DNA from: Escherichia phage vB_EcoM_JS09
Sequence record: NC_024124.2
Direction: 5' to 3' (one strand)
DNA length: 64,000 nucleotides
Part shown: piece by piece, positions 1 through 64,000 of the stretch
Position numbering within the stretch: position 1 is the stretch's first letter
How the letters are laid out: each line of letters opens with the position of its first letter
Notes under the pieces: generated by a model
Told to the model about the DNA's origin: nothing
Database searches by the model: none
The model's input: only the letters and a program-made list of their open reading frames with translations
Made by a program: the position numbers and the translations under genes

Positions 1-330
1 TGCAACGGTACAATTACCCTTGATGAGGCTGAAAAGCTATTTAATGAAGACGTTGATAAAGCCGTCCGCGGAATCTTGGGTAATGCTAAACTTAAACCGG
101 TATATGATTCTTTAGATGCAGTTCGTCGATGTGCATTGGTCAATATGGTCTTCCAAATGGGTGTAGCAGGTGTAGCTGGTTTTACTAATTCTCTTCGTAT
201 GCTTCAACAAAAACGTTGGGATGAAGCGGCAGTAAATCTAGCCCAATCTAAATGGTATCGTCAGACACCTAATCGCGCGAAACGCGTAATCTCAACATTT
301 AAAACAGGAACTTGGAAAGCGTATATATGA
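1..330 (+). CDS. e: Lysozyme (endolysin), C-terminal part; 5' end outside window
   Basis: Frame-1 translation from nt 1 (...[27 protein letters not shown]...[14 protein letters not shown]) matches recalled T4 lysozyme C-terminus; stop 328-330. Confidence 0.9.
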
Positions 331-608
331 AAACATATAGTGAATTTTTATCAGAATCTATTCTTAACGAAGCTACTGACACATTTGCGACTAAGCTAGG
401 TGCAGCTTTGGTTGAAGCTGAAAGTCTATTAGCACGTATTTCTGAACTTGCTAGTAAGATAGATACTCGCAAATTTGAGCGCACCAGTGATATCGTTAAG
501 CTTGAAGCATTGTTGCGTATGTGCGATAAGCCAGAAGAAATCGCTAAGAACGGCTCGCTGATGAAACAACGTCTTGAAAAATATATTTCAGGCGCTTCAG
601 AAAAATAG
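327..608 (+). CDS. Internal-protein-like (capsid-targeting-type leader MKTYSEF...)
   Basis: N-terminus [10 protein letters not shown] resembles the conserved leader of T4 internal proteins; ATG overlaps e stop (ATATGA); position between e and denV. Confidence 0.55.
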
Positions 609-666
609 TGTTTACTTCCTCCAATGGTTTTGATACTATACATTCATCAACTACTTGGAGGAAATT

Positions 667-1080
667 ATGACTCGTATCAATTTAACACTTGTTTCTGAAC
701 TGGCCGACCAACATCTTATGGCTGAGTATCGTGAATTACCACGCGTATTTGGTGCAGTCCGTAAACATGTTCAAAACGGTAAACGTGTAAAGGATTTTAA
801 AATCTCTCCAACATTTATCTTAGGCACAGGTCACGTAACATTCTTTTACGACAAACTCGAATTTTTACGTTTACGCCAAATCGAGCTAATCGCTGAATGC
901 TTGAAACGTGGTTTCAAAATCAAGGACACGACTGTCCAGGATATTTCCGACATCCCTGCCGAATTTTGTAATAATTATGTCCCGTCCGAAGCGTCCATTG
1001 CGATAAGTCAAGCACGCTTAGATGAAAAAATTGCTCAACGTCCGACTTGGTACAAATACTATGGTAAATCAATTTACTAA
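667..1080 (+). CDS. denV: Endonuclease V (pyrimidine-dimer DNA glycosylase)
   Basis: 138-aa product [34 protein letters not shown]... matches recalled T4 DenV; SD ggagg upstream. Confidence 0.9.
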
Positions 1081-1086
1081 GGAAAA

Positions 1087-1203
1087 ATGAAAATGTATCA
1101 AGAATTTATCATTGAAGCAGAGGCCAAAGGTCCTAAAGTAGATGTTGACGATATTGGATATGATTTTAACAACTTCGGAATTATTTCTGGCGGTAAAGCT
1201 TAA
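1087..1203 (+). CDS. Small internal-protein-like peptide (38 aa) with MKMYQEFIIEA leader
   Basis: Short ORF not in six-frame track; leader resembles IP family; SD aagga upstream. Confidence 0.35.
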   Translation: MKMYQEFIIEAEAKGPKVDVDDIGYDFNNFGIISGGKA

Positions 1204-1266
1204 ACGGTTTACGCTTAAGTATTAATATGGTATAATTGCTCTATCAAAACAAACAAGGAAACAAAA

Positions 1267-1581
1267 ATGAAAACGTATAAAGAATTTATTGCAGAATCCG
1301 CCAACCAACGCGTTGAAGGTGGTTATATTTGGATTGAACAAGTTGAGCCACCGAGCCGCACTTCTACAGGTAAATGGAAAATTACTGTTGATGGTCCTGG
1401 TGGTAAACGTAGGACTCTTAAAGAAATTAACGGGTACTATGAAGAAGCTCTTTCGGATGCAGGAACTTACATGATGCAAATCATGATTAAAAACCCTGAA
1501 AACCGTTTTGCAGCTAAAGTCTTCCGCCGTATTGGTAATAAACTTTATGATGCATATTCTAAAAACTTCCCTAAAGAATAA
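1267..1581 (+). CDS. Internal-protein-like (leader MKTYKEFIAES)
   Basis: Conserved IP-type leader; SD aaggaa; T4 ipII/ipIII occupy this neighbourhood. Confidence 0.6.
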   Translation: MKTYKEFIAESANQRVEGGYIWIEQVEPPSRTSTGKWKITVDGPGGKRRTLKEINGYYEEALSDAGTYMMQIMIKNPENRFAAKVFRRIGNKLYDAYSKNFPKE

Positions 1582-1607
1582 CATAAATTAAAACAATAGG
1601 AAAAAAA

Positions 1608-1910
1608 ATGAAAACATATCAAGAATTTATTACTGAAGCGCGAGTGAGTGCAGGTAAATTAGAAGCCGCTATAAATAAAAAGGCCCATTCATTTCATGAT
1701 TTGTCCGATAAAGACCGTAAGAAACTTGTAAGCCTTTATATTGACAAAGAGCGTATTCTCGCTCTTCCTGGCGCTAATGAAGGTAAACAGGCCAAGCCTT
1801 TGAATGCTGTCGAAAAGAAAATTGATAACTTTGCTTCTAAATTCGGTATGTCTATGGATGACCTTCAGCAAGCGGCTATCGAAGCAGCTAAAGTAATTAA
1901 AGGTAAATAA
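1608..1910 (+). CDS. Internal-protein-like (leader MKTYQEFITEA)
   Basis: Conserved IP-type leader; SD aggaaa; basic lysine-rich product. Confidence 0.6.
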   Translation: MKTYQEFITEARVSAGKLEAAINKKAHSFHDLSDKDRKKLVSLYIDKERILALPGANEGKQAKPLNAVEKKIDNFASKFGMSMDDLQQAAIEAAKVIKGK

Positions 1911-1967
1911 CAGTTTACTTTCTCCTAGAATTGTGATAGTATATTCATAATTACTTGGATGGGTAAA

Positions 1968-2096
1968 ATGACTTATATTAATTTGACTTTAGTATCTAAA
2001 TTTGCTGATCAACATTTAATCGCCGAATACTGTGAATTGCCACGTGTTTTTGGTATAATTCGTAAACACGTGGCAAAAATATTTACATTCAAATAA
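1968..2096 (+). pseudogene. Truncated second copy of denV 5' end (42 codons)
   Basis: [34 protein letters not shown] then diverges and stops; paralogous to 667-780 with its own promoter-like cassette. Confidence 0.6.
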
Positions 2097-2239
2097 AATG
2101 GGAACAACCTGGACCTCATGATTCTATGAGGGATTCCCGCCAACCTGTAATAAGGTCGAGCCCAAGTGCGGTAATGGGTAAATACAGAAATGGACAATTC
2201 ATGCGCCATGGAATGGCCCCCAACCTTAAGAGAAATAAT

Positions 2240-2779
2240 ATGAGAACATTTTTAACTGGACCTTATCTATCCCTGATGAATGCTTTTACACACCATTCTG
2301 ATGCTAGAGTAGAAGAAATTTGTAAGAACGGTTATGCCCCACCATTTGAAGACGTACTCAAGCAGTACTGTACACTTCGTTTAGACGGCGGCAGACAATC
2401 AGGTAAATCGACCGCAGTAACTAATTTTGCTGTTAATTGGCTGTATGACGGTGGAACAGTTATTGTTCTTTCTAATACTTCAGCTTATTCTAAAATTTCT
2501 GCTGGCAACATTGAAAAAGAATTTTCTCGTTATTCTAGCGACGATATTCGATTCCGTTTATTTACTGATTCTGTCCGTAGTTTTATTGGCAATGAAGGTT
2601 CTAAATTCCGTGGATTAACGCTTTCTCGTATTCTGTATATAATTGACGAGCCTATTAAAGCTCCTGATATGGATAAGATTTACAACATACATATTAAAAC
2701 AGTCCAACACTGTTGCAAAAGCAAATATTGCATCGGCGGTATTGCTCGTCCTCAATTTTTTGTGATTGGAATGCAATGA
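2240..2779 (+). CDS. P-loop NTPase-like protein (start uncertain)
   Basis: Walker A GGRQSGKST and Walker B-like ILYIIDEP in ORF 2126-2779; ATG 2240 chosen as first start with weak SD. Confidence 0.4.
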   Translation: MRTFLTGPYLSLMNAFTHHSDARVEEICKNGYAPPFEDVLKQYCTLRLDGGRQSGKSTAVTNFAVNWLYDGGTVIVLSNTSAYSKISAGNIEKEFSRYSSDDIRFRLFTDSVRSFIGNEGSKFRGLTLSRILYIIDEPIKAPDMDKIYNIHIKTVQHCCKSKYCIGGIARPQFFVIGMQ

Positions 2780-3084
2780 TGACCACTATTGAAGTTTTTG
2801 AGTATTGTTATAACAGCCCAGTATGCAATAAAAGGGCTCTTGTAGAAAATTACGAGATCTACCATTTTAAACCTAAACGATATTGTTTGACTAAAGGTCC
2901 GTTCGCAGGTCAGCAGGTTCTTTGTACTGCTCCTAATGCACGGTTGATGACTAGTATTCCGCATTTCAAAATGGAATTTATTGATGGGCCGTTTAAGGGA
3001 TTAATCACTCAAAGTTTAATGGCGTTTAATTCCGTCCCATTTTTGATTAAAGAAAAAACTTGGATAAATTTATTTTCTAATTGA
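2776..3084 (+). CDS. Hypothetical protein
   Basis: ORF in frame with ATGATGA overlap to upstream stop; Cys-containing 102 aa. Confidence 0.35.
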   Translation: MMTTIEVFEYCYNSPVCNKRALVENYEIYHFKPKRYCLTKGPFAGQQVLCTAPNARLMTSIPHFKMEFIDGPFKGLITQSLMAFNSVPFLIKEKTWINLFSN

Positions 3085-3090
3085 GGTTAT

Positions 3091-3453
3091 ATGAAAGCAT
3101 ATCAAATTCTTGAAGGTGCGCATAAAGGCACTATTTATTTTGAAGACGGTACTCAGGCCCGGATTATTGTCTCTAAGACTTTTAAAGAAGACGCTATTGT
3201 AGACCCGGAAATTTTCTACGGTTTGAATGCCCGTGAAATTGAAATTGAACATCAACCTAAAGTTAAAATTGAAGGTGGTCAACACCTGAACGTTAACGTT
3301 CTGCGTCGTGAAACTCTGGAAGATGCAGTTAAGCATCCGGAAAAATATCCTCAGCTGACCATCCGTGTATCCGGTTATGCAGTTCGCTTTAACTCTCTGA
3401 CTCCAGAACAGCAGCGCGACGTTATCGCTCGTACCTTTACTGAGAGTCTATAA
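3091..3453 (+). CDS. Autonomous glycyl-radical cofactor (GrcA/YfiD-like)
   Basis: C-terminal [25 protein letters not shown] is the glycyl-radical signature of PFL/GrcA; T4 is known to encode a YfiD-like protein. Confidence 0.75.
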
Positions 3454-3677
3454 TGGCTAAATTGATTATAGAAGGGTCTGAAGATGTTTTAAAATGTTTT
3501 GCCGCCTGGTTTAGTTGCTCAGGCGAGCAATCATTCACTGAAGCATTTAGAATGGGTGATATTACCGGAAACTATCCGACAACTGATATCACTGTACGTG
3601 GATATGGTATTAATGAGCCTATCCAATTGGTCGAATATGACCTTGCCACCGATGAGGAAATTCCTTATGTCGATTGA
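3453..3677 (+). CDS. Hypothetical protein
   Basis: 74-aa ORF, TAATG-type coupling to upstream gene. Confidence 0.4.
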   Translation: MAKLIIEGSEDVLKCFAAWFSCSGEQSFTEAFRMGDITGNYPTTDITVRGYGINEPIQLVEYDLATDEEIPYVD

Positions 3678-3933
3678 AGATATTAAAGGTTACAAACCGC
3701 ACACCGATGACAAAATCGGCAAAGTGAACGCTATTAAAGATGCCGAAGTCCGTCTTGGATTGATGTTTGATGCTCTGATTGAAGAAGCATATATCTTGAA
3801 AGAAAATGAAACAGAGCAACAAACCAAAGAAGATATGGATGCAGTGCAGGCTCTTAAGTACGCTAAGCAACATCTAAAAGAAGCCAGCATGTGGGCGTGT
3901 CGTGCAGTATTTCGACCTGAGGAAAAATACTAA
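3667..3933 (+). CDS. Hypothetical protein
   Basis: In-frame ATG at 3667 inside ORF 3499-3933, overlapping upstream stop; 88 aa. Confidence 0.4.
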   Translation: MSIEDIKGYKPHTDDKIGKVNAIKDAEVRLGLMFDALIEEAYILKENETEQQTKEDMDAVQALKYAKQHLKEASMWACRAVFRPEEKY

Positions 3934-4148
3934 TGGCTTCTACTATTACTGGGTTATTGGACTTTCAAGAAAAGGTCAACAAAATTTGTAGTGAATACTT
4001 AAAGTATCTTGAAGAAGACCTTGAAGATTGTAAGGAAGAAGGCGAAGAAGACTATGCTGACCAGCGCCGACGCCAAATCGAAGAGATGAGGCATTTCGCC
4101 GATATGGTATCTAAAGAATCTTGGGCTTTAACTCCATTTTATCAATAA
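3933..4148 (+). CDS. Hypothetical acidic protein
   Basis: 71-aa ORF, ATG overlaps upstream stop. Confidence 0.4.
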   Translation: MASTITGLLDFQEKVNKICSEYLKYLEEDLEDCKEEGEEDYADQRRRQIEEMRHFADMVSKESWALTPFYQ

Positions 4149-4152
4149 AGTA

Positions 4153-4202
4153 GTTTACTTCTCCTCTAGTTGTGTTACTATAGACCTTGTCAACTAGAGG
4201 AG
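4153..4202 (+). promoter_or_regulatory. Early promoter with flanking inverted repeat (PeSL-like cassette) upstream of regB
   Basis: GTTTAC -35, TACTAT -10; arms CTCCTCTAGTTG / CAACTAGAGGAG, the second containing the SD. Confidence 0.55.
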
Positions 4203-4209
4203 AAACCAA

Positions 4210-4668
4210 ATGACTATCAATTCGGAAGTTTTTATCCGCCGTAATAAACTCCGTCGAATCTTTGAAACGGAGTTCCGCAAAATAAATGCCGGTATAAAAG
4301 ATGCTGCAAAGTCTCTTGGACTACCAGGCTTTCATATCAAGTATTCTCAACATCTCTTAGATCGTGCCATCCAGAGAGAAATAGATGAGAATTACGTTTT
4401 TGAATTATTTCATAAAGTAAAAAATCATGTTAAAGAAGTTGCAGAATTTTTATCAATGCCGGCACGTCCAGATGTTGATGAAGATTTTGTCGAAGGTGTC
4501 GAATATCGCCCAGGCCGTTTAGAAATAACTGATGGAAATCTTTGGTTAGGACTTACAGTTTGTCGCGAAAATCCAGCATTCAAAATGAAGACTCTTCAAT
4601 GTAGAATGGCTATTATTAACAGTAAACGACTACCAGGAAAAGCTTCTAAAGCAGTGATTAAAATCTAG
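4210..4668 (+). CDS. regB: Sequence-specific endoribonuclease RegB
   Basis: MTINSEVFIRRNKLRR...KYSQHLLDRAIQREID...RPGRLEITDGNLWLG matches recalled T4 RegB; SD gaggag. Confidence 0.85.
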   Translation: MTINSEVFIRRNKLRRIFETEFRKINAGIKDAAKSLGLPGFHIKYSQHLLDRAIQREIDENYVFELFHKVKNHVKEVAEFLSMPARPDVDEDFVEGVEYRPGRLEITDGNLWLGLTVCRENPAFKMKTLQCRMAIINSKRLPGKASKAVIKI

Positions 4669-4676
4669 AGGTAAAC

Positions 4677-5219
4677 ATGAGAAAAGCACTACTCGCTGGT
4701 CTATTTGCTCTTTCGTTATCAGCACATAGCTCCGAGCATACTTTTAGTAATGTCCAACTCGATAACTTGAATTATGCTTATCAGTTTGGGGAACAGTTTT
4801 CTAAGGACGGAAAATTTAAAACGCATGAAAATATGCATAAGAAAGGACTTGGATACATAATGGCCGCAATACTATGGCAGGAATCATCTGCTGGTATTAA
4901 TCTTAAAGATAAGAAAGGTCACCATGCGTATGGAATGTTCCAAAACTATCTACCAACAATGAGGGCAAGAATTAACCAGCTTGGTTATAATATGACTGAT
5001 GCCCAAATTAAGAAAATGCTATCTAAGCGGTCTAATTCAACCAGATGGGCTTATATCGAATTTTCTTATTGGTTAAATATACATAATGGGGATATAAGAA
5101 AAGCTATATCCTCATACAATGCGGGATGGAAGACAAGTGCTGGAAGTAAATATGCTTCTGAAGTCCTAGAAAAGGCTAATTACCTTAAATCAAATAAACT
5201 ACTGGAAATAAAAGAATGA
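4677..5219 (+). CDS. Secreted lytic-transglycosylase-like protein (SLT-type motifs)
   Basis: Signal peptide MRKALLAGLFALSLSAHS; motifs WQESSAG, GMFQ, SYNAGW resemble SLT domain. Confidence 0.55.
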   Translation: MRKALLAGLFALSLSAHSSEHTFSNVQLDNLNYAYQFGEQFSKDGKFKTHENMHKKGLGYIMAAILWQESSAGINLKDKKGHHAYGMFQNYLPTMRARINQLGYNMTDAQIKKMLSKRSNSTRWAYIEFSYWLNIHNGDIRKAISSYNAGWKTSAGSKYASEVLEKANYLKSNKLLEIKE

Positions 5220-5563
5220 CCAAAGTGTTGGCTTTAATAGTTGGCTTGGTTTCATTTAACGCTCTTGCTAATACTACATATACTGATGTAACGGAGTATA
5301 CAAACAGAACGGCGTCTGATTATTGTGGTAAAAGTCAAGAGTGTAAAGTAGATTTTTCACAAAAATTGTTATATGCGTATAAAGACGGAGAAAAAGATGG
5401 GGCGTCTAGTAGGTTCAAGGCGTCTACCTTAATTAAAAGATACTATAAAAAATGGCAAATATTAGAATGCTCGGTGGCGGAACCTAAAGATAAGGCAGCA
5501 TGCAATTCTATGGTGGACCGTCTAGTTGACTCTTATAATAGAGGACTTGCAGCAAGTGATTAA
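5216..5563 (+). CDS. Secreted/periplasmic hypothetical protein
   Basis: N-terminal signal-like MTKVLALIVGLVSFNALA; ATGA overlap with upstream gene. Confidence 0.45.
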   Translation: MTKVLALIVGLVSFNALANTTYTDVTEYTNRTASDYCGKSQECKVDFSQKLLYAYKDGEKDGASSRFKASTLIKRYYKKWQILECSVAEPKDKAACNSMVDRLVDSYNRGLAASD

Positions 5564-6023
5564 AAACTATATCAAGGGCGATATTGTCGCCCTGTTTTCT
5601 AAAGGTAATAATATTGCTCATGGGTGTAATTGTTTTCATACAATGGGCGCCGGTGTAGCAGGCCAATTAGCAAAGGCTTATCCAAAAATTTTAGAAGCCG
5701 ATAAACTTCAAACCGAATTCGGAGACAAGTCTAAACTCGGGACTTATTCGGTTTATGAAAAATATTTTAAGACCCATAAAGCTTATTGCTTTAATCTTTA
5801 TACGCAGTTTGAGCCGGGACCTAATTTTGAGTACTATGCTTTAATGAATTGTATAATAGAATTAAATGAATTCGGAAAGAATAAGATAACAAAGCCTGTA
5901 ATTTATATGCCAAGAATTGGTGCAGGTATCGGTGGCGGAAACTGGGATGTCATCGAAGAGATTTTAGACACATATTCCACTAAACTAGAAATTGTGATTG
6001 TTGATTGGGAACCATTATTATGA
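5556..6023 (+). CDS. Macrodomain protein (TARG1/DarG-like ADP-ribose hydrolase fold); start uncertain
   Basis: HGCNCFHTMGAGVAGQL and MPRIGAGIGGGNWDVI resemble TARG1-type macrodomain motifs; ORF opens at TTG 5526, GTG 5556 chosen after SD gagga. Confidence 0.55.
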   Translation: MIKNYIKGDIVALFSKGNNIAHGCNCFHTMGAGVAGQLAKAYPKILEADKLQTEFGDKSKLGTYSVYEKYFKTHKAYCFNLYTQFEPGPNFEYYALMNCIIELNEFGKNKITKPVIYMPRIGAGIGGGNWDVIEEILDTYSTKLEIVIVDWEPLL

Positions 6024-6232
6024 ATATACATTATCCACATCCATATGACCCAAAGAATAAGGCAGTAATTATTCGTCAATGGGAACGCATTTGTCGTACC
6101 AAATGTCCAATTAATAGTCCACACGATGTAGATAAAGACTACATCGGAACATTCGTTGAATATACCTTTATTGATAAGAAAGGCCGTAAACAACATGTAG
6201 AAGAATATTGCTTAAAGGTGACATGGTTATGA
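6020..6232 (+). CDS. Hypothetical protein
   Basis: 70-aa ORF, ATG overlaps upstream stop (TTATGA). Confidence 0.4.
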   Translation: MNIHYPHPYDPKNKAVIIRQWERICRTKCPINSPHDVDKDYIGTFVEYTFIDKKGRKQHVEEYCLKVTWL

Positions 6233-6435
6233 GTCAAACAAAAATTCTTACAGGTGCTAAATGCGAAAAATGCGAATGGCCTGTAGTTTTTGCTTTATGC
6301 AATGACGAAATGGCTTGTGATTTTGATTATTGGTGTTACTGTTCGAACAAAGGTTGTAGCAATCATAAAGGTGAAGGGTTTTACTCAGGATTTTACCCTT
6401 ACCCGGATTTTGTTAAAGAAGGTGAACCTAAATGA
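6229..6435 (+). CDS. Cys-rich small protein (putative metal-binding)
   Basis: CEKCEW...CNDEMAC...WCYCSNKGC pattern; ATGA overlap. Confidence 0.45.
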   Translation: MSQTKILTGAKCEKCEWPVVFALCNDEMACDFDYWCYCSNKGCSNHKGEGFYSGFYPYPDFVKEGEPK

Positions 6436-6614
6436 AATTAACTAAAGAAGAGAAAGCTAAACTGTTCGAACTTATCCATGACCTATTGGATGAGCAAGCA
6501 GCCACCAATGCGTACGATGAATATGCTCCTTTGACGGATGAAGAATATCAAACATTGTTGGAATCATTTGACAGGAAAGAACAAGAACTCATTGACTACG
6601 TGAATTCACTATAA
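6432..6614 (+). CDS. Hypothetical acidic protein
   Basis: 60-aa ORF with ATGA coupling. Confidence 0.4.
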   Translation: MKLTKEEKAKLFELIHDLLDEQAATNAYDEYAPLTDEEYQTLLESFDRKEQELIDYVNSL

Positions 6615-6623
6615 GGGACTCTT

Positions 6624-7205
6624 ATGGCTAGTTTAATTTTTACATATGCCGCTATGAACGCTGGTAAGTCTGCTTCATTACTTACTGCCGCACATAACTA
6701 TAAAGAACGTGGCATGGGTGTATTAGTTCTTAAACCGGCTATTGATACTCGCGATTCAAAAGGTGAAATAGTCTCTCGTATTGGTATTCGTCAGGACGCC
6801 AATATAATTACAAAAGACATGGATATCTTTGAATTCTATAAATGGGCTGCAGCACAAAAGGATATTCATTGTGTATTTGTTGACGAAGCTCAATTCTTAA
6901 CTACTGAAAAGGTGTATCAACTTAGTCGTATTGTTGACGTATACAATGTGCCGGTAATGGCATATGGACTACGAACAGATTTTAAAGGTAATCTATTTGA
7001 AGGTTCTCAAGCATTAATGGCTATTGCCGATAAGCTTGTTGAACTTAAAGGTGTCTGTCATTGTGGTAAAAAGGCCACAATGGTAGCTAGAGTCACGGAA
7101 GACGGACTTCCAATTACAGATGGCAGTCAAATTGAAATTGGTGATACCGATAGATATGTGTCATTATGCCGGAAGCATTGGAATGATTTGACAGGGTTGT
7201 TATAA
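6624..7205 (+). CDS. tk: Thymidine kinase
   Basis: MASLIFTYAAMNAGKSASLL... P-loop, C-terminal CHCGKKAT zinc motif; matches recalled T4 Tk. Confidence 0.9.
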   Translation: MASLIFTYAAMNAGKSASLLTAAHNYKERGMGVLVLKPAIDTRDSKGEIVSRIGIRQDANIITKDMDIFEFYKWAAAQKDIHCVFVDEAQFLTTEKVYQLSRIVDVYNVPVMAYGLRTDFKGNLFEGSQALMAIADKLVELKGVCHCGKKATMVARVTEDGLPITDGSQIEIGDTDRYVSLCRKHWNDLTGLL

Positions 7206-7208
7206 ATA
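7201..7208 (+). promoter_or_regulatory. Late-promoter-like TATAAATA
   Basis: Exact TATAAATA about 25 nt upstream of ATG 7233. Confidence 0.4.
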
Positions 7209-7232
7209 CTAATATCTAACCAAGAGGTATAT

Positions 7233-7445
7233 ATGCAGCAATTAAACGAAAGACAACTTCGTAATCTTACTGTAACCCAATTGGATGAAATCCGAAGAGA
7301 ATTAGGACATTCTATTTCTCATTTAAACGAGGATATCCGTCAAACTGGTTCTAAAGCTGATTATACACGCAAGCGCAAGCTGGAAAAATACCTCACAGAT
7401 GTTAAGGCCGTCCAAAGGCGAAAAATAAATACTGGCCAAAATTAA
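7233..7445 (+). CDS. Hypothetical protein
   Basis: 70-aa ORF; SD agagg; TATAAATA late-promoter-like motif upstream. Confidence 0.45.
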
Positions 7446-7457
7446 CAGGAGGCCTAT

Positions 7458-7760
7458 ATGGCCTTAAGAGCGATAGCTGTCATGGCGATGCTGGGGTTTT
7501 TTGCAGCAACAACTCCTATCGTTGGTACTGCATATATCGACCCATATTTTGATAACTTTATGGAATCAGGGATTAAAAACGTATATACTTTGTTTGAAAT
7601 TCAAAATGTCGAGAATTCTGAAAAATTCTATAAGTATATGGCAAAGCATTACAAAAATAGCCCCTGTGATGATGCATTTGAATGTCATGAACAAGGCATA
7701 AAAACTGCCAGACAATTTGCCGAGTTCATGAAAATAAAATTAGAGCCTACATCTATCTAA
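7458..7760 (+). CDS. rI: Lysis-inhibition regulator RI-like periplasmic protein
   Basis: MALRAIAVMAMLGFFAA... DPYFDNFMESGIKNVYTLFE... resembles recalled T4 RI; signal-anchor N-terminus; terminator follows. Confidence 0.8.
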   Translation: MALRAIAVMAMLGFFAATTPIVGTAYIDPYFDNFMESGIKNVYTLFEIQNVENSEKFYKYMAKHYKNSPCDDAFECHEQGIKTARQFAEFMKIKLEPTSI

Positions 7761-7766
7761 TTTACT

Positions 7767-7796
7767 AGCCCCTTCCTTACGGTTGGGGCTTTTTTG
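7767..7796 (+). terminator. Rho-independent terminator after rI
   Basis: AGCCCC...GGGGCT stem followed by TTTTTT. Confidence 0.6.
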
Positions 7797-7861
7797 CATT
7801 TAGCAGTTTACTTCTCCTCAGGTTGTGTTATAGTAGTCCTTACTTACTAGAGGAGAACGTT

Positions 7862-8041
7862 ATGTCACGTAAAGAAAAAATTTCTAAGTTAATGTTTTTG
7901 ATTGAAGAGTACGCTAATGCTGTATCTGATTGGGAAAATGCTCATGGTTGCGAAGATGGAGACATCGACATTAACAGAGCTATGAAAAAGATGACCGATG
8001 CCCACACCGAATTGCAAATGTATGTTAACGAGATTATGTGA
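7862..8041 (+). CDS. Hypothetical protein
   Basis: ATG 7862 with SD gaggag inside ORF 7823-8041. Confidence 0.4.
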   Translation: MSRKEKISKLMFLIEEYANAVSDWENAHGCEDGDIDINRAMKKMTDAHTELQMYVNEIM

Positions 8042-8048
8042 GGATATT

Positions 8049-8213
8049 ATGCTTTACGATTATACTGGAAAATCTGAAGACGGTGTACTTGAACTTTTAC
8101 CTGAAAGCGCTGAAGATGATATGGTAGTGATGTTTTGTGTTGGTTGTCAATCAATGCGTGATGAAATTTTTAAACGTGAACCAAGAAACTGTTGGCACAG
8201 GAGCATGAGATGA
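8049..8213 (+). CDS. Small protein, paralogue of 8305-8520
   Basis: MLYDYTGKSEDGVLELLPE vs MLYDPSGNFENGVIVLEPE N-termini; SD gagga. Confidence 0.4.
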   Translation: MLYDYTGKSEDGVLELLPESAEDDMVVMFCVGCQSMRDEIFKREPRNCWHRSMR

Positions 8214-8304
8214 TTTATTATCTTGAACCTTGGGCTTGGTTAACAATGGCTGTAGGACCTGTTTTAATTGGTTTATTCTTTTCATGGTTAGCGAGGAAAC
8301 TGTA

Positions 8305-8520
8305 ATGTTATATGACCCAAGCGGCAATTTTGAAAATGGTGTGATTGTTCTGGAGCCTGAGCATCCAGTTGGTGACGTATACCGCCCAGTTGAAGTATGC
8401 GAATGTAATTTTGTTAAAGGTAATACTGGCGGAATTTCCATTGAGCAAGACGATGATGTTATTTACCTGGATGCAAGCCAAGTAGAAGCTCTTTATAGCA
8501 TTTTAAAACACAATCGGTAG
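8305..8520 (+). CDS. Small protein, paralogue of 8049-8213
   Basis: Shared N-terminal motif; ATG 8305 inside ORF 8230-8520. Confidence 0.4.
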   Translation: MLYDPSGNFENGVIVLEPEHPVGDVYRPVEVCECNFVKGNTGGISIEQDDDVIYLDASQVEALYSILKHNR

Positions 8521-8558
8521 TTTACAACTTGGTAGGACTATGTTATAGTAGTCCTACC
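8520..8558 (+). promoter_or_regulatory. PeSL-like early promoter cassette
   Basis: GTTTAC then GGTAGGACT-atgttatagt-AGTCCTACC inverted repeat. Confidence 0.5.
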
Positions 8559-8684
8559 AAAACAAATGGAGAACAAAATGAAACTTTTGCTTATCGTTTA
8601 TGTTATAGTACAATACAATTATCCAATGTTTACTTATAACATGGTAAATGGCATAGTGAATCTTATTGAAACGAGTATGGTAAA

Positions 8685-8864
8685 ATGACACGTGAACAAG
8701 CTAATAAATTGATGGACCTTATCCATGACTTACGTGAAGCCGATTCAGATTTGAATAATGTAGCTTATCATGCGGTAAATGATAACGGAGACTTTTATGA
8801 AAATCAGGTTGACGCTTGCCAGAATGCTTTGGTGAATTTTGTTGAAACTTTAATTGGTGAATAA
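8685..8864 (+). CDS. Hypothetical acidic protein (59 aa)
   Basis: ORF below track size cut-off; ATGA overlap with preceding 36-codon ORF 8578-8688. Confidence 0.3.
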   Translation: MTREQANKLMDLIHDLREADSDLNNVAYHAVNDNGDFYENQVDACQNALVNFVETLIGE

Positions 8865-8865
8865 T

Positions 8866-9396
8866 ATGAAAACCGTAATTGAAACAACCGAGTTGTTTGG
8901 TGATTTATGTATCGAAAAACGTGGGTATGTGTATGTTCTGACACAAGAAGATGATGCTGCTACTATTCTTCCTATGGAACTGGACAAGATTTTGAAACTC
9001 AATCCACCAGGCCATGCATCTGTAATTAACATTGATGAAGACCTTCAAGTTCGTTTTTATCACGGACTTTATAGTGGGGTTAATATCGAAACTGAAGACG
9101 AATGTTTTTCTATTAATAATTGGAAAACATTCGTCACTAAAGTGAAAGAATTCATGGAATCTGAAACAGCCAAAAAGGCCAAACTTCAATGGGCTAAATG
9201 TCGTAATGCTTTTATTACAAATCAGGACCGCCCTGACTATACAACAGTCCTAGGCGTTAATCCTTCTTATGAAGATGGTGATGTCGTAGTTATTCGTCAA
9301 ATTGACGACCTTCGTCAACATATCGTTACATTAGACAAAGATGAAGCAGTTGCTCTTAAAGCTTATCTTGATTCTATTATCCCGACTTTGAAATAA
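8866..9396 (+). CDS. Hypothetical protein
   Basis: ATG 8866 inside ORF 8854-9396; 176 aa. Confidence 0.5.
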   Translation: MKTVIETTELFGDLCIEKRGYVYVLTQEDDAATILPMELDKILKLNPPGHASVINIDEDLQVRFYHGLYSGVNIETEDECFSINNWKTFVTKVKEFMESETAKKAKLQWAKCRNAFITNQDRPDYTTVLGVNPSYEDGDVVVIRQIDDLRQHIVTLDKDEAVALKAYLDSIIPTLK

Positions 9397-9405
9397 GGAA
9401 TTATT

Positions 9406-9879
9406 ATGATTATCAATGAAAACTCTTGGCACTTTAAAATTTATGCCATGTTCAATAGTACATGGAATCGTCCGAAAACGTTGTGTGCTTATTTTTGGAA
9501 AACGTTTATTCCGGTATTAGCTGTTTCAATTGTTGGATTTGCAACTTTAGCAGGTGCCGCAATCATTGGCCAAGAAATTTTAACTAAGTTCTTTGTCTTT
9601 AGTAGTTTATGGACATTAGTTCCTGCTTCAATTGGTATAGGCATTTTAACAATATCAGTAATGGTTCTTATTGCTGTCGGGTTGGTAATTGGTCCGTCTT
9701 GGTTGTTAGACAAATATAACGACAGAAAATATTATAAAGAAATTGAGCTCATTGCGCAAAACCAAGAACGAATTAAAAATGGACTTGAGCCTATTGAACG
9801 TAAGAAATCATTAATAGGCGAATACCTTAAAGCTCGTAAAGAAAAAGTCTGTCCTACTCTTGAATATAAGGCTAAATGA
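9406..9879 (+). CDS. Integral membrane protein
   Basis: Three hydrophobic helices (IPVLAVSIVGFATLAGAAII..., VFSSLWTLVPASIGIGILTISVMVLIAVGLVIG). Confidence 0.5.
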   Translation: MIINENSWHFKIYAMFNSTWNRPKTLCAYFWKTFIPVLAVSIVGFATLAGAAIIGQEILTKFFVFSSLWTLVPASIGIGILTISVMVLIAVGLVIGPSWLLDKYNDRKYYKEIELIAQNQERIKNGLEPIERKKSLIGEYLKARKEKVCPTLEYKAK

Positions 9880-10865
9880 TGAAAACGATTGTTAAGGCTT
9901 ACTTTGGTAGCCACCTTTATGGAACGTCTACTCCTGAATCTGACGTCGATTTTAAAGAAATTTATGTCCCTCATGCTCGTGATATCTTGACCGGTAACGT
10001 TAAAGAACATATGAGCAAGAACACGAATAACACATCTTCTAAGAACACAAAAGACGACGTGGACCATGAGTTGTATAGTCTCAAATATTTCTTTAAACTA
10101 GCTGCGGATGGTGAAACCGTCGCATTAGACATGCTTCACACTCCACAAAGTCTAGTAGTTAAATCTGATTTGCCTGATGTATGGAAGTATATTCAAGATA
10201 ACAGGTCTCGTTTCTATACCACTAACATGAAATCTTATTTAGGGTATGTCCGTAAGCAAGCTTCCAAATACGGTGTCAAGGGTTCTCGACTGGCTGTTCT
10301 TCGACAAGCCCTTAAACGTTCTAATGAATGGGGACAATACTTTGATAATGGTGCAGTAATTCGTTTATCACATATGAAGAATGTTCTGCCTGTAGGTGAA
10401 TTTGCTTCGTGGGTTGAAACCGAAAACGAGAAAACAGGTAAGCAAACATTCTATAATCTGTTAGACCGTAAATTCCAAGATACGTTAACCAATAAAGAGT
10501 TCAATGCCATCCTGGTTAAACTGGAAGAGAACTATGGTGAACGTGCTCGTAAGGCAGAAGCTAACGAAGGTATTGACTGGAAAGCATTGAGTCATGCATG
10601 CCGTGGTGGACTTCAATTATTGGAAATTTACAAAACCGGTGACTTGGTTTACCCACTTCAGGATGCTCCATTTATTCTCGATGTTAAGCTTGGTAAACAT
10701 ACGTTTAAAACTGTACAAGAATTCCTGGAAGACATTGTTGACCAGGTAGAACAAGCATCAGAACAAGCCGCTAAGAACGGTATGCAACAAAAAGTAGATA
10801 TGAGTTTCTGGGATGATTTCCTTGAGCAAGTCTATCTCGAAAATCATAATTCTTACTATAAATAA
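9876..10865 (+). CDS. Pol-beta-superfamily nucleotidyltransferase-like protein
   Basis: N-terminal GSHLYGTSTPESDVDF resembles GS...[DE]x[DE] NTase motif; ATGATGA coupling. Confidence 0.45.
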   Translation: MMKTIVKAYFGSHLYGTSTPESDVDFKEIYVPHARDILTGNVKEHMSKNTNNTSSKNTKDDVDHELYSLKYFFKLAADGETVALDMLHTPQSLVVKSDLPDVWKYIQDNRSRFYTTNMKSYLGYVRKQASKYGVKGSRLAVLRQALKRSNEWGQYFDNGAVIRLSHMKNVLPVGEFASWVETENEKTGKQTFYNLLDRKFQDTLTNKEFNAILVKLEENYGERARKAEANEGIDWKALSHACRGGLQLLEIYKTGDLVYPLQDAPFILDVKLGKHTFKTVQEFLEDIVDQVEQASEQAAKNGMQQKVDMSFWDDFLEQVYLENHNSYYK

Positions 10866-10896
10866 GTAGATAAATAACTCTTAACTTGAGGTAAAT

Positions 10897-11163
10897 ATGA
10901 AAAAATTAGTAATTGGTTTATTCGCAGTAATGATGGCATTCTCTGTTGGTGCTACCACAGGTACAGGAGCCGGTGGTAACCAGTCTTCTGGGCCTTCCAA
11001 CGGTTCGGTAAATGCATCACATTCTCAGGGTATTGAGAATATCAAATCAAGCTATATTAATAGCACGGCCGGACAAGCAACTGAAGCATGGTCAAAGGGA
11101 CGAGTAGTTACTCGCTCCGTATTCTGTGATATGCCTAATTATGTTGCTAAGTGCGATAAGTAA
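10897..11163 (+). CDS. Secreted Gly/Ser-rich small protein
   Basis: Signal peptide MKKLVIGLFAVMMAFSVGA; hairpin downstream. Confidence 0.5.
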   Translation: MKKLVIGLFAVMMAFSVGATTGTGAGGNQSSGPSNGSVNASHSQGIENIKSSYINSTAGQATEAWSKGRVVTRSVFCDMPNYVAKCDK

Positions 11164-11168
11164 ATGCG

Positions 11169-11184
11169 GGGACCTTCGGGTCCC
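11169..11184 (+). terminator. CUUCGG-tetraloop hairpin (terminator-like)
   Basis: GGGACC-TTCG-GGTCCC; weak T tract. Confidence 0.4.
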
Positions 11185-11282
11185 TTTAGGGGGTTAAAAT
11201 ATTTTTAAAAAAGTAGTGTACATGCTTTTAGGATATGTTATTATAGACCTATCGAAACGAAATGAGTAAATTGGAGAATAAA

Positions 11283-12263
11283 ATGTTCAACGTTCAAATC
11301 AAAAAAGGTATCTATCGTAATAACGAAATCTCTGGTTCTTATGTTGCCACAAAGACCTGGTTCCCGGCAAAGCTTAATCCTGAATGTTCCCACTTAGGTG
11401 ATGGTAAAATTTTCGTTATGATTGATGGTTCTGAACGTGGAGTATGGGTCTTCAAATCAGACATCGTAATGGAAGGAGTTGAGACGTCACCAGTTGCAGT
11501 TGTTGAAAGCACTGAAGATATGAAAACTCGTATCAACAAACGCTTTAAAGTAATGAACATGATGACGAATGGCATTATCGATGGCAAAATTCGTTCACTC
11601 ATTATTTCAGGTGCAGCTGGTATTGGTAAGACGTATTCTCTGGATAAAGCACTTAATAATGCTAATGATAATGGTTTCATCAAATACAAAAGCATTAATG
11701 GTAAAATCTCCGGTATTGGCCTTTACGAACAACTTTGGCTCAACCGTGATGCAGACAGCGTTCTCTTAATCGACGACGTTGACGTATTCTCAGATATGGA
11801 CATCTTGAACCTTCTTAAAGCAGCATTAGATACTGGAGATAAACGCAAAGTTTGCTGGAGCACTGCGTCATCTTATCTCGATGATAAGGGTATTGATAAA
11901 GAATTTGAGTTTGAAGGTACTATCGTTTTCATTACAAACGTTGATATCGATAAAGAGTTAGAACGCGGTTCGAAACTTGCCCCACACCTTCAAGCTTTAG
12001 TATCTCGTTCAGTGTATCTCGACCTCGGAGTACACTCTAATGAAGAGATTATGGTTCGAGTTGAAGATGTAATATTATCTACTGACATGATGCAGAAACG
12101 TGGTCTGACTGATGCAGAAACGTATAAAGCATTGTCCTGGATGAAGGCTAACGTATCTCGTCTTCGCAATGTATCATTACGTACGGCTCTTTATGTAGCA
12201 GATTTTATTTCAACTGATAAAGATGGTTGGGAGGAAATCTCTGAAGTAACTTTACTGAAATAA
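11283..12263 (+). CDS. AAA+ ATPase-like protein
   Basis: Walker A GAAGIGKTY, Walker B LLIDDVDVF; ATG 11283 with SD ggag. Confidence 0.65.
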   Translation: MFNVQIKKGIYRNNEISGSYVATKTWFPAKLNPECSHLGDGKIFVMIDGSERGVWVFKSDIVMEGVETSPVAVVESTEDMKTRINKRFKVMNMMTNGIIDGKIRSLIISGAAGIGKTYSLDKALNNANDNGFIKYKSINGKISGIGLYEQLWLNRDADSVLLIDDVDVFSDMDILNLLKAALDTGDKRKVCWSTASSYLDDKGIDKEFEFEGTIVFITNVDIDKELERGSKLAPHLQALVSRSVYLDLGVHSNEEIMVRVEDVILSTDMMQKRGLTDAETYKALSWMKANVSRLRNVSLRTALYVADFISTDKDGWEEISEVTLLK

Positions 12264-12401
12264 TCTTATAGGAAGTTCTGAGGTAACAAAAGCCATAAAG
12301 ATGAATAATCATATGGCTTACCTCAAAGAAGGACACCAGGAACCTACTGAGGGCATAGAAATATTTAAAAATAATGATGTACAAATCAAAGAGGATATGT
12401 T

Positions 12402-12689
12402 ATGGATTTTATGCAAAAAATTAAAGCCGCAGTCGAACTCTATGCTCATCGTATGGTTAGTTCTACAATGCAATATAGCGAGGAGGTTCGCCAGGACTCT
12501 TCCTTGAAAGGAAAAACTAAAGCCTTAATTACCTTAGATTGTTTGCAAAAGAATGCCATAGAGATGCTCCAGTACGACAAGGGTGTATATAAGAAAGAAC
12601 AGGAAGAGAAACTTAAATCTGAAAAATTACAAAAAATCCCGAAGTCTGTTTGGTTCAGTGGAAAAAATACCGAAAAAAGTTTCTTTTAG
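12402..12689 (+). CDS. Hypothetical protein
   Basis: SD agagga before ATG; lysine-rich 95 aa. Confidence 0.4.
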   Translation: MDFMQKIKAAVELYAHRMVSSTMQYSEEVRQDSSLKGKTKALITLDCLQKNAIEMLQYDKGVYKKEQEEKLKSEKLQKIPKSVWFSGKNTEKSFF

Positions 12690-12691
12690 TT

Positions 12692-12740
12692 GTTTACAAG
12701 GTCTATGATTATGTTATTATAGACCTATCAACTACTGGAG
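12692..12740 (+). promoter_or_regulatory. PeSL-like early promoter cassette
   Basis: GTTTAC, AGGTCTAT...ATAGACCT inverted repeat, shares TGTTATTATAGACCTATCAACTACTGGAG with the 45802 copy. Confidence 0.5.
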
Positions 12741-12747
12741 GTAAAAC

Positions 12748-13275
12748 ATGAACGCTAAAGATATTTTCAACCTGGTAAATTATAACGACGGTAAATTTAA
12801 ATCTGAAGCACAAAGCAAGTTCTTTAATGACGTTGCTTATGGTAACGAGATTACCGTAGACGGAGGTCAGATTTTCAAATCTCGCTGGAATTGGATTGCT
12901 ATCATCGATTCAGTTGGAATTGTGGAAGTCTACAAAAACACTAACAAAAAACGTACATTATTCTGGTCTCGTGAAACTAACGAGCAGTACAAAAAGGATA
13001 AAGCATCTCGTTTATCCAAAGTAACCCAGGAAGATATCGAGTTTATCAAGAAAGATATCGAGATGTACGAAAATTTAATCGCTGAAGACCAGGCAGTACT
13101 CGATAAGTTTGATGAAATTAAAGCTTCTCGTGAAATCCCTGACTTCATGAAAGAAACAGTAAACGAACGATACGCTCTCACTTCAGAACGTATTGCAAAC
13201 TATACAAAACAGAAAGCAGAACGTATTAGTACTCTTCGGAAATTTGAAGAACGTTTAAAGACGGTTCACGCATAA
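12748..13275 (+). CDS. Hypothetical protein
   Basis: SD ggagg; promoter cassette upstream. Confidence 0.5.
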   Translation: MNAKDIFNLVNYNDGKFKSEAQSKFFNDVAYGNEITVDGGQIFKSRWNWIAIIDSVGIVEVYKNTNKKRTLFWSRETNEQYKKDKASRLSKVTQEDIEFIKKDIEMYENLIAEDQAVLDKFDEIKASREIPDFMKETVNERYALTSERIANYTKQKAERISTLRKFEERLKTVHA

Positions 13276-13277
13276 AC

Positions 13278-13302
13278 GCTTTACCCAAGGACGGGTTATA
13301 AT
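13278..13302 (+). promoter_or_regulatory. Promoter cassette (GCTTTAC ... TATAAT)
   Basis: GCTTTACCCAAGGACGGGTTATAAT, related to the CCAAGGATGG family. Confidence 0.4.
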
Positions 13303-13337
13303 GGTTTTGAGTTCCAATTCAATCTGAGGAAATAGTT

Positions 13338-14333
13338 ATGAGCATTACATCTGATGCGGTAAAACATGAAATTAACGGTTTATGTGCTTCACAGATTAAA
13401 GTGTGGTTTAAAGACCATAATGATCGCAGAGCACTTAATTATGAGCAAATTGCTATCCAAGTTCATCAATTATTGACTAGTAAATTTGATTTTCATATGC
13501 CGTCTGAAATCTATACTAATCTACCGCGAGCGCTTATTAAAGCGTGTAAAGGTTACGGAAAATCAATGGCCGATGGAATCTTCAGCGCGCTGAATAAACT
13601 TAACGTTCTGTCGATGATTAACTCTAATAACATCCTGCGTAATCTAGGACGTACTGATTTGTTCGGTCGTGAACAGTGTAAAATGCCTTTGAAATGGATT
13701 GTTGCTCATCTTAACGAGAACCAAACACGTTTTATGGCCGTATCAGCACGCTTACAAATGGGCCTAGATCGTCAGATGAACTTTAAAACTCATCCACGTT
13801 ATTCAGGTTCAACAGACTTTTATAAATGTGAGCTTCAAAAGGTTGCAGGTAAAACTGTCTTAGTAGTTCGTGTAACGTTTGAAGGACGACGTCAAGGATA
13901 TTTTGACCTAATCGGCTCTGGTCTTAAACATTGTGGATTTATTGACGAAGTTGTTATAAAGCGAGACGGCATTGGATATCGTATTGGATATGTTTGTACT
14001 CTTAAAGAAGAGATTTCAGGTCCAGCACCAGGACTAAAAGACGTTAGATATAAAGACGAGCTCGTTGAAGAAATAAAAGAAGTTGAATATGATATCAACC
14101 AAGAAGATGCTCTTAAAGACCTTATTGATGAACTAAACCAAGACGTTATTCCGGTTCAAAAATTTGAATCAAAACATGCTGAGCAAATCAAATACTTTGA
14201 AGCTTTGATTAACGAACTTAATGTAACTATTCAACAGACTGATGATGAAATCTCACGATTAGCAGGCTTAAACGGTAAAAATAAAACAGAACGAGCTAAT
14301 CTTATTCAAGTAGTAAAACTTCTTAAGGAATGA
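13338..14333 (+). CDS. Hypothetical protein with C-terminal coiled-coil
   Basis: 331 aa; SD gagga; cassette GCTTTAC..TATAAT upstream. Confidence 0.5.
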   Translation: MSITSDAVKHEINGLCASQIKVWFKDHNDRRALNYEQIAIQVHQLLTSKFDFHMPSEIYTNLPRALIKACKGYGKSMADGIFSALNKLNVLSMINSNNILRNLGRTDLFGREQCKMPLKWIVAHLNENQTRFMAVSARLQMGLDRQMNFKTHPRYSGSTDFYKCELQKVAGKTVLVVRVTFEGRRQGYFDLIGSGLKHCGFIDEVVIKRDGIGYRIGYVCTLKEEISGPAPGLKDVRYKDELVEEIKEVEYDINQEDALKDLIDELNQDVIPVQKFESKHAEQIKYFEALINELNVTIQQTDDEISRLAGLNGKNKTERANLIQVVKLLKE

Positions 14334-14362
14334 TGTACAACCAAGGATGGTTGGAGTATAAT
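14334..14362 (+). promoter_or_regulatory. Repeated promoter cassette, CCAAGGATGGTTGGAGTATAAT family
   Basis: TGTACAACCAAGGATGGTTGGAGTATAAT; near-identical copies at 15329, 57193, 57752. Confidence 0.55.
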
Positions 14363-14388
14363 AAATTTTTCAACATGAGGAATATAAA

Positions 14389-15324
14389 ATGGCTTCTATT
14401 ACACGTAGAGAACTTATCAAAGAATTTACCTCGAACGCATATACCCCAGGTCCTAATCCTATCCGTATGCCTGTAAAGACTCCTGAAGAGATTGAGGAAA
14501 TCTGTTCATATTATGGGATTACTTCTCGTAAGTTTACTCAATTTGAATGCGTTACTAACACACCCGTTAAAGAGTTCATTAAAAATGGTGAGTTCAGCCG
14601 TTTATTAGCCAAACAGAAACTTCGTAATTTTTGTATTGGCGGTGAAGGACAATATTTCGCTAAGCAGTTCAGGAATAACCTTAACAATCTGATGGCCATT
14701 GCTTCTCGTATTCGTCCTCAAGCAATTAACATGAAACATTTGAAATATACTTACGATAAGTTAGAAATCATGGTTATCAGTGAGAACGAGTTCACTCTTA
14801 CGTATAAACCTAAGAATGATAACGTTGCTCGTGTATTCCACCAAGCGTTGGAAGTGTTAGGTGATAATATCCACCAGATTAAAGCAATTTATTCTCGTGA
14901 GCTTAATATTATCAACCCTATCAAGAATAAGGGCCATATCGCTATCCAGGCTCGTGTATCTATTGGTAAAAAGGTTCCTGCGCCATGGTGGCACAAAGAC
15001 TCTGAATACTATCAAAATCTTAAAAAGGAAAATGCCACGTTCGAAGCGTCAATTACTACAACCCCAATTGGCAATGCTGAAGTTCAAGGTGCATATTTTA
15101 CTGCTCCATCTATATACACTTCACCGTCGACTAAACTGGAAATCTCTAACGGTCTTCTTCCTGCCGAAGATTACCATTACAATCAAATCAAGGCCACTAT
15201 GGACAAACTGTCTGTTGAACTTGACAAAGCACAAGCTAAGCTTCGTGATGCTCAAAGTGTTGTAACGAATCTCCAGTTGCAGTATTCTAAACTTTTTAAC
15301 GCAATGAATGCATTAAAATCATAA
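14389..15324 (+). CDS. Hypothetical protein with C-terminal coiled-coil
   Basis: 311 aa; preceded by CCAAGGATGGTTGGAGTATAAT cassette. Confidence 0.5.
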   Translation: MASITRRELIKEFTSNAYTPGPNPIRMPVKTPEEIEEICSYYGITSRKFTQFECVTNTPVKEFIKNGEFSRLLAKQKLRNFCIGGEGQYFAKQFRNNLNNLMAIASRIRPQAINMKHLKYTYDKLEIMVISENEFTLTYKPKNDNVARVFHQALEVLGDNIHQIKAIYSRELNIINPIKNKGHIAIQARVSIGKKVPAPWWHKDSEYYQNLKKENATFEASITTTPIGNAEVQGAYFTAPSIYTSPSTKLEISNGLLPAEDYHYNQIKATMDKLSVELDKAQAKLRDAQSVVTNLQLQYSKLFNAMNALKS

Positions 15325-15328
15325 AATA

Positions 15329-15358
15329 GTTTACAACCAAGGATGGTTGGAGTATAAT
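15329..15358 (+). promoter_or_regulatory. Repeated promoter cassette, CCAAGGATGGTTGGAGTATAAT family
   Basis: GTTTACAACCAAGGATGGTTGGAGTATAAT. Confidence 0.55.
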
Positions 15359-15386
15359 GAATCTATCTTAACGAGAGGAAAATATT

Positions 15387-16337
15387 ATGACACGTTCACA
15401 TTACATTGATTATTTTGCAGGTCTTATCGCTAACGTTCATGCTCAGCGCGCTACTGGTGCACTAGGATTTGATGTTCCACACCGAGATGTAGTAAGTGGT
15501 ATTCTTCGAGATTTTGGCACATACACAGGTCAAGAAAATCATATCTGTAAAGATACTCAGAATGCGTATTCTCATTCATTAGGGACACTGCTTCATTGGT
15601 TCAAACGTTCTCGTTTATTATCTTCTACTGTGGCTCGTGATAACATTAAAAACTTTATGAAGCCGAGCTTTATTAAATCTGTGACATCTAAAACTGATTT
15701 GGTTGAATTTACTATTATTAACGATGTTAAAAAGACTCATTTGGCTGATTGGTTATCTACCATTCCTGAAACTAAATTTGCTGATAAATTTGCTTGTGAA
15801 TTCAATAACCAAGTGAATATGCTTTTTAAACATTCACGTAAATTATTCACAGGCGGTGATGGTCGTACAAATAAAGTTCATGTTAAAGATTGGGTTACTG
15901 CAGTATTCAAACCAACTGGTAATGGTAACGCATCATTGTCAATTGATATCCAGGTTCCTTATTACTACTCACGTAATCTCGGTACCATGAAAGCCGAAGA
16001 AATTAATAAGCGCAACAAAACCGTTCGTTCGCTGTCTTATAAACTTCGTATGATGTTACAGACTATGGATGTTGTTGAAATGTTCAGCGAAACTGAAGAT
16101 AATGGTTCAATGTTATTCAGTTCTCGTATTCAAATTAAGCTGAAGAACCCTAATACGTATAAACCTAAGCCTATTAAAGAGCCTAAAGCAGAAAAAGTTG
16201 ATAACTTAAGAGAAGAACGCGAATATCTCAAATCTCGTCTGAAAGAAGTCGAAGCCCAGATTGCAGAACAAACTAAATCGTTAAAAGCTCTGAATGCGAA
16301 AGCGGATGGCTTACGAAATGCCATTGAGGTGTTATAA
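15387..16337 (+). CDS. Hypothetical protein with C-terminal coiled-coil
   Basis: 316 aa; preceded by GTTTAC..CCAAGGATGGTTGGAGTATAAT cassette. Confidence 0.5.
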   Translation: MTRSHYIDYFAGLIANVHAQRATGALGFDVPHRDVVSGILRDFGTYTGQENHICKDTQNAYSHSLGTLLHWFKRSRLLSSTVARDNIKNFMKPSFIKSVTSKTDLVEFTIINDVKKTHLADWLSTIPETKFADKFACEFNNQVNMLFKHSRKLFTGGDGRTNKVHVKDWVTAVFKPTGNGNASLSIDIQVPYYYSRNLGTMKAEEINKRNKTVRSLSYKLRMMLQTMDVVEMFSETEDNGSMLFSSRIQIKLKNPNTYKPKPIKEPKAEKVDNLREEREYLKSRLKEVEAQIAEQTKSLKALNAKADGLRNAIEVL

Positions 16338-16642
16338 TGAAACTACGTCTTTTAGAGGATATTGATATGAGCACTAATCATGGCTTGGTTAAGTTTATTG
16401 ACGATAGTTCAAAGATTGAATTTGTTCAGCGAGATAAAATCCACGGTGAAGAAGAGTTCGTTCCTCCGGCATGGAACGAAATAATGAAAATGGTTGAACG
16501 ACGTGAAAATGCTGCCAAATCGGCAGCAAAACATCCATGTCCGGAATGTGGAACTATCCAAGTCCAACTGGTTAACTGGACCACTGATAACTTGAAATTG
16601 AAATGCCGTAAATGCTTCCACAAATTTGAGAGAACATTATAA
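16337..16642 (+). CDS. Zinc-ribbon small protein
   Basis: CPECG...CRKC pairs; TAATG coupling. Confidence 0.5.
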   Translation: MKLRLLEDIDMSTNHGLVKFIDDSSKIEFVQRDKIHGEEEFVPPAWNEIMKMVERRENAAKSAAKHPCPECGTIQVQLVNWTTDNLKLKCRKCFHKFERTL

Positions 16643-17055
16643 TGAGATATAGCCTTCGTTGTTTTATCGCAGCTTTAGTTTTTGCTATTATTCCATTCAT
16701 TTGGAACAGCCAGAATACTTACATGGAAACTAAAGTAATTCCTGTGGAGGTAGTGGAATTAATCTCAGGCCAATCTACAGGAAAATATTCTAAATTAGAA
16801 TTTATTGCAGTCTATAAAGATGAGCAAGGACGAGTTTTTGACAGGCGTGTATCGCCATCGTTTTATACGCTTCTGAATAAAGGTGATACGATAGCTATAG
16901 AAATTCGTGAGATGGATATCAAACAAACTACTAAAGATAACTTGATTTGGTTCTTTGGTACAGTGTTGTTGGTTTCTATCTGTATCACAGGTTTTATTAC
17001 ATGTATTGTATTTGGCATTGCATATTTAATCGATGAAAGGAAAAATAATGTTTAA
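16642..17055 (+). CDS. Membrane protein
   Basis: Hydrophobic N- and C-terminal helices; TAATG coupling. Confidence 0.5.
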   Translation: MRYSLRCFIAALVFAIIPFIWNSQNTYMETKVIPVEVVELISGQSTGKYSKLEFIAVYKDEQGRVFDRRVSPSFYTLLNKGDTIAIEIREMDIKQTTKDNLIWFFGTVLLVSICITGFITCIVFGIAYLIDERKNNV

Positions 17056-17311
17056 AGTGTACGGGTACGACTCTACTATTCATAAATGCATTTATTGCGA
17101 TAATGCGAAACGATTGCTGACTGTTAAGAAACAGCCATTCGAATTCATTAATGTTATGCCAGAAAAAGGTGTTTTTGATGATGAGAAAATTGCTGAGCTT
17201 CTGGTTAAGCTTGGACGTGAATCACAAGTCGGATTGACTATGCCTCAAGTGTTTGCTCCTGATGGAACTTCGATCGGTGGCTTTGACCAACTACGAGAAT
17301 ATTTTAAATGA
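17048..17311 (+). CDS. nrdC: Glutaredoxin/thioredoxin NrdC
   Basis: MFKVYGYDSTIHKCIYCDNAKRLL... matches recalled T4 NrdC; in-frame ATG 17048 of ORF 17033-17311. Confidence 0.85.
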   Translation: MFKVYGYDSTIHKCIYCDNAKRLLTVKKQPFEFINVMPEKGVFDDEKIAELLVKLGRESQVGLTMPQVFAPDGTSIGGFDQLREYFK

Positions 17312-17664
17312 CATATTCATTAAATCTTAAAGATTTCCAAGATGTATACGAAGTTTGTGCCAATGAACTTGGTCCTGATGCTCCAACTATTATTGAAGTT
17401 TTAAATGTGCTCCCTTCATCATTAGCTTACGAAGCCAAATCATGGGGTTGGAGCGACACTGTCGTTCGTGATGACCTTTACGTCCTGATGAACGATATGA
17501 TGGTTAAAAAGGCAGAACCGGTTGCACCAATGGTTACCATTACCGTTGAAGAATATAATCGCCTGCAAGCCATTGAAGAGCTTCTGTGGAACATTGAATG
17601 TGACCTGCCGTCAGGGCTAGAATCCTGGATTGATTATGAAGAGCTCAATAAACTCCGGGGTTAA
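17308..17664 (+). CDS. Hypothetical protein
   Basis: 118-aa ORF with ATGA coupling. Confidence 0.5.
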   Translation: MTYSLNLKDFQDVYEVCANELGPDAPTIIEVLNVLPSSLAYEAKSWGWSDTVVRDDLYVLMNDMMVKKAEPVAPMVTITVEEYNRLQAIEELLWNIECDLPSGLESWIDYEELNKLRG

Positions 17665-17792
17665 ACCGTGGTATTCGGCTCGATGGGAGACAGTCGAGCC
17701 AGACGTCGAAACAGTTTACAATGACGAAGAAACGTGTTATGATGAACCTTCAATAAATGAATTAATTGATATGGAAATGGGAAGAGATTATT

Positions 17793-17963
17793 ATGCAAGT
17801 TAAATTATTATACCGTTTATTAAAAAATGGCAAGCATGATTGGTATTTGCTTATTAAAACCGATCCGAATTTTTTCTCTGGACAACCATTTACAGTTCGT
17901 CCTACTAAACGTCAGCTTCGCAAAGCTAAACGTTCTCATCGTAACTTTTATAGAGAATATTGA
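17793..17963 (+). CDS. Small basic protein, RPTKRQ-motif family
   Basis: C-terminal FTVRPTKRQLRKAKRSHRNFY; SD gggaagag. Confidence 0.45.
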   Translation: MQVKLLYRLLKNGKHDWYLLIKTDPNFFSGQPFTVRPTKRQLRKAKRSHRNFYREY

Positions 17964-17964
17964 T

Positions 17965-18378
17965 ATGAATATTTCTGAAACTCGCGGTAAATGGTTCAAG
18001 ATTGTTAAAGAAGACGAAGAACTCCAAGATAAGTTTCCTGAATTAAAGAAAGATACGATCATCAAGGTAATTGGTACTACTACCGAAGATGGTTATGGCG
18101 ACCATGGCATTATCGAAGTGATGTTGAACACAGGTGAGAAACTTTGCATCTATGACCGTGATACTTCTCTTTGGTGCTTCTGGGAATCCCATTCAATAGA
18201 TGAACTCGAAGAAATTGACCAAGTAGTTTGTGATGGTGGACTTGGCGAATTCGAAGGTGAACGTATTTCTTATGCTTTAGCTAAATTAGCCGCCCAAGAA
18301 AATAATGACGGTTATGAAGGTAATCTGATGCAAGCCGCAGCGGAATACATTGAATATTTAGAAAGACGTTTAAGTTAA
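17965..18378 (+). CDS. Hypothetical acidic protein
   Basis: ATG 17965 inside ORF 17827-18378. Confidence 0.45.
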   Translation: MNISETRGKWFKIVKEDEELQDKFPELKKDTIIKVIGTTTEDGYGDHGIIEVMLNTGEKLCIYDRDTSLWCFWESHSIDELEEIDQVVCDGGLGEFEGERISYALAKLAAQENNDGYEGNLMQAAAEYIEYLERRLS

Positions 18379-18387
18379 GGGCTTATT

Positions 18388-18567
18388 ATGAAAACTGCAT
18401 TATTTTTTGGCGAAAGAACAAACGGTCAAAAATCTTGGAAATTTGTTATAATTGGTGCTCCAAACAATCCGAACATGAGGACTTCAATCATTTCGGTAAC
18501 ACGTCCTACTAAAAGAATGATTCGCCAATACAAACGTTTCCATCGTGACTTTTATAACATTTATTAA
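18388..18567 (+). CDS. Small basic protein, RPTKRQ-motif family
   Basis: 59-aa ORF (not in track) ending SVTRPTKRMIRQYKRFHRDFY; SD aaggg. Confidence 0.45.
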   Translation: MKTALFFGERTNGQKSWKFVIIGAPNNPNMRTSIISVTRPTKRMIRQYKRFHRDFYNIY

Positions 18568-18569
18568 AT

Positions 18570-18577
18570 TATAAATA
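18570..18577 (+). promoter_or_regulatory. Late promoter TATAAATA upstream of gene 49
   Basis: Exact TATAAATA; followed by inverted repeat ACCCTTA...TAAGGGT; T4 gene 49 is known to have late expression. Confidence 0.55.
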
Positions 18578-18605
18578 CCCTTATCTAATATGGTAAGGGT
18601 TTATT

Positions 18606-19079
18606 ATGTTATTATCTGGCAAATTATACAAAGAAGAAAAACAAAAATTTTATGATGCACAGAATGGTAAGTGTCCTATTTGCCACCGTGAATTAGACCC
18701 TGATGTTCAAGGTAACCATCTTGACCACGACCATGAATTAAACGGGCCAAAAGCCGGTAGAGTTCGTGGATTACTCTGTAATCTGTGCAACGCAGCAGAA
18801 GGCCAAATGAAGCATAAGTTCAACCGTTCCGGTCTTAAAGGACGTGATGTCGACTACCTCGAATGGCTTGAAGCTCTTCTTGCTTATTTGAAACAAGATT
18901 ATTCTGATAATAATATCCATCCTAATTTTGTTCCAGACAAAACTAAAGAGTTCTCAAGACTAGGTAAAGAGGAAATGATGGCTGAGATGCTTCAAAGAGG
19001 ATTTGAATATAATGAATCTGATACCAAAACACAATTAATAGCTTCATTCAAAAAGCAGCTTAGAAAGAGTTTAAAATGA
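18606..19079 (+). CDS. 49: Endonuclease VII (Holliday-junction resolvase)
   Basis: MLLSGKLYKEEKQKFYDAQNGKCPICHREL...HLDHDHELNGPKAG matches recalled T4 gp49; TATAAATA upstream. Confidence 0.9.
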   Translation: MLLSGKLYKEEKQKFYDAQNGKCPICHRELDPDVQGNHLDHDHELNGPKAGRVRGLLCNLCNAAEGQMKHKFNRSGLKGRDVDYLEWLEALLAYLKQDYSDNNIHPNFVPDKTKEFSRLGKEEMMAEMLQRGFEYNESDTKTQLIASFKKQLRKSLK

Positions 19080-20893
19080 AAATTGAAAAAGAAATTGAAG
19101 GATTAATTCATAAAACTAATAAAGATCTTTTGAACGAGAATGCTAATAAAGATTCTCGTGTTTTTCCAACTCAACGGGACCTTATGGCTGGTATTGTGTC
19201 TAAGCACATTGCCAAAAATATGGTCCCGTCTTTTATTATGAAAGCACATGAAAGCGGAATTATCCATTTCCATGATATTGATTATTCCCCTGCTCTTCCA
19301 TTTACTAATTGCTGTTTAGTAGATTTAAAAGGAATGCTTGAAAACGGGTTTAAGCTAGGTAATGCTCAAATTGAAACGCCTAAATCGATTGGTGTTGCTA
19401 CTGCAATTATGGCACAAATTACCGCACAGGTTGCTTCACATCAGTACGGCGGAACGACTTTTGCTAATGTAGATAAAGTACTTTCTCCTTATGTTAAACG
19501 CACCTATGCAAAACATATTGAGGATGCAGAAAAATGGCAAATCGCTGATGCGTTGAATTATGCCCAATCTAAAACAGAAAAAGACGTATACGATGCATTT
19601 CAAGCTTATGAGTATGAAGTAAATACTCTTTTTAGCTCAAACGGTCAAACGCCTTTTGTAACAATTACATTTGGTACTGGAACTGACTGGACTGAACGAA
19701 TTATTCAGAAAGCAATTCTTAAAAACCGCATTAAAGGCCTTGGTCGTGATGGAATAACTCCTATTTTCCCTAAACTTGTTATGTTCATTGAAGAGGGTGT
19801 CAATCTTTATAAAGACGACCCGAACTATGATATTAAGCAGCTTGCTCTAGAGTGTGCAAGCAAAAGAATGTATCCTGATATTATTTCAGTTAAGAACAAT
19901 AAAGCTATCACTGGTTCATCTATTCCTGTTTCTCCAATGGGTTGTCGTAGTTTCTTGAGTGTATGGAAAGATTCGACTGGAAATGAAATTCTTGATGGAC
20001 GTAATAATCTTGGTGTTGTAACACTGAATCTTCCTCGTATTGCGTTAGATTCTTATATTGGAACACAATTCAATGAACAGAAATTTGTTGAGCTATTTAA
20101 TGAACGAATGGATCTGTGTTTTGAAGCCTTGATGTGTAGAATTAGTTCTTTAAAGGGTGTTAAAGCAACTGTTGCTCCTATTCTTTACCAAGAAGGTGCA
20201 TTCGGGGTTCGTCTTAAACCTGATGACGATATAATTGAGTTATTTAAAAACGGTAGAAGTTCAGTGTCCTTAGGATACATTGGTATTCACGAATTGAATA
20301 TTCTTGTCGGTCGTGATATTGGACAAGAAATTTTAACTAAAATGAATGCTCATCTTAAGCAGTGGACTGAAAGAACCGGTTTTGCTTTTAGCTTGTATTC
20401 TACTCCTGCTGAAAACCTGTGCTATCGCTTCTGTAAACTTGATACCGAGAAATATGGAAGTGTAAAAGATGTTACTGATAAAGGCTGGTACACTAATAGT
20501 TTCCATGTTTCAGTAGAAGAAAATATCACTCCGTTTGAAAAGATTTCTCGCGAAGCCCCATATCATTTCATTGCGACTGGCGGACATATTTCTTATGTTG
20601 AACTTCCTGATATGAAAAATAACCTAAAAGGTCTTGAGGCTGTATGGGATTATGCTGCACAACATTTAGATTATTTTGGTGTTAATATGCCAGTAGATAA
20701 ATGTTTTACATGTGGAAGTACTCATGAAATGACTCCTACTGAAACCGGATTTGTTTGTTCTATTTGTGGAGAAACTGACCCTAAAAAGATGAACACCATA
20801 AGAAGAACATGCGGTTATCTTGGAAATCCTAACGAACGCGGATTTAATCTCGGCAAAAATAAAGAAATCATGCATAGGGTTAAACACCAATGA
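19076..20893 (+). CDS. nrdD: Anaerobic ribonucleoside-triphosphate reductase
   Basis: 605 aa uninterrupted; C-terminal glycyl-radical and Cys-rich region; matches recalled T4 NrdD. Confidence 0.95.
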   Translation: MKIEKEIEGLIHKTNKDLLNENANKDSRVFPTQRDLMAGIVSKHIAKNMVPSFIMKAHESGIIHFHDIDYSPALPFTNCCLVDLKGMLENGFKLGNAQIETPKSIGVATAIMAQITAQVASHQYGGTTFANVDKVLSPYVKRTYAKHIEDAEKWQIADALNYAQSKTEKDVYDAFQAYEYEVNTLFSSNGQTPFVTITFGTGTDWTERIIQKAILKNRIKGLGRDGITPIFPKLVMFIEEGVNLYKDDPNYDIKQLALECASKRMYPDIISVKNNKAITGSSIPVSPMGCRSFLSVWKDSTGNEILDGRNNLGVVTLNLPRIALDSYIGTQFNEQKFVELFNERMDLCFEALMCRISSLKGVKATVAPILYQEGAFGVRLKPDDDIIELFKNGRSSVSLGYIGIHELNILVGRDIGQEILTKMNAHLKQWTERTGFAFSLYSTPAENLCYRFCKLDTEKYGSVKDVTDKGWYTNSFHVSVEENITPFEKISREAPYHFIATGGHISYVELPDMKNNLKGLEAVWDYAAQHLDYFGVNMPVDKCFTCGSTHEMTPTETGFVCSICGETDPKKMNTIRRTCGYLGNPNERGFNLGKNKEIMHRVKHQ

Positions 20894-21360
20894 ATTATGA
20901 TAGATTTTATCCTTGCGATTTTGTGAATGGCCCTGGTTGCAGGGTCGTTCTTTTCGTTACAGGTTGTTTGCATAAATGCGAAGGGTGTTATAATAAATCA
21001 ACATGGAACGCTAGAAATGGTATTCCATTCACGGGTGAAACACTAGAGCAATTAATTGAATGTTTGAATAATGATTATATAGAAGGATTAACTATAACTG
21101 GAGGAGACCCTCTCTATCCCGATAACAGAGATGTTGTTCATTGCATTGCTCAAACAGTAAAAAATCTTTATCCCAATAAAAGCATTTGGTTGTGGACAGG
21201 ATATAAGTTTGAAGATATTAAACAACTAGAAATGCTTAAATATGTTGATGTTATTATTGATGGGAAGTATGAGAAAAATCTTCCGACTAAAAAGATGTGG
21301 CGAGGATCAGATAATCAGCGACTTTGGTCAAATACCGATGGGGTGTGGAAACATGATTAA
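20890..21360 (+). CDS. nrdG: Anaerobic RNR activating protein (radical SAM)
   Basis: CDFVNGPGCRVVLFVTGCLHKCEGCYN radical-SAM cluster motif; ATGA coupling to nrdD. Confidence 0.9.
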   Translation: MNYDRFYPCDFVNGPGCRVVLFVTGCLHKCEGCYNKSTWNARNGIPFTGETLEQLIECLNNDYIEGLTITGGDPLYPDNRDVVHCIAQTVKNLYPNKSIWLWTGYKFEDIKQLEMLKYVDVIIDGKYEKNLPTKKMWRGSDNQRLWSNTDGVWKHD

Positions 21361-21470
21361 ATTGAATTACATTATGGATACTATAAATGATATGATTTTT
21401 CGTTTTGGTCCAGAATTTTATTCGCAGTATAGTTTGGTGTTTATCAATGCTTAGTTAATTAAGGGTAAAT

Positions 21471-21686
21471 ATGTATAAATTTCGTAAAGGTTTAGCTGAT
21501 TTTCTTACAACTGTAACGTTCTTTTTGTTTATGGCAGTTGGAGCTATTTTTCTTATTCCTTTTACTGTTGTATTTTTCTTGATTAGTTTAATTTCTCCGG
21601 AAAAGGGTTTATCCTCCAGCGAATTCAATGAACGTTTGGACAAAATTACTAATAAACTGAATTCTGTTCTTGATAAAAAGGCTTAA
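21471..21686 (+). CDS. Small membrane protein
   Basis: Hydrophobic core TVTFFLFMAVGAIFLIPFTVVFFLISLI. Confidence 0.4.
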   Translation: MYKFRKGLADFLTTVTFFLFMAVGAIFLIPFTVVFFLISLISPEKGLSSSEFNERLDKITNKLNSVLDKKA

Positions 21687-21688
21687 TT

Positions 21689-22006
21689 ATGATTAGTTTT
21701 GAGCGGTATGTGGTAGAGAGTTGGAAAGGTTTTGATATGTTCGGTAATGACTATTATTTTTACGAATGTAATCTAAATCCTAGTTTTTGGGCTGGACGTG
21801 AACGAGATCTCGAAGAAATTAATGCTCGTGCCGAATTGTTAGGTGAACTGCCTACGGTTTATTTTACCTTTGATGAATCTGGATTTGTTATCCAGGTTTA
21901 TTTTCCTGAAGAAAACTCTGGTGAGGATTCTGTTAATCCTCCTTATTGGGCTTACCAAGGAATTATTTCTCGTGGAACAAAACTCGAACTTAAAGAACAA
22001 GATTGA
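21689..22006 (+). CDS. Hypothetical protein
   Basis: 105-aa ORF. Confidence 0.45.
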   Translation: MISFERYVVESWKGFDMFGNDYYFYECNLNPSFWAGRERDLEEINARAELLGELPTVYFTFDESGFVIQVYFPEENSGEDSVNPPYWAYQGIISRGTKLELKEQD

Positions 22007-22295
22007 AATTTATGGCATCCCTGAAGAAGTAGGACGTTGTCCAGGATGTTATACTGTTACAAAACTTTTAAAGGAGCTCAATGCTCCTTATACATTTTAT
22101 AAAGTCCTCACTAATAATGGTAAGATTGAATACGACCGTCCTTTAATCGTATCTCTTGCTAAACGTGCAGGATTCACTTCACTTAATATTCGTTATCCTG
22201 TCATATTTTTAAATGATAAGAAACAAAAGAATATTGCAGAGTTTAAAAAGTCCTTGATTTCATTAGGATACGACTCTGATATCATAGAAGATTGA
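21972..22295 (+). CDS. Glutaredoxin-like protein (NrdH-like), non-ATG start inferred
   Basis: KIEIYGIPEEVGRCPGCYTVTKLL has a redox CPGC motif; no ATG near domain start, GTG 21972 is nearest candidate; overlaps upstream ORF. Confidence 0.45.
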   Translation: MEQNSNLKNKIEIYGIPEEVGRCPGCYTVTKLLKELNAPYTFYKVLTNNGKIEYDRPLIVSLAKRAGFTSLNIRYPVIFLNDKKQKNIAEFKKSLISLGYDSDIIED

Positions 22296-22320
22296 CCAGG
22301 TGCCGCCTGGTCTTCTTTAT
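22294..22320 (+). terminator. Terminator-like hairpin after nrdH-like gene
   Basis: GACCAGG-tgccg-CCTGGTC then T-rich tract. Confidence 0.45.
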
Positions 22321-22460
22321 CTCATTTCTAATATAATCCATTGGAATCTTCACTTCACTATCTCCTTGTGCCCCTCTCAAATCGAAAATATTTTCATAAA
22401 ACAGTTTACATCCTCAATAGATGTGTTAAGATTAAACCATCTACTATAGAGGAAAATAAA

Positions 22461-22643
22461 ATGACAATTGAAGATAAAGAAATTAAGGTCGACCAGTACT
22501 ATTCTGTCAACGGTAATGCAGTACAGATAACCAGAGTTTCAAGCCTGGATGTTTGGTACCGTTCAATCAAATATCCAGAAATTGGTGAAATGCTTTGTGA
22601 CCGTGGTATCTTCTGTTCAATTGCGAAGGAAATTAAGCCATGA
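22461..22643 (+). CDS. Hypothetical protein
   Basis: ATG 22461 with SD agagga inside ORF 22341-22643. Confidence 0.4.
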   Translation: MTIEDKEIKVDQYYSVNGNAVQITRVSSLDVWYRSIKYPEIGEMLCDRGIFCSIAKEIKP

Positions 22644-22888
22644 TTAGTTTAGATTCAAAGAAAGTTGTTCTAACCCTTAAAGTTAATGATGAGCGTCCAG
22701 TATTCGTTACCATTTCCGATTTGCATGTTGAAATTGCTAATGGCGTCCATACTTATCAAACGTCTAAAACACATTGGGACTATATCCCAATGTTGACGCT
22801 TACTCAGCGTTTAGAATCAATCGGTCTTAAAGACCTTTCAGTAAGTGAAGTGAATTTTATCAAACGCATTGTATCAATCAACCTCTGA
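22640..22888 (+). CDS. Hypothetical protein
   Basis: ATGA coupling; 82 aa. Confidence 0.45.
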   Translation: MISLDSKKVVLTLKVNDERPVFVTISDLHVEIANGVHTYQTSKTHWDYIPMLTLTQRLESIGLKDLSVSEVNFIKRIVSINL

Positions 22889-22895
22889 GGTACTT

Positions 22896-23189
22896 ATGGG
22901 TAAAACGTATCGTCGTAAAGATTTGAAAGTTCGTGATTACGACTATTTTGGTAAACGTAAAGCTCCTGACGGTGTTAGCCACAAAGACATGGTTGAAAAC
23001 ATTTTCCGCTCAGATAAATGGAAACGTATGAAAGGCGTTGATTCCGAAGTCAAGAACGAAATGAATCGACAACTTCGCAAAGAAGTTCGTAAGTTGAAAA
23101 AAGATGTTTACAGTAAAGAAGATTATGATTATAATACTTCTCATACTGAAGCCAAACGTAAAGCTAACGAATGTTATCGTTACAGTTGA
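22896..23189 (+). CDS. Hypothetical basic protein
   Basis: ATG 22896 (MGKTYRRKDLK...) inside ORF 22869-23189. Confidence 0.45.
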   Translation: MGKTYRRKDLKVRDYDYFGKRKAPDGVSHKDMVENIFRSDKWKRMKGVDSEVKNEMNRQLRKEVRKLKKDVYSKEDYDYNTSHTEAKRKANECYRYS

Positions 23190-23196
23190 GGAAATT

Positions 23197-23331
23197 ATGA
23201 ATATCAAACGAATGCTTTTTAAGCAGGGATTATATACTTTAAATGTTAATCCAAAGGGTGATACAACTAAATGGTCTGTAAATGACTGGATTAAGTTCAT
23301 CGATGAAAATGGGACGTGGAACACAAAATGA
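23197..23331 (+). CDS. Small hypothetical protein
   Basis: ATG 23197 after SD gagga; 44 aa. Confidence 0.3.
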   Translation: MNIKRMLFKQGLYTLNVNPKGDTTKWSVNDWIKFIDENGTWNTK

Positions 23332-23528
23332 ATCCTGAAAATATTGTGTCATGGCAACTTCGTGAAGAACGTGCCGAATTCTTTGCCAATATGAAACTCA
23401 ACGGCGTTGAGGACGAAGACTTTTTACGTTGGTTCTGGATTTACAAATACAAAGAATGCCAGCACGCTGTACTACTGACTTGTGCAGCTATGTATGAAGG
23501 CTGGAAAGGCGCTAAAAAGTTCGGTTAA
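23328..23528 (+). CDS. Hypothetical protein
   Basis: ATGA coupling. Confidence 0.4.
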   Translation: MNPENIVSWQLREERAEFFANMKLNGVEDEDFLRWFWIYKYKECQHAVLLTCAAMYEGWKGAKKFG

Positions 23529-23530
23529 TA

Positions 23531-23570
23531 ATGTACAACGATAGGAAGACGTGTTATTATCTTCCTATCG
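23531..23570 (+). promoter_or_regulatory. PeSL-like cassette (TGTACA variant)
   Basis: TGTACA then ACGATAGGAAGA-cgtgttattat-TCTTCCTATCGT inverted repeat. Confidence 0.45.
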
Positions 23571-23591
23571 TCTTAAAATGAGGAAAATATC

Positions 23592-23831
23592 ATGGAACAA
23601 GAATTAGACGTTATTACATCGAAAAAACGTCTTGAAGTCGTAGTGAATGGCTCAACTATTAAGTTTGTATATGACACTTTAACTGATGCTATTACCGTTA
23701 GTTGTGGCGGAAAGGCTTTTAGTCTAGATTCTACTGAAAACAAATACCCGTTCTATAAAGGTATCTTTGATATGGGTGTTGATATCAGTGTTCGTCAAGC
23801 AAACTATTTACATTATCTTATCACGAAATAA
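23592..23831 (+). CDS. Hypothetical protein
   Basis: SD gagga; promoter/stem-loop cassette upstream. Confidence 0.45.
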   Translation: MEQELDVITSKKRLEVVVNGSTIKFVYDTLTDAITVSCGGKAFSLDSTENKYPFYKGIFDMGVDISVRQANYLHYLITK

Positions 23832-23897
23832 TGCATAAACTCTTGGGAGCAGAGTATAATGCTCTCATTGGATAATAAAATAACCGAGGAAAATAAT

Positions 23898-24230
23898 ATG
23901 TCTACTAAAATCAAAAACGTAGTTAATTCTTTCGCTTTCGATAAAGTTGTTGCTCTTCTGGAATCTGGCAATATTGTTACTCCTCAAGTTCTTGACGCGT
24001 GGGAATTCCGTCTTTATGAAATCATGCAAAAACACGATCAGAAAATTGGACGTAATTCTATTCGTGAAATTCTAGTACAATATATTCTTTCTGAATTTGA
24101 CGTTGCTGCATTTGGTGTTGAATCTAAAGCTTATCAGAAACATGAAATCTCTGAAAAGACTATCCGTCGTATGAAAAATCAACGTAAGAAAAAATTCGTT
24201 GACCTGAAAATTGTTAAGGCGGTAAAATGA
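23898..24230 (+). CDS. Hypothetical protein
   Basis: ATG 23898 after SD gagga. Confidence 0.45.
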   Translation: MSTKIKNVVNSFAFDKVVALLESGNIVTPQVLDAWEFRLYEIMQKHDQKIGRNSIREILVQYILSEFDVAAFGVESKAYQKHEISEKTIRRMKNQRKKKFVDLKIVKAVK

Positions 24231-24454
24231 GCGTATTAACAGAAACTTTGATTAATGACCTGCGTTTAGCTGGTTACGAAGTTGGTACAAATAGCCTAGG
24301 TCTTTCTCAGATTGAAGGGCTTGGATTTATCCTAGAATATGAATTCAAACAATGGTGGCTATATGCTACGGCTGACGATGCGTTGAATATTGATTTCGTT
24401 GACCAATTTGATTCGCTGGATGCTGCTCTTGAAGCAGCAAAGGAACTAGAATGA
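24227..24454 (+). CDS. Hypothetical acidic protein
   Basis: ATGA coupling. Confidence 0.45.
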   Translation: MSVLTETLINDLRLAGYEVGTNSLGLSQIEGLGFILEYEFKQWWLYATADDALNIDFVDQFDSLDAALEAAKELE

Positions 24455-24720
24455 AATTAACTCGAATCAGTATAACTGAAGAAAAGCTGGGCGAATTTTA
24501 TGTTGACGAATACATGAAAGTCACGTATTTTCCATTCGTTAAAGGTGTTGGTTTTTGGGAAACTCATGTGTCTCAATTAAACGAAGGCGACTATAACGAA
24601 ACACATGAGAACTTTTTAGATTTTCTTTATAATGCCGGTCTTACTGAGCTTTATATCGATATCCATGAGTTCAAACGTTTAATGGAAAAAGTGTTTCAGG
24701 CTTATTGTTTGCTCCGATAG
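24451..24720 (+). CDS. Hypothetical protein
   Basis: ATGA coupling. Confidence 0.45.
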   Translation: MKLTRISITEEKLGEFYVDEYMKVTYFPFVKGVGFWETHVSQLNEGDYNETHENFLDFLYNAGLTELYIDIHEFKRLMEKVFQAYCLLR

Positions 24721-24792
24721 TATCTCGTGCTTTAAGATAGGTCTCTAAATATTATGATATAATAGACCTATGAATTGAGCTAAGAGGTACTT

Positions 24793-25350
24793 ATGACTGA
24801 ACAAAAACCTAAAAATAACTATGTGAATAATAAAGAGCTTCTCGCCGCTATAATCGAGTGGAAAAAGGAGCTCTTAAATAATAAAGACCCAAACAAAATT
24901 ATTCGTCAGAATGATACCATCGGTTTAGCAATTATGCTTATCGCCGAAGGCCTGTCCAAACGTTTCAACTTTTCAGGATATACCCAGTCTTGGAAGCAGG
25001 AGATGATTGCAGATGGGATTGAAGCCTCTATTAAGGGACTTCATAATTTCGACGAAACTAAGTACAATAACCCACATGCATACATAACTCGAGCTTGTTT
25101 TAATGCTTTTGTCCAACGTATCAAAAAAGAACGTAAGGAAGTTGCAAAGAAATATAGTTACTTCGTTCATAATGTCTACGACAGTCATGACGATGATATG
25201 GTAGCGTTGGTAGATGAAACGTTTATTCAAGACATCTACGATAAAATGACGCATTATGAAGAATCCGCTTATAAAGCTCCTGGGGCTGAAAAGAAGGAAG
25301 TTGTTAGCGATTCGCCTAGTTTGGATTTTTTATATGAGGATGACAATTGA
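24793..25350 (+). CDS. 55: Late-transcription sigma factor gp55
   Basis: 185 aa, [26 protein letters not shown]... matches recalled T4 gp55. Confidence 0.9.
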
Positions 25351-25549
25351 CATCTCTAACTACTTAGAAGAACCTTTTGACGAAGCAATCCCTTATTTGG
25401 TAAAACTGTTGGGTCGTGAATTTAAAATTAATTTTGACATCGACCCTTTGAACCCACATGACGTGTCATTTTCGATAAATGGGACTCCGGTTGAGTATGA
25501 GTTCTGTATTGAAGAGGATGGACGTTTTTATTTTAATTTAATGAGATAA
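25334..25549 (+). CDS. Hypothetical protein
   Basis: In-frame ATG near end of gene 55. Confidence 0.35.
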
Positions 25550-25550
25550 T

Positions 25551-25874
25551 ATGACTACCGAGATTATTGAAAATAAAGAAGCAGAAGATGCAGTAGCTAA
25601 AATGCTACAAGAAATCCAAAAGAAAAATGAAGCTGAAGCACGTAAAAAATCCGAAAAGATTCTTAAAAAGAATCGTTTTGAACTAAACCGTCTTTATGCT
25701 CATGCTCAAGAAGCAGCAATTCAAAACAACTTCGAAGCTTACGAATATGCTATTAAGAAATCTCGGGATATTCTACGACAACCATACAATGACAAGTTAA
25801 TTAAAATCCAGTGGGTTACTACTCGTCAGGCTATTGAGGACATCATTAATGGCGCTAGTTCAAACAAAGTTTAA
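25551..25874 (+). CDS. Hypothetical protein
   Basis: 107-aa lysine/glutamate-rich ORF. Confidence 0.45.
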   Translation: MTTEIIENKEAEDAVAKMLQEIQKKNEAEARKKSEKILKKNRFELNRLYAHAQEAAIQNNFEAYEYAIKKSRDILRQPYNDKLIKIQWVTTRQAIEDIINGASSNKV

Positions 25875-26055
25875 ACGTCTGAAGCTGAACGCAGGGTTCA
25901 CCCTTAAATTGGGAGGTCCTCTTTGTGTTAAAATTTCTGAAAAGGAATATCACGACGGTTCTATTACAGAAATTTGTCCGCCTATTGTAAAGGCAGACCC
26001 AAAACAACTCGTGTGGGTTGATTCATTTCAAGTTAAGAAATGGTGGAAACGATGA
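25849..26055 (+). CDS. Hypothetical protein
   Basis: ATG 25849 after SD gagga. Confidence 0.35.
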   Translation: MALVQTKFKRLKLNAGFTLKLGGPLCVKISEKEYHDGSITEICPPIVKADPKQLVWVDSFQVKKWWKR

Positions 26056-26094
26056 GAGAAATCGATTTAGGTATTTTCTGAGAGGTGATTATGC

Positions 26095-26268
26095 ATGACG
26101 AACGACCCGACCTCTGAAAATTTCGATAAAATCCGTAAAGGCAAAGCAGAAAGAATGAGACGTTTTAAAGAGTCTTATGATAAAGCTAAAGCCGAAGGAA
26201 CTATTACATACAAGCCCATTCGATTTAAAAGTTCAAATGAGCCTCTGTACGGTGTACTATGTGGATAG
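26095..26268 (+). CDS. Small basic protein (57 aa)
   Basis: SD gaggtg; not in track; terminator hairpin starts at its stop. Confidence 0.35.
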   Translation: MTNDPTSENFDKIRKGKAERMRRFKESYDKAKAEGTITYKPIRFKSSNEPLYGVLCG

Positions 26269-26291
26269 GAACTCTTCGGAGTTCCTTTTTT
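26268..26291 (+). terminator. Rho-independent terminator (CUUCGG hairpin + T6)
   Basis: GGAACTC-TTCG-GAGTTCC followed by TTTTTT. Confidence 0.65.
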
Positions 26292-26314
26292 GCTTTATAA
26301 ACGGATGATAGAAT
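26291..26314 (+). promoter_or_regulatory. Middle-promoter-like element (MotA box TGCTTTA + TAGAAT) upstream of gene 47
   Basis: TGCTTTA, 11-nt spacer, TAGAAT; directly after terminator hairpin. Confidence 0.5.
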
Positions 26315-26337
26315 GAATTAACTAATGAGGAAATAAT

Positions 26338-27357
26338 ATGAAAATTTTAAATTTAGGTGATTGGCATTTAGGTGTTAAAGCCGATGATGAGTGGGTTCAA
26401 TCCATTCAGTTGGATGGAATTAAACAAGCAATAGAATATTCTAAGAAAAACGGAATTACTACATGGATTCAATATGGCGATATTTTTGATGTGCGAAAAG
26501 CAATCACACATAAAACTATGGAATTCGCCCGTGAAATAGTTCAAATGCTTGATGATGCTGGTATTACACTACATACCGTTGTAGGAAACCATGATATGCA
26601 CTTTAAAAATACTTTAACTCCAAATGCTTCTACTGAGCTTTTGGCTAAATATCCTAATGTTAAAGTATATGATAAGCCTACTACAGTAGATTTTGACGGA
26701 TGTTTGATTGATTTAATTCCTTGGATGTGCGAAGAAAATACAGGTGAAATCTTAGAGCACATCAAGACTTCTTCTGCCGCTTATTGTGTTGGGCACTGGG
26801 AACTGAATGGCTTTTATTTCTATAAAGGAATGAAGTCTCATGGGCTTGAACCTGATTTCTTAAAGACCTATAAACAAGTCTGGTCCGGCCACTTCCACAC
26901 AATCTCTGAAGCTGCTAACGTCAAATATATTGGGACACCATGGACCCTTACTGCAGGCGATGAGAACGACCCGCGCGGATTCTGGGTATTTGACACTGAT
27001 GTTGAACGTATGGAATTTATTCCTAATGAAACAACATGGCATCGACGAATCACTTATCCATTTAAAGGCAAAATCAATTATTCTGATTATACTAATTTAG
27101 CCGTACGTGTTATAGTATCAGAAATTGATTCAGAGTTGACTAAGTTTGAATCTGAACTTGAAAAAGTAGTTCACTCTCTTCGTATGGTTTCTAAAGTTGA
27201 TAACAGTGTTGAATCTGATGACGACCAGGAAATCGAGATTAAATCACTTCAAGATATCATTAAAGAATATATTGACGCGATTCCAGATATCTCAGACGAA
27301 GACAGAGAAGCGCTGGTTAAATATTCCAACGAACTTTATATTGAGGCAACACAATGA
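26338..27357 (+). CDS. 47: Recombination endonuclease subunit gp47 (Mre11-like)
   Basis: Phosphoesterase motifs GDWHLG, GDIFD, GNHD; 339 aa as in T4. Confidence 0.9.
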   Translation: MKILNLGDWHLGVKADDEWVQSIQLDGIKQAIEYSKKNGITTWIQYGDIFDVRKAITHKTMEFAREIVQMLDDAGITLHTVVGNHDMHFKNTLTPNASTELLAKYPNVKVYDKPTTVDFDGCLIDLIPWMCEENTGEILEHIKTSSAAYCVGHWELNGFYFYKGMKSHGLEPDFLKTYKQVWSGHFHTISEAANVKYIGTPWTLTAGDENDPRGFWVFDTDVERMEFIPNETTWHRRITYPFKGKINYSDYTNLAVRVIVSEIDSELTKFESELEKVVHSLRMVSKVDNSVESDDDQEIEIKSLQDIIKEYIDAIPDISDEDREALVKYSNELYIEATQ

Positions 27358-27611
27358 CTTTAGATGAATTTAACAATGCTGGGCTCGGGCTTGAAGTTGA
27401 AATGGACGTTAAAGATGATGATGGATTCGAGAACACTATCAAGTATTGGATTGAACCATTACGTGTTGAAGGCAATGAAGTTAAAGCTGTTCATGTTTGT
27501 ACCGACTGGGCTATTGAATTTAGCTTTAATATAATGGACAACGATACTCCTGGCTCTATTCTTAAAATGGCTGAAGCGTGTATTGAGGATGCGTATAATG
27601 ACGAAGACTGA
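27354..27611 (+). CDS. Hypothetical acidic protein
   Basis: ATGA coupling. Confidence 0.45.
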   Translation: MTLDEFNNAGLGLEVEMDVKDDDGFENTIKYWIEPLRVEGNEVKAVHVCTDWAIEFSFNIMDNDTPGSILKMAEACIEDAYNDED

Positions 27612-27837
27612 TTATGAAATCCATCGTCATGAATTTAGTATTGGTGACGGTTATATTGGTATCGTTGAATGGACTGAGAATTGCGAGGAATCAACTCCTC
27701 GTTTCTTTGGAACAATGTATGTTACCTGTGAGTACGCACCAGGTGTTGTTATGTATGCAGAACTAGATGAATATTTTGCTGATAGAGATGACATGTTAAA
27801 ATATGTAGAGGACTTCATTCGAAGAGAATACATATGA
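27598..27837 (+). CDS. Hypothetical protein
   Basis: ATG 27598 after SD gagga. Confidence 0.4.
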   Translation: MTKTDYEIHRHEFSIGDGYIGIVEWTENCEESTPRFFGTMYVTCEYAPGVVMYAELDEYFADRDDMLKYVEDFIRREYI

Positions 27838-29522
27838 AATCATTTAAATTAAATCGTGTTCGTTATCAAAACATCATGTCGGTAGGTGGGAATCCTATTG
27901 ATATCCAATTAGATAAAGTCCAAAAGACATTAATCACTGGTAAAAATGGCGGCGGTAAATCTACGATGTTAGAAGCCATTACTTTCGGACTTTTCGGTAA
28001 ACCATTTCGTGATGTTAAGAAAGGGCAAATCATTAATAGCACGAACAAGAAAGAGCTCTTAGTTGAGCTTTGGATGGAATTCGATGGTAAAAAATACTTC
28101 ATTAAACGTGGCCAAAAGCCCAATATTTTCGAAATCTCCGTTGACGGTGTTCGTCTTGATGAATCTGCCAGCAGTCGTGACTTCCAAGAAGAATTTGAAC
28201 GTAGCATCGGAATGTCATACGCGTCTTTTAAACAAATCGTTGTGCTTGGGACGGCAGGGTATACCCCTTTCATGGCTCTTAGCACCCCTGCTCGTAGAAA
28301 ACTTGTCGAAGACCTTTTAGAAGTCGGCACGCTCGCTGAAATGGATAAAATCAATAAGTCTCAAGTTCGAGAACTTAATTCCCAGGGACAAGTTCTCGAT
28401 GCCAAGAAAGATGGTGTTATCCAACAAATTAAGATTTATAACGAGAATATCGAACGTCAAAAGAAATTATCCGGTGATAATGTAGCGCGTCTACAGAATA
28501 TGTATGACGACCTAGCCAAAGAAGCTCGTTCATTAAAAGCAGAAATCGAAGAAGCTAATGAGCGGCTACTTAATATCGTTCTTGATGAAGACCCTACTGA
28601 GGCATTCAACAAGATAGGACAAGAAGCATTCTTGATTAAATCTAAAATTGACTCATATAACAAAGTTATTAAGATGTATCATGATGGTGGTACATGTCCT
28701 ACTTGTGCATCACAGTTGCACCAGGGTGATCCTATTGTCTCTAAGATTACCGATAAGCTTCATGAATGTAATCACTCATTCGAGCAACTTACATGTCACA
28801 GAGATAATCTGAGTGTCCTAGTGGACGAATATAGAGCTAATGTTAAGACTAAACAGGACCTTGCATCTGATATTCGTACCAAGAAACAAGCAATGATTGC
28901 CACTATTGATAAAGCTAAGAAAGTTAAAGCTGCAATAGAACAAGCCTCGGCGGAATTTATCGACCACGCTGATGAGATAGCTTTGCTTCAAAAAGAACTT
29001 GATAAAATCATTAAAACAAAATCAGATATCGTTCTTGAAAAATACCATCGTGGTATTATCACAGATATGTTAAAAGATTCCGGTATTAAAGGTGCTATCA
29101 TTAAAAAATATGTGCCTCTGTTCAACAAGCAGATTAACTATTATCTTAAAATCATGGAAGCTGATTACGTGTTTTCTATTGATGAAGAATTCAATGAATC
29201 TATAAAATCACGTGGCCGTGAAGATTTTAGTTATGCTTCATTTAGTCAAGGTGAAAAAGCACGTATCGATATCGCATTGTTGTTTACATGGCGAGATATT
29301 GCTGAAAAGGTCTCTGGTGTTAAAATCAACACTCTGATTCTTGATGAGGTTTTTGATGGTGCTGTTGATTCTGAGGCTGTTAAGGCTATAGATACCATTC
29401 TTGGAAGTTTACAAAATACTAATGTGTTCATTATCTCTCATCGAGACCATGACCCTCAACGGTATGGACAACATCTTCAGATGAGCAAAGTTGGACGATT
29501 TACGGTAATGACTGTTTCATAA
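27834..29522 (+). CDS. 46: Recombination endonuclease subunit gp46 (Rad50-like)
   Basis: Walker A GKNGGGKST, central coiled-coil with CPTC zinc hook, C-terminal signature. Confidence 0.9.
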   Translation: MKSFKLNRVRYQNIMSVGGNPIDIQLDKVQKTLITGKNGGGKSTMLEAITFGLFGKPFRDVKKGQIINSTNKKELLVELWMEFDGKKYFIKRGQKPNIFEISVDGVRLDESASSRDFQEEFERSIGMSYASFKQIVVLGTAGYTPFMALSTPARRKLVEDLLEVGTLAEMDKINKSQVRELNSQGQVLDAKKDGVIQQIKIYNENIERQKKLSGDNVARLQNMYDDLAKEARSLKAEIEEANERLLNIVLDEDPTEAFNKIGQEAFLIKSKIDSYNKVIKMYHDGGTCPTCASQLHQGDPIVSKITDKLHECNHSFEQLTCHRDNLSVLVDEYRANVKTKQDLASDIRTKKQAMIATIDKAKKVKAAIEQASAEFIDHADEIALLQKELDKIIKTKSDIVLEKYHRGIITDMLKDSGIKGAIIKKYVPLFNKQINYYLKIMEADYVFSIDEEFNESIKSRGREDFSYASFSQGEKARIDIALLFTWRDIAEKVSGVKINTLILDEVFDGAVDSEAVKAIDTILGSLQNTNVFIISHRDHDPQRYGQHLQMSKVGRFTVMTVS

Positions 29523-29523
29523 A

Positions 29524-29558
29524 CGCTTTAACATGATGTGGTTATAATGACCACATCA
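29524..29558 (+). promoter_or_regulatory. Promoter with TATAAT inside an inverted repeat, upstream of 29577 gene
   Basis: CGCTTTA box, TGATGTGGT-TATAAT-GACCACATCA palindrome. Confidence 0.45.
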
Positions 29559-29576
29559 AATTAAATGGAGAACAAC

Positions 29577-29765
29577 ATGGAGTATTCAACTGGACAACAT
29601 CTTCTCGTTGTCCCTGAAATTAAAAAATATGTTTTGACCAATACGTTTTCAGGTGAAGAACATATTGTTACTGAACAAATGCTCAAATCTGCTTTTAAAG
29701 ATGAGTATAATAAAATAATGTCTAATCGCAATTCCGCATGGACAGTTACCGACTTCTACGAATAA
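29577..29765 (+). CDS. Hypothetical protein
   Basis: ATG 29577 after SD ggag. Confidence 0.45.
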   Translation: MEYSTGQHLLVVPEIKKYVLTNTFSGEEHIVTEQMLKSAFKDEYNKIMSNRNSAWTVTDFYE

Positions 29766-29777
29766 GAGAGAAATAAT

Positions 29778-30194
29778 ATGTTTACTACTGCTAAAGGTTT
29801 CACTGCTGCTGATCTGAAAGTTACTTCTATCCGTACTGACGCTAACCCACATAACCATAATCGTGTTCGTAAAGCATGGGTCCTGCATTGTGATGACGCA
29901 AGTGCTAAAAAACTCCAATCTTTGCCACAAGAAACTCGTTTTATGATTTACGGTTTTATTGATAACGATGTATCTGATATGTGGATTCATCTGATGCGTA
30001 AGCACTATAAAGATTCTATTGAAGCCGGCGGAAAAATCGTTCTTGATAAAGATGGTTCTGAGCGTCTGGAAGATCTCTACTGTGTTGATGCCGACGAACA
30101 ACTAATTGCAGCTGGCGAAATTGTTGCTTCTAAAATTCCAGAATATATTGAATCACTGCCTGAAGCTATTAAAAAGCAGATGGTTGCTGCATAA
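29778..30194 (+). CDS. rpbA: RNA-polymerase-binding protein RpbA-like (by position)
   Basis: Size and position immediately upstream of gene 45 as in T4; sequence identity not verified. Confidence 0.55.
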   Translation: MFTTAKGFTAADLKVTSIRTDANPHNHNRVRKAWVLHCDDASAKKLQSLPQETRFMIYGFIDNDVSDMWIHLMRKHYKDSIEAGGKIVLDKDGSERLEDLYCVDADEQLIAAGEIVASKIPEYIESLPEAIKKQMVAA

Positions 30195-30236
30195 TAAATT
30201 TGTTATAAACTTTGAATTGTCTTGAAAGGAAATAAA

Positions 30237-30923
30237 ATGAAACTGTCTAAAGATACTATCGCTATTCTGAAAAACTTTGCCTCTATTAACTCCGGCATTC
30301 TGCTGAGTCAAGGTAAATTTATTATGACTCGTGCAGTTAATGGCACCACTTATGCGGAAGCAAATATCTCTGATGAAATTGATTTTGACGTAGCACTTTA
30401 TGATTTGAATAGCTTCTTAAGCATTTTGAGTCTAGTGTCTGATGATGCTGAAATTTCAATGCACACTGATGGTAATATTAAAATTGCAGATACACGTTCC
30501 ACAGTTTATTGGCCTGCCGCTGACAAGAGCACCATTGTTTTTCCTAATAAACCAATTCAATTTCCAGTGGCTTCTGTGATTACTGAAATTAAAGCTGAAG
30601 ACCTTCAACAATTGCTTCGAGTTTCACGTGGTCTTCAGATTGATACAATTGCTATTACAAATAAAGATGGTAAAATTGTTATCAACGGCTATAATAAAGT
30701 TGAAGATTCTGGACTAACTCGTCCTAAGTATTCTTTGACTCTTACCGATTATGATGGTTCTAACAACTTTAACTTCGTAATCAATATGGCTAATATGAAA
30801 ATCCAGCCAGGTAACTATAAAGTAATGTTGTGGGGAGCTGGTGATAAAGTTGCAGCTAAGTTTGAAAGCTCTCAAGTAAGTTATGTTATTGCGATGGAAG
30901 CCGATTCTACTCACGACTTCTAA
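30237..30923 (+). CDS. 45: Sliding clamp gp45
   Basis: 228 aa, MKLSKDTIAILKNFASINSGILL... matches recalled T4 gp45. Confidence 0.9.
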   Translation: MKLSKDTIAILKNFASINSGILLSQGKFIMTRAVNGTTYAEANISDEIDFDVALYDLNSFLSILSLVSDDAEISMHTDGNIKIADTRSTVYWPAADKSTIVFPNKPIQFPVASVITEIKAEDLQQLLRVSRGLQIDTIAITNKDGKIVINGYNKVEDSGLTRPKYSLTLTDYDGSNNFNFVINMANMKIQPGNYKVMLWGAGDKVAAKFESSQVSYVIAMEADSTHDF

Positions 30924-30928
30924 GTCAA

Positions 30929-30953
30929 AGCTTTACGTTTATTGTGATACGAT
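30929..30953 (+). promoter_or_regulatory. Middle-promoter-like element upstream of gene 44
   Basis: AGCTTTA, 12-nt spacer, TACGAT; GGAGG...CCTCC hairpin in leader. Confidence 0.4.
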
Positions 30954-30998
30954 TATGGAGGAGAAATCCTCCAGTTTAATGATAATGAGGAAAATTAC

Positions 30999-31961
30999 AT
31001 GATTACTATCAATTCCAAAGAACACATTCTAGAACAGAAATATCGTCCTTCTTCCATTGACGAATGTATTCTGCCTGCGTATGACCATGAAACATTCAAG
31101 TCTTTAGTATCTAAAGGAAAACTTCCTCATATTATTTTACACTCTCCATCTCCTGGTACCGGTAAAACAACCGTAGCAAAAGCATTATGTAATGATATCA
31201 ATGCCGAAATGATGTTCGTCAACGGTTCTGATTGTAAGATTGATTTTGTGCGTGGTCCGTTAACTGCATTCGCTCGTTCAGTCTCAATGGAAGGCAAGCC
31301 TAAAGTTATTGTTATTGATGAATTTGACCGTAGTGGCCTCGCCGAATCACAACGTCACCTTCGTACATTCATGGAAGAATTCTCTAGTAACTGTTCTATT
31401 ATTATTACGGCTAACAACATCGATGGAATTATTGAACCATTACGTAGTCGTTGTCGAGTTATCGAATTCGGACGTCCAACCGAAGAAGATAAAATCTCGA
31501 TGATGAAGAAAATGATTCATCGTATGGTTGAAATCTGTAAGAATGAAAATATCGAAATCGCTGATATGAAAGTTGTTGCAGCTCTGGTTAAAAAGAACTT
31601 CCCGGACTTTCGTCGTACAATTGGACAATTAGACCAGTACTCGTCTAAAGGTGTTCTTGATGCAGGTATTTTGTCTATCGTAACTAATGACCGTGGCACA
31701 GTCTCTGATGTTATCGAAGCAATGAAGAACAAAGATATCAAACAGCTTCGTGCATTAGCTCCAAAATATGCCGCAGATTATTCATGGTTCATCGATAAAT
31801 TAGTTTCAGAATGTTATGACCAAGTTGCACCTGGTAAAAGTATTATTTCGCTTTATGAAATTGCAGGCGAAAACAATAAGTTTCATGGATTAGCAAGTAA
31901 TATTGAATTACATGTTATGTATATGCTTCTTCAACTGACCTGCGAACTGACTTGGAAATAA
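30999..31961 (+). CDS. 44: Clamp-loader large subunit gp44
   Basis: Walker [11 protein letters not shown], Walker B VIVIDEFD, sensor SRC motif. Confidence 0.9.
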
Positions 31962-31962
31962 T

Positions 31963-32526
31963 ATGAACTTATTCGATGATGACGTCCGGCTTAACGAGCA
32001 CCAAATTGCATGGAAGTCTAATGACGCTGATGCGATTCAAAAATGTGCTGATATGTTTAAAGAAAAACCTGAGAATGAATTCTTTAAAATCATTAATGCT
32101 ATTAATGAAAAGAAATCTATGTCAATTGCTCAGGTCGACTACTCAAAATTTATGGTTGAGAACTCATTATCCCAGTTCCCAGAATGTATGCCAGCTGTTT
32201 ACATGATGAACTTAGTCGGTTCTGAATTAAGTGATGAAGCGCACTTCAACTATATGATGGCGGCAATTCCGCGTGGTCGTCGATTCTCTAAATGGGCTAA
32301 ACTGGTTGAAGACACTTCAGAGTTACTAGTTATCAAACTGTTGATGAAACATTACACAATCAACATGAATGATGCTACTGAGTATAAGCGGCTCCTTGAA
32401 AAAAATAACAAGTTGCCAATAGTCCTTAAAGAACTGAAGGCCATGGTCACTGATGAGTTTCTCAAAGAAGTTACAAAAAATGTGAAAGAACAAAAACAAT
32501 TTAAAAAATTAGCATTGGAATGGTAA
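31963..32526 (+). CDS. 62: Clamp-loader small subunit gp62
   Basis: 187 aa, positioned between 44 and regA as in T4. Confidence 0.85.
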
Positions 32527-32528
32527 AA

Positions 32529-32897
32529 ATGATTGAAATTAAATTGAAGAACCCTGAAGATTTTCTGAAAGTCAAAGAGACTTTGACCCGTATGGGCATC
32601 GCTAATAACAAGGATAAAGTCCTTTACCAGTCTTGTCATATCCTCCAAAAGCAAGGTAAATATTACATCGTCCACTTTAAAGAAATGCTGCGTATGGACG
32701 GACGTCAGGTTGATATTGATGGTGAAGACTATCAGCGACGTGATTCGATTGCTCAGTTGCTTGAAGACTGGGGATTGATTGTTATTGAAGACTCTGCTCG
32801 TGAAGATCTATTTAGCCTGACTAATAACTTCCGTGTTATCTCTTTTAAACAGAAAGATGACTGGACTTTGAAAGCAAAATATACAATTGGTAATTAA
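32529..32897 (+). CDS. regA: Translational repressor RegA
   Basis: MIEIKLKNPEDFLKVKETLTRMGIANNKDKVLYQSCHILQKQGKYYIVHFKEML matches recalled T4 RegA. Confidence 0.9.
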   Translation: MIEIKLKNPEDFLKVKETLTRMGIANNKDKVLYQSCHILQKQGKYYIVHFKEMLRMDGRQVDIDGEDYQRRDSIAQLLEDWGLIVIEDSAREDLFSLTNNFRVISFKQKDDWTLKAKYTIGN

Positions 32898-32902
32898 AGC
32901 AA

Positions 32903-32920
32903 TGGGACTTCGGTCCCATT
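32903..32920 (+). terminator. CUUCGG hairpin downstream of regA / upstream of gene 43
   Basis: TGGGAC-TTCG-GTCCCA then TTTGG and TATAAT. Confidence 0.45.
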
Positions 32921-32978
32921 TGGAGTATAATAAGTTCATCAACAAACAAAAGACAATAACTCGTCTAAAGGAAATTAA

Positions 32979-35690
32979 ATGAAAGAATTTTACTTAACGG
33001 TTGAACAGATTGGTGATTCAATTTTTGAACGTTACATCGATTCTAACGGCCGTGAACGTACTCGTGAAGTAGAATATAAACCATCACTGTTTGCTCATTG
33101 TCCGGAAAGTCAGGCTACGAAATATTTCGATATCTACGGTAAGCCGTGTACTCGTAAGTTGTTCGCTAATATGCGTGATGCCTCACAATGGATTAAACGC
33201 ATGGAAGATATCGGACTTGAAGCACTTGGCATGGACGATTTCAAATTGGCGTATTTGTCTGACACTTATAACTATGAAATCAAATACGACCATACAAAAA
33301 TTCGTGTGGCTAACTTCGACATCGAAGTAACATCTCCGGATGGGTTCCCTGAGCCGTCACAAGCAAAACATCCTATTGATGCTATCACTCATTATGACTC
33401 AATTGACGACAGGTTCTACGTATTTGATCTATTGAATTCTCCATATGGTAATGTGGAAGAATGGTCTATCGAAATTGCAGCTAAGCTTCAAGAACAAGGT
33501 GGTGATGAAGTTCCATCCGAAATTATCGATAAAATCATTTATATGCCGTTCGATAACGAAAAAGAATTGTTGATGGAATATCTCAACTTCTGGCAACAGA
33601 AAACTCCTGTCATTTTGACTGGATGGAACGTTGAGTCATTTGATATTCCATATGTGTATAACCGAATCAAGAATATTTTTGGCGAATCTACTGCGAAACG
33701 TTTATCACCACATCGTAAAACTCGTGTTAAAGTTATCGAAAACATGTATGGTTCTCGTGAAATCATTACACTGTTCGGTATCTCTGTTCTTGATTACATT
33801 GACCTTTACAAAAAATTCTCTTTTACCAATCAACCGTCGTATTCTCTGGATTACATTTCAGAATTTGAATTGAACGTTGGTAAACTGAAATATGACGGCC
33901 CTATTTCTAAGCTTCGTGAAAGCAATCACCAACGATATATTTCTTATAACATTATCGACGTGTATCGTGTATTGCAAATTGATGCTAAGCGTCAGTTCAT
34001 CAACTTGAGTTTGGACATGGGTTATTATGCTAAGATACAGATTCAATCCGTGTTTAGCCCAATTAAAACATGGGATGCTATTATTTTTAATAGCCTTAAA
34101 GAACAAAACAAGGTGATTCCACAAGGTCGTTCTCACCCGGTTCAACCTTATCCTGGCGCTTTTGTTAAGGAACCTATTCCAAATCGATACAAATATGTAA
34201 TGAGTTTCGACCTTACATCTCTGTATCCAAGTATTATTCGCCAAGTGAATATTAGCCCAGAAACAATAGCAGGAACGTTTAAAGTAGCTCCACTGCATGA
34301 TTATATTAACGCAATCGCTGAACGTCCTTCAGATGTGTACAGTTGCTCTCCTAACGGCATGATGTATTATAAAGACCGTGATGGTGTAGTTCCAACTGAA
34401 ATCACTAAGGTCTTTAATCAACGTAAAGAACATAAAGGTTACATGCTTGCAGCTCAACGTAATGGTGAAATAATTAAAGAGGCATTGCATAATCCTAATC
34501 TTTCTGTTGACGAACCATTAGATGTTGATTATCGTTTCGACTTCAGTGATGAGATTAAAGAAAAGATTAAAAAGTTGTCTGCTAAATCTCTTAATGAAAT
34601 GTTGTTTAGAGCTCAACGTACTGAAGTTGCAGGTATGACTGCACAGATTAACCGTAAATTGCTCATCAACTCACTTTATGGTGCACTTGGAAACGTTTGG
34701 TTCCGTTATTATGATTTGCGTAATGCTACTGCAATCACAACATTTGGTCAAATGGCTTTACAGTGGATTGAACGTAAAGTTAATGAATATCTGAATGAAG
34801 TTTGTGGTACAGAAGGCGAAGCTTTCGTTCTTTATGGTGATACAGACTCTATTTACGTATCTGCTGATAAAATTATCGATAAGGTTGGTGAATCTAAATT
34901 CCGTGATACCAACCATTGGGTAGACTTCTTAGATAAGTTCGCTCGTGAACGTATGGAACCTGCTATTGATAGAGGTTTCCGTGAAATGTGCGAATACATG
35001 AACAATAAGCAACATTTGATGTTCATGGACCGAGAAGCTATCGCTGGGCCTCCGCTTGGTTCTAAAGGTATTGGCGGATTTTGGACTGGTAAGAAACGTT
35101 ATGCATTAAACGTGTGGGATATGGAAGGTACTCGTTACGCTGAGCCTAAACTCAAAATCATGGGTCTAGAGACTCAGAAATCTTCGACTCCTAAAGCAGT
35201 ACAGAAAGCTCTTAAAGAATGTATTCGTCGTATGCTTCAGGAAGGTGAAGAATCATTACAAGAATATTTTAAAGAGTTTGAAAAAGAATTCCGTCAATTG
35301 AATTATATTAGCATCGCGTCGGTATCTTCTGCGAATAACATTGCTAAATACGACGTCGGTGGATTCCCTGGTCCCAAATGCCCGTTCCATATTCGTGGAA
35401 TTCTGACGTATAACCGGGCTATCAAAGGTAATATCGATGCACCGCAAGTTGTAGAAGGTGAAAAAGTATATGTTCTGCCTTTACGTGAAGGAAACCCATT
35501 CGGTGATAAATGTATCGCATGGCCTTCTGGCACTGAAATCACAGATTTAATTAAAGACGACGTACTTCATTGGATGGACTACACTGTTCTCCTTGAGAAG
35601 ACATTTATTAAACCACTTGAAGGATTCACATCAGCAGCGAAACTCGATTACGAGAAGAAAGCATCTCTATTCGATATGTTCGATTTTTGA
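32979..35690 (+). CDS. 43: DNA polymerase gp43 (family B)
   Basis: 903 aa; exonuclease motif FDIEV, polymerase motifs DLTSLYPSII, KLLINSLYGALG, YGDTDS. Confidence 0.95.
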   Translation: MKEFYLTVEQIGDSIFERYIDSNGRERTREVEYKPSLFAHCPESQATKYFDIYGKPCTRKLFANMRDASQWIKRMEDIGLEALGMDDFKLAYLSDTYNYEIKYDHTKIRVANFDIEVTSPDGFPEPSQAKHPIDAITHYDSIDDRFYVFDLLNSPYGNVEEWSIEIAAKLQEQGGDEVPSEIIDKIIYMPFDNEKELLMEYLNFWQQKTPVILTGWNVESFDIPYVYNRIKNIFGESTAKRLSPHRKTRVKVIENMYGSREIITLFGISVLDYIDLYKKFSFTNQPSYSLDYISEFELNVGKLKYDGPISKLRESNHQRYISYNIIDVYRVLQIDAKRQFINLSLDMGYYAKIQIQSVFSPIKTWDAIIFNSLKEQNKVIPQGRSHPVQPYPGAFVKEPIPNRYKYVMSFDLTSLYPSIIRQVNISPETIAGTFKVAPLHDYINAIAERPSDVYSCSPNGMMYYKDRDGVVPTEITKVFNQRKEHKGYMLAAQRNGEIIKEALHNPNLSVDEPLDVDYRFDFSDEIKEKIKKLSAKSLNEMLFRAQRTEVAGMTAQINRKLLINSLYGALGNVWFRYYDLRNATAITTFGQMALQWIERKVNEYLNEVCGTEGEAFVLYGDTDSIYVSADKIIDKVGESKFRDTNHWVDFLDKFARERMEPAIDRGFREMCEYMNNKQHLMFMDREAIAGPPLGSKGIGGFWTGKKRYALNVWDMEGTRYAEPKLKIMGLETQKSSTPKAVQKALKECIRRMLQEGEESLQEYFKEFEKEFRQLNYISIASVSSANNIAKYDVGGFPGPKCPFHIRGILTYNRAIKGNIDAPQVVEGEKVYVLPLREGNPFGDKCIAWPSGTEITDLIKDDVLHWMDYTVLLEKTFIKPLEGFTSAAKLDYEKKASLFDMFDF

Positions 35691-35730
35691 TATAATGACA
35701 TGGACGGTAAACTAATTAAATGAGAGAAAT

Positions 35731-36366
35731 ATGAAAACTACTCCTATTACTATCGCTATTGACGCAATCATAAAACAAGCTTCTTCTTTGGCCGCTATGG
35801 CCAAAGTAATTAGTCAAAACCCTGCTCGTTATAATGCTATTCTAGAAACTCTTCGACGCCCTGGACTTAGTAATTATGAAAGTCGTGTAATTATTACAGG
35901 TGTTGGTAAGAACGCTAATATCGCAACTAAAGCTTCTGAGACATTTGCTTCACTCGGTATCCCGAGTATGTACTTGAACACCGGGCATTATTCTCACGGT
36001 GATGCAGGATTCATTGCGCCTAATGATGTGTTGATTCATATTAGTCGTTCTGGTAAAACTGAAGAAATGATAGGCGTGGCTAAGCATCTTAAAACGATTC
36101 GTCCGAACGTCAAACAGATTCTGTTGCATTGTAACCCAGACATTCCACAAGAAAATGAAGCCCTTTTTGATTACTCTTTCTGTACAGGCATCGCAGTAGA
36201 GGTTGATGAGAATTCTCTGGCTCCGACCATGTCCACTACATTGTTGTTAGCGCTTATCGATACTTTTGCTATCAACCTTTCGTCTGAGCGTGGATTTACC
36301 TCTAATGACTTCCTTAAGTTCCACCCTGGCGGTGCACTAGGTGCCATGTTACGAGGCGAACAATGA
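35731..36366 (+). CDS. SIS-domain sugar-phosphate isomerase (arabinose-5-phosphate-isomerase-like, KdsD/GutQ-type)
   Basis: ITGVGKNANIATKASETFASLGIPS...HGDAGFIAPNDVLIHISRSGKTEE...LAPTMSTT...HPGGALGAM mirrors the KdsD/GutQ SIS domain; no CBS domains. Confidence 0.75.
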   Translation: MKTTPITIAIDAIIKQASSLAAMAKVISQNPARYNAILETLRRPGLSNYESRVIITGVGKNANIATKASETFASLGIPSMYLNTGHYSHGDAGFIAPNDVLIHISRSGKTEEMIGVAKHLKTIRPNVKQILLHCNPDIPQENEALFDYSFCTGIAVEVDENSLAPTMSTTLLLALIDTFAINLSSERGFTSNDFLKFHPGGALGAMLRGEQ

Positions 36367-36506
36367 AAGCAATAACAATAGGACTTTTACTATTGATGCT
36401 TGTCATGACTATCTACTGGAGCTTAACGGCTCCAGTAATGATTCCAACACTTGTAATCGGATGGATTATGATTGGACTACAAGCAAAGTATGAATGCTTT
36501 AACTAG
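36363..36506 (+). CDS. Small hydrophobic membrane peptide (47 aa)
   Basis: MKAITIGLLLLMLVMTIYWSL...TLVIGWIMIGL; ATGA overlap with SIS gene; T4 imm lies at this locus. Confidence 0.35.
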   Translation: MKAITIGLLLLMLVMTIYWSLTAPVMIPTLVIGWIMIGLQAKYECFN

Positions 36507-36547
36507 AATAGTGTACAATACTCCTACTTACTAATGAGGACCACAAC

Positions 36548-38233
36548 ATGAAAAAAGCTGTTATTCTTGGTGCTGGACTGGCAACTCGTTTGTATCCAAT
36601 AACGCATCATATTCCTAAGGTGCTTGTTAACTATAAACAAGACACTATTCTGAGCAATTTGTATACAATTTATTCTGACCTTGGTGCAGATGAAATTATT
36701 GTAGTAGTTCATTCAAAATTTGCTGAAACTGTTCGAGCTTATTGTGAGCAAGAAGGGTTCAATGTGACTATTCGTACAGTTGATGAAGCATATGGTTCTG
36801 CTTATGCTCTTGCTAAATTACACAAAGATTTAGACGGCCATAATGTAATTGTTAACTGGTGTGATATTATTCCTGATTTTGGTTCATGGTCTTGGAATGT
36901 TAACGCAATCTATGTTAAGGGTGACGAATGTCGATATAATTTCGACGGTGAAAATATCACTAACGTAGGTTCAACAGGTGGTAATGTTGTAGGAATTTAT
37001 CAGTTCAAAGACTGGGAATTCTATATGGGTTCTACTGATGAGGAAATTCATGAATACTGCAAAGGACGTGATTTCGTAGAATTCCTTTACGGCAGCGCAT
37101 TCAATAAATCAGAGCTTATGAATCTAATTGATTTAGGTGATATGCCTAAACTTGAAAAAGCTCATGAAGTTCGTGAACTTAATCGTAGTTTTAATGCAGT
37201 TGAAATTGGTGAAGAAACTGTAACTAAATTCGCATTAACCGAACAGGGCCGAGCTCTTCAGAAAGATGAGATTTCATGGTATCTTAAAGTGAAATCAGAT
37301 TCAGTTCCTCAGTTAGTTTCTGTTAATGAAAATAACTTTGAAATGGAACGCATTAAAGGTAAGCCGGCATTTGAATATATTAAATCCAAATCGAGTCTTG
37401 CTCGTCCACAAATTGTTGATGCAATTTTAGACGCACTGAAATTCAGCACAGACACTTATTTTGTAAGTCCTGAAACTGTTCGTCGTGATTTCACTAAAGA
37501 ATTCTATACGAAAGTTATTGATCGTTGTGAAAGCATTCAACCATTGATTGATTCATTTGGTAAAATCACACATGTGAACTACACTAAGATTGGACGTCTG
37601 AAGCCAATGTTGAAACAAGCTTTAGAACACCTTATTCGTTATCATAACCGTTCTCAGGGACAGTACTCTGTTATTCATGGCGACCCGAACTTCAGTAATA
37701 CTATGATTACTGATAATGGTGAAGTCAAGTTTATCGACCCTCGCGGATATTTTGGCGAAACCAAGATTTATGGGCCAAAATTGTATGATGAAGCTAAAGT
37801 GCTTTATGCTGTTTCAGGTTATGATGAATTCAACGCTAATCCGACCTGGGGACAGTTTACTATTGATGAAACAACTTGTAATGTGACTATTAACATCAAT
37901 CCATTAGTTTACAAATATGGAAAGATGAGTTCGTTTAACGAGTATCATCATTTGGCTGTAGCAATTATCTGGATTGCATTAGGTGGTTATTTCAAGAATA
38001 ATCCACTTAAAGCGGTAGCCGCATATTATAAAGGTATGGAACTTCTGACTAAGCAATTACGTAACATGGGCCGTGTACTTCAGGACGGCTCTATTAGTTA
38101 TGACGTAGCAGAACCTGTAACGGCTACTCTGATTACAAAAAATCCTGGTAAATGGGTACTAACTGATAAAGAAACTGGTGTTTCCTATCGTCCAATCGGT
38201 GGCGATATCACTCATCAATGGGAACGAATCTAA
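36548..38233 (+). CDS. Bifunctional sugar-1-phosphate nucleotidyltransferase / kinase-like protein
   Basis: N-terminus MKKAVILGAGLATRLYPITHHIPKVLV is NTP-transferase-like; C-terminus VIHGDPNFSNTMITDNGEVKFIDPRGYFG resembles the APH/choline-kinase catalytic loop. Confidence 0.65.
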   Translation: MKKAVILGAGLATRLYPITHHIPKVLVNYKQDTILSNLYTIYSDLGADEIIVVVHSKFAETVRAYCEQEGFNVTIRTVDEAYGSAYALAKLHKDLDGHNVIVNWCDIIPDFGSWSWNVNAIYVKGDECRYNFDGENITNVGSTGGNVVGIYQFKDWEFYMGSTDEEIHEYCKGRDFVEFLYGSAFNKSELMNLIDLGDMPKLEKAHEVRELNRSFNAVEIGEETVTKFALTEQGRALQKDEISWYLKVKSDSVPQLVSVNENNFEMERIKGKPAFEYIKSKSSLARPQIVDAILDALKFSTDTYFVSPETVRRDFTKEFYTKVIDRCESIQPLIDSFGKITHVNYTKIGRLKPMLKQALEHLIRYHNRSQGQYSVIHGDPNFSNTMITDNGEVKFIDPRGYFGETKIYGPKLYDEAKVLYAVSGYDEFNANPTWGQFTIDETTCNVTININPLVYKYGKMSSFNEYHHLAVAIIWIALGGYFKNNPLKAVAAYYKGMELLTKQLRNMGRVLQDGSISYDVAEPVTATLITKNPGKWVLTDKETGVSYRPIGGDITHQWERI

Positions 38234-38619
38234 TGCACCGTGTAGAAAACATGCTTAATCTTTGTTTTGATGTCGATGATTGTATAACAGAGTGGAATAA
38301 CAATCGTGATTACGTGAACTTCAAACCAGACGTCGAAATGGTGACTGCCATTAATGCCCTGTATGATGCAGGGCATACAATAACGCTTTACACTGCTCGC
38401 GGTATGAAGTCAGTCGGTCCTGGTCGTATAGCAATTGACATTCTCCCAAGTCTGATTCAGAACTTGGCAAACATTGGATTGAAGTACCATAATTTGCTAA
38501 CACATAAACCAGTATATGATTGGATTATCGACGACAAAGCTATGCGTCCTGACGAATTCAAAGCTCTTATGAATAAAGGCGAATTCGAAACATTTAAATC
38601 ATATAAACCGAATCTATAA
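38233..38619 (+). CDS. HAD-superfamily phosphatase
   Basis: Motif I LCFDVDDCIT, motif II TLYTARG, motif III K...IIDDKA; TAATG coupling to upstream gene. Confidence 0.6.
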   Translation: MHRVENMLNLCFDVDDCITEWNNNRDYVNFKPDVEMVTAINALYDAGHTITLYTARGMKSVGPGRIAIDILPSLIQNLANIGLKYHNLLTHKPVYDWIIDDKAMRPDEFKALMNKGEFETFKSYKPNL

Positions 38620-38673
38620 TAATTTAAGTAAGACCTGCAAAAACCATCGCAACAATTAACGCGAGATGCAAAA

Positions 38674-39834
38674 ATGAATACCTTTAAAATCGGAACGAAT
38701 TTTGATTTAGCTCTTCTTGATAAAATCGTAGAGCTCAATAAAACTTATCCTAATAGCTTGATAAACGAAGTATACGGCTCTACAAGAGAAATGGCTTTTG
38801 TAGCAGCCAGACCTGATTTTAGGCTTCCTGACGTTGACAAAAAGATGTTAGAAGATTACGTTAAACGTTGTAACGAATTAGGTATTTGCTTTAACTATAC
38901 ACTCAACACGATAAATCCTGGTTCAAAAAGAGAACTAGTTGAGTGGAAGAAGAAAGCTATTCAGGATTATGTTCAGTATCTTTGGTCAATAGGCGTATGG
39001 CGTATTACTATCGCTAACCCTGTTGTTATGGAAATTGTTCGTGAAGTCAATAAAGACATTGAGATTGAAGTTTCAACAATTCTACATGTCGATGCTGTAA
39101 CTCAAATCAAATACTTGCATGACCAGTATAATATCAAAAAGGTCTGCTGTGGAATTCATAAGAACCGTTCAGTTTCTTTCCTGAAGCGTGCAGCAGAGTT
39201 TTGCAATAAGAACAATATAATATTTGAAGTTCTTGTAAATGAGTTCTGTTCTAATGCTGGTAAAGGGTATACAACACATTGTAGCTATCGTGACTCTTGC
39301 TATATTTTCCATAGTACTGATGTTACAGCTGATGATGCTAAATCCTTAAACGGATATCCTATGCAGCACTGTATTAAAGCTCGTGATACAGACCCATTTA
39401 ACTGGTTGAGAACTCGTTTTGTTCGCCCCCAAGATTTGAAACTTTATAATGATATTGGTATCACTCAATTTAAAGTTTCGGGACGTACAGGTAGCACCGA
39501 CTACATTTTGAAAGTTCTTGAAGCTTATGCTTCTGAAAAGTTTGAAGGTAATTTGTTGGAATTGTGGAAGCCTTTAGAGACCATTTTCACTCTTGAAAAT
39601 GAGACAGAGTTTTCACATACAGTAAATATTGAAACCTCTTTGTTAGATGGCTTTTTAGAAAAAAGGTGGTTCAGACATCCAGATTTCGATTGTGCTAATG
39701 AAATCTGCGGGACGACGTGTACATATTGTGAAAGATATTATAAACGTCAATTATCTAAAAACGGGTTAGCAGAAAACTCTATATCTATTATTGATATAAC
39801 TAACTCTGATGACGCTTTGAGGTACCCGGAATGA
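38674..39834 (+). CDS. Peptidase-U32-family protein (UbiU/RlhA/TrhP-like putative Fe-S enzyme)
   Basis: N-terminus IGTNFDLALLDKIV...EVYGSTREMAFVAARPDF, NPVVMEIVREVNKDIEIEVST and Cys cluster EVLVNEFCSNAGKGYTTHCSYRDSCY parallel U32 hallmarks. Confidence 0.6.
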   Translation: MNTFKIGTNFDLALLDKIVELNKTYPNSLINEVYGSTREMAFVAARPDFRLPDVDKKMLEDYVKRCNELGICFNYTLNTINPGSKRELVEWKKKAIQDYVQYLWSIGVWRITIANPVVMEIVREVNKDIEIEVSTILHVDAVTQIKYLHDQYNIKKVCCGIHKNRSVSFLKRAAEFCNKNNIIFEVLVNEFCSNAGKGYTTHCSYRDSCYIFHSTDVTADDAKSLNGYPMQHCIKARDTDPFNWLRTRFVRPQDLKLYNDIGITQFKVSGRTGSTDYILKVLEAYASEKFEGNLLELWKPLETIFTLENETEFSHTVNIETSLLDGFLEKRWFRHPDFDCANEICGTTCTYCERYYKRQLSKNGLAENSISIIDITNSDDALRYPE

Positions 39835-39992
39835 TTTCTAGAAAAACTTTTAACCACCAACTTAACGAAGAGATTTTGACTATGAAACTGAACACTAATG
39901 AACAAATTCTTAAAAAGGCCCTGATGGGCCTGTTTGAAACTAAAGCGGCTAAAGTGATTAAAGAAACCTGTTCAATTGGAATACTACGCTGA
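39831..39992 (+). CDS. Small hypothetical protein (53 aa)
   Basis: ATGA overlap with U32 gene; not in track. Confidence 0.3.
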   Translation: MISRKTFNHQLNEEILTMKLNTNEQILKKALMGLFETKAAKVIKETCSIGILR

Positions 39993-40070
39993 TGCATTTC
40001 TTCATAGTGTTCTTGGAAGTATCGATGCTGAAGCTTTACGTTATATCAACATTGTCAAGAAATTCAAATA

Positions 40071-40094
40071 AGCTTTACGAATTGAGTATATAAT
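40071..40094 (+). promoter_or_regulatory. Middle-promoter-like element upstream of gene 42
   Basis: AGCTTTA, 11-nt spacer, TATAAT. Confidence 0.4.
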
Positions 40095-40113
40095 AAATTG
40101 TATTGAGGTAAAC

Positions 40114-40830
40114 ATGGGAAAACATAACACAATGAAATATATCAAAGCCGCAGATTTTCAAACCGCATTTAAAGCAGTCAATCGTGAAATTTTAGAAAAC
40201 CCGGAATTCGTAACTGATTCTCGTATTGGACGTTGTAATGAAATTGGGTCTATGACAGTAGTTGTTGACACTCCATCATCATTCAAAATGACCGACCCAC
40301 GTATTAACCGCATCTCTTATGAATATGCCGAAGACTTCTGGAAGTTTATGATTTCTGGTGGTACCAACGCAGAAGAAGCGTTTAAGGCATATCCTAATGT
40401 CGCTAAATTTATTTCTAAACCAAAATCAGATGTTTTGCCGGCGAACTTCAACACTTTCTATGGTCCTCGCATTGCGGCCCAATTACCAGCTCTTCTAAAA
40501 GAACTTAAAGAGAAGCCTAACTCCCGAAGAGTTGTGTTCCAAATTCTAGAAAGTTCTGATCAGGCTTTGCTTGATTCAGACGAAACGCTTGAATATCCAT
40601 GTACTGACTCAGTGACTTATTATATTCGTGATGGTAAGCTTTATACCCACTGTCATATGCGTTCTCAGAACTGTGCTGTTGTTATGCAGTTGGATTTTTA
40701 TCTCCAAGGAAAATTACTTCATTATATCGCTAACGAATGTGGTGTAGAAGTTGGTGATTATACTCATACCATGGTAAGTGCCCATGTGTTTGAACGTGAT
40801 TTTGATTATGTTAAAGGATTCCTTGACTAA
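40114..40830 (+). CDS. 42: Thymidylate-synthase-fold pyrimidine hydroxymethylase (dCMP hydroxymethylase-like, divergent)
   Basis: Active-site-like EYPCTD, SRRVVFQI and MRSQNCAVVMQLDF segments; occupies gene 42 position between 43 and uvsX. Confidence 0.65.
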   Translation: MGKHNTMKYIKAADFQTAFKAVNREILENPEFVTDSRIGRCNEIGSMTVVVDTPSSFKMTDPRINRISYEYAEDFWKFMISGGTNAEEAFKAYPNVAKFISKPKSDVLPANFNTFYGPRIAAQLPALLKELKEKPNSRRVVFQILESSDQALLDSDETLEYPCTDSVTYYIRDGKLYTHCHMRSQNCAVVMQLDFYLQGKLLHYIANECGVEVGDYTHTMVSAHVFERDFDYVKGFLD

Positions 40831-41729
40831 TGGCTATTTTCCGCGTACCTATTTTGAGTATGCGGTCTTATGAAACTGGACAGTATGCTATCCTTAAGGA
40901 TGGCAACTTCCAACTTCATTTGCACCGTGCTAATCCAGGTGATGTGATTACATATCCACGTAATGCATCTGATATTAAAGAATGCGAACGTCTTTTTCCG
41001 GAATTTAAGTTTGTTCCATTATGGTATAAAGATAACGCGTATAACACTCGTAAATATTTCTGGTCTGAAAATGAATTTGTGGTTGATTCATTAATTGCTT
41101 ATTATGATTGTGATTTTCTAATCACAGATATCACTGGATATGATGGCGCTTTTGACGTAGAATTCAATTTCAATATCACTGCAGACCCTAATAAACCACG
41201 TTTTTATATTGATGAATTCTTAAAAACCGACATGTTGTCTGTTAATCGTTCACTTCAAACTACTGTGTTGAATGAACGTCAAAAAGAAGTGCTGGTTAAC
41301 GCAGGTGCAGATGGTAATAAGATTATCGTAACACAGAAAGTTATACGTCCTTCCGTCATGCAGCGTCTTGTAGGTGATTTGGCTCCTATTCATCTAGATG
41401 GTATTTTTCATCCATTTCGAATTAGTGACCCATGCTATCGTTTTGAACAAGTGGTTGAATGCGCAATTCAATTAGGTCAACCGCTTTATATAACTGATCC
41501 AAATAATAGTTTCGACAGAAATAAGTATCCTGAAGAAGCGCTGATTCGAATTTTTAATCCAACTAAAACTGAGTACTATCAAATTCTTAAAGGACGTCCG
41601 AAGATTCAATATTTCGAAAATCCTGAAGAAGTATTCCATCCAGGTCTTGGTGAGTTCATCTACTTTAATGCTTTAATTTCTTCGCCGTATAATATACCTA
41701 AATACGAAGATGTCGTAATCGAGGAATAA
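40830..41729 (+). CDS. Hypothetical protein at the T4 beta-glucosyltransferase locus
   Basis: 299 aa; TAATG coupling to gene 42; no resemblance to recalled T4 beta-gt. Confidence 0.5.
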   Translation: MAIFRVPILSMRSYETGQYAILKDGNFQLHLHRANPGDVITYPRNASDIKECERLFPEFKFVPLWYKDNAYNTRKYFWSENEFVVDSLIAYYDCDFLITDITGYDGAFDVEFNFNITADPNKPRFYIDEFLKTDMLSVNRSLQTTVLNERQKEVLVNAGADGNKIIVTQKVIRPSVMQRLVGDLAPIHLDGIFHPFRISDPCYRFEQVVECAIQLGQPLYITDPNNSFDRNKYPEEALIRIFNPTKTEYYQILKGRPKIQYFENPEEVFHPGLGEFIYFNALISSPYNIPKYEDVVIEE

Positions 41730-41730
41730 A

Positions 41731-42279
41731 ATGGCTAAAATTATTTTAGTAGATGGCCCGGATAATGCCGGTAAAACAACTTTCATTAATGACATAATGG
41801 AAATTAGTGAAAGATATGTAAAGATTGATTTCCCTAAACGAACAGTTGATGGACGTTTCGATGTTAAGTCTCGAAATGAAGTTGGCTGTTTCGAAACGAT
41901 GTTGAATTATTTAGACCCTACTAAGATTTATCTGTTAGACCGTGGATATATTAGTAACTGGGTTTATGGACGTATTCGACAAGATGTGGACTCGGTTCTT
42001 GACGTTTATGAACAGGATTATGTTCGTCTTTGCCAAAACCATGATGTGTTCACAATTATTTTAACACGTAACGAAATGACTGAAAGTTTTGAAGACGACC
42101 TTATTACTTTGTCTTCATTCGGTTTTAATACAGTCATTTCATATTTTGAAGAGTTTGCAATTCATAACAAAATCCAAACGTATCAATTACTTAATCATGA
42201 CGGTGCTAACAAAGTTATAGGATTTAATGCAAGCGAACGTAATTATTTGATTACAGAAATTATCAAATGGGCTCGTTAA
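41731..42279 (+). CDS. P-loop kinase-like protein
   Basis: Walker A VDGPDNAGKTT at N-terminus, 182 aa, NMP/sugar-kinase-like size; SD gagga. Confidence 0.5.
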   Translation: MAKIILVDGPDNAGKTTFINDIMEISERYVKIDFPKRTVDGRFDVKSRNEVGCFETMLNYLDPTKIYLLDRGYISNWVYGRIRQDVDSVLDVYEQDYVRLCQNHDVFTIILTRNEMTESFEDDLITLSSFGFNTVISYFEEFAIHNKIQTYQLLNHDGANKVIGFNASERNYLITEIIKWAR

Positions 42280-42301
42280 GAGCCTGTTTAAAGTTTTTAA
42301 A

Positions 42302-42326
42302 TGCTGTATAACCCTTAGTATATAAT
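42302..42326 (+). promoter_or_regulatory. Middle-promoter-like element upstream of uvsX
   Basis: TGCTGTA box variant, 12-nt spacer, TATAAT. Confidence 0.4.
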
Positions 42327-42379
42327 CGTCTTATCTTTTAAACATGAGTAAAATATAATGATGCCTATGGAAAAATACA

Positions 42380-43552
42380 ATGTCTGATTTAAAATCTCGT
42401 CTGATTAAAGCTTCTACTTCTAAAATGACTGCAGACTTGACTAAGTCTAAGCTGTTTAATAATCGTGATGAAGTCCCTACTCGTATTCCGATGTTGAATA
42501 TTGCATTAGGTGGTGCACTGAATGCAGGGTTGCAATCAGGCTTAACTATTTTTGCTGCTCCTTCTAAACACTTTAAAACGTTGTTTGGACTAACTATGGT
42601 TGCAGCATATATGAAGAAATATAAAGATGCAATCTGTTTGTTTTATGACTCAGAATTCGGTGCTTCAGAATCTTATTTTCGTTCAATGGGTGTTGATTTA
42701 GACCGTGTAGTTCATACGCCAATTCAGTCCGTCGAACAACTTAAAGTTGATATGACTAATCAGCTTGACGCGATTGAACGCGGTGATAAAGTTATTATCT
42801 TTATCGATTCAATCGGTAATACTGCATCTAAGAAAGAAACCGAAGATGCGTTGAACGAGAAAGTTGTAGGTGATATGTCTCGTGCTAAGGCACTTAAATC
42901 TCTTTTCCGTATTGTGACTCCTTATCTGACTATTAAAGATATTCCGTGTGTTGCAATTAACCATACCGCAATGGAAATTGGTGGATTGTATCCTAAAGAG
43001 ATTATGGGCGGTGGTACAGGTATTCTTTATTCTGCCAACACGGTATTTTTTATCTCTAAACGTCAGGTTAAAGAAGGTACAGAATTGACCGGTTATGACT
43101 TCACGTTGAAAGCAGAAAAATCTCGCACCGTTAAAGAAAAATCTACTTTCCCAATCACGGTTAATTTTGATGGTGGTATCGACCCATTCAGCGGCTTGCT
43201 AGAAATGGCAACCGAAATTGGTTTTGTAGTTAAGCCTAAAGCCGGTTGGTATGCTCGTGAATTCCTTGACGAAGAAACAGGTGAAATGATTCGTGAAGAG
43301 AAATCGTGGCGTGCTAAAGCTACTGATTGTGTAGAATTCTGGGGACCTTTGTTTAAACACAAACCTTTCCGAGATGCAATTGAAACTAAATATAAACTAG
43401 GTGCTATCTCTTCTATTAAAGAAGTTGATGATGCTGTTAACGACCTTATTAATTGCAAAGCAACAACTAAAGTTCCGGTTAAAACTTCTGATGCTCCGTC
43501 TGCAGCAGATATAGAAAACGACCTTGACGAAATGGAAGATTTCGATGAATAA
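42380..43552 (+). CDS. uvsX: Recombinase UvsX (RecA-like)
   Basis: MSDLKSRLIKASTSK... near-identical in pattern to recalled T4 UvsX; acidic C-terminus. Confidence 0.95.
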   Translation: MSDLKSRLIKASTSKMTADLTKSKLFNNRDEVPTRIPMLNIALGGALNAGLQSGLTIFAAPSKHFKTLFGLTMVAAYMKKYKDAICLFYDSEFGASESYFRSMGVDLDRVVHTPIQSVEQLKVDMTNQLDAIERGDKVIIFIDSIGNTASKKETEDALNEKVVGDMSRAKALKSLFRIVTPYLTIKDIPCVAINHTAMEIGGLYPKEIMGGGTGILYSANTVFFISKRQVKEGTELTGYDFTLKAEKSRTVKEKSTFPITVNFDGGIDPFSGLLEMATEIGFVVKPKAGWYAREFLDEETGEMIREEKSWRAKATDCVEFWGPLFKHKPFRDAIETKYKLGAISSIKEVDDAVNDLINCKATTKVPVKTSDAPSAADIENDLDEMEDFDE

Positions 43553-43886
43553 TCTCGATGATTTAAATCTAGAAATCGTTGATGAATCCCCTTCTTCGGA
43601 AGGGGAAGACATTCGCAAAGAACGAGTGTTTAATGAATCTCTTAAAATTATCCGTTCAGCAATGGAAAATGTCATTCAAGAGATTCTGATTACACTTGAA
43701 GATGGTTCTCATCATATAGTCTATATTACAAAACTAGACTGGGTTGATGGTAAAATCGTAATGGACTTTGCAGTTCTTGACCAGGACAGAAAAGCAGAAC
43801 TTGCACCGCATGTTGAAAAATGTGTTACAATGCAAGTACAACAAGCTTTTAATGAACGGACCAAGAAAAAATTTAAATTCTTTTAA
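43545..43886 (+). CDS. 40: Gene 40-like protein (by position)
   Basis: ATG 43545 overlapping uvsX end; lies between uvsX and 41 as T4 gene 40. Confidence 0.55.
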   Translation: MNNLDDLNLEIVDESPSSEGEDIRKERVFNESLKIIRSAMENVIQEILITLEDGSHHIVYITKLDWVDGKIVMDFAVLDQDRKAELAPHVEKCVTMQVQQAFNERTKKKFKFF

Positions 43887-43895
43887 GGAGTTATC

Positions 43896-45338
43896 GTGGT
43901 AGAAATTATTTTGTCTCATCTAGTATATGACCAGGCTTATTTTTCTAAGGTCTGGCCTTATATGGATTCTGAGTATTTTGAGCGTGGACCGGCAAAAAAT
44001 GTCTTTAAAATTATAAAGAGCCACGTTAACGAATATAATGCAATGCCGTCTATCAATGCGTTAAAGGTGGCTTTAGATAACAGTTCTTTAACTGAAGCCG
44101 AATATAAAGGAACTTCAGACCTAATTGAAAAATTGGCTGATACTCCTGAAGACCACGAATGGTTGGTTAAAGAAACTGAGAAATATGTCCAGCAAAAAGC
44201 GATGTATAATGCTACATCCAAAATCATTGAGATTCAGTCTAATGCTGAACTACCTCCAGAACAACGTAACAAGAAAATGCCTGATGTAGGAGCTATTCCT
44301 GATATTATGCGTCAAGCACTTTCAATTTCGTTTGATAGTTATGTTGGACATGACTGGATGGAAGACTATGAAGCCCGCTGGCTTTCTTATCTGAACAAAG
44401 CACGTAAGGTCCCGTTCAAATTAAACATTCTGAATAAAATCACTAAAGGTGGTGCTGAAACTGGTACACTGAATGTTTTAATGGCTGGTGTTAACGTTGG
44501 TAAATCTTTAGGCCTTTGTTCACTTGCTGCAGATTATCTTCAAACAGGTCATAATGTTCTTTATATTTCCATGGAAATGGCTGAAGAAGTTTGTGCTAAG
44601 CGTATAGATGCAAACATGCTTGACGTATCACTTGATGATATTGATGATGGTAACGTATCTTATGCCGAATATAAAGCCAAGATGGAAAAATGGCGTTCAA
44701 AAACAACATTAGGACGTTTAGTAGTTAAACAGTATCCTACTGGCGGAGCTAATGCTAATACATTCCGTGCGTTGCTTAATGAATTGAAACTCAAGAAGAA
44801 CTTTGTGCCATCTGTAATCATGGTTGATTACTTAGGTATTTGCGGGTCTTGTCGTATAAGAGTTTACACTGAAAATAGTTACACGTTAGTTAAAGCTATC
44901 GCAGAAGAACTTCGTGCATTAGCAGTAGAATCTGAAACAGTTCTATGGACTGCAGCTCAAGTAGGACGTGCAGCATGGGATGCTTCGGATATGAACATGA
45001 GCGATATTGCAGAATCAGCAGGTTTACCAGCAACAGCAGATTTCATGTTGGCCGTAATTGAAACCGAAGAACTTGCACAAGCTGAACAACAACTTATCAA
45101 ACAAATCAAATCACGATACGGCGATAAGAATAAGTGGAATAAATTCCTGATGGGCGTACGTAAAGGCAACCAGAAATGGATTGAGATTGAGCAAGAAGGC
45201 ATGAACACATCTAACACAGTAAATGAAAACGCAGGTGCTCAGATGCGCCAGGCAGAGGTGAATCGTACGGAACGCGTAGGTAAAGCCAAAGCAACACGTG
45301 CTGACCTAGATAGCTTAGCCAATGAGTTAAAATTTTAA
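43896..45338 (+). CDS. 41: Replicative helicase gp41 (DnaB-like)
   Basis: GTG start after SD aaggag; Walker A GVNVGKS; MVEIILSHLVYDQAYFSKVWPYMD N-terminus. Confidence 0.9.
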   Translation: MVEIILSHLVYDQAYFSKVWPYMDSEYFERGPAKNVFKIIKSHVNEYNAMPSINALKVALDNSSLTEAEYKGTSDLIEKLADTPEDHEWLVKETEKYVQQKAMYNATSKIIEIQSNAELPPEQRNKKMPDVGAIPDIMRQALSISFDSYVGHDWMEDYEARWLSYLNKARKVPFKLNILNKITKGGAETGTLNVLMAGVNVGKSLGLCSLAADYLQTGHNVLYISMEMAEEVCAKRIDANMLDVSLDDIDDGNVSYAEYKAKMEKWRSKTTLGRLVVKQYPTGGANANTFRALLNELKLKKNFVPSVIMVDYLGICGSCRIRVYTENSYTLVKAIAEELRALAVESETVLWTAAQVGRAAWDASDMNMSDIAESAGLPATADFMLAVIETEELAQAEQQLIKQIKSRYGDKNKWNKFLMGVRKGNQKWIEIEQEGMNTSNTVNENAGAQMRQAEVNRTERVGKAKATRADLDSLANELKF

Positions 45339-45344
45339 TAAAAA

Positions 45345-45363
45345 GGAGACTTCGGTCTCCTTT
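45345..45363 (+). terminator. CUUCGG hairpin terminator after gene 41
   Basis: GGAGAC-TTCG-GTCTCC then TTT. Confidence 0.5.
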
Positions 45364-45426
45364 CGGGGTTTACATCTTCCTCTAGGCATGATATGATGTA
45401 CTTACACCAACCAAGAGGAAAACATT

Positions 45427-45801
45427 ATGAATATGTCTCAGGCAATTTTTACTGCAATCACCGAAAACACAACTGTTGAAGTAGTTTCTCCGCTGGCAAC
45501 CTACGTTATTCTTGCTCCTAAAACTATTGTATCTCGTATGGAAAACATGGGCAAACGTATCGTACAAATTGTTGGAGCCGGAAATCAAAAACTTGATTAT
45601 CTGCGAACCATCAAAGCTTATGAACATTTCCAACTCGAAAAAGGTTCTCCTATCCAGGTAGAACTCGTAAATGGTGATATCGTTCGAGCAATGTTCCATC
45701 ATTTCTATGCATTGAATGACCCATCTAAAGCGGTTCGTTTAATTGCATACGACGCAAACCAAAACGAAATCAACGCAGATATATCTAAATTACGTTTTTA
45801 A
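45427..45801 (+). CDS. Hypothetical protein
   Basis: SD agagga; early promoter upstream. Confidence 0.5.
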   Translation: MNMSQAIFTAITENTTVEVVSPLATYVILAPKTIVSRMENMGKRIVQIVGAGNQKLDYLRTIKAYEHFQLEKGSPIQVELVNGDIVRAMFHHFYALNDPSKAVRLIAYDANQNEINADISKLRF

Positions 45802-45850
45802 GTTTACTTCTCCAGTAGTTGTGTTATTATAGACCTATCAACTACTGGAG
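45802..45850 (+). promoter_or_regulatory. PeSL-like early promoter cassette
   Basis: GTTTAC, TATTAT -10, arms TCTCCAGTAGTTG / CAACTACTGGAGA. Confidence 0.55.
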
Positions 45851-45856
45851 AACAAA

Positions 45857-46174
45857 ATGAAAACCATCGATTGTAAAGCAGAATTTAAGATTTTTTATCA
45901 CGGTTCAAGTAGTTCAGCTAACATCGAAAACATGCTTTGTCCTCCTGAAGAAACAGGAGTTCTGTCTGAAACAGGACGTAAGAAAAACTTGGATCGTGTA
46001 TTCTTTACCGAAGATATCGGTTTAGCAAAGATTTATGCAGGACGAGCAGCACGCTCTTATGGAGGTGAACCACGTCTCTATCGAGTAATTTCTCCGGTAG
46101 ATGTAGTTCAAATGAATAATACTAAAGGTGCTACAGTTTATCACGCTGAATGGGCATTTTGCGAGGAAATATGA
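45857..46174 (+). CDS. Small ART-fold-like protein (HGS motif, Tpt1/KptA-like)
   Basis: IFYHGSSSS...GRAARSYGGEPRLYRV resembles the catalytic half of Tpt1/KptA ADP-ribosyltransferase-fold proteins; weak. Confidence 0.35.
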   Translation: MKTIDCKAEFKIFYHGSSSSANIENMLCPPEETGVLSETGRKKNLDRVFFTEDIGLAKIYAGRAARSYGGEPRLYRVISPVDVVQMNNTKGATVYHAEWAFCEEI

Positions 46175-46362
46175 GCAAATTAACTAAAGTTACTTTTATT
46201 GGCTGGTTTAAAAATGATAATACGTTCACTAAAGATATCATGTTATCAGGTGACCGTGAAGAAATCGAGTGGGTTGCGGTACAACTTGCTGAAGTGAACA
46301 AAGCATTAGTTAAAGCATTTGTTAATGACGAGAAAGTTTTTGAAGCTGATTTCAGAGGATAA
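46171..46362 (+). CDS. Hypothetical protein
   Basis: ATG 46171 after SD gagga; ATGA overlap. Confidence 0.4.
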   Translation: MSKLTKVTFIGWFKNDNTFTKDIMLSGDREEIEWVAVQLAEVNKALVKAFVNDEKVFEADFRG

Positions 46363-46363
46363 T

Positions 46364-46576
46364 ATGTATTCAACTGTGTTTAAACCATCAACATACGAAT
46401 TTGCATCAACTACACAATGGAAAGCTCTTATTCTGGAAGGATGGGAACTAATGATGGACTGTGAAGCATCTGAAAAGTTTCCACACGGCAAAGTGGACTT
46501 CGTTAAATTTGCTGTACGTCCGACTAAACGACAGATTCGTCAAGAAAAACGCAAATTTCGCAAAAGTTTAAAATAG
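46364..46576 (+). CDS. Small basic protein, RPTKRQ-motif family
   Basis: C-terminal FAVRPTKRQIRQEKRKFRKSLK. Confidence 0.45.
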   Translation: MYSTVFKPSTYEFASTTQWKALILEGWELMMDCEASEKFPHGKVDFVKFAVRPTKRQIRQEKRKFRKSLK

Positions 46577-46636
46577 CTGTTTACAAGCACCACATACTGT
46601 GTTACTATCTTTCTATCAACTACAGAGGAAATTGAA

Positions 46637-47005
46637 ATGAAAAAATTAATCGCTTTAGCAATGGTATTTGGATTAACCGGATGTGGTGCCCATGGCTTTA
46701 TCCCTAATAACGTCGGCCAATTGATTTACAATCCGAATGTTAAACAGTACGACCAACCTAAAGTTGAAGTGGAAGACCCGGTTACTGTAGGTAATCGAAT
46801 GATTCAAGCTGATGCCCATGCTCAACGTTATCGTGACTCTGATACTGTAGCATTGTCAAAAGAACAACGCGTTAAAGAACATTGTCTACAGGCTACTGAA
46901 ATCGCATTCATTCGCTATGTTGAAACAACTGGTAAAGAGCCTACCCAGAAACAAATCGCGAATAACTACGTCCAGTGTATTGAACGTTTAAACAAATTTA
47001 ATTAA
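46637..47005 (+). CDS. Putative lipoprotein
   Basis: Signal peptide with lipobox MKKLIALAMVFGLTGC. Confidence 0.55.
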   Translation: MKKLIALAMVFGLTGCGAHGFIPNNVGQLIYNPNVKQYDQPKVEVEDPVTVGNRMIQADAHAQRYRDSDTVALSKEQRVKEHCLQATEIAFIRYVETTGKEPTQKQIANNYVQCIERLNKFN

Positions 47006-47066
47006 TTGGTTTACACCAAAGTTAAAACAAGATACTATAAACATAACAAATCAAGAGGAAATTAAC

Positions 47067-47315
47067 ATGGAATTATTCGTAGCTAGTTCAGTAGCAGTTT
47101 TAATCGCAGGTATTGGTTCAATCATCATTTACATGCTGCCTTGGGTAATCGCACTTATTCGTGGCACAAAAAGCACAACAGCAATCTTCTTTGTATCTTT
47201 ACTCTTTAACTGGACGATGGTTGGTTGGATTGGAACTTTAATTTGGTCTATCGTTGCCGAAAAGAAATCGGCTCAGCAGCCTCAACAAGTAATTATTATT
47301 CGCGAAAAAGAATAA
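47067..47315 (+). CDS. Small membrane protein (two helices)
   Basis: SVAVLIAGIGSIIIYMLPWVIALI and FFVSLLFNWTMVGWIGTLIWSIV. Confidence 0.5.
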   Translation: MELFVASSVAVLIAGIGSIIIYMLPWVIALIRGTKSTTAIFFVSLLFNWTMVGWIGTLIWSIVAEKKSAQQPQQVIIIREKE

Positions 47316-47378
47316 ACTTGTTTACATTATAGATGGACTATAGTATAGTAGTCCTATCAAATCAACTAAGGAGTTAAA

Positions 47379-47672
47379 ATGAAAAAGTTATCATTGGCAG
47401 CAATCTTACTTGCAGTATCATGTGCACCGGCTCCAGTTACGGCAGGTTATGATAAAGACCTCTGTGAGTGGTCAATGACTGCAAATCAAGAAGATGTTGA
47501 ACAACAAATCTTCTCTGATATCATGAACATCACTAAACGAGACCGTCCTAATATGGTTAATAAAGTTGTTGAACAACTTAAGTCTGGCGGTATCATGCAG
47601 TACAACTATGTTTTGTATTGTGACCCTAATTTCGATAACAAAGATATCGTAACCGAAATCACAGGTGAATAA
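47379..47672 (+). CDS. Putative lipoprotein / periplasmic protein
   Basis: Signal peptide MKKLSLAAILLAVSC; T4 spackle lies in this neighbourhood (identity not verified). Confidence 0.5.
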   Translation: MKKLSLAAILLAVSCAPAPVTAGYDKDLCEWSMTANQEDVEQQIFSDIMNITKRDRPNMVNKVVEQLKSGGIMQYNYVLYCDPNFDNKDIVTEITGE

Positions 47673-47673
47673 C

Positions 47674-48324
47674 ATGATTTATTACATGCACAAAAATGCG
47701 CCATTTAAATATGGTAAATTTCCTAATGCGCAATGTTATAATATAACGCCGAATGAAAATAATAACGGATATCATATTGGTGTAATTTTTGTAATTGTTA
47801 AAGATAACGAAATCGTTGCCTGGGCAGATTTTAAAGGTACAACATATGATGTTAATCCTGTGCCTTTCACATATTACAATATAATGGATTTGGCATATGA
47901 TTATAATTGGTTTAATCATGACGCGTTGGTTCATATTGAAGGTGTAGGATTTGACATCTCCTATTCTAGCTATTCATTATGTCCTATGAGCCGAGCTCAC
48001 GGTAAAGATGTATCATATCTTTCAATTCGGAAACGTGTAAACTTCAAACGTAGTACAGAGTATGTTGGTGGACTCTTTGTTAAAGATAATAAAATAACCC
48101 GTATTAGTTATCCTCTAAGTGTAGGTCAAAAAGATGTTGATGTTGATTTAGACTTAACTGAAAATAACATTAATCATATTGCTTCTGTATATTTTGATAT
48201 CGATGAAAAAATTGTAGTGTGTGGATACGAATTACCACCCGAAGAAAAGGCTGAAGCAATTGAAGTCGAATTAGAAATTTCTGTCGATGACCAAATATTT
48301 AATGCATTTATGAATCGAGGTTAA
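47674..48324 (+). CDS. Hypothetical protein
   Basis: ATG 47674 inside ORF 47665-48324. Confidence 0.5.
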   Translation: MIYYMHKNAPFKYGKFPNAQCYNITPNENNNGYHIGVIFVIVKDNEIVAWADFKGTTYDVNPVPFTYYNIMDLAYDYNWFNHDALVHIEGVGFDISYSSYSLCPMSRAHGKDVSYLSIRKRVNFKRSTEYVGGLFVKDNKITRISYPLSVGQKDVDVDLDLTENNINHIASVYFDIDEKIVVCGYELPPEEKAEAIEVELEISVDDQIFNAFMNRG

Positions 48325-48325
48325 A

Positions 48326-48523
48326 ATGACTACTGCAATTTGCACTGGTTCTAAAATTAGTGTTTTTACAAGTTTTGAAGATTATGAAGTTATTTCAAAA
48401 CACCAATGCCATATTAGCGTAAAAGCTAATGACGGTGTAATTTGGAATATTCCACAGTATGAAGGCACTACATATGAAGTCACAGATATAAATGGTGACA
48501 AAGCAATCTTTGTAATTGATTAA
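48326..48523 (+). CDS. Hypothetical protein
   Basis: 65-aa ORF, close coupling. Confidence 0.4.
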   Translation: MTTAICTGSKISVFTSFEDYEVISKHQCHISVKANDGVIWNIPQYEGTTYEVTDINGDKAIFVID

Positions 48524-48542
48524 ATATACTCAGGAGGTACCT

Positions 48543-49010
48543 ATGGGTATTATTAACACTGCAATAGATTCTGTTTACGCATATAAGTTTATTCGACTAA
48601 TGCAAAAACCTTTTACTGAATGGAAAGCATACGAAGCCAAAATCATCGATGAACGTGGAAGTGTTCTTAAACGTCCTTCCACTCCTGAAGAGAAAGCGGC
48701 TTATACACCTTTTCATGCTTCAGTTCGTTCAATGAAGCGAATGATGAGCACTGTTCCAGGTCTTAATGGAATGGCCTCAATGATGTCTGCCTGGAGTGCT
48801 GTAGCTTCACGCTATAACATTACGGAAGAACAGCAGAAAGAAATATTTAAAGAACTCCCTTTATTTGAGGATATGGTTGCTGGTGATTCAGGTGGCAGCC
48901 CTCAAGCTATTGCATCAGGAACAACTACAGGTGCAGTAGTAAATAAAGGTCCAGAACAAATTCCTTCCAAGAAAAGAAAGCGAATTAAAGTAAATATTAA
49001 TAAGTTGTGA
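48543..49010 (+). CDS. Hypothetical protein
   Basis: ATG 48543 after SD aggagg. Confidence 0.45.
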   Translation: MGIINTAIDSVYAYKFIRLMQKPFTEWKAYEAKIIDERGSVLKRPSTPEEKAAYTPFHASVRSMKRMMSTVPGLNGMASMMSAWSAVASRYNITEEQQKEIFKELPLFEDMVAGDSGGSPQAIASGTTTGAVVNKGPEQIPSKKRKRIKVNINKL

Positions 49011-49049
49011 TAAGATGGCCTTATTAATTTAAGGCCTCTGGAGAATACT

Positions 49050-50072
49050 ATGGCTGAATGGATAGATAATGAATTTGCTTATCGTGTGTTTTCTCACCTC
49101 CCTCGTTTTAGACAAATCAATAATTCAAGCACATTTAAATTAACGTTTCGTTGTCCAGTTTGTGGCGACTCCCAGACAGATGCAATGAAAGCTCGCGGTT
49201 GGTATTATGGCGGTACTCCTGGTAATGTACATTGCTATAACTGTCAATACCACAATACAATTTCCGGATACTTAAAAGAGTATGATGAAGAGCTTTATCG
49301 CGAATATCTAATGGAAGTTCGTAAAGAAAAAGCTAGAATGGAACCAAAGATTGAAAAGGTTCCTGAACATAAACCAGAACCGGAGAAAAAGACTATAAAT
49401 TCTTTGCCGTCTTGTTCTCGTCTGGACAAGTTGCCTGAAGAGCATCCTATTGTGAAATATGTTAAGTCTCGGTGTATTCCTAAAGAATCGTGGAACAGAT
49501 TATGGTTCACATTAGAATGGCCCAAATTGGTCAACAAGATTCAACCTGGTACGTATAAGAAAGAGATTCCTGAACCACGTTTAGTTATTCCTATTTTTAA
49601 TAAAGATGGGAAGGCCGAGTCATTCCAAGGACGTGCACTTCGTAAAGATGCTCCTCAGAAATATATCACTATTAAAGCGTTTGAGTCTGCAACAAAAATT
49701 TATGGTGTTGAACGTGTTAAGGAAGGGGACGTCTGGGTAATGGAAGGCCCTATTGATAGTTTATTCATACCCAATGCAATCGCTATTACAGGAGGCTCGA
49801 TAGATTTAGATGTGGTACCATTTAAAGAACGTCGGGTATGGGTAATGGATAATGAACCTAGGCATCCGGATACTATAGCTCGCATGAAGCGATTAGTTGA
49901 TGCAGGCGAACGTGTCATGTTCTGGGACCGAGCTCCATGGAGATCAAAGGATGTGAATGATATGGTAATGAAAGAAAATGCAACACCACAAGAAATTTTA
50001 GAATATATGAAACAGAATATTTCAAGTGGGTTGCATGCTAAAATGAGATTATCTCGTTATTCGAAGATTTAA
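49050..50072 (+). CDS. 61: DNA primase gp61
   Basis: Zinc ribbon CPVCGDSQTD...CYNCQYH and WIDNEFAYRVFSHLP N-terminus match recalled T4 gp61. Confidence 0.9.
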   Translation: MAEWIDNEFAYRVFSHLPRFRQINNSSTFKLTFRCPVCGDSQTDAMKARGWYYGGTPGNVHCYNCQYHNTISGYLKEYDEELYREYLMEVRKEKARMEPKIEKVPEHKPEPEKKTINSLPSCSRLDKLPEEHPIVKYVKSRCIPKESWNRLWFTLEWPKLVNKIQPGTYKKEIPEPRLVIPIFNKDGKAESFQGRALRKDAPQKYITIKAFESATKIYGVERVKEGDVWVMEGPIDSLFIPNAIAITGGSIDLDVVPFKERRVWVMDNEPRHPDTIARMKRLVDAGERVMFWDRAPWRSKDVNDMVMKENATPQEILEYMKQNISSGLHAKMRLSRYSKI

Positions 50073-50266
50073 ACAAGCCCTATAATAGCAAAGGCCAAAT
50101 CAACTACAGTATCCAATGGAACAGAAGGAACTATAATACCATTAGCAACTAATAATGGTGCGATACCGAAGTTCCATGAAATAATGCCACCTACAACTAT
50201 TGCGGCGATAGCAGTTTTCTTTTTATTGCCTTTAATAGCATTGATTAACGATGGAAGTTTAAACAT
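50069..50266 (-). CDS. Small hydrophobic membrane protein on opposite strand
   Basis: Strong SD TAAGGAG 7 nt before ATG on minus strand; AT-rich third positions; MFKLPSLINAIKG...AIAAIVVGGIISWNFGIAPLLVANGII. Confidence 0.5.
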   Translation of the reverse strand: MFKLPSLINAIKGNKKKTAIAAIVVGGIISWNFGIAPLLVANGIIVPSVPLDTVVDLAFAIIGLV

Positions 50267-50354
50267 AATATCTCCTTAGTTACCTATTATTTATTACGCT
50301 TTATAAAATTAATGTTAGAATTAACTCTCTTATACTGAATTGAAAGGAAAAATA

Positions 50355-50876
50355 ATGGCACACTTTAACGAATGTTCACAACTTATTTCTGGTGTTGATA
50401 AAGCAGAAGAAGCTTATTTTAATGCTCTGATTCACGAAGATAAAGACCCACTTCAGGTAATGCTTGATATGCAGAAATCTTTACAGGTTCGTTTGGCAAA
50501 TGACAAGCCTGAACATAACAAACATCCTGATGAATTGGCCACTGCAGGCGACGTTGTTGATTGGCTGCGTAATCAGAAAGATTATATTGATGATGAATTC
50601 CGTGAACTGCTGACTTCACTTGGTGGTATGAGCAATGGTGAAAAAGCCGCCAGCAGTGTATGGAAGCCGTGGAAAGCACAACATGCTGAATATCGTAATC
50701 GTCGTATCGATGAACTGTCTCCTGAAGACCAGCTTGAAATTAAATTTGAGATGATTGATATTCTGCACTTCGTTCTGAACATGTTCCAAGGTCTGGGTCT
50801 TTCTGCTGAAGAAATCTTTAAACTTTACTACTTGAAAAACCAACACAACTTTGAACGCCAGGATAATGGTTACTGA
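50355..50876 (+). CDS. 56: dCTP pyrophosphatase gp56
   Basis: MAHFNEC...DKDPLQVMLDMQ...SPEDQLEIKFE...AEEIFKLYYLKN matches recalled T4 gp56. Confidence 0.9.
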   Translation: MAHFNECSQLISGVDKAEEAYFNALIHEDKDPLQVMLDMQKSLQVRLANDKPEHNKHPDELATAGDVVDWLRNQKDYIDDEFRELLTSLGGMSNGEKAASSVWKPWKAQHAEYRNRRIDELSPEDQLEIKFEMIDILHFVLNMFQGLGLSAEEIFKLYYLKNQHNFERQDNGY

Positions 50877-50882
50877 TTAAGT

Positions 50883-50890
50883 TATAAATA
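50883..50890 (+). promoter_or_regulatory. Late promoter TATAAATA upstream of soc
   Basis: Exact TATAAATA about 30 nt before soc ATG; soc is a late capsid gene. Confidence 0.6.
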
Positions 50891-50921
50891 CACCTGTAAT
50901 TAAACAACAAAGGAGTTAATT

Positions 50922-51158
50922 ATGGGTGGTTACGTTAATATCAAAACCTTTACGCATCCTGCAGGTGAAGGCAAAGAAGTTAAAGGTATGGAAGTTTCTG
51001 TACCGTTTGAGATTTATTCAAACGAACATCGGATTGCAGATTCTCATTACCAAATCTTTCCATCAGAAAAGGCAGCTTATTCTGATGTCGTTTCTGATGC
51101 AGCAACTTGGAAAACTAAGAACGCAGCAATGTTTACCCCTACACCAGTAAGTGGTTAA
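50922..51158 (+). CDS. soc: Small outer capsid protein Soc
   Basis: GYVNIKTF...YQIFPSEKAAYS matches recalled T4 Soc; TATAAATA late promoter upstream. Confidence 0.85.
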   Translation: MGGYVNIKTFTHPAGEGKEVKGMEVSVPFEIYSNEHRIADSHYQIFPSEKAAYSDVVSDAATWKTKNAAMFTPTPVSG

Positions 51159-51166
51159 ATAATTTA

Positions 51167-51196
51167 AGGAATCCTTCGGGATTCCTTTTTTTTTTG
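51167..51196 (+). terminator. Rho-independent terminator after soc
   Basis: AGGAATCC-TTCG-GGATTCCT followed by 10 T residues. Confidence 0.75.
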
Positions 51197-51262
51197 TTTC
51201 TACAGTTTACAACCACTAAAAACTGTGTTAAGATATTATTACTTACTCAAGAGGAGAACAAT

Positions 51263-51490
51263 ATGTTAAATCGTTGGATTAAACCTAATAACACATTAGG
51301 TGCTTTGATTGCTCAAGAAGTTTCGTTGAAATATGGTCTTGGATATTATGACGACGTAGTCGTACACTCATTCATGATGGATGGTGAAGACGTCAAATTT
51401 AATGCCGAAATCCGTTGGGATGATGGTGGTGTTCGTTTTGTTCGAGGAACAATTAATGCTTACGATGCTGAAGAAGTTGTTTGCTGTTAA
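51263..51490 (+). CDS. Hypothetical protein
   Basis: ATG 51263 after SD gaggag; terminator + early promoter upstream. Confidence 0.4.
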   Translation: MLNRWIKPNNTLGALIAQEVSLKYGLGYYDDVVVHSFMMDGEDVKFNAEIRWDDGGVRFVRGTINAYDAEEVVCC

Positions 51491-51503
51491 ACCAGGCGAA
51501 GGT

Positions 51504-51692
51504 ATGATGCCTATTCCTGATACACGTGAAAAGGCTTGGGAATACATTGGTGACGGAATGATGGAAGAAGTTGTTCGTCCTAAGTCTGCTTCAAACTCTT
51601 CAAGTTATAATCATTCATACGTATCGTCTTGGCCCGGTGATTCTGGGTCAAGTTATTCTGATTGTGGTTCAAGCTCAGGGAGCTGCGAATGA
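51504..51692 (+). CDS. Ser-rich small protein
   Basis: In-frame ATG in ORF 51381-51692. Confidence 0.3.
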   Translation: MMPIPDTREKAWEYIGDGMMEEVVRPKSASNSSSYNHSYVSSWPGDSGSSYSDCGSSSGSCE

Positions 51693-51868
51693 ACAAGATA
51701 GTTAAATGGTTTAAAAGCTGGGACGATGGTGTCGGTCCAGAAGATTGGCTGGATGTTCTTGAAGAGAATATGGCTAAAGAATTCCAGAAACATGAAGAAA
51801 AGCTCGTCGAAGATGAAGGCGAACGTATTGTAAAACTTTATATGGGTGAACCATCGAGGAAATTATAA
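51689..51868 (+). CDS. Hypothetical protein
   Basis: ATGA coupling. Confidence 0.35.
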   Translation: MNKIVKWFKSWDDGVGPEDWLDVLEENMAKEFQKHEEKLVEDEGERIVKLYMGEPSRKL

Positions 51869-52332
51869 TGGATGCTATGCTATTTAAAATGTATTTGCTT
51901 GAAGCCAAGTCGTTTAAACATATACCAGTAGAAGATAAGACTCCACTAGAAATAGCTATTCTAATTAACAAAAGTCTAAATAATCCGCAATATATCGTAG
52001 AAGAATTCTGCAAATTGCAGATTCCTAAAGGTTACAAAATTCGTGTAGAGCGAGTTGGAGCTATTACTCGTTCTAAAAATTCTCCGTTTAGTCTTGAAGA
52101 AGGCATAAAGGACTTAGGTTATGAATCTACGGAAAATGCAGTTTATGTGAATCCTGAAAAGCGTTTAGACTTGTTTGAAAAGCGAGACCATAAGTATTTT
52201 GCCAAAAAATACTTTATTACATCATTAGCAGATTTAGTCCATTTGCAACGAGCTATTTGGAAATTTTTTAAGACAAAAGGTGTAGCGCTAGAAACATTCT
52301 CTGAACCTGCTAGTTTTTATCTAGGTGAATAA
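51868..52332 (+). CDS. Hypothetical protein
   Basis: TAATG coupling; 154 aa. Confidence 0.5.
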   Translation: MDAMLFKMYLLEAKSFKHIPVEDKTPLEIAILINKSLNNPQYIVEEFCKLQIPKGYKIRVERVGAITRSKNSPFSLEEGIKDLGYESTENAVYVNPEKRLDLFEKRDHKYFAKKYFITSLADLVHLQRAIWKFFKTKGVALETFSEPASFYLGE

Positions 52333-52333
52333 T

Positions 52334-52513
52334 ATGGACCTTATGAGTATGTTTGACGAGCCTGAAGTTGAGGCTCCTAAAGTGCATCGTAGTGAACTTA
52401 TTGATGAACTAGATAGTATTATACAACGACACGGCTTTAGTTTACCTGTTGAAGCCCTGAAAGACCTTGCATCTTATTATGACGACCCTCCACCATGGAG
52501 TCCTTGGAAATGA
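52334..52513 (+). CDS. Hypothetical acidic protein
   Basis: ATG 52334 inside ORF 52325-52513. Confidence 0.4.
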   Translation: MDLMSMFDEPEVEAPKVHRSELIDELDSIIQRHGFSLPVEALKDLASYYDDPPPWSPWK

Positions 52514-52729
52514 AAGAGAAATTGAAAGAGAAATTCTTACTAGAAATCAAGGAAAAAGACTTTGAGACATGGTATCGAATGGTGAAAGGGCTGACATTGC
52601 TTTTTAAAGCATCGTTATTCATGTTAGAACAACCTGGTCCTGATGGGCCTTTAGTAGGAAAGCTTAAAAAGTAGTTTACATTCCCTCCTCTCGTGTTATG
52701 ATAGGCTTATCTTTAAATGGAGGTCTATC

Positions 52730-53311
52730 ATGACATGTCAATCTGAACTTCAAGAACGCGAATACCTAACAAATCTGATTGATAGCAAATTCACCCGCCA
52801 AGAACAAAACATTCTCTGGGCCTGCACCGATTCTAAGGAAGACCCGGATTTCCACTATGAATTAGACCATCTTGTTCGTAAGCATATGACTTCTACAGTG
52901 CCAGTAGAACTCTACCGTGGTGTAACTCCAGAAGAAGTAGAACGTCTTTCCCTTCTTTCTGTGGGATGCCATTGGTCTCCTGGACGAGTAACATCGTTCA
53001 CAACTGATTTCAGTACAGCTCGTCAATTCTCCGGGAGATGGGAATATCAGACGTACACTATTCTTAGTCTCAGGAATGCTCCATTCATTTTTGATTACTA
53101 CCAAAACATGGTTAACATTGTACTTGCCGGAAAGAACCCTAAGCATGTTATGGAAGAAACGCGTGTTGACGTCCTAGATATGATTGAATCTGAACAAGAA
53201 TACATGGTCTCAGGTATCTCTAGATTTGAGATTGCGGAAATTGAAGAGTTAGAGTATGACCCTTTGTCTCGAGTATACAAAATCATTCACTTAAAGATGT
53301 TGAATTTTTAG
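52730..53311 (+). CDS. modB: ADP-ribosyltransferase, ModB-like (by position and R-S-E motifs)
   Basis: YRG, FTTDFSTA, EQEYMV motifs; tandem paralogue of next gene. Confidence 0.55.
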   Translation: MTCQSELQEREYLTNLIDSKFTRQEQNILWACTDSKEDPDFHYELDHLVRKHMTSTVPVELYRGVTPEEVERLSLLSVGCHWSPGRVTSFTTDFSTARQFSGRWEYQTYTILSLRNAPFIFDYYQNMVNIVLAGKNPKHVMEETRVDVLDMIESEQEYMVSGISRFEIAEIEELEYDPLSRVYKIIHLKMLNF

Positions 53312-53368
53312 TGTACAAACTCTACCTACGATGATACTATACTTTTATCAACCACAGGAGAAACCTAA

Positions 53369-53977
53369 ATGTTTATGCCGTATAACGAGTGTGAAATTGA
53401 AGAAATGGTTCGTCGTGCTCAAAACCCCGAATATCAAGATGTATTGCAGTACGAAATTGATAGTCAATTCAGCGACATTGAACAAAGTGTACTGTGGCAG
53501 TGTATGGAAAACAAGCCAGACTGTATTCAACAGGAGTTAAGTTCAATCGTTCGTAGAAATTGGACGTCTTCTGTTCCTGAGACAATGTATCGTGGAATCT
53601 CTAAGAAAACTATGGCCACACTCGATGATAAAGGTATTGGTAGTATTATTAAATTTGACAGAGTAATGAGCTTCAGCCCAGTGTTCGGTGTAGCACGTAA
53701 CTTTGCTTCGTATAATTTTTACGGAACATTTAATATGTTCTGCATCAAAGATGCACCATTTGCTTTCAACTTCCGTGAACATATGCTTAATATGATTCTG
53801 GCTGCACCATCTTGTGAGTTCAATGGAGCTTTCCCTGAAGCGACAAGACGGTCTAATGCTAGACTTATATCTGACGAATGTGAATTTATGCTCCCTATAG
53901 GGACTACACTGCATGTAGATTCTATTATTCAAGATGGACGTTATACAATCTGGAATCTGTCTATTGTCAGTTACTGA
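53369..53977 (+). CDS. modA: ADP-ribosyltransferase, ModA-like (by position and R-S-E motifs)
   Basis: YRG, SFSPVFG, ECEFML motifs; paralogous to 52730-53311. Confidence 0.55.
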   Translation: MFMPYNECEIEEMVRRAQNPEYQDVLQYEIDSQFSDIEQSVLWQCMENKPDCIQQELSSIVRRNWTSSVPETMYRGISKKTMATLDDKGIGSIIKFDRVMSFSPVFGVARNFASYNFYGTFNMFCIKDAPFAFNFREHMLNMILAAPSCEFNGAFPEATRRSNARLISDECEFMLPIGTTLHVDSIIQDGRYTIWNLSIVSY

Positions 53978-54129
53978 CTGAATTGGAATAACCGGATGGA
54001 ACTCAGAACCATTATAACACATAAAAAATTAAAGCATTTTATGAAAAAAGAGTGTACACTACCTGAGGGCATGATATTATAAGCTTATCAGCTAAATGAC
54101 CTAACGTCCGTAAGACAGAGGAAAATATT

Positions 54130-54876
54130 ATGTTGTCAAATAATAAAATTAACAAAATCAATCGTCGTCTTGACCACACCAGAGCTTCTGCGAAGAGACG
54201 CTCTAAGGATTTTAACTTAGACTTTAATTACCTTAAAAACATTCTTGATCAAAAGGTCTGCGCTTACTCAGGTGAATCTTTCAATAACTCTGTTGAAGGT
54301 GAGAAATTATCCTTAGAACGTTTTAATAACGATATCGGCTACATTAAAGGTAATGTTATCCCGGTTAAGAAAAAATATAACACGGCTCGTTCTGATTTAA
54401 CATTAGAAGAACTTATTGAGAAACGTGATGCCATTGCAAGACGTATCGCTAATCCTTCTGCCCGTAAAGTAGAGAAACTTAATCTCGACGAGAAGAAATG
54501 GGCCCAAATTAAAAAGGTTTATGGTACTATTTTAAAAATCCGAGCAAAACGTGAAAATCGTGTTAAGCATATGGCAAACATGATGAAAAATCAACCTTTA
54601 TCTAACGAATCTAAACTTAGAATTGTTGCTTTGAAAGCACGCATTAATGGCTCACATCAAGCAGAAGGCCATGAACTTACTAAACTCAACGTTCTTCTTA
54701 AAGGCTCTGACTGGAAAACTAAAACTAAATTAACTGACGCTGAATCGCTTTTCGATACATATGATAAAGTTATCCAAGGTCTGCAACGTTTTGAAAAGAT
54801 TGGTTTCATTGGTAAATTAAAATTGAAACGTGGCTTACCACTTAGCGCATCATTATTCCAACTGATTAAAGGTTAA
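54130..54876 (+). CDS. Basic hypothetical protein at T4 srd position
   Basis: 248 aa lysine/arginine-rich; lies between modA-like and dda; identity not verified. Confidence 0.4.
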   Translation: MLSNNKINKINRRLDHTRASAKRRSKDFNLDFNYLKNILDQKVCAYSGESFNNSVEGEKLSLERFNNDIGYIKGNVIPVKKKYNTARSDLTLEELIEKRDAIARRIANPSARKVEKLNLDEKKWAQIKKVYGTILKIRAKRENRVKHMANMMKNQPLSNESKLRIVALKARINGSHQAEGHELTKLNVLLKGSDWKTKTKLTDAESLFDTYDKVIQGLQRFEKIGFIGKLKLKRGLPLSASLFQLIKG

Positions 54877-54878
54877 TT

Positions 54879-55190
54879 ATGGTTTATGTATATGCAATAG
54901 TTTATCGAGATATGGAAGGATTTACTGTCCCGGTTCCACTTGATGAGCATCGTCCTGCAGTATTTTTTAGAAAGGATATTGCAGATAAAGTTTTCGATAC
55001 TTTGAAAACACAGTATAAAACAGATTTAAAAATGGGAGTTCTAAGAATGGTTGAAACTCCGCGTAAGTTCTGGTTTAATAAGCTTGAAATGAAACACGTT
55101 AAACTAGATGCGGAGACGCAAAGATTGTATCAACGAATCCTGGACACAGGCCGTATTGTTAGTATTCCAATTGCAGGGACTTTACGATGA
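54879..55190 (+). CDS. Hypothetical protein
   Basis: 103 aa; ATGA coupling to dda. Confidence 0.45.
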   Translation: MVYVYAIVYRDMEGFTVPVPLDEHRPAVFFRKDIADKVFDTLKTQYKTDLKMGVLRMVETPRKFWFNKLEMKHVKLDAETQRLYQRILDTGRIVSIPIAGTLR

Positions 55191-56500
55191 CATTTGATGA
55201 TTTGACTGAAGGCCAGAAAAACGCCTTCAACGTTGTTATGGAAGCTATTAAAGAAAAGAAACATCATGTAACTATTAATGGACCTGCTGGTACAGGTAAA
55301 ACAACCCTTACTAGATTCATCGTTGAAGCCCTTATTTCTTCTGGAGAATCAGGTATTATTTTAGCAGCCCCTACACATGCTGCTAAAAAGGTTCTAAGCA
55401 AACTTGCGGGTCAAGAAGCATCGACTATTCATAGCATTCTTAAAATCAACCCAACTACATACGAAGAAAACGTATTATTTGAACAGAAAAAGGTTCCAGA
55501 CTTAGCCTTGTGTCGTGTACTGTTATTTGATGAAGCGTCAATGTGCGACCGTTCTCTGTTTAAAATAATGTTAGCTAGTATCCCTAAATGGTGTACAGTA
55601 ATTGGAATCGGCGACCGATGCCAGATTCGTCCGGTAGACCCAGGCGAATCAACTGCGTATCTAAGTCCTTTCTTCACTCACAAAGACTTCGTGCAATGCA
55701 ACCTTACAGAAGTTAAACGTAGCAATGCACCAATTATTGATGTTGCGACTGATATTCGTAATGGCAAATGGATTTACGATAAAGTAGTTGATGGGCACGG
55801 TGTTCACGGATATACAGACCTTAAATCGTATATGATGAACTATTTTAACGTCGTTAAAACTCCTGAAGACCTTTTCGAAAATCGAATGATGGCATTCACA
55901 AATAAGTCAGTGGACAAGTTAAATTCAATTATTCGACGAAAACTTCTTGAAACAGAAAAACCATTTATTAAAGACGAAGTCATTGTTCTACAAGAGCCAT
56001 TTACTAAGACATATAAGCTAGATGGTAAAAATATGACCGAAATGCTTTTCAATAACGGCCAATTCGTTCGTATTCGAGATGCTGTAGAAACGTCTACATT
56101 CGTTAAAGCACGTGGCGTTTCAGGCGAATATATGATACGATACTGGAATCTTACAGTAGAAACATATGGGGATGATGAAGAATACATCCGCGAAGATATA
56201 AAGGTTATTTCTTCTGAAGAAGAGCTTTATAAATTCAATTTGTTTTTGGCTAAGACCGCAGAAACATACAAATTTTGGAATAAAGGTGGTAAAGCTCCAT
56301 GGAGCGAATTCTGGGATGCTAAACGTATGTTCACTAAGGTGAAGGCACTACCAGTATCAACCTTCCATAAGGCCCAGGGTATGTCTGTTGACACGGCCTT
56401 TGTTTATACACCGTGTATCCATTATGCCGATTCAGAATTAGCTAAACAGTTATTGTATGTCGGTACAACTCGTGGTCGTTTTGACGTCCATTTTATTTGA
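55187..56500 (+). CDS. dda: DNA helicase Dda (SF1)
   Basis: MTFDDLTEGQKNAFNVVMEAIKEKKHHVTINGPAGTGKTT matches recalled T4 Dda. Confidence 0.9.
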   Translation: MTFDDLTEGQKNAFNVVMEAIKEKKHHVTINGPAGTGKTTLTRFIVEALISSGESGIILAAPTHAAKKVLSKLAGQEASTIHSILKINPTTYEENVLFEQKKVPDLALCRVLLFDEASMCDRSLFKIMLASIPKWCTVIGIGDRCQIRPVDPGESTAYLSPFFTHKDFVQCNLTEVKRSNAPIIDVATDIRNGKWIYDKVVDGHGVHGYTDLKSYMMNYFNVVKTPEDLFENRMMAFTNKSVDKLNSIIRRKLLETEKPFIKDEVIVLQEPFTKTYKLDGKNMTEMLFNNGQFVRIRDAVETSTFVKARGVSGEYMIRYWNLTVETYGDDEEYIREDIKVISSEEELYKFNLFLAKTAETYKFWNKGGKAPWSEFWDAKRMFTKVKALPVSTFHKAQGMSVDTAFVYTPCIHYADSELAKQLLYVGTTRGRFDVHFI

Positions 56501-56509
56501 GAGAAAATT

Positions 56510-57187
56510 ATGAGCACTGATGTTATTATAGATTTTGAAACATTCGGCAATACATCAAAAGCGGCTGTTATTGACCTTGCGGTTATTGCATATAATTCCG
56601 ACCCTGAAGTTGTTGAATCATTTGAAGAACTTGTTCAACGAGGTAAGCGAATTAAATTTAATTTAGCTTCTCAGAAAGGGAAGCGAGTTTTCGCTAAATC
56701 CACTATGAAATGGTGGAAAGAACAATCAGCAGAAGCACGCAAAAACCTGGCTCCGTCTGAAGACGATGTCACTACGCTTGAAGGCATTAAAATCTTTTTA
56801 GATTATTGTCGAGCTAATAAAGTTGACCAATGGAAATCACAGATGTGGTGCCGTGGTATGAGCTTTGACTTCCCGATATTGGTCGATTTGATTCGTGACC
56901 TCTATCGTGATGAAGGTGTTCTTGAACCAGAGATTGATACTGATAAATTAGAACCGGTTAAATTCTGGGCTCAACGTGATATTCGTACGGCAATCGAAGC
57001 TTACTCGTTGACACGAGGATTAAGTATGTGTCCATTACCGATGGGTACGCTAAAAGGATTCGTTGCCCATGATAGTATTCATGATTGTGCTAAAGATATT
57101 TTGATGTTAAAATATGCTCAGCGTTATGCGCTTGGCCTTGAAGATGTCCCTGAGAATCCTGACCCGTTAAGTGTAAAACAGCGATAA
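56510..57187 (+). CDS. dexA: Exonuclease A (DEDD family)
   Basis: MSTDVIIDFETFG DEDD-type motif, 225 aa, next to dda. Confidence 0.85.
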   Translation: MSTDVIIDFETFGNTSKAAVIDLAVIAYNSDPEVVESFEELVQRGKRIKFNLASQKGKRVFAKSTMKWWKEQSAEARKNLAPSEDDVTTLEGIKIFLDYCRANKVDQWKSQMWCRGMSFDFPILVDLIRDLYRDEGVLEPEIDTDKLEPVKFWAQRDIRTAIEAYSLTRGLSMCPLPMGTLKGFVAHDSIHDCAKDILMLKYAQRYALGLEDVPENPDPLSVKQR

Positions 57188-57192
57188 AATCA

Positions 57193-57222
57193 GTTTACAA
57201 CCAAAGATGGTTGGAGTATAAT
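57193..57222 (+). promoter_or_regulatory. Repeated promoter cassette, CCAAGGATGGTTGGAGTATAAT family
   Basis: GTTTACAACCAAAGATGGTTGGAGTATAAT. Confidence 0.55.
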
Positions 57223-57253
57223 CTTTCCATCTTAACCAAACAGGAAAAACATT

Positions 57254-57748
57254 ATGAATATCGATACTACGGCTACTTACATCCTGAAAGACGAAAAACA
57301 AATCAACTGGTACGGTGCTTCAGTGCGAGCTTATGAAAAGTTTTGTGAAATTTTAGGTGCCACTCAAGGTAATAGTTTCACTATTGTTAACTTCATCAAA
57401 CAAGCTGAAGGCCCTTGGTTATTCTTAGAAATTAAAAATTCATATGGTACAATTTCTACTACTGCCATCCCAAGCACCGACTTTGAACTGTTGATTGAAG
57501 AAGCACCTGTTAAAGATGGTCTCCACTTTGATATGGATATCGTTTGTATGTACGGTACTCTGATTAAGCCTATTGAGCCTACTGATTTATTGTGTAAATA
57601 TGTTTCAATTCGACGCCCATTCGATGGTCCAGTAAATGGATGGGTAACTGACCAGTGGATTGAAGATGGGGTTGAACTTCTGAACGTTGTTCATGCCGGT
57701 GATTTTAGTGTAGTTCCACGTAGTGCTGTGGTTAATATTCTAAATTAA
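57254..57748 (+). CDS. Hypothetical protein, member of tandem paralogue triad
   Basis: C-terminal VTDQWIEDGVELLNVVHAGDFSVVP shared with next two genes. Confidence 0.5.
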   Translation: MNIDTTATYILKDEKQINWYGASVRAYEKFCEILGATQGNSFTIVNFIKQAEGPWLFLEIKNSYGTISTTAIPSTDFELLIEEAPVKDGLHFDMDIVCMYGTLIKPIEPTDLLCKYVSIRRPFDGPVNGWVTDQWIEDGVELLNVVHAGDFSVVPRSAVVNILN

Positions 57749-57751
57749 TGT

Positions 57752-57780
57752 TGTACATCCAAGGATGGATGGAGTATAAT
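57752..57780 (+). promoter_or_regulatory. Repeated promoter cassette, CCAAGGATGGTTGGAGTATAAT family
   Basis: TGTACATCCAAGGATGGATGGAGTATAAT. Confidence 0.55.
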
Positions 57781-57810
57781 GAATTCAACTTAAACAAAGA
57801 GAGAAAAATT

Positions 57811-58266
57811 ATGATTACTATTGGTGAAATTAAGCGTGTATCAATTGCATCCCGGTCTAAAGCCGCAGGTCGTCTGGTTGAAGTTATCGGACTTCGCACA
57901 AATGGCATGGGACGTATTAAAGAAGTTAAAGTTCGAATCATTCCTAGTTTTGGACGTCAGGATACTCAGTACGCTTACGTAAGTCCTAAATTCCTGGAAA
58001 CTCGTGTGAGCGCTCCATCTGCTTCTACTGAACCTAATGTACAGTTCAAATGGGCCTTGTGTAAAGGTGTTGAATTCCAGACTGATAAAGAATTTGACTT
58101 CATCGATGAATACGGTTATCCAAGCAAAACTGATACCATGTGTGGCTTCATTAGTGACCAATGGGTCGAAGATGGTGAAAAGTTATACAATATCGTATTC
58201 TTAGGTGACTTCCGAGTTGTTAAAGAATCTGAAATCACTCGCTATGTGTCTCCTCGTAAAGCTTAA
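57811..58266 (+). CDS. Hypothetical protein, member of tandem paralogue triad
   Basis: ISDQWVEDGEKLYNIVFLGDFRVV; ATG 57811 inside ORF 57748-58266. Confidence 0.5.
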   Translation: MITIGEIKRVSIASRSKAAGRLVEVIGLRTNGMGRIKEVKVRIIPSFGRQDTQYAYVSPKFLETRVSAPSASTEPNVQFKWALCKGVEFQTDKEFDFIDEYGYPSKTDTMCGFISDQWVEDGEKLYNIVFLGDFRVVKESEITRYVSPRKA

Positions 58267-58275
58267 GGAATTATT

Positions 58276-58695
58276 ATGAATATTGTAAATCTCTCTACAG
58301 GTGATTACGTATATGTATCTGTTGCTTCTCGCTCTAAAGTTGCCGGGAAGTTGGTAGAAGTTCTTTCTGTGAGTGATCCGGTTTTTGGTCGTAACCAAGT
58401 TAAAGTTCGTGATGCTAATGGTAATATTGGCTACGTCTCAAGCCAGTTCATTGAGCCGGAAGAACGTGCGTTCAAATGGAAACTGTGCAGGTCTGTTTTA
58501 GTTGTAAAAGACCATGAATTTACTATTGCTGCTGCAACTGACGGGTCTCCATGGACAACGAATCAAGTTGCTGGTTTTATTTCGGACCAATGGGTTGAAG
58601 ATGGTGTTAAGCTTTATAACATCGTTTTCGCTGGACAGTTCATGGTAGTTCCTGAGTTCCAAATCAAAAAATATTGTCCAGCATCTTTTGCATAA
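58276..58695 (+). CDS. Hypothetical protein, member of tandem paralogue triad
   Basis: ISDQWVEDGVKLYNIVFAGQFMVV; N-terminal VSVASRSKVAGKLVEV shared with 57811 gene. Confidence 0.5.
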   Translation: MNIVNLSTGDYVYVSVASRSKVAGKLVEVLSVSDPVFGRNQVKVRDANGNIGYVSSQFIEPEERAFKWKLCRSVLVVKDHEFTIAAATDGSPWTTNQVAGFISDQWVEDGVKLYNIVFAGQFMVVPEFQIKKYCPASFA

Positions 58696-58754
58696 AGTTG
58701 TTTACTTCTCCTCCGGTTTTGATATTATAACCATATCAACCAGAGGAGAATAAT

Positions 58755-59279
58755 ATGTTAGTTTACCGCGTAGAACGTAGTTTTTGTACTCAACGTGAAT
58801 CATTACCAGGAATTGCTATCAAAGACGGTAAAGCCGTCAGAATTTGGGAAACCTCTTGGAATAAAGAACCTCGTTCGCCATACGGTTGGTCGGGCACCGA
58901 CAACTCTGAAGAAACATGGGAGTTCCTTGATAAGCATGGAATACTCTCAGGTAACTTCTACCATCACGGCGACAACTATAATGTCCCTAATCGTCCTACA
59001 GTAAATGAAGACAAACTCCTTGAACAAAATATCTTAAGATACTATAGAATTGATTACACATTTGAATTGAGTGAAGATTGGGCTCAAGGGTTCTATTTTG
59101 GATTTGAAAGTGTTGACGCGGTTTATGCATGGTTTGATGACCAGGTGGATGTTGAACTCTTGAAAGCTAAAGGATACTACATCGCGGTCTATGAAGCACC
59201 TGATTTCATCCTCGGAAGTTGTCAATTAATGTTCAGACGTTCATTGGCAGAACAAGTTGATTTTATTTTGCTAAAATGA
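58755..59279 (+). CDS. Hypothetical protein
   Basis: SD agaggag; promoter cassette upstream. Confidence 0.5.
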   Translation: MLVYRVERSFCTQRESLPGIAIKDGKAVRIWETSWNKEPRSPYGWSGTDNSEETWEFLDKHGILSGNFYHHGDNYNVPNRPTVNEDKLLEQNILRYYRIDYTFELSEDWAQGFYFGFESVDAVYAWFDDQVDVELLKAKGYYIAVYEAPDFILGSCQLMFRRSLAEQVDFILLK

Positions 59280-59336
59280 TGTACAACAACTATGGTCTAT
59301 GATACTATAGACCTATCAAAACAAGAGGAGAATATT

Positions 59337-59564
59337 ATGAAACGTCAAATCATTAAAAACGTAACTACTGATTCAAACATCGATGAGTTTGAAGATGTTC
59401 TGTTTAATCCTGATTTAGTTGTTGTACAGAAAAACTGGACTGAATTTTTATGCTACACTGAAGTGGTTTACGTTTACGAAAAACTAGGCGATGAAATGCC
59501 TATCTATGGTATCTTCCGTGAAATCACTGAAAATGGTACAACTTATTGGAAGGAAACTTACTAA
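59337..59564 (+). CDS. Hypothetical protein
   Basis: ATG 59337 after SD agaggag. Confidence 0.45.
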
Positions 59565-59974
59565 TGGCTAATAAATTCCGCGTTAACTCATGGTACCAAT
59601 TTATAGATAAACGTGCCCAAGAAGAGTTTATTAAAGACCACACTGATAATGGGATTTATGCACGACGTCTTGGCATGGAACCATTTAAAGTATTAGATGT
59701 TGACCATCTTGGTCGTCCTACTAAAATTGTGACATCTACTGGCACGGTTGGATACGCAACAGGTGGTGATATCCTTGATGAAAACTTTATCTGGCTCTCC
59801 ACGAATGAAGCAGAGTTCTTTGACGAAGTTGAAAATCCATATCAAGCGTCCGAAGAGCAAGATTCTGGTGAACTTGAAGAATTGTCTGAATTTCCTGTGA
59901 TGACGATTACTATCGAAAATAATGACCAGGCATGGTCTTTGTATCAAATGTTGAAAGCACATTTTAAGGAATAA
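59564..59974 (+). CDS. Hypothetical protein
   Basis: TAATG coupling; 136 aa. Confidence 0.45.
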
Positions 59975-59976
59975 TA

Positions 59977-60156
59977 ATGCCGTTATACGACTATAAATGC
60001 CAATCTGAAGATTGTGGTCATGAATATGAAAAAATTAAAAGAATTTCTGAACGAGAAAACGATGTTTGCCCTGAATGTCATCGTCTGACTACTCGTCGGG
60101 TTTCTGCTCCTAAACATGTGAACGGTGGTTTTTACGACTTACTTAAGAAGGGTTAA
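59977..60156 (+). CDS. FmdB-type zinc-ribbon small protein (59 aa)
   Basis: MPLYDYKCQSEDCGHEYE...CPECH pattern; not in track. Confidence 0.4.
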   Translation: MPLYDYKCQSEDCGHEYEKIKRISERENDVCPECHRLTTRRVSAPKHVNGGFYDLLKKG

Positions 60157-60158
60157 TT

Positions 60159-60581
60159 ATGGCTTTTAAAGGTTTTGAAGTTGGTAAGAAATATCGTATT
60201 ATCAAAGGTCAAGAAGATAATTTCTTGAGAATTCTTAATACAACTGGTAAACGTCTTAACACTACTCTGCATACAGTTTTATTATCAAGAGATTTTATTG
60301 TAGAAGAGATGATTGGTTACGGTGTTTCAATGATTGCCGCTGAAACCGATGGACCTGGGCGTACAATCATTAGTATGCAAGGTGATATTCTGCTTTATGG
60401 TGCAGAATTTAAATTCTTTGAAGAAGTTCCGGAACCAGATACAGCTGTCGATTTCAAAAAAGGCTCTATAGAATTTGTTGATGGTTCGGTGATCGTATCA
60501 GGCGATGTGGTCATTACAGTTAAAAGTGAACAAGGGCGTTTGGCTGCAATTGATGCACTTCAGAAAATTAAATTTAAATAA
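60159..60581 (+). CDS. Hypothetical protein
   Basis: 140 aa; terminator hairpin downstream. Confidence 0.5.
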   Translation: MAFKGFEVGKKYRIIKGQEDNFLRILNTTGKRLNTTLHTVLLSRDFIVEEMIGYGVSMIAAETDGPGRTIISMQGDILLYGAEFKFFEEVPEPDTAVDFKKGSIEFVDGSVIVSGDVVITVKSEQGRLAAIDALQKIKFK

Positions 60582-60598
60582 GGGCTTCGGCCCTTTTT
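60581..60598 (+). terminator. Rho-independent terminator upstream of gene 39
   Basis: GGGC-TTCG-GCCC followed by TTTTT. Confidence 0.6.
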
Positions 60599-60622
60599 GC
60601 TTTAGATTTCGGATGATAGAAT
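60598..60622 (+). promoter_or_regulatory. Middle-promoter-like element upstream of gene 39
   Basis: TGCTTTA, 12-nt spacer, TAGAAT; near-identical to the gene 47 element. Confidence 0.5.
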
Positions 60623-60644
60623 ACCTTCATAACGAGGAGACAAC

Positions 60645-62462
60645 ATGATTAAAAATGAAATTAAGGTATTGTCAGATGTAGAACATATTAAGAAACGTAG
60701 TGGCATGTATATTGGTTCTTCGGCCAAAGAAGCCCACGAGCGTTTTTTGTTTGGTAAATATCAACAAGTTGAATATGTTCCTGGTCTGGTTAAATTAATC
60801 GATGAGATTATTGACAACTCGGTTGATGAAGCTATTCGTACATCATTTAAGTTTGCAAATAAAATCGATGTGCAAATTAAAAATAATCAAGTTTCGGTGG
60901 AAGATAACGGACGTGGTATTCCTCAAGGTTTAGTTACCGACCAAACAGGTGAACAAATTCCTGGGCCTGTAGCGGCCTGGACTATTCCAAAGGCTGGTGG
61001 TAACTTTGGTGATGACTCTGAACGCAAGACTGGCGGTATGAACGGCGTCGGGAGTAGTTTAACTAATATCTTCTCTACGTTGTTTACAGGCATAACGTCA
61101 GATGGCGAAAATGAAATCACTGTTAACTGTTCAAACGGAATGGAAAACAAATCGTGGTCTTCTAAGAAATCTAAAGGTAAAGGCACTAAAGTAATCTTCA
61201 CTCCTGATTTCTCTTCATTTGAAGAGCATAATTTATCTCAAATTTATTTAGATATTACTTTAGACCGACTTCAAACATTGGCAGTCGTTTATCCTGATAT
61301 CAAGTTCACATTTAATGGTAAAAAGGTTGATGGTAATTTTAAACGATTTGCTAAACAATTTGGCGAAGATAGCATCATTCAAGAAAATGATAAAGTCTCT
61401 ATAGCATTCACAACATCACCGGACGGCTTCCGTCATTTAACTTATGTGAATAACATCCATACTAAAAATGGTGGTCATCATGTTGAATGTGTAATGGATG
61501 ATATCTGCGAACATCTTTTGCCGGGTATTAAAAAGAAATATAAGGGTATTGAAGTCACTAAAGCTCGTGTTAAAGAATGTCTCACAATGTTGATGTTTAT
61601 TAGAGACATGAGCAACATGCGTTTTGATTCTCAGACTAAAGAACGTTTAACGTCAACGTATGGCGATATTCGTAATCATATCCAATTAGATGCTAAGAAA
61701 ATTGCTCAGGCACTTCTTAAAAACGAAGCCTTGATTATGCCTATTGTTGAAGCAGCATTAGCTCGTAAATTGGCAGCAGAAAAGGCTGCAGAAACTAAAG
61801 CAGCTAAAAAGGCAACTAAAGCTAAGGTTCATAAGCATATTAAAGCTAACCAATGTGGTAAAGATGCAGATACGACATTGTTTTTAACAGAAGGTGATTC
61901 GGCAATTGGTTATCTCATTGATGTTCGTGACCGTGAACTACACGGTGGATTCCCATTACGTGGTAAGGTGATGAATAGCTGGGGTATGTCATATGCCGAT
62001 ATGATGAAGAACAAAGAGCTCTTCGATATCTGTGCTATCACAGGTCTTATTCTTGGTGAAAAGGCAGAGAATACGAACTATCGTAATATTGCAATTATGA
62101 CCGATGCCGATCATGACGGTCTTGGAAGTATCTATCCGGCTTTGCTTGCTTTCTTTAGTAATTGGCCTGAATTGTTTGAACAAGGACGTATTCGCTTTGT
62201 TAAAACGCCTGTAATTATTGCACAAATTGGCAAAACTCAAAAATGGTTTTATACTGTAGCTGAGTATGAAGAAGTTAAAGATACACTGCCTAAGCATAGT
62301 ATTCGATACATCAAGGGATTAGGCTCCCTTGAAAAGTCAGAATATCGTGAAATGATTCAGAACCCTGTGTACGACGTAGTTAAACTTCCTGAAAATTGGA
62401 AAGAACTCTTTGAAATGTTGATGGGTGATGATTCAGAACTTCGTAAAGAATGGATGTCCTAA
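60645..62462 (+). CDS. 39: Type II DNA topoisomerase large (ATPase) subunit, unsplit 39/60 form
   Basis: GHKL ATPase motifs EVIDNSVDE, GRGIP, GGMNGVG; 605 aa without interruption. Confidence 0.9.
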   Translation: MIKNEIKVLSDVEHIKKRSGMYIGSSAKEAHERFLFGKYQQVEYVPGLVKLIDEIIDNSVDEAIRTSFKFANKIDVQIKNNQVSVEDNGRGIPQGLVTDQTGEQIPGPVAAWTIPKAGGNFGDDSERKTGGMNGVGSSLTNIFSTLFTGITSDGENEITVNCSNGMENKSWSSKKSKGKGTKVIFTPDFSSFEEHNLSQIYLDITLDRLQTLAVVYPDIKFTFNGKKVDGNFKRFAKQFGEDSIIQENDKVSIAFTTSPDGFRHLTYVNNIHTKNGGHHVECVMDDICEHLLPGIKKKYKGIEVTKARVKECLTMLMFIRDMSNMRFDSQTKERLTSTYGDIRNHIQLDAKKIAQALLKNEALIMPIVEAALARKLAAEKAAETKAAKKATKAKVHKHIKANQCGKDADTTLFLTEGDSAIGYLIDVRDRELHGGFPLRGKVMNSWGMSYADMMKNKELFDICAITGLILGEKAENTNYRNIAIMTDADHDGLGSIYPALLAFFSNWPELFEQGRIRFVKTPVIIAQIGKTQKWFYTVAEYEEVKDTLPKHSIRYIKGLGSLEKSEYREMIQNPVYDVVKLPENWKELFEMLMGDDSELRKEWMS

Positions 62463-62485
62463 GCTCCTTCGGGAGCTTCATTTTA
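62462..62485 (+). terminator. Terminator-like CUUCGG hairpin after gene 39
   Basis: AGCTCC-TTCG-GGAGCT then T-rich tract. Confidence 0.5.
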
Positions 62486-62504
62486 ATTTTAATAAGGCTT
62501 AATT

Positions 62505-63605
62505 ATGAAAGTTATGTTTATCCCATCTCGTGCAGTCCCATTTAATCCTGACCGTGTACAAGGTGGTCTTGAAGCAGTACATTTAAATGTGTTGAAATAT
62601 CTTGTGTCCATCGGTGCTGATATTGATTATATCGGTTTTGATAATGACACATTTGGTGATTGGAAGGTTAATCATCATCCTGTTGGTCATCTGACTAAAT
62701 TCAGTCTAGGTATGAGTTATACTATGGCTCGTAAGATTGTTGAACTAGCCGGCATCCATGAATACGATTTTGTTGTTACTATGGAACCGACTAAACTAAC
62801 CGTTCAGGCAATTAAAGACGCAGGTCTCTCTAAAGTTCATAAGAATTTTATGGCAACACCATTTGAACCGGTATCTCGTGGCATTGTTCAAATTTGGGAC
62901 CAGACTATTCAAATTCATAAGAATGGTGGTAAGAGTTATGCTCCTACTAAAGCCTTCCGTGAATTTGAACGCAAATATTGTTATATGACTTCAGGTTTGA
63001 CTGACAAAATTGATTACGATTATTGGCGAGCAAATCCGTTGTTTGAAGCCGAAGATTATCCGGTTATTTGTTTGAATGAGAAACCTGAAGTTCTTCCGGC
63101 GACGGATCTGATTATTAGTGCACAACGTTATGACACTAAAATGCGTCGTACTGATGTTGCTCTTGAAGCGATTAAAGCACTAGGCGAAAATGGTGCAGGA
63201 TACTGTCCAAGCAAATGGGCGCCACCAGCTAAATATCCTGTTATTATTGATGCTCCACACAGTGAAATCATGGAACGTCTTAAAACAGCTAAAGCACTTA
63301 TTAATACGTGTCCTGACACAGGTACGGTAGAGAATAGTTCTATTGAAGCCATCTCTAAAGGTGTCCCTGTAATCCAGTTAGTTTTTAAGGATTATCCTCA
63401 TGCGACATTTGAATACGACCCAGATACTGTGCGTGTAGAAATTGATTCCTCTACTCCTAAGAAAGAAGTAGTTGCGCTTTACACAAAAGCTGTATTAGAA
63501 TTCACTGACACATACGAAGCTCGAGTTAAACGTGCTGAAGCAGTATGGAAGAAGTATAATCGAGATGCAGTTGTTGCGATGTGGGATAAAATCTTCACAG
63601 CGTAA
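62505..63605 (+). CDS. GT-B-fold glycosyltransferase-like protein (candidate DNA sugar transferase)
   Basis: N-terminal MKVMFIPS...GGLEAV and C-terminal TVENSSIEAISKGVPVIQL resemble GT-B donor-binding motifs; lies where T4 carries gene 60/mobA. Confidence 0.55.
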   Translation: MKVMFIPSRAVPFNPDRVQGGLEAVHLNVLKYLVSIGADIDYIGFDNDTFGDWKVNHHPVGHLTKFSLGMSYTMARKIVELAGIHEYDFVVTMEPTKLTVQAIKDAGLSKVHKNFMATPFEPVSRGIVQIWDQTIQIHKNGGKSYAPTKAFREFERKYCYMTSGLTDKIDYDYWRANPLFEAEDYPVICLNEKPEVLPATDLIISAQRYDTKMRRTDVALEAIKALGENGAGYCPSKWAPPAKYPVIIDAPHSEIMERLKTAKALINTCPDTGTVENSSIEAISKGVPVIQLVFKDYPHATFEYDPDTVRVEIDSSTPKKEVVALYTKAVLEFTDTYEARVKRAEAVWKKYNRDAVVAMWDKIFTA

Positions 63606-63697
63606 ATCCTGAATAGCCTGAGGCACTATTACACATAAGATGATAGATTATATAGTCTTTAGTAATAGTGCCCTAGGAATCTACTGAAGAGAATATT

Positions 63698-63898
63698 ATG
63701 AGAACATATAACGTGGACTTGGAACTTTTTGATAAAGCTGTACTCCGGGAATTCCGGCTTATCCAAAGATTTTTTGATATCGAATCAGCAGAGTCCTTTA
63801 AAGAACGCTTTAAAGAAATTCGATATAAAATACAAACCGATACAGCTACTAAAGAAGAACTTCTTGAAGTAGCAGAAATTTTTAAACGTAACTTGTGA
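63698..63898 (+). CDS. Small hypothetical protein (rIIA.1 position)
   Basis: 66 aa, SD gaga; AT-rich third codon positions. Confidence 0.45.
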   Translation: MRTYNVDLELFDKAVLREFRLIQRFFDIESAESFKERFKEIRYKIQTDTATKEELLEVAEIFKRNL

Positions 63899-64000
63899 TG
63901 AGAGAAAAATCCAGTCAAGTCCTTTACGAGTACCAACAAAGTTTGAACGACGAGTATTACCGAATGCTCCTGCATCGCCATGTTCACCAAAACCGCCAGC

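Follow-up and report, generated by a model that had tools for sequence, protein, structure and literature searches.

What does a cassette of four genes between the DNA polymerase and a thymidylate-synthase homolog do in Escherichia phage vB_EcoM_JS09? We analysed a 64,000-nucleotide stretch of the phage genome (the window) in which a first-pass annotation had described ORFs of the SIS, nucleotidyltransferase-kinase, HAD phosphatase and U32 families at this place. All four ORFs exist there on the + strand, as do all features located below, and the four family assignments hold in profile scans (Pfam, TIGR) and PDB matches. DNA and protein identity, near-identical structures in the PDB, family scans and the published pathway and base structure (PMC13326640, PMC13390438, PMC6024577) together make it very probable that the cassette is that of a Mosigvirus (RB69/HY126-like phage) and supplies the donor sugar for the known hypermodification of DNA with arabinosyl-5-hydroxycytosine. 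The sugar-donor reading of the cassette is right but already published, the arabinose-donor module having been proposed in 2018 and worked out by 2025-2026. The accompanying claim that the pathway was not characterised fails for all other genes and stands for U32, the sole module gene without an assigned role in the literature accessible here, although one might be given by Mahler et al. 2025 or He et al. 2026.

A 4.4-kb stretch is shared at 95-99% identity across 153 phage records, and the arrangement is therefore no chance pattern of ORFs. The cassette proteins are 97.0-99.7% identical to those of phage HY126, and the cassette cannot be told from its flanks by base composition (GC 0.34-0.42). 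The left flank is the DNA polymerase gp43 (32979..35690), a 903-aa ORF whose syntenic gene is annotated as DNA polymerase in RB69 and HY126. At 39992, initially taken as the end of the cassette, a 53-aa ORF terminates that lies within a frameshifted small gene of the RB69ORF049c family (39831..40071), the remainder of which continues in another frame to 40071. One additional A in the window (AAAGAAACC) produces this +1 frameshift of a conserved 79-aa gene, which is intact in phiE142 and RB69 (phrog_8601, E=6e-52) and likewise disrupted in HY126. We also identified a hydrophobic small ORF of 47 aa (36363..36506; phrog_3610, E=6.8e-27), present in 12 of 19 T4-like loci, whose counterpart is annotated in RB69 as 'similar to T4 42-imm intercistronic region'. 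At the module end, before uvsX, lies a terminator-like hairpin (42265..42289) with a 10-pair stem and, after it, a T-rich tail, recognised by consensus match only.

The first gene encodes a SIS-only D-arabinose-5-phosphate isomerase (Ru5P <-> Araf5P), the ortholog of RB69 gp55 (35731..36366; 98.6% identity to HY126), which scored 42.6 bits (6.6e-11) against Pfam SIS (gathering score, GA, 25) and matched TIGR00393 KpsF/GutQ (E=1.4e-32), phrog_5670 'arabinose 5-phosphate isomerase' and the PDB entries 3etn (1.4e-25) and 2xhz (3.8e-19). The second encodes a 561-aa fusion (36548..38233), ortholog of RB69 ORF53_52c and HY126 AfhE (97.0% identity), for which the literature gives Araf1P uridylyltransferase (N-terminal) and Araf5P 1-kinase (C-terminal) activities. 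Residues 3-99 match Pfam NTP_transferase (39.1 bits, GA 21.2), the kinase-fold matches at residues ~308-409 (Fructosamin_kin, EcKL, RIO1, APH) are all sub-threshold, and PDB 1jyk matches at 2e-5. Its TAA stop (38231-38233) confirms the TAATG coupling described earlier, and the ATG at 38233 places the 128-aa phosphatase best at 38233-38619. This HAD-type Araf1,5P2 5-phosphatase, ortholog of RB69 gp51 and HY126 AfhF (99.2% identity), had no match in the Pfam scan; it carries the motif FDVDDC and matched the EcbF/BcbF capsule phosphatase TIGR01689 (E=4.6e-13), the near-identical PDB 9iqw (4.4e-87) and PDB 1xpj (6e-10).

The order isomerase, anomeric kinase, phosphatase and nucleotidyltransferase, from which an NDP-arabinose for a non-glucose cytosine hypermodification had been predicted, matches the published route from Ru5P through Araf5P, Araf1,5P2 and Araf1P to UDP-Araf (PMC13326640; Thomas 2018; Lee 2026; He 2026; PDB 9iqw). 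PMC13326640 relays the biochemistry of HY126 AfhE/AfhF by He et al. 2026 for this route, in which three enzymes suffice for UDP-Araf synthesis. In JS09 the SIS enzyme would convert host ribulose-5-P to D-arabinofuranose-5-P, the C-terminal kinase domain of the fusion would phosphorylate C1, the small HAD phosphatase would remove the 5-phosphate and the N-terminal nucleotidyltransferase domain of the fusion would form UDP-Araf.

The base that receives the sugar differs from the one first proposed. The downstream gene, initially read as the gene-42 hydroxymethylase, is instead the ortholog of RB69 gp48 (40114..40830), a thymidylate-synthase homolog whose activity in the literature is that of a flavin/O2-dependent 5-hydroxy-dCMP synthase; it matches Thymidylat_synt at 56.9 bits, is near-identical to PDB 9iqc (9iqc/9ir2, E=8e-161) and carries the D169N and N177D signature in the alignment. 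Similarly, the predicted ara-hmC rested on a 2018 structure that has since been corrected: the arabinose is attached through an ether bond to 5-hydroxycytosine, not to hmC (PMC13326640, PMC13390438), and 5-O-arabinosyl-5-hydroxy-dC (m/z 376/508), from which the hydroxymethyl carbon is absent, has already been reported in RB69 and phage NP. The module continues with a first DNA arabinosyltransferase, 'GT1', ortholog of RB69 gp46:47 (40830..41729; phrog_3891, E=1e-155; 98.7% identity to HY126; role per PMC13326640), and a thymidylate-kinase-like nucleotide kinase, ortholog of RB69 gp45 (41731..42279; phrog_761 'thymidylate kinase', 7.9e-45; 98.4% identity to HY126). A second arabinosyltransferase, ortholog of RB69 ORF003c (62505..63605; phrog_8302; role from the literature), is identical to RB69p003 at 365 of 366 residues and lies 20 kb from the module, adjoining a topoisomerase gene. 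The thymidylate-synthase homolog would use flavin and O2 to make 5-hydroxy-dCMP, the kinase would pass this toward the triphosphate and the two GT-B transferases would add one or two arabinoses to 5-hydroxycytosine in DNA. For both the sugar and the base steps the evidence in the literature concerns near-identical proteins, and their assignment to JS09 is by orthology.

The U32-family Fe-S protein, ortholog of RB69 gp50 (38674..39834; 386 aa), had been counted as a component of the sugar pathway. Among phage records we found U32 in 220, the fusion enzyme in 375 and the thymidylate-synthase homolog in 372. The arabinose pathway also occurs in 57 Acinetobacter phage records that lack U32, which is therefore dispensable for making the sugar; these phages make the arabinofuranosyl modification with the SIS protein, fusion, HAD phosphatase and thymidylate-synthase homolog, and DLP3, without U32, still makes tri-arabinosyl-5hoC (PMC13326640). 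Rhizobium, with 20 records carrying pathway genes, is not among the organism names listed for U32.

On balance we favour a reading of U32 as a second C5 hydroxylase, not a sugar enzyme: an O2-independent, prephenate-dependent dCMP 5-hydroxylase. Its family, a chorismate mutase link, its dispensability for the sugar, displacement of the thymidylate-synthase homolog, nucleotide-enzyme neighbours, and its cysteines and conservation all point this way. Characterised U32 proteins, namely RlhA (ho5C, rRNA), TrhP (ho5U, tRNA) and UbiU/V (quinones), all carry out O2-independent hydroxylations that depend on prephenate and Fe-S. With one sequence per E. coli paralog, the phage U32 profile matched RlhA best, if modestly (probability 76%, E=2e-5, 203 columns, with CSYRDSCYIFHS opposite CVAYSGQCYISHA), and UbiU and TrhP with probabilities of 5-7%. 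The protein has a TIM-barrel fold and ten invariant cysteines. In the phage, cysteines are spaced C192-x10-C203-x5-C209-x23-C233, with a further C-terminal CX4CX3CX2C; the canonical U32 spacing CX6CX15CX3/4C is however not reproduced, which counts against a hydroxylase. Of the module's proteins it is the best conserved, at 80-89% identity where the fusion enzyme shows 41-73%.

In relatives, a CM_2 chorismate mutase lies directly 3′ of U32 (51 phage records; 15 of 19 T4-like loci), and the Pfam check gave 40.9 and 32.8 bits (GA 27). Chorismate mutase domains also occur near U32 in unrelated viral contigs; in L051, the contig covered by the Pfam scan, the domain belongs to a DAHP synthase-chorismate mutase fusion (CM_2, 64.9 bits). 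The absence of the chorismate mutase from JS09 and from Klebsiella phage Marfa argues against the hydroxylase. At 25 distant IMG/VR loci, U32 has as neighbours GT1 (13), the TMPK-like kinase (12), the fusion enzyme (10), SIS (8) and chorismate mutase (5), and an HMM search found no D169N thymidylate-synthase homolog within 9 kb, the contig-wide search using two exact peptide patterns only. The minimal U32 module of these distant viruses is kinase-GT1-U32, while distant contigs with the thymidylate-synthase homolog carry it with GT1 and the kinase, without U32; the two sets share zero contigs. T4-like U32 contigs carry both genes in 15 of 15 cases. From gene order, U32 thus appears to take the place of the thymidylate-synthase homolog in the kinase-glycosyltransferase-hydroxylase triad of unrelated viral contigs. 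Elsewhere U32 lies beside enzymes of deoxynucleotide metabolism (dCMP deaminase, MazG-like, TMPK, dNK, NT5C) or beside another sugar system (GLF, TAGT-like) where arabinose genes are absent. Conversely, about 40 Escherichia phage records (e.g. Dhakavirus AnYang) have the thymidylate-synthase homolog and fusion enzyme without U32; a facultatively anaerobic host does not force its presence, which tells against the proposed role.

Two other readings of U32 are unlikely, and about equally so. It might be a redox enzyme altering the sugar or heterocycle after hydroxylation, tuning the arabinose or a pathway intermediate; its fold and many cysteines would suit this, and authors studying RB69 label it 'sugar or heterocycle reductase' (Table 1 of PMC13326640), although that label comes without supporting data. 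The end products of RB69 and DLP3 share arabinofuranosyl-5hoC chemistry with or without U32 (PMC13326640), U32 also occurs where arabinose genes are absent, beside GT1 and the kinase or with GLF/TAGT, and the chorismate mutase link is left unexplained. Alternatively, U32 might hydroxylate cytosine already in DNA, post-replicatively, or act on dUMP or another nucleotide instead of dCMP. RlhA and TrhP work on polymers, and dCMP deaminase adjoins U32 in some megaphage-like contigs, where dUMP is a possible substrate; however, a dedicated NMP kinase with U32 in 12 of 25 distant loci implies a monophosphate product. T4 gp56 removes dCTP. JS09 has a MazG-like dCTPase-type gene (phrog_173); should its product act on dCTP as gp56 does, only cytosine modified beforehand could be incorporated into DNA.

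Less probable still is an RlhA/TrhP-like hydroxylase of host or phage rRNA or tRNA (ho5C/ho5U) that adjusts translation, its place in the module being an accident of genome plasticity. In its favour, RlhA is the nearest E. coli paralog, and tRNA genes as well as functions that modify RNA are found in T4-like phages; the phage protein is nevertheless much shorter than RlhA (653 aa), also shorter than TrhP (453 aa), and has its own terminal Cys motif. Its linkage to GT1, the kinase, dCMP deaminase, dNK and NT5C across unrelated viruses, and its mutual exclusivity with the thymidylate-synthase-type dCMP hydroxylase outside enterobacterial T4-like phages, also argue against RNA as substrate. A four-enzyme, uncharacterised NDP-pentose route that includes U32 and decorates hmC is very improbable: the domain content is as described and a 2018 paper reported ara-hmC and proposed the module, but the ether-linked 5-hydroxycytosine, the D169N hydroxylase with its 9iqc match and a UDP-Araf route of just three enzymes, managed by Acinetobacter phages without U32, contradict it. 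A collagenase-like peptidase with no role in DNA modification is scarcely credible, despite the database names 'peptidase' and 'collagenase-like protease' and a peptidase role of RlhA not fully excluded by Kimura et al., given that RlhA, TrhP and UbiU/V act in hydroxylation and that conserved Fe-S-type cysteines in a nucleotide-metabolism context ill suit a protease.

As a dCMP hydroxylase, the Fe-S U32 protein would draw the hydroxyl oxygen from prephenate, giving 5-hydroxy-dCMP in hosts growing without O2. The chorismate mutase beside U32 in relatives would supply the prephenate, and JS09 would depend on host PheA/TyrA. If true, this would account for DNA modification by these gut phages in the absence of air. 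The proposed pairing of an O2-dependent thymidylate-synthase homolog with an O2-independent U32 protein parallels that of TrhO with TrhP, and of UbiI,H,F with UbiU,V, in E. coli.

All genes between 32979 and 43552 of the window lie on the + strand, and ORF calls and profile scans confirm that the interval contains the four ORFs described in the first-pass annotation, with their SIS, NTP_transferase-kinase, HAD and U32 assignments upheld. The DNA polymerase gene (32979-35690) is followed by a SIS protein of 211 amino acids (35731-36366; SIS 42.6 bits, KpsF/GutQ 1.4e-32), a fusion protein of 561 amino acids (36548-38233) with an NTP_transferase domain at residues 3-99 and weak kinase-fold matches at residues 308-409, a small HAD-like phosphatase (38233-38619; EcbF/BcbF-type HAD 4.6e-13) and a U32 protein of 386 amino acids (38674-39834; Peptidase_U32 42.2 bits against a gathering score of 22.4). 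The HAD start is, as had been noted, coupled by TAATG, its ATG at 38233 overlapping the fusion stop. Downstream lie a short ORF of 53 amino acids (39831-39992), a thymidylate synthase (TS) homolog of 238 amino acids (40114-40830), the GT1 arabinosyltransferase of 299 amino acids (40830-41729), a TMPK-like kinase of 182 amino acids (41731-42279), a terminator-like hairpin closing the module (42265-42289) and uvsX (from 42380). The GC content of the cassette shows no departure from its flanks in the window, and promoter-like sites are not above chance in a promoter scan (21 observed, 25.5 expected). A further ORF of 47 amino acids (36363-36506; phrog_3610) overlaps the SIS stop, is strongly hydrophobic and is conserved in 12 of 19 T4-like loci; the RB69 annotation likens it to the T4 42-imm intercistronic region, and it may represent either an imm-related remnant or a small protein of the membrane. 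A second arabinosyltransferase (62505-63605), the RB69 ORF003c ortholog with 365/366 residues identical to RB69p003, adjoins topoisomerase gene 39 some 20 kb from the cassette, so that modification genes occupy two separate places in the window. The position of the T4 gp56/RB69p028 dCTPase is taken by a MazG-like NTP pyrophosphohydrolase (50340-50876; phrog_173, E=1.8e-45), which would clear unmodified dCTP.

Comparison with sequenced relatives makes it very probable that the cassette provides the UDP-Araf arm of a known DNA modification, the arabinosyl-5-hydroxycytosine system. A 4.4-kb stretch is 95-99 % identical across 153 phage records, each of them from an RB69-like Mosigvirus of Escherichia or Shigella, and the gene order is that of RB69. 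Identity to HY126 is 98.6 % for SIS, 97.0 % for the fusion, 99.2 % for HAD, 99.7 % for U32, 97.9 % for the TS-homolog, 98.7 % for GT1 and 98.4 % for the TMPK-like kinase. By family scans and HY126 identity the window contains the UDP-Araf donor set of SIS A5P isomerase, kinase/uridylyltransferase and HAD phosphatase, together with gp46:47-type and gp3-type arabinosyltransferases and the TMPK-like kinase. Near-identical PDB structures exist for the hydroxylase (9iqc, 9ir2 and 9iqu; E=8e-161) and the phosphatase (9iqw; E=4e-87). Arabinose was detected in RB69 DNA by Thomas et al. 2018, who named the gp43-uvsX module as its likely UDP-arabinose source and corrected a sequencing error in ORF053c/052c to give the single 561 amino acid protein. 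MS and NMR have since established D-arabinofuranose ether-linked to 5-hydroxycytosine (Lee et al., NAR 2026, PMC13326640), and mono- and di-arabinosyl-5-hydroxy-dC in virion DNA are reported for RB69, NP and HY126 relatives. As relayed in PMC13326640, the HY126 fusion ortholog AfhE converts Araf5P to Araf1,5P2 and later forms UDP-Araf, and the HAD ortholog AfhF is a Mg-dependent phosphatase yielding Araf1P (He et al., Nat Chem Biol 2026).

The logic of isomerase, kinase, phosphatase and nucleotidyltransferase proposed from the sequence, with its GDP-heptose analogy, is thus correct and matches the published route from Araf5P to UDP-Araf; the pathway is not new, given Thomas 2018, Lee 2026, the relayed He 2026 and the PDB structures. 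The module was proposed in 2018 and its chemistry resolved by 2025-2026, which overturns the earlier claim of novelty: as a finding the cassette is already known, another copy of a published and partly structure-solved pathway. The earlier choice of hmC as the modified base also falls, the base being 5-hydroxycytosine (PMC13326640); a third paper calls the ara-hmC assignment erroneous. RB69 gp48, ortholog of the TS-homolog, makes 5-hydroxy-dCMP using flavin and O2, and Asn at ThyA position 169 is diagnostic of TS-type hydroxylases (Lee et al., PMC13326640). The window copy reads MRSQN...QLD, that is D169N and N177D, in an alignment to an E. coli ThyA reference sequence entered by hand. The adjacent gene had been taken for hydroxymethylase gene 42; we reject identity with T4 gp42 dCMP hydroxymethylase, as the residue is Asn169 rather than Asp and orthologs make 5-hydroxy-dCMP with flavin and O2, and assign it to the 5-hydroxylase type (PDB 9iqc, E=8e-161).

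The U32 protein is no part of arabinose synthesis, to which it had first been assigned, since the arabinose clusters of Acinetobacter phage AM101 and of DLP3 lack it. AM101 has the order SIS, fusion, HAD, TS-homolog with nothing between, and DLP3 makes tri-arabinosyl-5hoC from a cluster without U32 (PMC13326640). By tblastn the fusion occurs in 375 phage records, the TS-homolog in 372 and U32 in 220. Acinetobacter accounts for 57 of the fusion and 57 of the TS-homolog records and Rhizobium for 20 TS-homolog records, and neither is among the organism names listed for U32, outside which any name has at most three records. Earlier labels for RB69 gp50, the U32 ortholog, were 'peptidase' or, in one table and without data, 'sugar or heterocycle reductase' (PMC13326640). 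In the literature other than He et al. 2026 and Mahler et al. 2025 we found no paper linking U32, prephenate or chorismate mutase to this phage modification.

We consider it somewhat probable, from comparative genomics, that U32 (38674-39834) acts as a C5 hydroxylase that needs prephenate but not O2, most likely converting dCMP to 5-hydroxy-dCMP, and that it is the first of its family on a DNA precursor; the substrate of some homologs may instead be dUMP or DNA. Though non-homologous, it would duplicate the flavin- and O2-dependent TS-type hydroxylase and back it up when the host grows without oxygen. Enterobacterial T4-like phages would then carry both hydroxylases, phages of strict aerobes the TS type alone, and many uncultured phages, several of which seem to come from gut viromes, the U32 type alone, often with a chorismate mutase of their own. 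Among the matches listed, organism and host names for U32 are all enterobacteria and Shewanella, that is facultative anaerobes; the lack of U32 in the 57 Acinetobacter records, and of Rhizobium among the names listed, is suggestive of hydroxylation without O2. A strict rule that U32 occurs wherever the host is a facultative anaerobe was rejected on account of Dhakavirus-type E. coli phages without U32, including AnYang. At the place where other phages have U32 and chorismate mutase, AnYang has an ORF of 92 amino acids (8225-8503 of locus L021) that looks, on visual comparison, like the C-terminal half of the module TMPK-like kinase; AnYang also lacks the SIS gene, and its modification cluster looks reduced. 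This ORF, which precedes the TS-homolog, was rejected as a chorismate mutase.

The U32 protein scores above the PF01136 gathering score and has the U32 fold. No protein of the module is better conserved: identity is 80-89 % for U32 in comparisons that give 41-73 % for the fusion and 67-83 % for the TS-homolog. Ten Cys are invariant in 30 homologs (C158, C177, C192, C203, C209, C233, C340, C345, C349 and C352), and Fe-S binding is likely. Of the E. coli paralogs compared by hhalign, RlhA is the best match (probability 76 %, E=2e-5, 203 columns, single sequences), and phage C203/C209 align with RlhA C169/C176 around a CX5C-Y-I-x-H core. The phage profile gave no significant hhalign match to single E. 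coli UbiU and TrhP sequences, and a MAFFT alignment of five U32 proteins is unreliable around the Cys motif. The phage Cys spacing of x10, x5, x23 differs from the canonical CX6CX15CX3/4C. RlhA forms 5-hydroxycytidine in 23S rRNA (ho5C2501) and TrhP forms 5-hydroxyuridine in tRNA (ho5U34), both pyrimidine C5 hydroxylations. Residues 340-352 form an invariant C-terminal C-x4-C-x3-C-x2-C, in which the last Cys follows an aromatic residue and the final three are spaced CX3CX2C, as in radical-SAM enzymes. This motif is absent from E. coli UbiU, UbiV and TrhP, and RlhA has C-terminal cysteines of its own with other spacing. Radical SAM/SPASM genes recur near U32 homologs (L116, 1314-2249; L117, 13160-14185).

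Chorismate mutase (CM) produces prephenate, which the known U32 hydroxylations require and which is the proposed oxygen donor for UbiU/V. A CM_2 gene overlaps the U32 stop in Enterobacter phage Entb_45 (40.9 bits) and Shewanella phage Thanatos-2 (32.8 bits; gathering score 27 for both). CM adjoins U32 in 51 phage records and in 15 of 19 T4-like loci, and five unrelated viral contigs (L048, L049, L051, L052 and L054) have a CM domain in the vicinity of U32. A Pfam scan of L051 identified a DAHP synthase-CM fusion (CM_2 64.9 bits, DAHP synthase 125 bits). This gene (7302-8357 of IMGVR_UViG_3300033463_004353) is located two genes before U32, with a TMPK-like kinase on one side and a HAD phosphatase on the other; a shikimate-pathway entry enzyme is unusual in a virus. 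The CM_2 gene adjoining U32 in the 51 records and the L051 fusion support, indirectly, prephenate as the oxygen donor. The window itself has no CM, nor has Klebsiella phage Marfa; this weakens the proposal, as do the Cys spacing and the E. coli phages without U32. The small gene between U32 and the TS-homolog belongs to the RB69ORF049c family (39831-40071; 79 amino acids in RB69 and phiE142, phrog_8601), found alongside CM in several genera. An extra A within an A-run shortens the window copy to the 53 amino acid ORF, and the HY126 copy has the same extra A and a further inserted T; the window gene may be decaying, phase-variable or mis-sequenced. We rejected a decayed CM for this ORF, as it is a frameshifted phrog_8601 gene and several phages have both this gene and a true CM_2. 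With no CM, and the 53 amino acid ORF being another gene, the phage would rely on host PheA/TyrA.

A profile scan of IMG/VR identified 25 loci with U32 homologs of 40-55 % identity in contigs that are not T4-like. Using neighbour HMMs built from T4-like module proteins, we found beside these genes GT1 in 13, the TMPK-like kinase in 12, the fusion in 10, SIS in 8 and CM in 5, and no TS-type hydroxylase within 9 kb of U32 at any of the 25 loci; the single TS match (L039) is a ThyA-like enzyme of canonical type that retains Asp169 (243 bits). In its smallest form the module is kinase-GT1-U32 adjoining a Pol III alpha gene (L040, L059). The converse scan with the TS-homolog profile returned 50 loci, which contain 15/15 of the T4-like and 0/25 of the distant U32 contigs; distant TS-homolog contigs have the order TS-homolog-GT1-kinase with no U32 within 3 kb. 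A triad of hydroxylase, kinase and glycosyltransferase thus recurs with either U32 or the TS-homolog in its first slot, and the two look interchangeable, as expected for analogous enzymes. Nine U32-only contigs come from IMG/VR set 3300045988, presumably a human-gut virome. Further neighbours are in keeping with this reading. At L116 (a 466-kb contig) and L119, U32 is near a TMPK-like kinase, UDG, Pol III alpha and dCMP deaminase, with a MazG-like gene in addition at L116. At L117 (ENA ERZ28598223 scaffold_150, 9001-16428) a U32 homolog of 50 % identity is accompanied by NT5C, a PnuC-like transporter, dNK, radical SAM/SPASM, a second faint U32-like protein and a nucleoside deoxyribosyltransferase; the scaffold looks cellular and anaerobic (gshA, MarR, dockerin-bearing GH43), and the cluster may serve deoxynucleoside modification in a bacterium or prophage. 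At the phage contig L121 (Logan SRR33454321_1371, 6777-15179) U32 is flanked by glycosyltransferases, one weakly TAGT-like, with a dUTPase/DCD-family gene, UDP-galactopyranose mutase and no arabinose genes, which suggests hexofuranosyl-hydroxypyrimidine DNA built on a U32-made hydroxyl.

Although these phages infect enterobacteria where the gut is anoxic, and all of their cytosine is replaced, the only demonstrated route to 5-hydroxy-dCMP needs O2; this gap would be filled by a hydroxylase of the U32/prephenate type. With such an enzyme the 'organic O donor' chemistry known from RlhA, TrhP and UbiUV would reach viral DNA hypermodification, phage-borne chorismate mutases would have a reason, and a large group of phages, so far unrecognised, would be defined by DNA based on 5-hydroxypyrimidines. 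U32 with GT1 and the TMPK-like kinase could serve as a metagenome marker of hydroxypyrimidine-glycosylated genomes. The U32 family would also gain its first substrate at the nucleotide level, simpler to work with in reconstitution than rRNA, tRNA or polyprenyl quinones. As modification levels may depend on oxygen and on host aromatic-pathway status, there would be a practical side for phage therapy and the enzymatic handling of DNA. The sugar arm adds nothing new, and the remaining value of the cassette is a specific, cheaply testable hypothesis for its U32 gene.

The closest known system is the RB69/HY126/Bas46-47/DLP3 cluster (Thomas 2018; Mahler 2025; He 2026 'Afh' genes; Lee 2026), with the same genes in the same order from gp43 to uvsX and proteins 97-99.7 % identical to HY126 and about 99 % to RB69; there is no difference of substance beyond the frameshifted ORF049c gene, and the window represents another Mosigvirus isolate. 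The GDP-D-glycero-alpha-D-manno-heptose route (GmhA, HddA, GmhB, HddC) shares the four steps of ketose-phosphate isomerase, anomeric kinase, distal phosphatase and nucleotidyltransferase, and Lee et al. (PMC13326640) also draw the heptose-bisphosphate phosphatase analogy. Membership of the cassette enzymes in those families was rejected by family scans, and the analogy is in logic alone. The isomerase is of KpsF/KdsD/GutQ type by NCBIfam rather than GmhA, the kinase is APH/choline-kinase-like (with APH, fructosamine-kinase or EcKL-like matches) and fused to the transferase in contrast to HddA, the phosphatase is EcbF/BcbF-like rather than GmhB (HAD-IIIA only 14 bits), the HddC profile gives 22.1 bits on the cassette against a cutoff of 300, and the product is a pentofuranose carried by UDP. 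The T4 glucosyl-hmC system (gp42, gp1, alpha-gt/beta-gt, host UDP-glucose) has the same strategy and genome neighbourhood: a TS-superfamily enzyme alters dCMP before replication, a kinase activates it and GT-B enzymes glycosylate the DNA. The window differs from it in adding a hydroxyl with flavin and O2 rather than a hydroxymethyl with methylene-THF, in using arabinofuranose from a phage-made donor rather than glucose, and in its possible second, anaerobic hydroxylase.

This candidate hydroxylase shares with RlhA, TrhP and UbiU-UbiV the PF01136 domain, a TIM-barrel fold, conserved cysteines and a genomic tie to prephenate supply through CM, and its proposed chemistry, pyrimidine C5 hydroxylation, is that of RlhA and TrhP. 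It is much shorter than RlhA, has the extra invariant C-terminal CX4CX3CX2C, and its presumed substrate is a deoxynucleotide for DNA rather than RNA (RlhA, TrhP) or quinone (UbiU-UbiV); it is phage-encoded, with an activity proposed from comparison, in contrast to the characterised RlhA, TrhP and UbiUV. TrhO/TrhP and UbiI-H-F/UbiU-V each provide a facultative anaerobe with two non-homologous enzymes for one step over the whole O2 range, and the pairing of the TS-homolog with U32 for 5-hydroxy-dCMP is, in contrast to these, proposed by analogy. T4-like phages have the same O2-dependent and O2-independent pairing in NrdAB/NrdDG.

Follow-up and report, generated by a model that had tools for sequence, protein, structure and literature searches.

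A nucleotidyltransferase-kinase fusion of an RB69-like phage as the probable bifunctional enzyme of UDP-D-arabinofuranose synthesis

The gene at 36548..38233 very probably encodes the bifunctional enzyme of the phage UDP-D-arabinofuranose (UDP-Araf) pathway, acting as arabinose-5-phosphate kinase and then, after a HAD phosphatase, as UDP-arabinose pyrophosphorylase. A probability of roughly 85% was assigned to this reading. The enzyme is already known, and the gene for its RB69 counterpart was put forward in 2018 as one for UDP-arabinose synthesis. The window (the whole 64,000-nucleotide stretch of DNA that was analysed) derives from an RB69-like Mosigvirus, a relative of RB69 and not RB69 itself. 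The present analysis established the domain architecture, the folds of the two domains, the conserved catalytic residues, the neighbouring genes and the orthology to RB69 gp52:53. For the order of reactions, the substrates and the DNA product of the pathway, the source was the literature and not the sequence. The gene, its upstream signal and the parts of its product were as follows.

36548..38233, + strand: gene for the predicted bifunctional sugar kinase / sugar-1-phosphate nucleotidyltransferase; ATG-to-TAA ORF, 561 aa
36495..36519, + strand: T4-type middle-promoter-like site, read from the sequence; ends 29 nt upstream of the ATG
36548..37162, + strand: N-terminal nucleotidyltransferase domain, aa 1-205
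37181..38068, + strand: APH/choline-kinase-fold kinase domain, aa 212-507
37676..37756, + strand: catalytic loop HGDPNFSN and Mg-binding loop IDPRG within the string HGDPNFSNTMITDNGEVKFIDPRGYFG, aa 377-403
38069..38230, + strand: C-terminal beta-rich extension of ~54 aa, aa 508-561, delimited from the alignment and the model

The translated protein begins MKKAVILGAGLATRLYPITHHIPK, and a GAGG Shine-Dalgarno sequence (36536-39) is located ahead of its ATG. The promoter-like site comprises a MotA box TGCTTTA (36495-36501), a 12-bp spacer and a -10 element TACAAT (36514-36519). There are 18 occurrences of the pattern TGCTTNA-N11-13-TANNNT in the window, where 3.7 would be expected; 0 of 100 shuffles reached this count. 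The site presumably serves as a middle promoter, judging from what is known of those of T4. The ORF is a genuine gene and not a chance reading frame, since 375 phage records contain homologues, and none of the catalytic residues in either half varies among 42 sequences, the most distant at 28% identity.

The protein is 99.6% identical to RB69 gp52:53 (ORF53_52c) and has the same length of 561 aa; 33 of the 1686 nt of the gene differ. The RB69 GenBank record contains one extra base, which splits the gene into p053 and p052. This sequencing error is absent from the present gene, whose product is 99.5% identical to RB69p053 over aa 1-218 and 99.7% identical to RB69p052 over aa 219-561. Proteins 100% identical to it are encoded by phages DCP548, PHB12, ST0, AV113 and JQD51.

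Both halves are of the types named in the initial annotation, a nucleotidyltransferase and an APH/choline-kinase-like kinase. The first half has the Rossmann-like alpha/beta pyrophosphorylase fold. PF00483 was matched at aa 3-99 with 39.1 bits (cut-off 21.2, E 8.5e-10) and PF12804 with 29.9 bits (cut-off 27); the former was also matched by 32/42 homologues. The nucleotide-binding loop reads G8-A-G10-L-A-T-R14-L15 and is followed by the catalytic-Lys 'PK' motif, P23-K24. An NTP-transferase signature annotated previously as G-x-G-x-R-L is indeed present, its exact form being G-x-G-x-x-x-R-L (compare 'AAGLGTRL' of LicC). G10, R14, K24, G83, W104, D106, D195, G197, D198 and K201 were invariant (n=42 sequences). 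The acidic motifs W104-x-D106 and D195-x-G197-D198 among these may, from their position, be equivalent to the Mg2+/sugar-phosphate-binding residues D110 and D225 of RmlA.

The second half has a bilobal protein-kinase-like fold. The string previously quoted as typical of APH/ChoK catalytic and Mg-binding loops was confirmed at aa 377-403, and comprises the APH-type motifs H377-G-D379-P-N-F-S-N384 and I396-D397-P-R-G. Residues K227, E241, H377, G378, D379, N384, D397, P398, R399 and G400 were invariant (n=42 sequences), with K227 and E241 sited in an N-lobe strand/helix of the predicted model, where they may correspond to the ATP-anchoring Lys and partner Glu of APH enzymes. A domain search for PF00483 and PF01636 had been proposed as a check on the two halves. 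It bore out the first; PF01636 gave no match to the target sequence at E<=0.01, and related models of the clan remained below threshold (Fructosamin_kin, 17.1 against 22.4; EcKL, 16.2 against 22; RIO1, 16.1 against 22). PF01636 was passed by 11/42 homologues (best E 6.1e-10), which links the family as a whole to this model. As the match was not significant on the target itself, the kinase call was drawn from the homologues, the invariant motifs and the predicted structure.

Among curated Pfam and NCBIfam models, none spans the full nucleotidyltransferase-kinase architecture. Proteins of this type are labelled in public records as hypothetical, 'bifunctional protein GlmU', mannose-1-P guanylyltransferase or 'dCMP deaminase', and such labels persist in over 370 phage records and in many bacterial 'genome' records. 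The annotations in quotation marks favour a GlmU or a dCMP deaminase. CDD places the N-terminus in the 'GT-A superfamily', which favours a cytosine pentosyltransferase, as proposed for the Shewanella phage homologue TH1_060 and suspected for RB69 ORF053c. The glycosyltransferase, GlmU and dCMP deaminase labels were all rejected on the basis of the domains and folds described above, and there is next to no chance that any of them is correct. TH1_060 is 54% identical to the target and is required for propagation. The purified protein gave no product from xylose-1-P with any NTP, which speaks weakly against a UDP-arabinose role because the wrong sugar was supplied.

The genes for a SIS isomerase, a HAD phosphatase, a 5-hydroxy-dCMP (5hodCMP) synthase, an arabinosyltransferase and a nucleotide kinase all lie with the target between gp43 and uvsX. 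These and other associated features were located as follows.

35731..36366, + strand: SIS-domain D-arabinose-5-phosphate isomerase (RB69 gp55); PF01380 E 6.6e-11; phrog_5670
38233..38619, + strand: small HAD-type phosphatase (RB69 gp51, AfhF counterpart), from the sequence; role from PMC13326640
38674..39834, + strand: peptidase-U32-family protein (RB69 gp50); PF01136 E 7.3e-11; 99.5% identical to RB69p050
40114..40830, + strand: thymidylate-synthase homologue, the 5-hydroxy-dCMP synthase (RB69 gp48); PF00303 E 2.3e-15
40830..41729, + strand: DNA arabinosyltransferase 1 (RB69 gp46:47); phrog_3891; role from PMC13326640 Table 1
41731..42279, + strand: thymidylate-kinase-like nucleotide kinase (RB69 gp45); phrog_761; 97.8% identical to RB69p045
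42265..42289, + strand: terminator-like hairpin, 10 pairs and a T-rich tail, a pattern match only; at the cluster end, before uvsX
62505..63605, + strand: second DNA arabinosyltransferase (RB69 ORF003c / gp3 orthologue); PMC6024577, PMC13326640

Every other gene of the cluster is about 98-99.7% identical to its RB69 counterpart, the 5hodCMP synthase p048 included. The SIS protein matched KpsF/GutQ/KdsD models with E values of 1e-32 to 6e-23 and is 99.5% identical to RB69p055. The start ATG of the HAD gene overlaps the stop codon of the target (TAATG). Its product contains HAD motif I as FDVDDCIT, matched the capsule-biosynthesis phosphatase model TIGR01689 below its cut-off (E 4e-13) and is 98.4% identical to RB69p051. 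The identity of the thymidylate-synthase (TS) homologue is settled by its orthology to RB69p048 (99.2% identical), and the 5-hydroxy-dCMP synthase activity of RB69 gp48 was verified experimentally by Lee et al. 2026 (PMC13326640). When it was aligned to E. coli ThyA with MAFFT, a 2-residue gap left the D169 and N177 columns ambiguous. An ungapped reading by eye, GKL...HMRSQN...LDF against GKL...YQRSCD...PFN, gave D169N and N177D, which fits the signature given by Lee et al. The counterpart of the first arabinosyltransferase is labelled a glycosyltransferase in NRG-P0074. The second is 99.7% identical to RB69p003 over 366 aa, and its gene adjoins that for the topoisomerase II large subunit. A scan of the cluster for sigma-70-type promoters gave no enrichment (21 sites against 25.7 expected).

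ORF53_52c of RB69 was proposed for UDP-arabinose synthesis by Thomas 2018 (PMC6024577), where it was also shown to be one 63.9-kDa protein. In Lee et al. 2026 (PMC13326640), with He et al. 2026 as the source, AfhE of phage HY126 is given as a demonstrated D-arabinose-5-P 1-kinase / UDP-arabinose pyrophosphorylase. According to the same paper, again citing He et al., AfhE converts Araf5P to Araf1,5P, AfhF dephosphorylates the bisphosphate, and the nucleotidyltransferase then acts; AfhE is there called 'analogous' to RB69 gp52:53. The donor nucleotide and substrate, which the initial annotation considered unknown, are reported for AfhE as UTP and D-arabinose-5-P. Purified transferases of phage DLP3 extend RB69 DNA with UDP-Araf in vitro. 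RB69 gp52:53, DLP3 gp82 and HY126 AfhE share with the target the nucleotidyltransferase-then-kinase order and the same SIS, HAD, 5hodCMP synthase, arabinosyltransferase and nucleotide kinase neighbours. Nothing of substance differs between RB69 gp52:53 and the target, and the connection to AfhE is the analogy stated by Lee et al. From this orthology, at 99.6% identity, the target would be expected to carry out the same reactions as its described counterparts.

The pathway would then proceed as follows. The upstream SIS isomerase would turn host ribulose-5-P into D-arabinose-5-P. The C-terminal APH-fold kinase would phosphorylate the anomeric C1-OH with ATP, giving arabinofuranose-1,5-bisphosphate; we suggest that this step fixes the furanose form, because the 5-phosphate blocks closure of the pyranose ring. 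The 5-phosphate would be taken off by the translationally coupled downstream HAD phosphatase, and the N-terminal nucleotidyltransferase would join arabinofuranose-1-P and UTP to yield UDP-Araf and PPi. The arabinosyltransferases (40830-41729 and 62505-63605) would place the sugar of UDP-Araf on 5-hydroxycytosine, itself supplied as 5-hydroxy-dCMP by the TS homologue (40114-40830) and incorporated at replication. UDP-D-arabinofuranose is not a usual metabolite of enterobacteria; the target, with two small partners, would let the phage derive it from a central intermediate of pentose-phosphate metabolism. One or two arabinoses on every cytosine then block many restriction enzymes and CRISPR nucleases and influence how sensitive the phage is to type IV systems.

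The same product could be reached in another order, in which the HAD protein makes free D-arabinose from arabinose-5-P, the kinase phosphorylates C1 and the nucleotidyltransferase makes UDP-arabinose. The kinase and nucleotidyltransferase domains would then act consecutively, as was originally assumed. The known APH-fold sugar anomeric kinases, such as AmgK and NahK, act on unphosphorylated sugars, in agreement with this order, and MurU, the partner of AmgK, was among the best structural matches of the nucleotidyltransferase domain. Table 1 of Lee et al. 2026 (PMC13326640) assigns this very order to RB69 gp51 and the C-terminal domain of gp52:53. Their text, however, updated after He et al., gives the bisphosphate route (AfhE, AfhF). 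Free arabinose would moreover equilibrate to the pyranose, but the DNA sugar donor is a furanose, and a route through the bisphosphate has a precedent in the NDP-heptose pathway. The order through free arabinose is accordingly considered unlikely.

The NDP-heptose pathway (GmhA, HldE/HddA, GmhB, HldE/HddC) comprises the same four steps as the bisphosphate route, from SIS isomerase to anomeric kinase to HAD phosphatase to nucleotidyltransferase. Its kinase likewise acts on a sugar that still bears the terminal phosphate, which the HAD enzyme then removes, and E. coli HldE is, like the target, a fusion of kinase and nucleotidyltransferase. The heptose-pathway kinases are ribokinase-like (HldE) or of the GHMP type (HddA), whereas the target kinase has the APH/ChoK fold and is not homologous to either. 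The transferase domain of HldE is of the cytidylyltransferase class, unlike that of the target. The homology is limited to the SIS, HAD and HddC-type nucleotidyltransferase components. The target system also differs in using a pentose, a UDP-linked product and a DNA acceptor, in place of LPS or capsule.

PDB sequence searches, with plain phmmer and with a 42-sequence profile, returned matches for the nucleotidyltransferase half only, HddC being the top profile match. The closest solved relatives of this half differ in their nucleotide (CTP for LicC; GTP for HddC and GMPP; dTTP for RmlA; UTP for GalU and MurU). Five residues ahead of G83, the position that contacts the base is variable in the family, so no nucleotide specificity can be read from the sequence. 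The range of nucleotides among these relatives would be compatible with a CDP-, GDP- or dTDP-pentose or a ribulose/xylulose-derived sugar as the product, with UDP-arabinose coming partly from elsewhere. The triad of cyanophage S-SRM01, located in a large glycosyltransferase island with epimerases, also suggests other end products elsewhere. Such a product is very improbable for the target: RB69 DNA bears only arabinose on 5-hydroxycytosine, UDP-Araf is accepted in vitro by transferases of the cognate type, AfhE is reported as a UDP-arabinose pyrophosphorylase, and the adjacent isomerase scored highest against arabinose-5-P isomerase models.

A resemblance to activation of the LicA/LicC kind had been noted for the target. 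It is at the level of fold only, and the target follows the logic of the NDP-heptose pathway, with a HAD phosphatase step in between (PMC13326640). LicA and LicC are separate proteins that act on choline with CTP in consecutive steps, with no phosphatase and without SIS or HAD partners. The sugar-phosphate isomerase and HAD phosphatase context of the target, by contrast, is conserved in phages and cells, which places it outside the LicA/LicC type. AmgK, a MurNAc anomeric kinase, and MurU, a MurNAc-1-P uridylyltransferase, are also two separate proteins; the kinase takes an unphosphorylated sugar, and the route requires no phosphatase. The bifunctional fucose/arabinose 1-kinase and GDP-sugar pyrophosphorylase enzymes FKP of Bacteroides and AFKP80 of Leishmania resemble the target as salvage-type fusions of an anomeric sugar kinase and a pyrophosphorylase, and AFKP80 makes GDP-D-arabinopyranose. 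They differ in their GHMP kinase, in the use of GTP and a free pyranose sugar, and in belonging to eukaryotic or Bacteroides glycan metabolism. The initial annotation is essentially correct; the phosphatase step and the purpose in DNA modification, the supply of UDP-arabinofuranose for 5-hydroxycytosine arabinosylation, had been missed.

RB69-like phages carry both the O2/flavin-dependent, TS-like 5hodCMP synthase and the peptidase-U32-family protein beside the cassette. A second lineage of large viral contigs, unrelated to these phages and with IMG/VR members of 127-199 kb, retains the U32 gene and a phrog_761 nucleotide kinase with the cassette; no TS homologue was found within +-10 kb of it, and a DAHP-synthase/chorismate-mutase gene is located inside the cluster at five loci. 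The characterised U32 enzymes, RlhA (ho5C, rRNA), TrhP (ho5U, tRNA) and UbiU/V, are all O2-independent, prephenate-linked hydroxylases, and prephenate is the O donor for UbiU/V (PMC5727448, PMC6599085, PMC6747719, PMC10990095). By analogy with these enzymes it is tentatively suggested, as a possibility more doubtful than not, that a portable SIS/nucleotidyltransferase-kinase/HAD cassette pairs with alternative cytosine hydroxylases and that the phage U32 protein may be an anaerobic, prephenate-dependent (d)cytidine C5-hydroxylase. U32 was carried by 220 records of phages that infect facultative anaerobes, as against 0/57 nucleotidyltransferase-kinase-bearing Acinetobacter phage records, a host spread that fits such a role. 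Among the caveats, Dhakavirus coliphages are without the U32 gene, and the phage protein, with nine invariant Cys, differs in Cys spacing from the canonical U32 motif. HMM scores against RlhA, TrhP, UbiU and UbiV were weak; in hhalign comparisons with E. coli TrhP and UbiU the N-terminal barrel half alone aligned, at very low probability, which did not match up the Fe-S ligands, and a sequence search of the PDB gave no match to U32. The HAD protein of the second lineage is KdsC-like, so a role in sugar chemistry is possible. If correct, the hydroxylase reading would mean that gut phages could make arabinosyl-5-hydroxycytosine DNA in the absence of oxygen, and that prephenate-dependent anaerobic hydroxylation, seen with RNA and quinones, also reaches DNA precursors.

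The SIS-nucleotidyltransferase-kinase-HAD triad is kept in Mosigvirus, other T4-like phages, Acinetobacter phages and one cyanophage. At the locus of Dhakavirus QL01 the nucleotidyltransferase-kinase and HAD genes are kept and no adjoining SIS gene was seen; a 166-aa ORF upstream of the Dhakavirus homologue was considered as a SIS protein and rejected (BLASTP E 0.07). The nucleotidyltransferase-kinase core occurs across bacteria, archaea and viral metagenomes, with 450 clusters at 50% identity (E<=1e-10). Of 80 cellular loci, 41 have a SIS gene next to the core or fused with it, and single-chain HAD-SIS-nucleotidyltransferase-kinase fusion proteins of about 900 aa exist. This linkage independently supports the original proposal of a substrate made by the neighbouring isomerase. 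The scattered core, usually with a SIS neighbour or fusion, also suggests that nucleotide-activated D-arabinofuranose, or a sugar close to it, serves in glycans of the cell surface or of DNA more widely than is recognised. The C-terminal extension (aa 508-561) was modelled as short strands with a pLDDT of 73-86 and was confined, in the alignment, to phage-type homologues of ~550-570 aa; it also occurred in a few MAG contigs.

The open reading frame (ORF) assigned to a fused nucleotidyltransferase and kinase (NT-kinase) was borne out at 36548-38233 on the + strand. It encodes 561 residues, and a GAGG ribosome-binding site lies 8 nt 5' of it. The string quoted for its kinase loops in the initial annotation, HGDPNFSNTMITDNGEVKFIDPRGYFG, was present at residues 377-403 (nt 37676-37756). 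The N-terminus reads G8-A-G10-L-A-T-R14-L15, then P23-K24, and the N-terminal half was supported by PF00483 at 39.1 bits (curated threshold 21.2). PF01636, the family expected for the C-terminal half, was not supported on the target sequence itself, for which the Pfam search returned only sub-threshold matches to related kinase families. The kinase assignment was made because 11 of 42 homologues pass PF01636, and because the catalytic-loop and Mg-loop residues (H377, G378, D379, N384 and D397) and N-lobe K227 and E241 are invariant in 42 sequences, down to 28% identity. Residues 508-561 (38069-38230) comprise a beta-rich C-terminal extension of approximately 54 residues, TKNPGKWVLTDKETGVSYRPIGG...W. 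Within the alignment, this extension was conserved among phage-type homologues of approximately 550 to 570 residues, and was missing from cellular-type homologues and from a second viral lineage of contigs carrying a U32 cassette. It was modelled at lower confidence (pLDDT 73-86) and is possibly a docking module.

The ORFs upstream of the target region (gp45 clamp, gp44/62 clamp loader, RegA, gp43 polymerase) and downstream of the cluster (UvsX, gp40, gp41) belong to a T4-type replication module. The 6.6 kb gp43-uvsX interval was 95-99% identical to 153 Mosigvirus (RB69-like) phage records, and each cluster protein was 97.8-99.7% identical to its RB69 counterpart. Between the target gene and that of RB69, 33 of 1686 positions differ; the window thus derives from a close relative of RB69 and not from RB69 itself. 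The locus and its associated features comprised:

36495-36519, + strand: MotA-box-type middle-promoter-like site, 29 nt 5' of the target ATG (pattern match)
38233-38619: HAD phosphatase gene, its ATG overlapping the target stop as TAATG; DxDxT motif FDVDDCIT
38674-39834, + strand: peptidase-U32-family gene (RB69 gp50), two genes 3' of the target
42265-42289, cluster end: strong terminator-like hairpin (pattern match)
62505-63605, + strand: second DNA arabinosyltransferase, RB69 ORF003c orthologue (99.7%, by sequence identity)

In earlier work, a sequencing error was shown to divide what is a single gene into RB69 ORF053c and ORF052c. Its product is one protein of approximately 64 kDa, which was put forward together with the SIS protein ORF055c as a candidate for making UDP-arabinose (Thomas et al. 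2018, PMC6024577). DNA alignment reproduced this error: RB69 record NC_004928.1 28094-29780 carries one extra C relative to 36548-38233 of the window. The 561-residue ORF is intact in the window and in more than 140 other Mosigvirus records, and is still split in the RB69 reference record. RB69 DNA contains mono- and di-arabinosylated 5-hydroxycytosine, not hydroxymethylcytosine, and the RB69 TS homologue gp48 was verified as a 5-hydroxy-dCMP synthase (Lee et al. 2026, PMC13326640). Structure predictions in the same study assigned NDP-arabinofuranose pathway roles to gp55 (isomerase), gp51 (HAD phosphatase) and gp52:53 (C-terminal kinase, N-terminal pyrophosphorylase). AfhF, the HY126 phage counterpart of the HAD protein, is described there, citing He et al., as a Mg-dependent phosphatase acting on a 1,5-bisphosphate. 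A homologue from Shewanella phage Thanatos, 54% identical, is essential for propagation according to the literature.

The function of the target is already known. Orthology and gene context were both tested and place it in the group of RB69 gp52:53, DLP3 gp82 and AfhE (HY126). Its enzymology would carry over from these described counterparts by orthology, the AfhE and AfhF data being taken second-hand. Public labels for the target vary or are wrong (hypothetical protein, 'bifunctional protein GlmU', 'mannose-1-phosphate guanyltransferase', 'nucleotide-sugar epimerase' and, in phage NRG-P0074, 'dCMP deaminase'), and its PHROGs family, phrog_4098, is given as of unknown function. The label 'phosphoheptose isomerase' (phrog_1238) has been propagated in records for the HAD phosphatase. 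Glycosyltransferase, GlmU and dCMP-deaminase labels of the target were supported by no domain or fold result.

In the proposed pathway, the SIS protein would convert ribulose-5-phosphate to arabinose-5-phosphate, the target kinase domain would phosphorylate C1, the HAD phosphatase would strip the 5-phosphate, and the target transferase domain would add UMP from UTP. We infer that routing through the 5-phosphate guarantees the furanose ring, because phosphorylation at O5 prevents a pentose from closing into a pyranose. This argument contradicts the main alternative, in which the HAD protein dephosphorylates first and the kinase then acts on free arabinose; that order is still listed in Table 1 of Lee et al. 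(2026, PMC13326640) and is contradicted by the text of the same paper. Activation of a different sugar, or use of a different nucleotide, is unlikely: solved relatives use CTP, GTP, dTTP or UTP and the sequence leaves both choices open, but such a product would be at odds with RB69-type DNA chemistry and with the in-vitro use of UDP-arabinofuranose. With C1 phosphorylation preceding loss of the 5-phosphate, the pathway follows the same logic as the NDP-heptose pathway (GmhA, HldE, GmhB), and the target works like HldE plus GmhB. The heptose-1-phosphate guanylyltransferase HddC was the best PDB profile match of the transferase domain, whereas the kinase fold of the heptose pathway is unrelated to that of the target. 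LicC with LicA, and MurU with AmgK, resemble the target at the fold level. The earlier reading, based on the sequence alone, was essentially right, but overlooked the phosphatase step between the two activities and the role of the pathway in modifying DNA.

The target protein was found in 375 phage records. Neighbourhoods were compared in eight T4-like viral contigs, one Dhakavirus, one Acinetobacter phage and cyanophage S-SRM01. In these, a small HAD phosphatase gene followed the NT-kinase gene, and a SIS gene preceded it in all except the Dhakavirus and one T4-like contig. Around this core, the TS homologue, transferases, nucleotide kinase and U32 gene varied. A cellular survey using one genome per GTDB species gave 84 loci with a relative; among the best 80 of these, 41 had a SIS gene either fused or as the immediate neighbour on the same strand. 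Single-chain HAD-SIS-NT-kinase proteins of about 890-955 residues (P0084, P0088, P0089, P0091, P0092, P0095 and P0109) occurred in metagenomes and a slime-mould transcriptome. Such fusions are classic evidence that isomerase, kinase, phosphatase and transferase belong to one pathway; judged by its domains, the chain is the whole predicted route from ribulose-5-phosphate to NDP-sugar. When the kinase half alone served as query in an exhaustive search, 450 clusters (50% identity) were recovered at E<=1e-10; the best 150 of these included 82 of NT-kinase size and layout, 15 of four-domain-fusion size and 12 stand-alone kinases.

One fusion cluster, from the slime mould Ceratiomyxa fruticulosa, comprised five transcriptome isoforms and is possible contamination. 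Other NT-kinase relatives were fused to a cupin 'mannose-6-P isomerase-like' domain (approximately 780 residues). Synechococcus phage S-SRM01 (L107, NC_070963.1 195088-197500 plus flanks) carries the SIS / NT-kinase / HAD triad at 26% identity, within an island of approximately 13 kb that also contains two nucleotide-sugar epimerases, a methyltransferase and at least eight glycosyltransferases, and no TS homologue was found near this triad. The gene content suggests that the same activated pentose is used here for another glycan of greater complexity. Four GTDB contigs (L002, L003, L005 and L006), filed under bacterial genomes or MAGs ('bacterium', Candidatus Izemoplasma, Gastranaerophilaceae and Oscillospiraceae), carry phage genes; among these are the complete T4-like arabinosylation cluster, Tad3 anti-Thoeris and subunits of a T4-type topoisomerase II. 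The contigs are probably of phage origin and were binned wrongly with those genomes.

The U32 gene product gp50 was listed solely as a 'sugar or heterocycle reductase', without discussion (Lee et al. 2026, PMC13326640). Loci related to the U32 gene are L005 9827-10930, L006 8308-9453 and L092-L099. Characterised U32-family enzymes are Fe-S- and prephenate-dependent, O2-independent hydroxylases, among them RlhA, which makes 5-hydroxycytidine in 23S rRNA (PMC5727448, PMC6599085, PMC10990095, PMC6747719). The phage U32 protein was unusually conserved, with at least 82% identity across all 220 phage records, whereas for the NT-kinase, identity goes as low as 43% among some of them. Nine cysteines, including a C-terminal CX4CX3CX2C cluster, were invariant in 14 viral sequences. 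U32 was absent from all Acinetobacter phages with the NT-kinase. Relatives of about 50% identity occurred in the second lineage, on viral contigs of up to 199 kb. The gene order there was nucleotide kinase (seen in L096), SIS, NT-kinase, (DAHP synthase/chorismate mutase), HAD, U32, and no TS homologue was detected within +-10 kb. Prephenate is the product of chorismate mutase. By analogy with RlhA, TrhP and UbiU/V, the U32 protein may be an O2-independent, prephenate-dependent C5-hydroxylase, and these observations suggest an oxygen-independent route to 5-hydroxycytosine. Against this reading, the cysteine spacing differs from canonical U32, the profile alignment to TrhP and UbiU was weak, Dhakaviruses are without the U32 gene, and the second-lineage HAD protein is KdsC-like; PF00793 also includes KDO-8-P synthase, although on the second-lineage gene DAHP synthase models score far better.

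The T4 middle-promoter pattern TGCTTNA-N11-13-TANNNT occurred 18 times in the window against 3.7 expected, an enrichment of about five-fold reached by 0 of 100 shuffles (sites include 5837, 18988, 26291, 28984, 36495, 41669, 51587 and 60598). Twelve of the 18 sites lie on the coding (+) strand, in keeping with a MotA/AsiA-type programme of middle transcription in this phage. The promoter-like site and the hairpin would fit expression of the target together with the replication genes.

The second arabinosyltransferase gene lies 24 kb from the main cluster, directly 3' of the topoisomerase II large-subunit gene (60645-62462); a Pfam search of its product gave no match. Between the isomerase gene and the target, a strongly hydrophobic 47-residue ORF, MKAITIGLLLLMLVMTIYWSLTAPVMIPTLVIGWIMIGLQAKYECFN, lies at 36363-36506 (+), its ATG overlapping the isomerase stop (ATGA). 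It is hypothetical in NRG-P0074, a shorter ORF054c is annotated in RB69, and its product looks like a small membrane protein. A small ORF at 39831-39992 (+) overlaps the end of the U32 gene and encodes 53 residues, compared with 79 in RB69p049 and NRG-P0074; it may be a truncated version. In NRG-P0074 (L001, locus 4019-5120), otherwise 98% identical, a homing-endonuclease gene separates the target gene from the HAD gene; its insertion point is precisely the TAATG overlap by which the two are coupled in the window.

Follow-up and report, generated by a model that had tools for sequence, protein, structure and literature searches.

UbiU/UbiV and TrhP are U32-family Fe-S proteins involved in O2-independent hydroxylation, for which prephenate was demonstrated to be the donor (UbiU/V) or is genetically required (TrhP). 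Their O2-dependent counterparts are UbiI/H/F for UbiU/V and TrhO for TrhP (PMC10990095, PMC11574389). UbiU/V, the anaerobic ubiquinone hydroxylases, act on a polyprenyl phenol as a heterodimer and need UbiT, and TrhP acts on tRNA (ho5U34). RlhA (YdcP) is the E. coli 23S rRNA 5-hydroxycytidine-2501 synthase, and its reaction genetically requires prephenate and Fe-S biogenesis (PMC5727448). The direct hydroxylase activity of UbiU/V, RlhA and TrhP has never been reconstituted in vitro (PMC10990095). Another closely related system is the thymidylate synthase (TS)-like 5-hydroxy-dCMP (5hodCMP) synthase (RB69 gp48, DLP3 gp80 and the HY126 homologue), which has the TS fold and FMN and uses O2 as the oxygen source. 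For the RB69 gp48-type enzyme, flavin- and O2-dependent activity and 18O2 labelling have been reported (PMC13326640). A U32 gene of Escherichia phage vB_EcoM_JS09 (sequence record NC_024124.2) was compared with these systems. The whole stretch of DNA analysed, hereafter the window, is 64,000 nucleotides long.

The U32 gene and its cysteines

The gene and its two cysteine regions, whose codon coordinates were checked against the sequence, are as follows.

38674..39834, + strand: U32-family protein, RB69 gp50 orthologue; candidate C5 hydroxylase of cytosine nucleotides, O2-independent and prephenate-dependent
39241..39372, + strand: core Fe-S candidate region with invariant E190, C192, C203, C209 and C233
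39691..39729, + strand: C-terminal Cys cluster C340-x4-C345-x3-C349-x2-C352, invariant in 32/32 representatives

The initial annotation had placed a U32-type gene inside a T-even-like phage DNA-modification cassette. This was confirmed by profile, fold and cysteine conservation, which also support the assignment as a putative Fe-S enzyme. The 386-aa protein significantly matched the PF01136 profile, as that annotation had proposed to check (E=7.3e-11, 42.2 bits for a gathering cut-off of 22.4), and its homologues likewise carry a PF01136 pre-annotation. The family, the TIM-barrel fold, the conserved cysteines and the purifying selection on the gene are established. Sequence searches of the PDB with the single phage sequence and with the clade profile returned noise only. 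Mk0906 (PDB 5D88), a U32 'peptidase' domain structure, is 14% identical and lacks the C-terminal Cys-rich extension of the phage clade. The protein is not a member of the UbiU NCBIfam equivalog model (18.5 bits for a cut-off of 440), and it was matched neither by the TrhP and UbiV NCBIfam models nor by the DUF3656 profile.

RlhA was the best of the four E. coli paralogues in hhalign (probability 80.5%, 203 columns, RlhA residues 46-258), the similarity to UbiU, UbiV and TrhP being weak (probabilities of 5%, 0.4% and 8.6% among the three). RlhA and the phage protein have in common the U32 fold family, a local 'C-Y-I-x-H', the two essential motif cysteines (C203 aligned with C169 and C209 with C176) and a counterpart of E161 (E190) (PMC5727448). 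These two cysteines are the only ones of the phage protein that can be aligned with RlhA. RlhA differs by its 653 aa, its DUF3656 domain, the distal essential Cys580 and Cys611 and its substrate, a ribosome assembly intermediate, whereas the phage protein has a non-canonical Cys spacing, its own C-x4-C-x3-C-x2-C tail and a deoxynucleotide/DNA-glycosylation gene context. Judged by its sequence, the phage protein is a relative of RlhA and not an orthologue, because it has 386 aa, lacks DUF3656 and aligns only with RlhA residues 46-258.

E190, C192, C203, C209 and C233 were invariant in 32/32 lineage representatives. The core spacing in the phage clade is C-x10-C-x5-C-x23-C, and its four cysteines could ligate a candidate [4Fe-4S] cluster. 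The canonical CX6CX15CX3C spacing was not present in the phage clade. As UbiU (C169, C176, C193, C232) and UbiV, which are bona fide members, also deviate from it, this spacing is typical of U32 and not defining. The C340/C345/C349/C352 cluster may be a second site for an Fe-S cluster or a metal. A radical SAM reading of C345-x3-C349-x2-C352 was rejected: no PF04055 match was obtained at E<=0.1, and the CX3CX2C motif sits in the C-terminal tail past the barrel and not at the barrel N-terminus.

The modification cluster and its counterparts in other phages

The other relevant genes of the window are listed below.

35731..36366, + strand: arabinose-5-phosphate (A5P) isomerase, KdsD/KpsF-like (TIGR00393, E=1.4e-32; SIS domain)
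36548..38233, + strand: bifunctional sugar kinase/nucleotidyltransferase, AfhE-like (NTP_transferase N-terminal domain, kinase-like C-terminal domain)
38218..38619, + strand: HAD phosphatase, AfhF-like (TIGR01689, E=4.6e-13)
39831..40071, + strand: gp49-family small gene, RB69 ORF049c orthologue (family HMM, E=1.9e-16)
40114..40830, + strand: TS homologue, RB69 gp48 orthologue (PF00303, 56.9 bits)
40830..41729, + strand: DNA arabinosyltransferase 1, RB69 gp46:47 orthologue (phrog_3891; function according to PMC13326640 Table 1)
41731..42279, + strand: thymidylate-kinase-like nucleotide kinase, RB69 gp45 orthologue (phrog_761; PMC13326640 Table 1)
62505..63605, + strand: second DNA arabinosyltransferase, RB69 gp3-like (tblastn)
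50325..50873, + strand: dCTPase, T4 gp56-like (phmmer, E=3.4e-84 to the Bp7 dCTPase)
19076..21357, + strand: anaerobic ribonucleotide reductase NrdD and NrdG-like activase (PF13597 NRDD, 569.9 bits; Gly_radical)

The genes for the A5P isomerase, the AfhE-like enzyme, the AfhF-like phosphatase, the TS-like synthase, the arabinosyltransferase and the kinase are all present and collinear (35731..42279). The cluster belongs to the RB69 gp45-gp55 type arabinosyl-5-hydroxycytosine block of Straboviridae, and its DNA is 98% identical to that of Mosigviruses, the window's own genus. The AfhE-like enzyme makes UDP-arabinofuranose and the AfhF-like phosphatase converts Araf-1,5-P2 into Araf-1-P (PMC13326640). 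The TS homologue, encoded two genes downstream of U32 in the same operon-like block, is identical to RB69 gp48 at 236/238 positions. This neighbour had been misidentified as a dCMP hydroxymethylase; it is the flavin- and O2-dependent 5-hydroxy-dCMP synthase. The second arabinosyltransferase (tblastn) is 98-100% identical in Mosigviruses and about 43% identical to Acinetobacter phage glycosyltransferases, and its homologue in Bas47 is labelled 'putative hmC-arabinosyltransferase'. The dCTPase removes dCTP, so that replication depends on 5-hydroxy-dCTP. As context, the NrdD/NrdG-like genes show that the phage is equipped for O2-free replication; the ORF downstream of NrdD (20884..21357) has a Cys-rich activase-like N-terminus.

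Genes for chorismate mutase (CM) or DAHP synthase lie directly beside U32 in 55 T4-like phage records and 8/28 divergent lineages, and some phages encode DAHP synthase-CM fusions. CM is absent from Mosigvirus. To our knowledge, neither UbiU/V nor TrhP is encoded beside CM in any virus. A reading of the DAHP_synth_1 matches as KDO8P synthases was rejected, since the scores with DAHP synthase models are three to four times as high. One CM match outside Straboviridae (H137, a faecal contig) was discarded, being a PheA-like fusion of 373 aa whose contig looks bacterial and has no U32. The gp49-family gene, whose start overlaps the U32 stop (ATGA), was considered as a degenerate CM and rejected. 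No CM_2 match was found even with its two frames spliced, the hhalign probability between the gp49 and phage CM families, which are unrelated, was 0.2%, and the two genes are neighbours in phages TG1, 92A1 and PM2. When aligned with its RB69 and HY126 counterparts, gp49 proved to be frameshifted in the window owing to one additional A at 39964-39966; it is intact in most Mosigviruses.

In other phages, it is U32 and not the TS-type hydroxylase that adjoins homologous glycosyltransferases: the TS homologue is absent near U32 in most members of the clade (divergent contigs, within +/-6 to 10 kb), and arabinosyltransferase 1 homologues abut U32 in divergent phages. Tmk-like kinase homologues (RB69 gp45 type) lie near U32 in lineages L007 and L008. 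The recurrent neighbours are mononucleotide enzymes, i.e. Tmk-like kinases, dCMP deaminase, a dUTPase_2-like protein, NT5C and dNK. These gene linkages are established.

Among the matches listed, and metagenomic phages aside, U32 carriers infect Enterobacterales or Shewanella only. This holds in one direction: a two-way rule by which phages of facultative anaerobes carry U32 was ruled out by the E. coli Dhakavirus Bp7, which carries the TS-type cluster but lacks U32, so the gene need not be present in such phages. The TS homologue was found in at least 57 Acinetobacter phages and, for NrdD, Acinetobacter was not among the best 10 organisms listed. Organism counts are those among the matches listed (best 10 organisms), and the NrdD distribution is only indirectly informative as a niche proxy.

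Proposed reaction and competing readings

As to the reaction, the substrate level, the use of prephenate and the anaerobic role, we infer from sequence comparison that the U32 protein is probably (probability about 0.6) an iron-sulfur enzyme acting as an O2-free C5 hydroxylase of a cytosine deoxynucleotide, with prephenate as donor of the oxygen atom. The substrate, probably dCMP, would be hydroxylated without molecular oxygen, and prephenate would be converted into phenylpyruvate and CO2, a use of prephenate that the CM and DAHP synthase genes beside U32 support indirectly. The product, 5-hydroxy-dCMP, would be that of the TS-like synthase, whose activity is experimental while that of U32 is predicted; C5 hydroxylation of cytosine would be shared with RlhA. 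The 5-hydroxy-dCMP made by U32 would join the route of the TS-like synthase product, namely phosphorylation, incorporation by the phage polymerase and arabinosylation on DNA. The initial annotation had left the target open between the sugar donor, the base and a host RNA. The evidence now favours the base, because the 5-hydroxycytosine base comes from an O2-dependent enzyme, CM/DAHP synthase genes are linked to U32 and U32 replaces the TS-type hydroxylase.

The wider proposition stands at about even odds: the gene would be the founding member, amenable to experiment, of a virus-borne U32 clade hydroxylating DNA precursors with prephenate oxygen, the first to act on a deoxynucleotide. For glycosylated 5-hydroxypyrimidine DNA, U32 would be the sole hydroxylase of many uncultivated phages; enterobacterial T4-like phages would have it as an anaerobic twin of their TS-like oxygenase, encoded two genes downstream. 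In some phages, DAHP synthase-CM fusions would divert the host shikimate pathway to provide the oxygen donor, some 6x10^4 molecules for each genome copy. The U32/TS-like twins would be paired like UbiU/V with UbiI/H/F, TrhP with TrhO and T4 NrdDG with NrdAB. T-even phages have O2-dependent (NrdAB) and O2-independent (NrdDG) enzymes for one DNA-precursor step; this pair is a conceptual analogue only, with another reaction and other protein families.

The alternative that survives best, although unlikely, is the same chemistry on cytosine in polymerised phage DNA and not on the free nucleotide. The U32 enzymes characterised so far on nucleic acids all have polynucleotides as substrates (RNA for RlhA and TrhP), RlhA is the closest paralogue and the U32 gene adjoins DNA glycosyltransferases. 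However, the phage dCTPase would leave little dCTP to polymerise without hydroxylated nucleotide, the recurrent neighbours of U32 act on mononucleotides and DUF3656, the additional C-terminal domain with which RlhA binds RNA, is missing from the phage protein.

Less probable again is a role in the sugar branch, in which U32 would reduce, epimerise or otherwise modify arabinose or the NDP-sugar. AfhE and AfhF alone reportedly suffice to convert A5P into UDP-arabinofuranose. Acinetobacter and Pseudomonas phages share the sugar genes without U32, and DLP3 still arabinosylates. Such a role would be consistent with the position of U32 between the phosphatase and TS homologue genes within the sugar-gene block, with the weaker likeness of its TIM barrel to sugar-phosphate enzymes and with two existing labels, 'sugar or heterocycle reductase' in Table 1 of PMC13326640 and, in the BASEL phage records, 'putative enzyme involved in UDP-arabinose biosynthesis'. 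Among the 28 divergent lineages with U32, the AfhE-like enzyme was found in 12/28 and the A5P isomerase in 9/28, but L007, L008 and others have U32 and a glycosyltransferase without A5P isomerase or AfhE. A sugar role would also leave the CM/DAHP synthase linkage and the dCMP deaminase and kinase neighbours unexplained.

There is hardly more than a slight chance that the protein is a TrhP/RlhA-like RNA hydroxylase, acting on tRNA or rRNA of the host or the phage (ho5U34, ho5C2501) and tuning translation during infection. The characterised relatives do modify RNA and need prephenate, which would explain the CM linkage, and RlhA is the best E. coli match. Against this, E. coli already has RlhA and TrhP, the architecture of the phage protein is unlike theirs (386 aa, no DUF3656, an extra 4-Cys tail) and, across more than 30 lineages, U32 lies among DNA-modification and deoxynucleotide genes and varies together with them, not with tRNA or ribosome genes.

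It is improbable that U32 serves the TS-like hydroxylase as a redox partner, e.g. as an Fe-S flavin reductase supplying gp48 with reduced FMN. gp48 and a dNMP kinase were enough to obtain 5hodC in E. coli DNA (PMC13326640), phages with a gp48 homologue often lack U32, a TS homologue is missing from the vicinity of U32 in most of the clade and the CM/DAHP synthase linkage would not be accounted for. In favour of this role, gp48, in which FMN is loosely bound, would require a reductant, two candidate Fe-S sites are present in U32 and the two genes are adjacent in T4-like phages. A genuine peptidase or collagenase is very improbable: it has in its favour just the old family name, which databases still give as 'peptidase', and a few accounts of collagenolytic activity among U32 proteins (PrtC, HP0169), the catalytic mechanism is known for no U32 'peptidase', the invariant residues are Cys clusters typical of Fe-S sites, and this cytoplasmic protein has a nucleotide/DNA-modification context and an early-gene-like location.

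Significance for phage biology

The presence of a U32 gene in a phage was already known, so that 'no obvious precedent', as first annotated, was overstated for the gene; for the function as a DNA-precursor hydroxylase, novelty holds in the accessible literature, where nothing relevant was found linking U32, peptidase, chorismate mutase or prephenate to phage DNA modification. If the proposed function is true, prephenate-dependent U32 hydroxylation, known for quinones and RNA, would also operate on DNA precursors and in viruses. That none of the U32 hydroxylases has so far been made to work in vitro is partly because their known substrates are large RNAs or membrane lipids. Being soluble, of 386 aa and active on dCMP, the phage enzyme would lend itself ideally to studies of the U32 mechanism. 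The phage CM and DAHP synthase would amount to a viral takeover of the shikimate pathway. U32 with a glycosyltransferase, with or without CM, would be a genomic marker of glycosylated 5-hydroxypyrimidine DNA in uncultivated phages without TS-type enzymes. The proposed function would explain how 5-hydroxycytosine phages that destroy dCTP, and whose sole known hydroxylase needs O2, replicate in the anoxic gut. Therapeutic coliphages without U32 (e.g. Dhakaviruses) are predicted to be O2-dependent in growth and DNA modification.

The window cluster and its U32 protein

The region was 98% identical at the DNA level to about 150 Mosigvirus genomes (RB69, ST0, HY126 and others), in which the U32 gene is labelled 'peptidase', 'peptidase family U32' or 'hypothetical'. 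Neither the gene nor its family label is new to the public record. Genes referred to below are as follows.

Genes of the window
19076-21357 (+), NrdD (569.9 bits on PF13597) with an NrdG-like activase ORF downstream
35731..36366, arabinose-5-phosphate (A5P) isomerase, arabinose branch
36548..38233, AfhE-like kinase/pyrophosphorylase, arabinose branch
38218..38619, AfhF-like phosphatase, arabinose branch
38674..39834 (+), U32 gene
39831-40071 (+), gp49-family gene
40114..40830 (+), thymidylate synthase (TS) homologue
40830..41729, arabinosyltransferase 1, downstream enzyme
41731..42279, Tmk-like kinase, downstream enzyme
~50325-50873 (+), dCTPase (T4 gp56-like; E=3.4e-84 to the Bp7 enzyme)
62505-63605 (+), second DNA arabinosyltransferase (RB69 gp3-like)

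The last gene follows a topoisomerase gene (60645-62462) and has ~43% homologues in Acinetobacter phages, two per genome.

The base in RB69 DNA is arabosylated 5-hydroxycytosine (5hoC), not arabinosyl-hmC. Its 5-hydroxy-dCMP (5hodCMP) is made by the TS homologue gp48 with flavin, the oxygen atom coming from O2 according to 18O2 labelling (PMC13326640, a 2026 NAR paper). The initial annotation had called the window TS homologue a dCMP hydroxymethylase; it is identical to gp48 at 236/238 positions and is therefore an O2-dependent 5hodCMP synthase. RB69 gp50, the U32 orthologue, appears only in Table 1 of that paper, as a 'sugar or heterocycle reductase' matching 5D88. Its text nowhere uses the terms U32, peptidase, hydroxylase or prephenate, and RlhA/TrhP pyrimidine-hydroxylation routes are raised in its Discussion without being tied to gp50 (PMC13326640). 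The Durham Collection, Thanatos and original RB69 papers contain nothing on the U32 gene. Relative to the searchable literature, the functional reading, the linkage to chorismate mutase (CM) and DAHP synthase genes, and the pattern of U32 substituting for the TS-type hydroxylase are new.

Membership of the U32 superfamily, also proposed in the initial annotation, was borne out by profile and fold, and the gene is under selection. Ten cysteines were invariant among 40 aligned homologues (46-87% identity). Conservation was then assessed with one representative for each of 32 lineages (identity down to 40%): C192, C203, C209, C233, C340, C345, C349, C352 and E190 were invariant (32/32), and C158 and C177 were conserved in 31/32. 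The core spacing of the phage clade, C-x10-C-x5-C-x23-C, departs from the canonical CX6CX15CX3C of RlhA and TrhP, which counts against the hydroxylase reading proposed below. UbiU is also off the canonical spacing (C169, C176, C193, C232), so displaced ligands are not without precedent among U32 proteins.

Of the four E. coli paralogues that have been characterised, RlhA gave the best match to the clade profile (probability 80.5%, E=1.3e-5, 203 columns), whereas TrhP, UbiU and UbiV aligned poorly. RlhA is a 5-hydroxycytidine synthase; its C169, C176 and E161, which are essential or important (Kimura et al., PMC5727448), align with phage C203, C209 and E190. The phage protein is an orthologue of none of the four and belongs to a separate, apparently virus-borne U32 clade with its own C-terminal cysteine cluster. 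This C-x4-C-x3-C-x2-C cluster, which the initial annotation had missed, is plausibly a second Fe-S site. Its reading as a radical-SAM motif was ruled out in context.

The small gene after U32 belongs to the RB69 ORF049c (gp49) family (~57-79 aa, motif YYxDAFxHSxxGxIxxExxRHI). It is always the gene directly after U32 in Mosigvirus, Tegunavirus, PM2 and Serratia phage 92A1, and the family could be a U32 accessory factor. It gave no Pfam match, and kinship with chorismate mutase was rejected. An extra A at 39964-39966 puts the window copy out of frame, which counts against the hydroxylase reading; the HY126 copy has two indels, and the gene is intact in most Mosigviruses.

gp49-family genes at compared loci (L numbers denote phage and viral-contig loci)
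L015:2658-2897
L017:2772-2969
L018:2768-2992
L019:2825-2998

Chorismate mutase and DAHP synthase genes beside U32

Between U32 and the TS homologue, Enterobacter phage Entb_45 has a gene with a chorismate mutase annotation. It scored 40.9 bits on Pfam CM_2 (cut-off 27), and many NCBIfam CM models also matched. A tblastn search with this protein retrieved 56 records among 50,697 phage genomes. One was set aside as a PheA-like fusion of bacterial type on a questionable contig; the other 55 are Straboviridae. Hosts of the carriers are Klebsiella, Serratia, Yersinia, Enterobacter, Edwardsiella, Erwinia, Pectobacterium, Proteus, Providencia, Morganella, Kosakonia, Shewanella and E. coli (EcS1). The CM gene of these Straboviridae adjoins U32 and/or the TS homologue, as confirmed directly at a sample of loci. 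The order is rearranged to TS-glycosyltransferase (GT)-kinase-U32-CM in Shewanella phage Thanatos-1, with the U32/CM adjacency kept.

On divergent viral contigs, a DAHP synthase-CM fusion lies directly upstream of U32 (L047, L048/L050, L051) or overlaps its end (L061).

DAHP synthase fusions with a C-terminal CM_2 domain, adjoining U32 on low-GC viral contigs
L047:8399-9430
L050:7290-8354
L051:8323-9384
L061:11076-12194

These fusions resemble an auxiliary shikimate-pathway module carried by viruses. A standalone CM_2 gene abuts U32 in L053 and the L055 group, and a DAHP synthase without CM lies beside it in L005 and L036. A CM and/or DAHP synthase gene was next to U32 in 8/28 de-replicated divergent lineages. 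A KDO8P synthase identity for the DAHP synthase-type genes was ruled out by NCBIfam scores.

A 168-kb genome at 37% G+C holds ~62,000 cytosines, and T-even bursts are of the order of 100, so several million donor molecules would be needed per infected cell; a dedicated supply enzyme is therefore plausible. The product of chorismate mutase is prephenate. This metabolite has been demonstrated to donate the oxygen in the UbiU/V reaction (PMC10990095), and RlhA genetically requires it, a CM domain expressed alone rescuing modification (PMC5727448). We infer that the adjacent shikimate-pathway genes supply prephenate to U32, no other function having been found that explains their position beside U32 in phages. 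The lack of a CM gene in Mosigviruses, window included, counts against the hydroxylase reading.

Gene content of divergent U32 loci

U32 homologues at 40-58% identity came from metagenomic viral contigs only; in the cultured-phage database, 220/220 U32 matches were T4-like and >=80% identical. The 53 loci were grouped into 33 lineages at 90% U32 identity (3 T4-like and 30 divergent). Flanks were usable in 28/30 divergent lineages, and clustered genes on the same strand within 6 kb were counted as neighbours.

U32 neighbours in the 28 divergent lineages
21/28, protein cluster that includes homologues of window arabinosyltransferase 1
12/28, AfhE-like enzyme
10/28, KdsC-type HAD phosphatase
10/28, Tmk-like kinase
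9/28, A5P isomerase
6/28, dUTPase_2-like protein
4/28, dCMP deaminase

Typical orders are kinase-GT-U32 (L007, L008) and GT-A5P isomerase-AfhE-U32-DAHP synthase (L005). No TS-family gene was found within +/-10 kb of U32 at the divergent loci except at L038, where it is canonical ThyA-like (243 bits on PF00303, versus 57 bits for the window hydroxylase). In RB69, the acceptor of the homologous DNA glycosyltransferase is the cytosine 5-OH. Judged from flanks, homologous glycosyltransferases are paired with a TS-type hydroxylase, with U32, or with both (enterobacterial T4-likes).

Other arrangements were recorded. A dCMP deaminase gene lies directly upstream of U32 in two Pol III-alpha phages (L002:7447-8004, overlapping U32; L006:6504-6929), so the substrate there could be dUMP, giving 5-hydroxyuracil, and not dCMP. 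The L003:7983-14360 cluster, shared with L004 (86-kb and 24-kb contigs), encodes U32, an NT5C 5'-deoxynucleotidase, an NMN transporter, a deoxynucleoside kinase, a radical SAM/SPASM protein, a nucleoside 2-deoxyribosyltransferase and a very divergent second U32-like paralogue (377 aa, PF01136 21.7 bits); it may represent another route of modification at the level of nucleosides, or the two U32 proteins may pair as UbiU and UbiV do. Unrelated metagenomic phages repeatedly have a radical SAM gene no more than a few kb from U32 (L002:1-249 and L003:12160-13185, with a SPASM domain; L008:4980-6011, without). Proteins of ~600 aa at L054:5237-7054 (also L045, L060, L066) consist of an arabinosyltransferase-1-like region followed at the C-terminus by a dTMP-kinase-like domain. 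The L007:4777-13179 cluster (Gly_transf_sug GT, Tmk-like kinase, arabinosyltransferase-1-like GT, U32, TAGT-like GT, dUTPase/DCD, UDP-galactopyranose mutase) suggests that an uncultivated phage modifies 5-hydroxypyrimidines with several sugars (galactofuranose?).

Proposed function and alternatives

The phage U32 protein is proposed, with a probability of about 0.6, to be a C5 hydroxylase that works without O2, depends on prephenate and acts on a cytosine deoxynucleotide, probably dCMP. Following the U32 model (PMC10990095), the base would be oxidised by two electrons, relayed by the Fe-S clusters to an acceptor, and quenched by hydroxide freed in the decarboxylation of prephenate to phenylpyruvate. 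The 5hodCMP so formed would be phosphorylated, polymerised and arabinosylated. In vitro reconstitution has never been achieved for a U32 hydroxylase (PMC10990095), a weak point of this reading.

Alongside the O2-dependent TS homologue, the role of U32 is most likely anaerobic. Among the matches listed, all hosts of U32-carrying phages are Enterobacterales or Shewanella, and the TS homologue occurs in at least 57 Acinetobacter and at least 20 Rhizobium phage records and also in Agrobacterium and Pseudomonas phages. Enterobacterales and Shewanella are facultative anaerobes. The window also encodes NrdD/NrdG, which in T-even phages are the well-established anaerobic counterpart of NrdAB, and its dCTPase makes the phage reliant on 5hodCTP. 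E. coli Dhakavirus Bp7 (L012) has a TS-type 5hodCMP-synthase cluster that lacks U32 and CM, and an annotated A5P isomerase was not seen in the stretch examined. The rule linking U32 to facultatively anaerobic hosts thus runs one way only. That Dhakaviruses manage without U32 is a further weak point.

Action of U32 on DNA and not on nucleotides is unlikely; with a dCTPase at work, little dCTP would be left to polymerise. A role in the sugar branch, whose genes surround U32, is less probable. U32 and CM were absent from the syntenic phosphatase-TS clusters of Acinetobacter phage Konradin and Pseudomonas phage PspYZU05, and Acinetobacter phage DLP3, of the same architecture, makes tri-arabinosyl-5hoC (PMC13326640). 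He et al. are reported to have needed only AfhE and AfhF to make UDP-arabinose from A5P (PMC13326640). In aerobic E. coli, gp48 and a dNMP kinase are enough for 5hodC (PMC13326640). Making the sugar donor, transferring the sugar and hydroxylating in air therefore do not require U32. Hydroxylation of host RNA, the type of reaction performed by RlhA, is slightly more doubtful still, set beside the clustering of U32 with DNA glycosyltransferases. A redox partnership with the flavin-using gp48 is improbable, U32 occurring at loci with no such neighbour. A true peptidase, as the database labels have it, is hardly credible.

Bp7 offers a natural comparator for oxygen dependence. If true, the hydroxylase reading would extend prephenate-dependent U32 hydroxylation to a new class of substrate and to a new setting.
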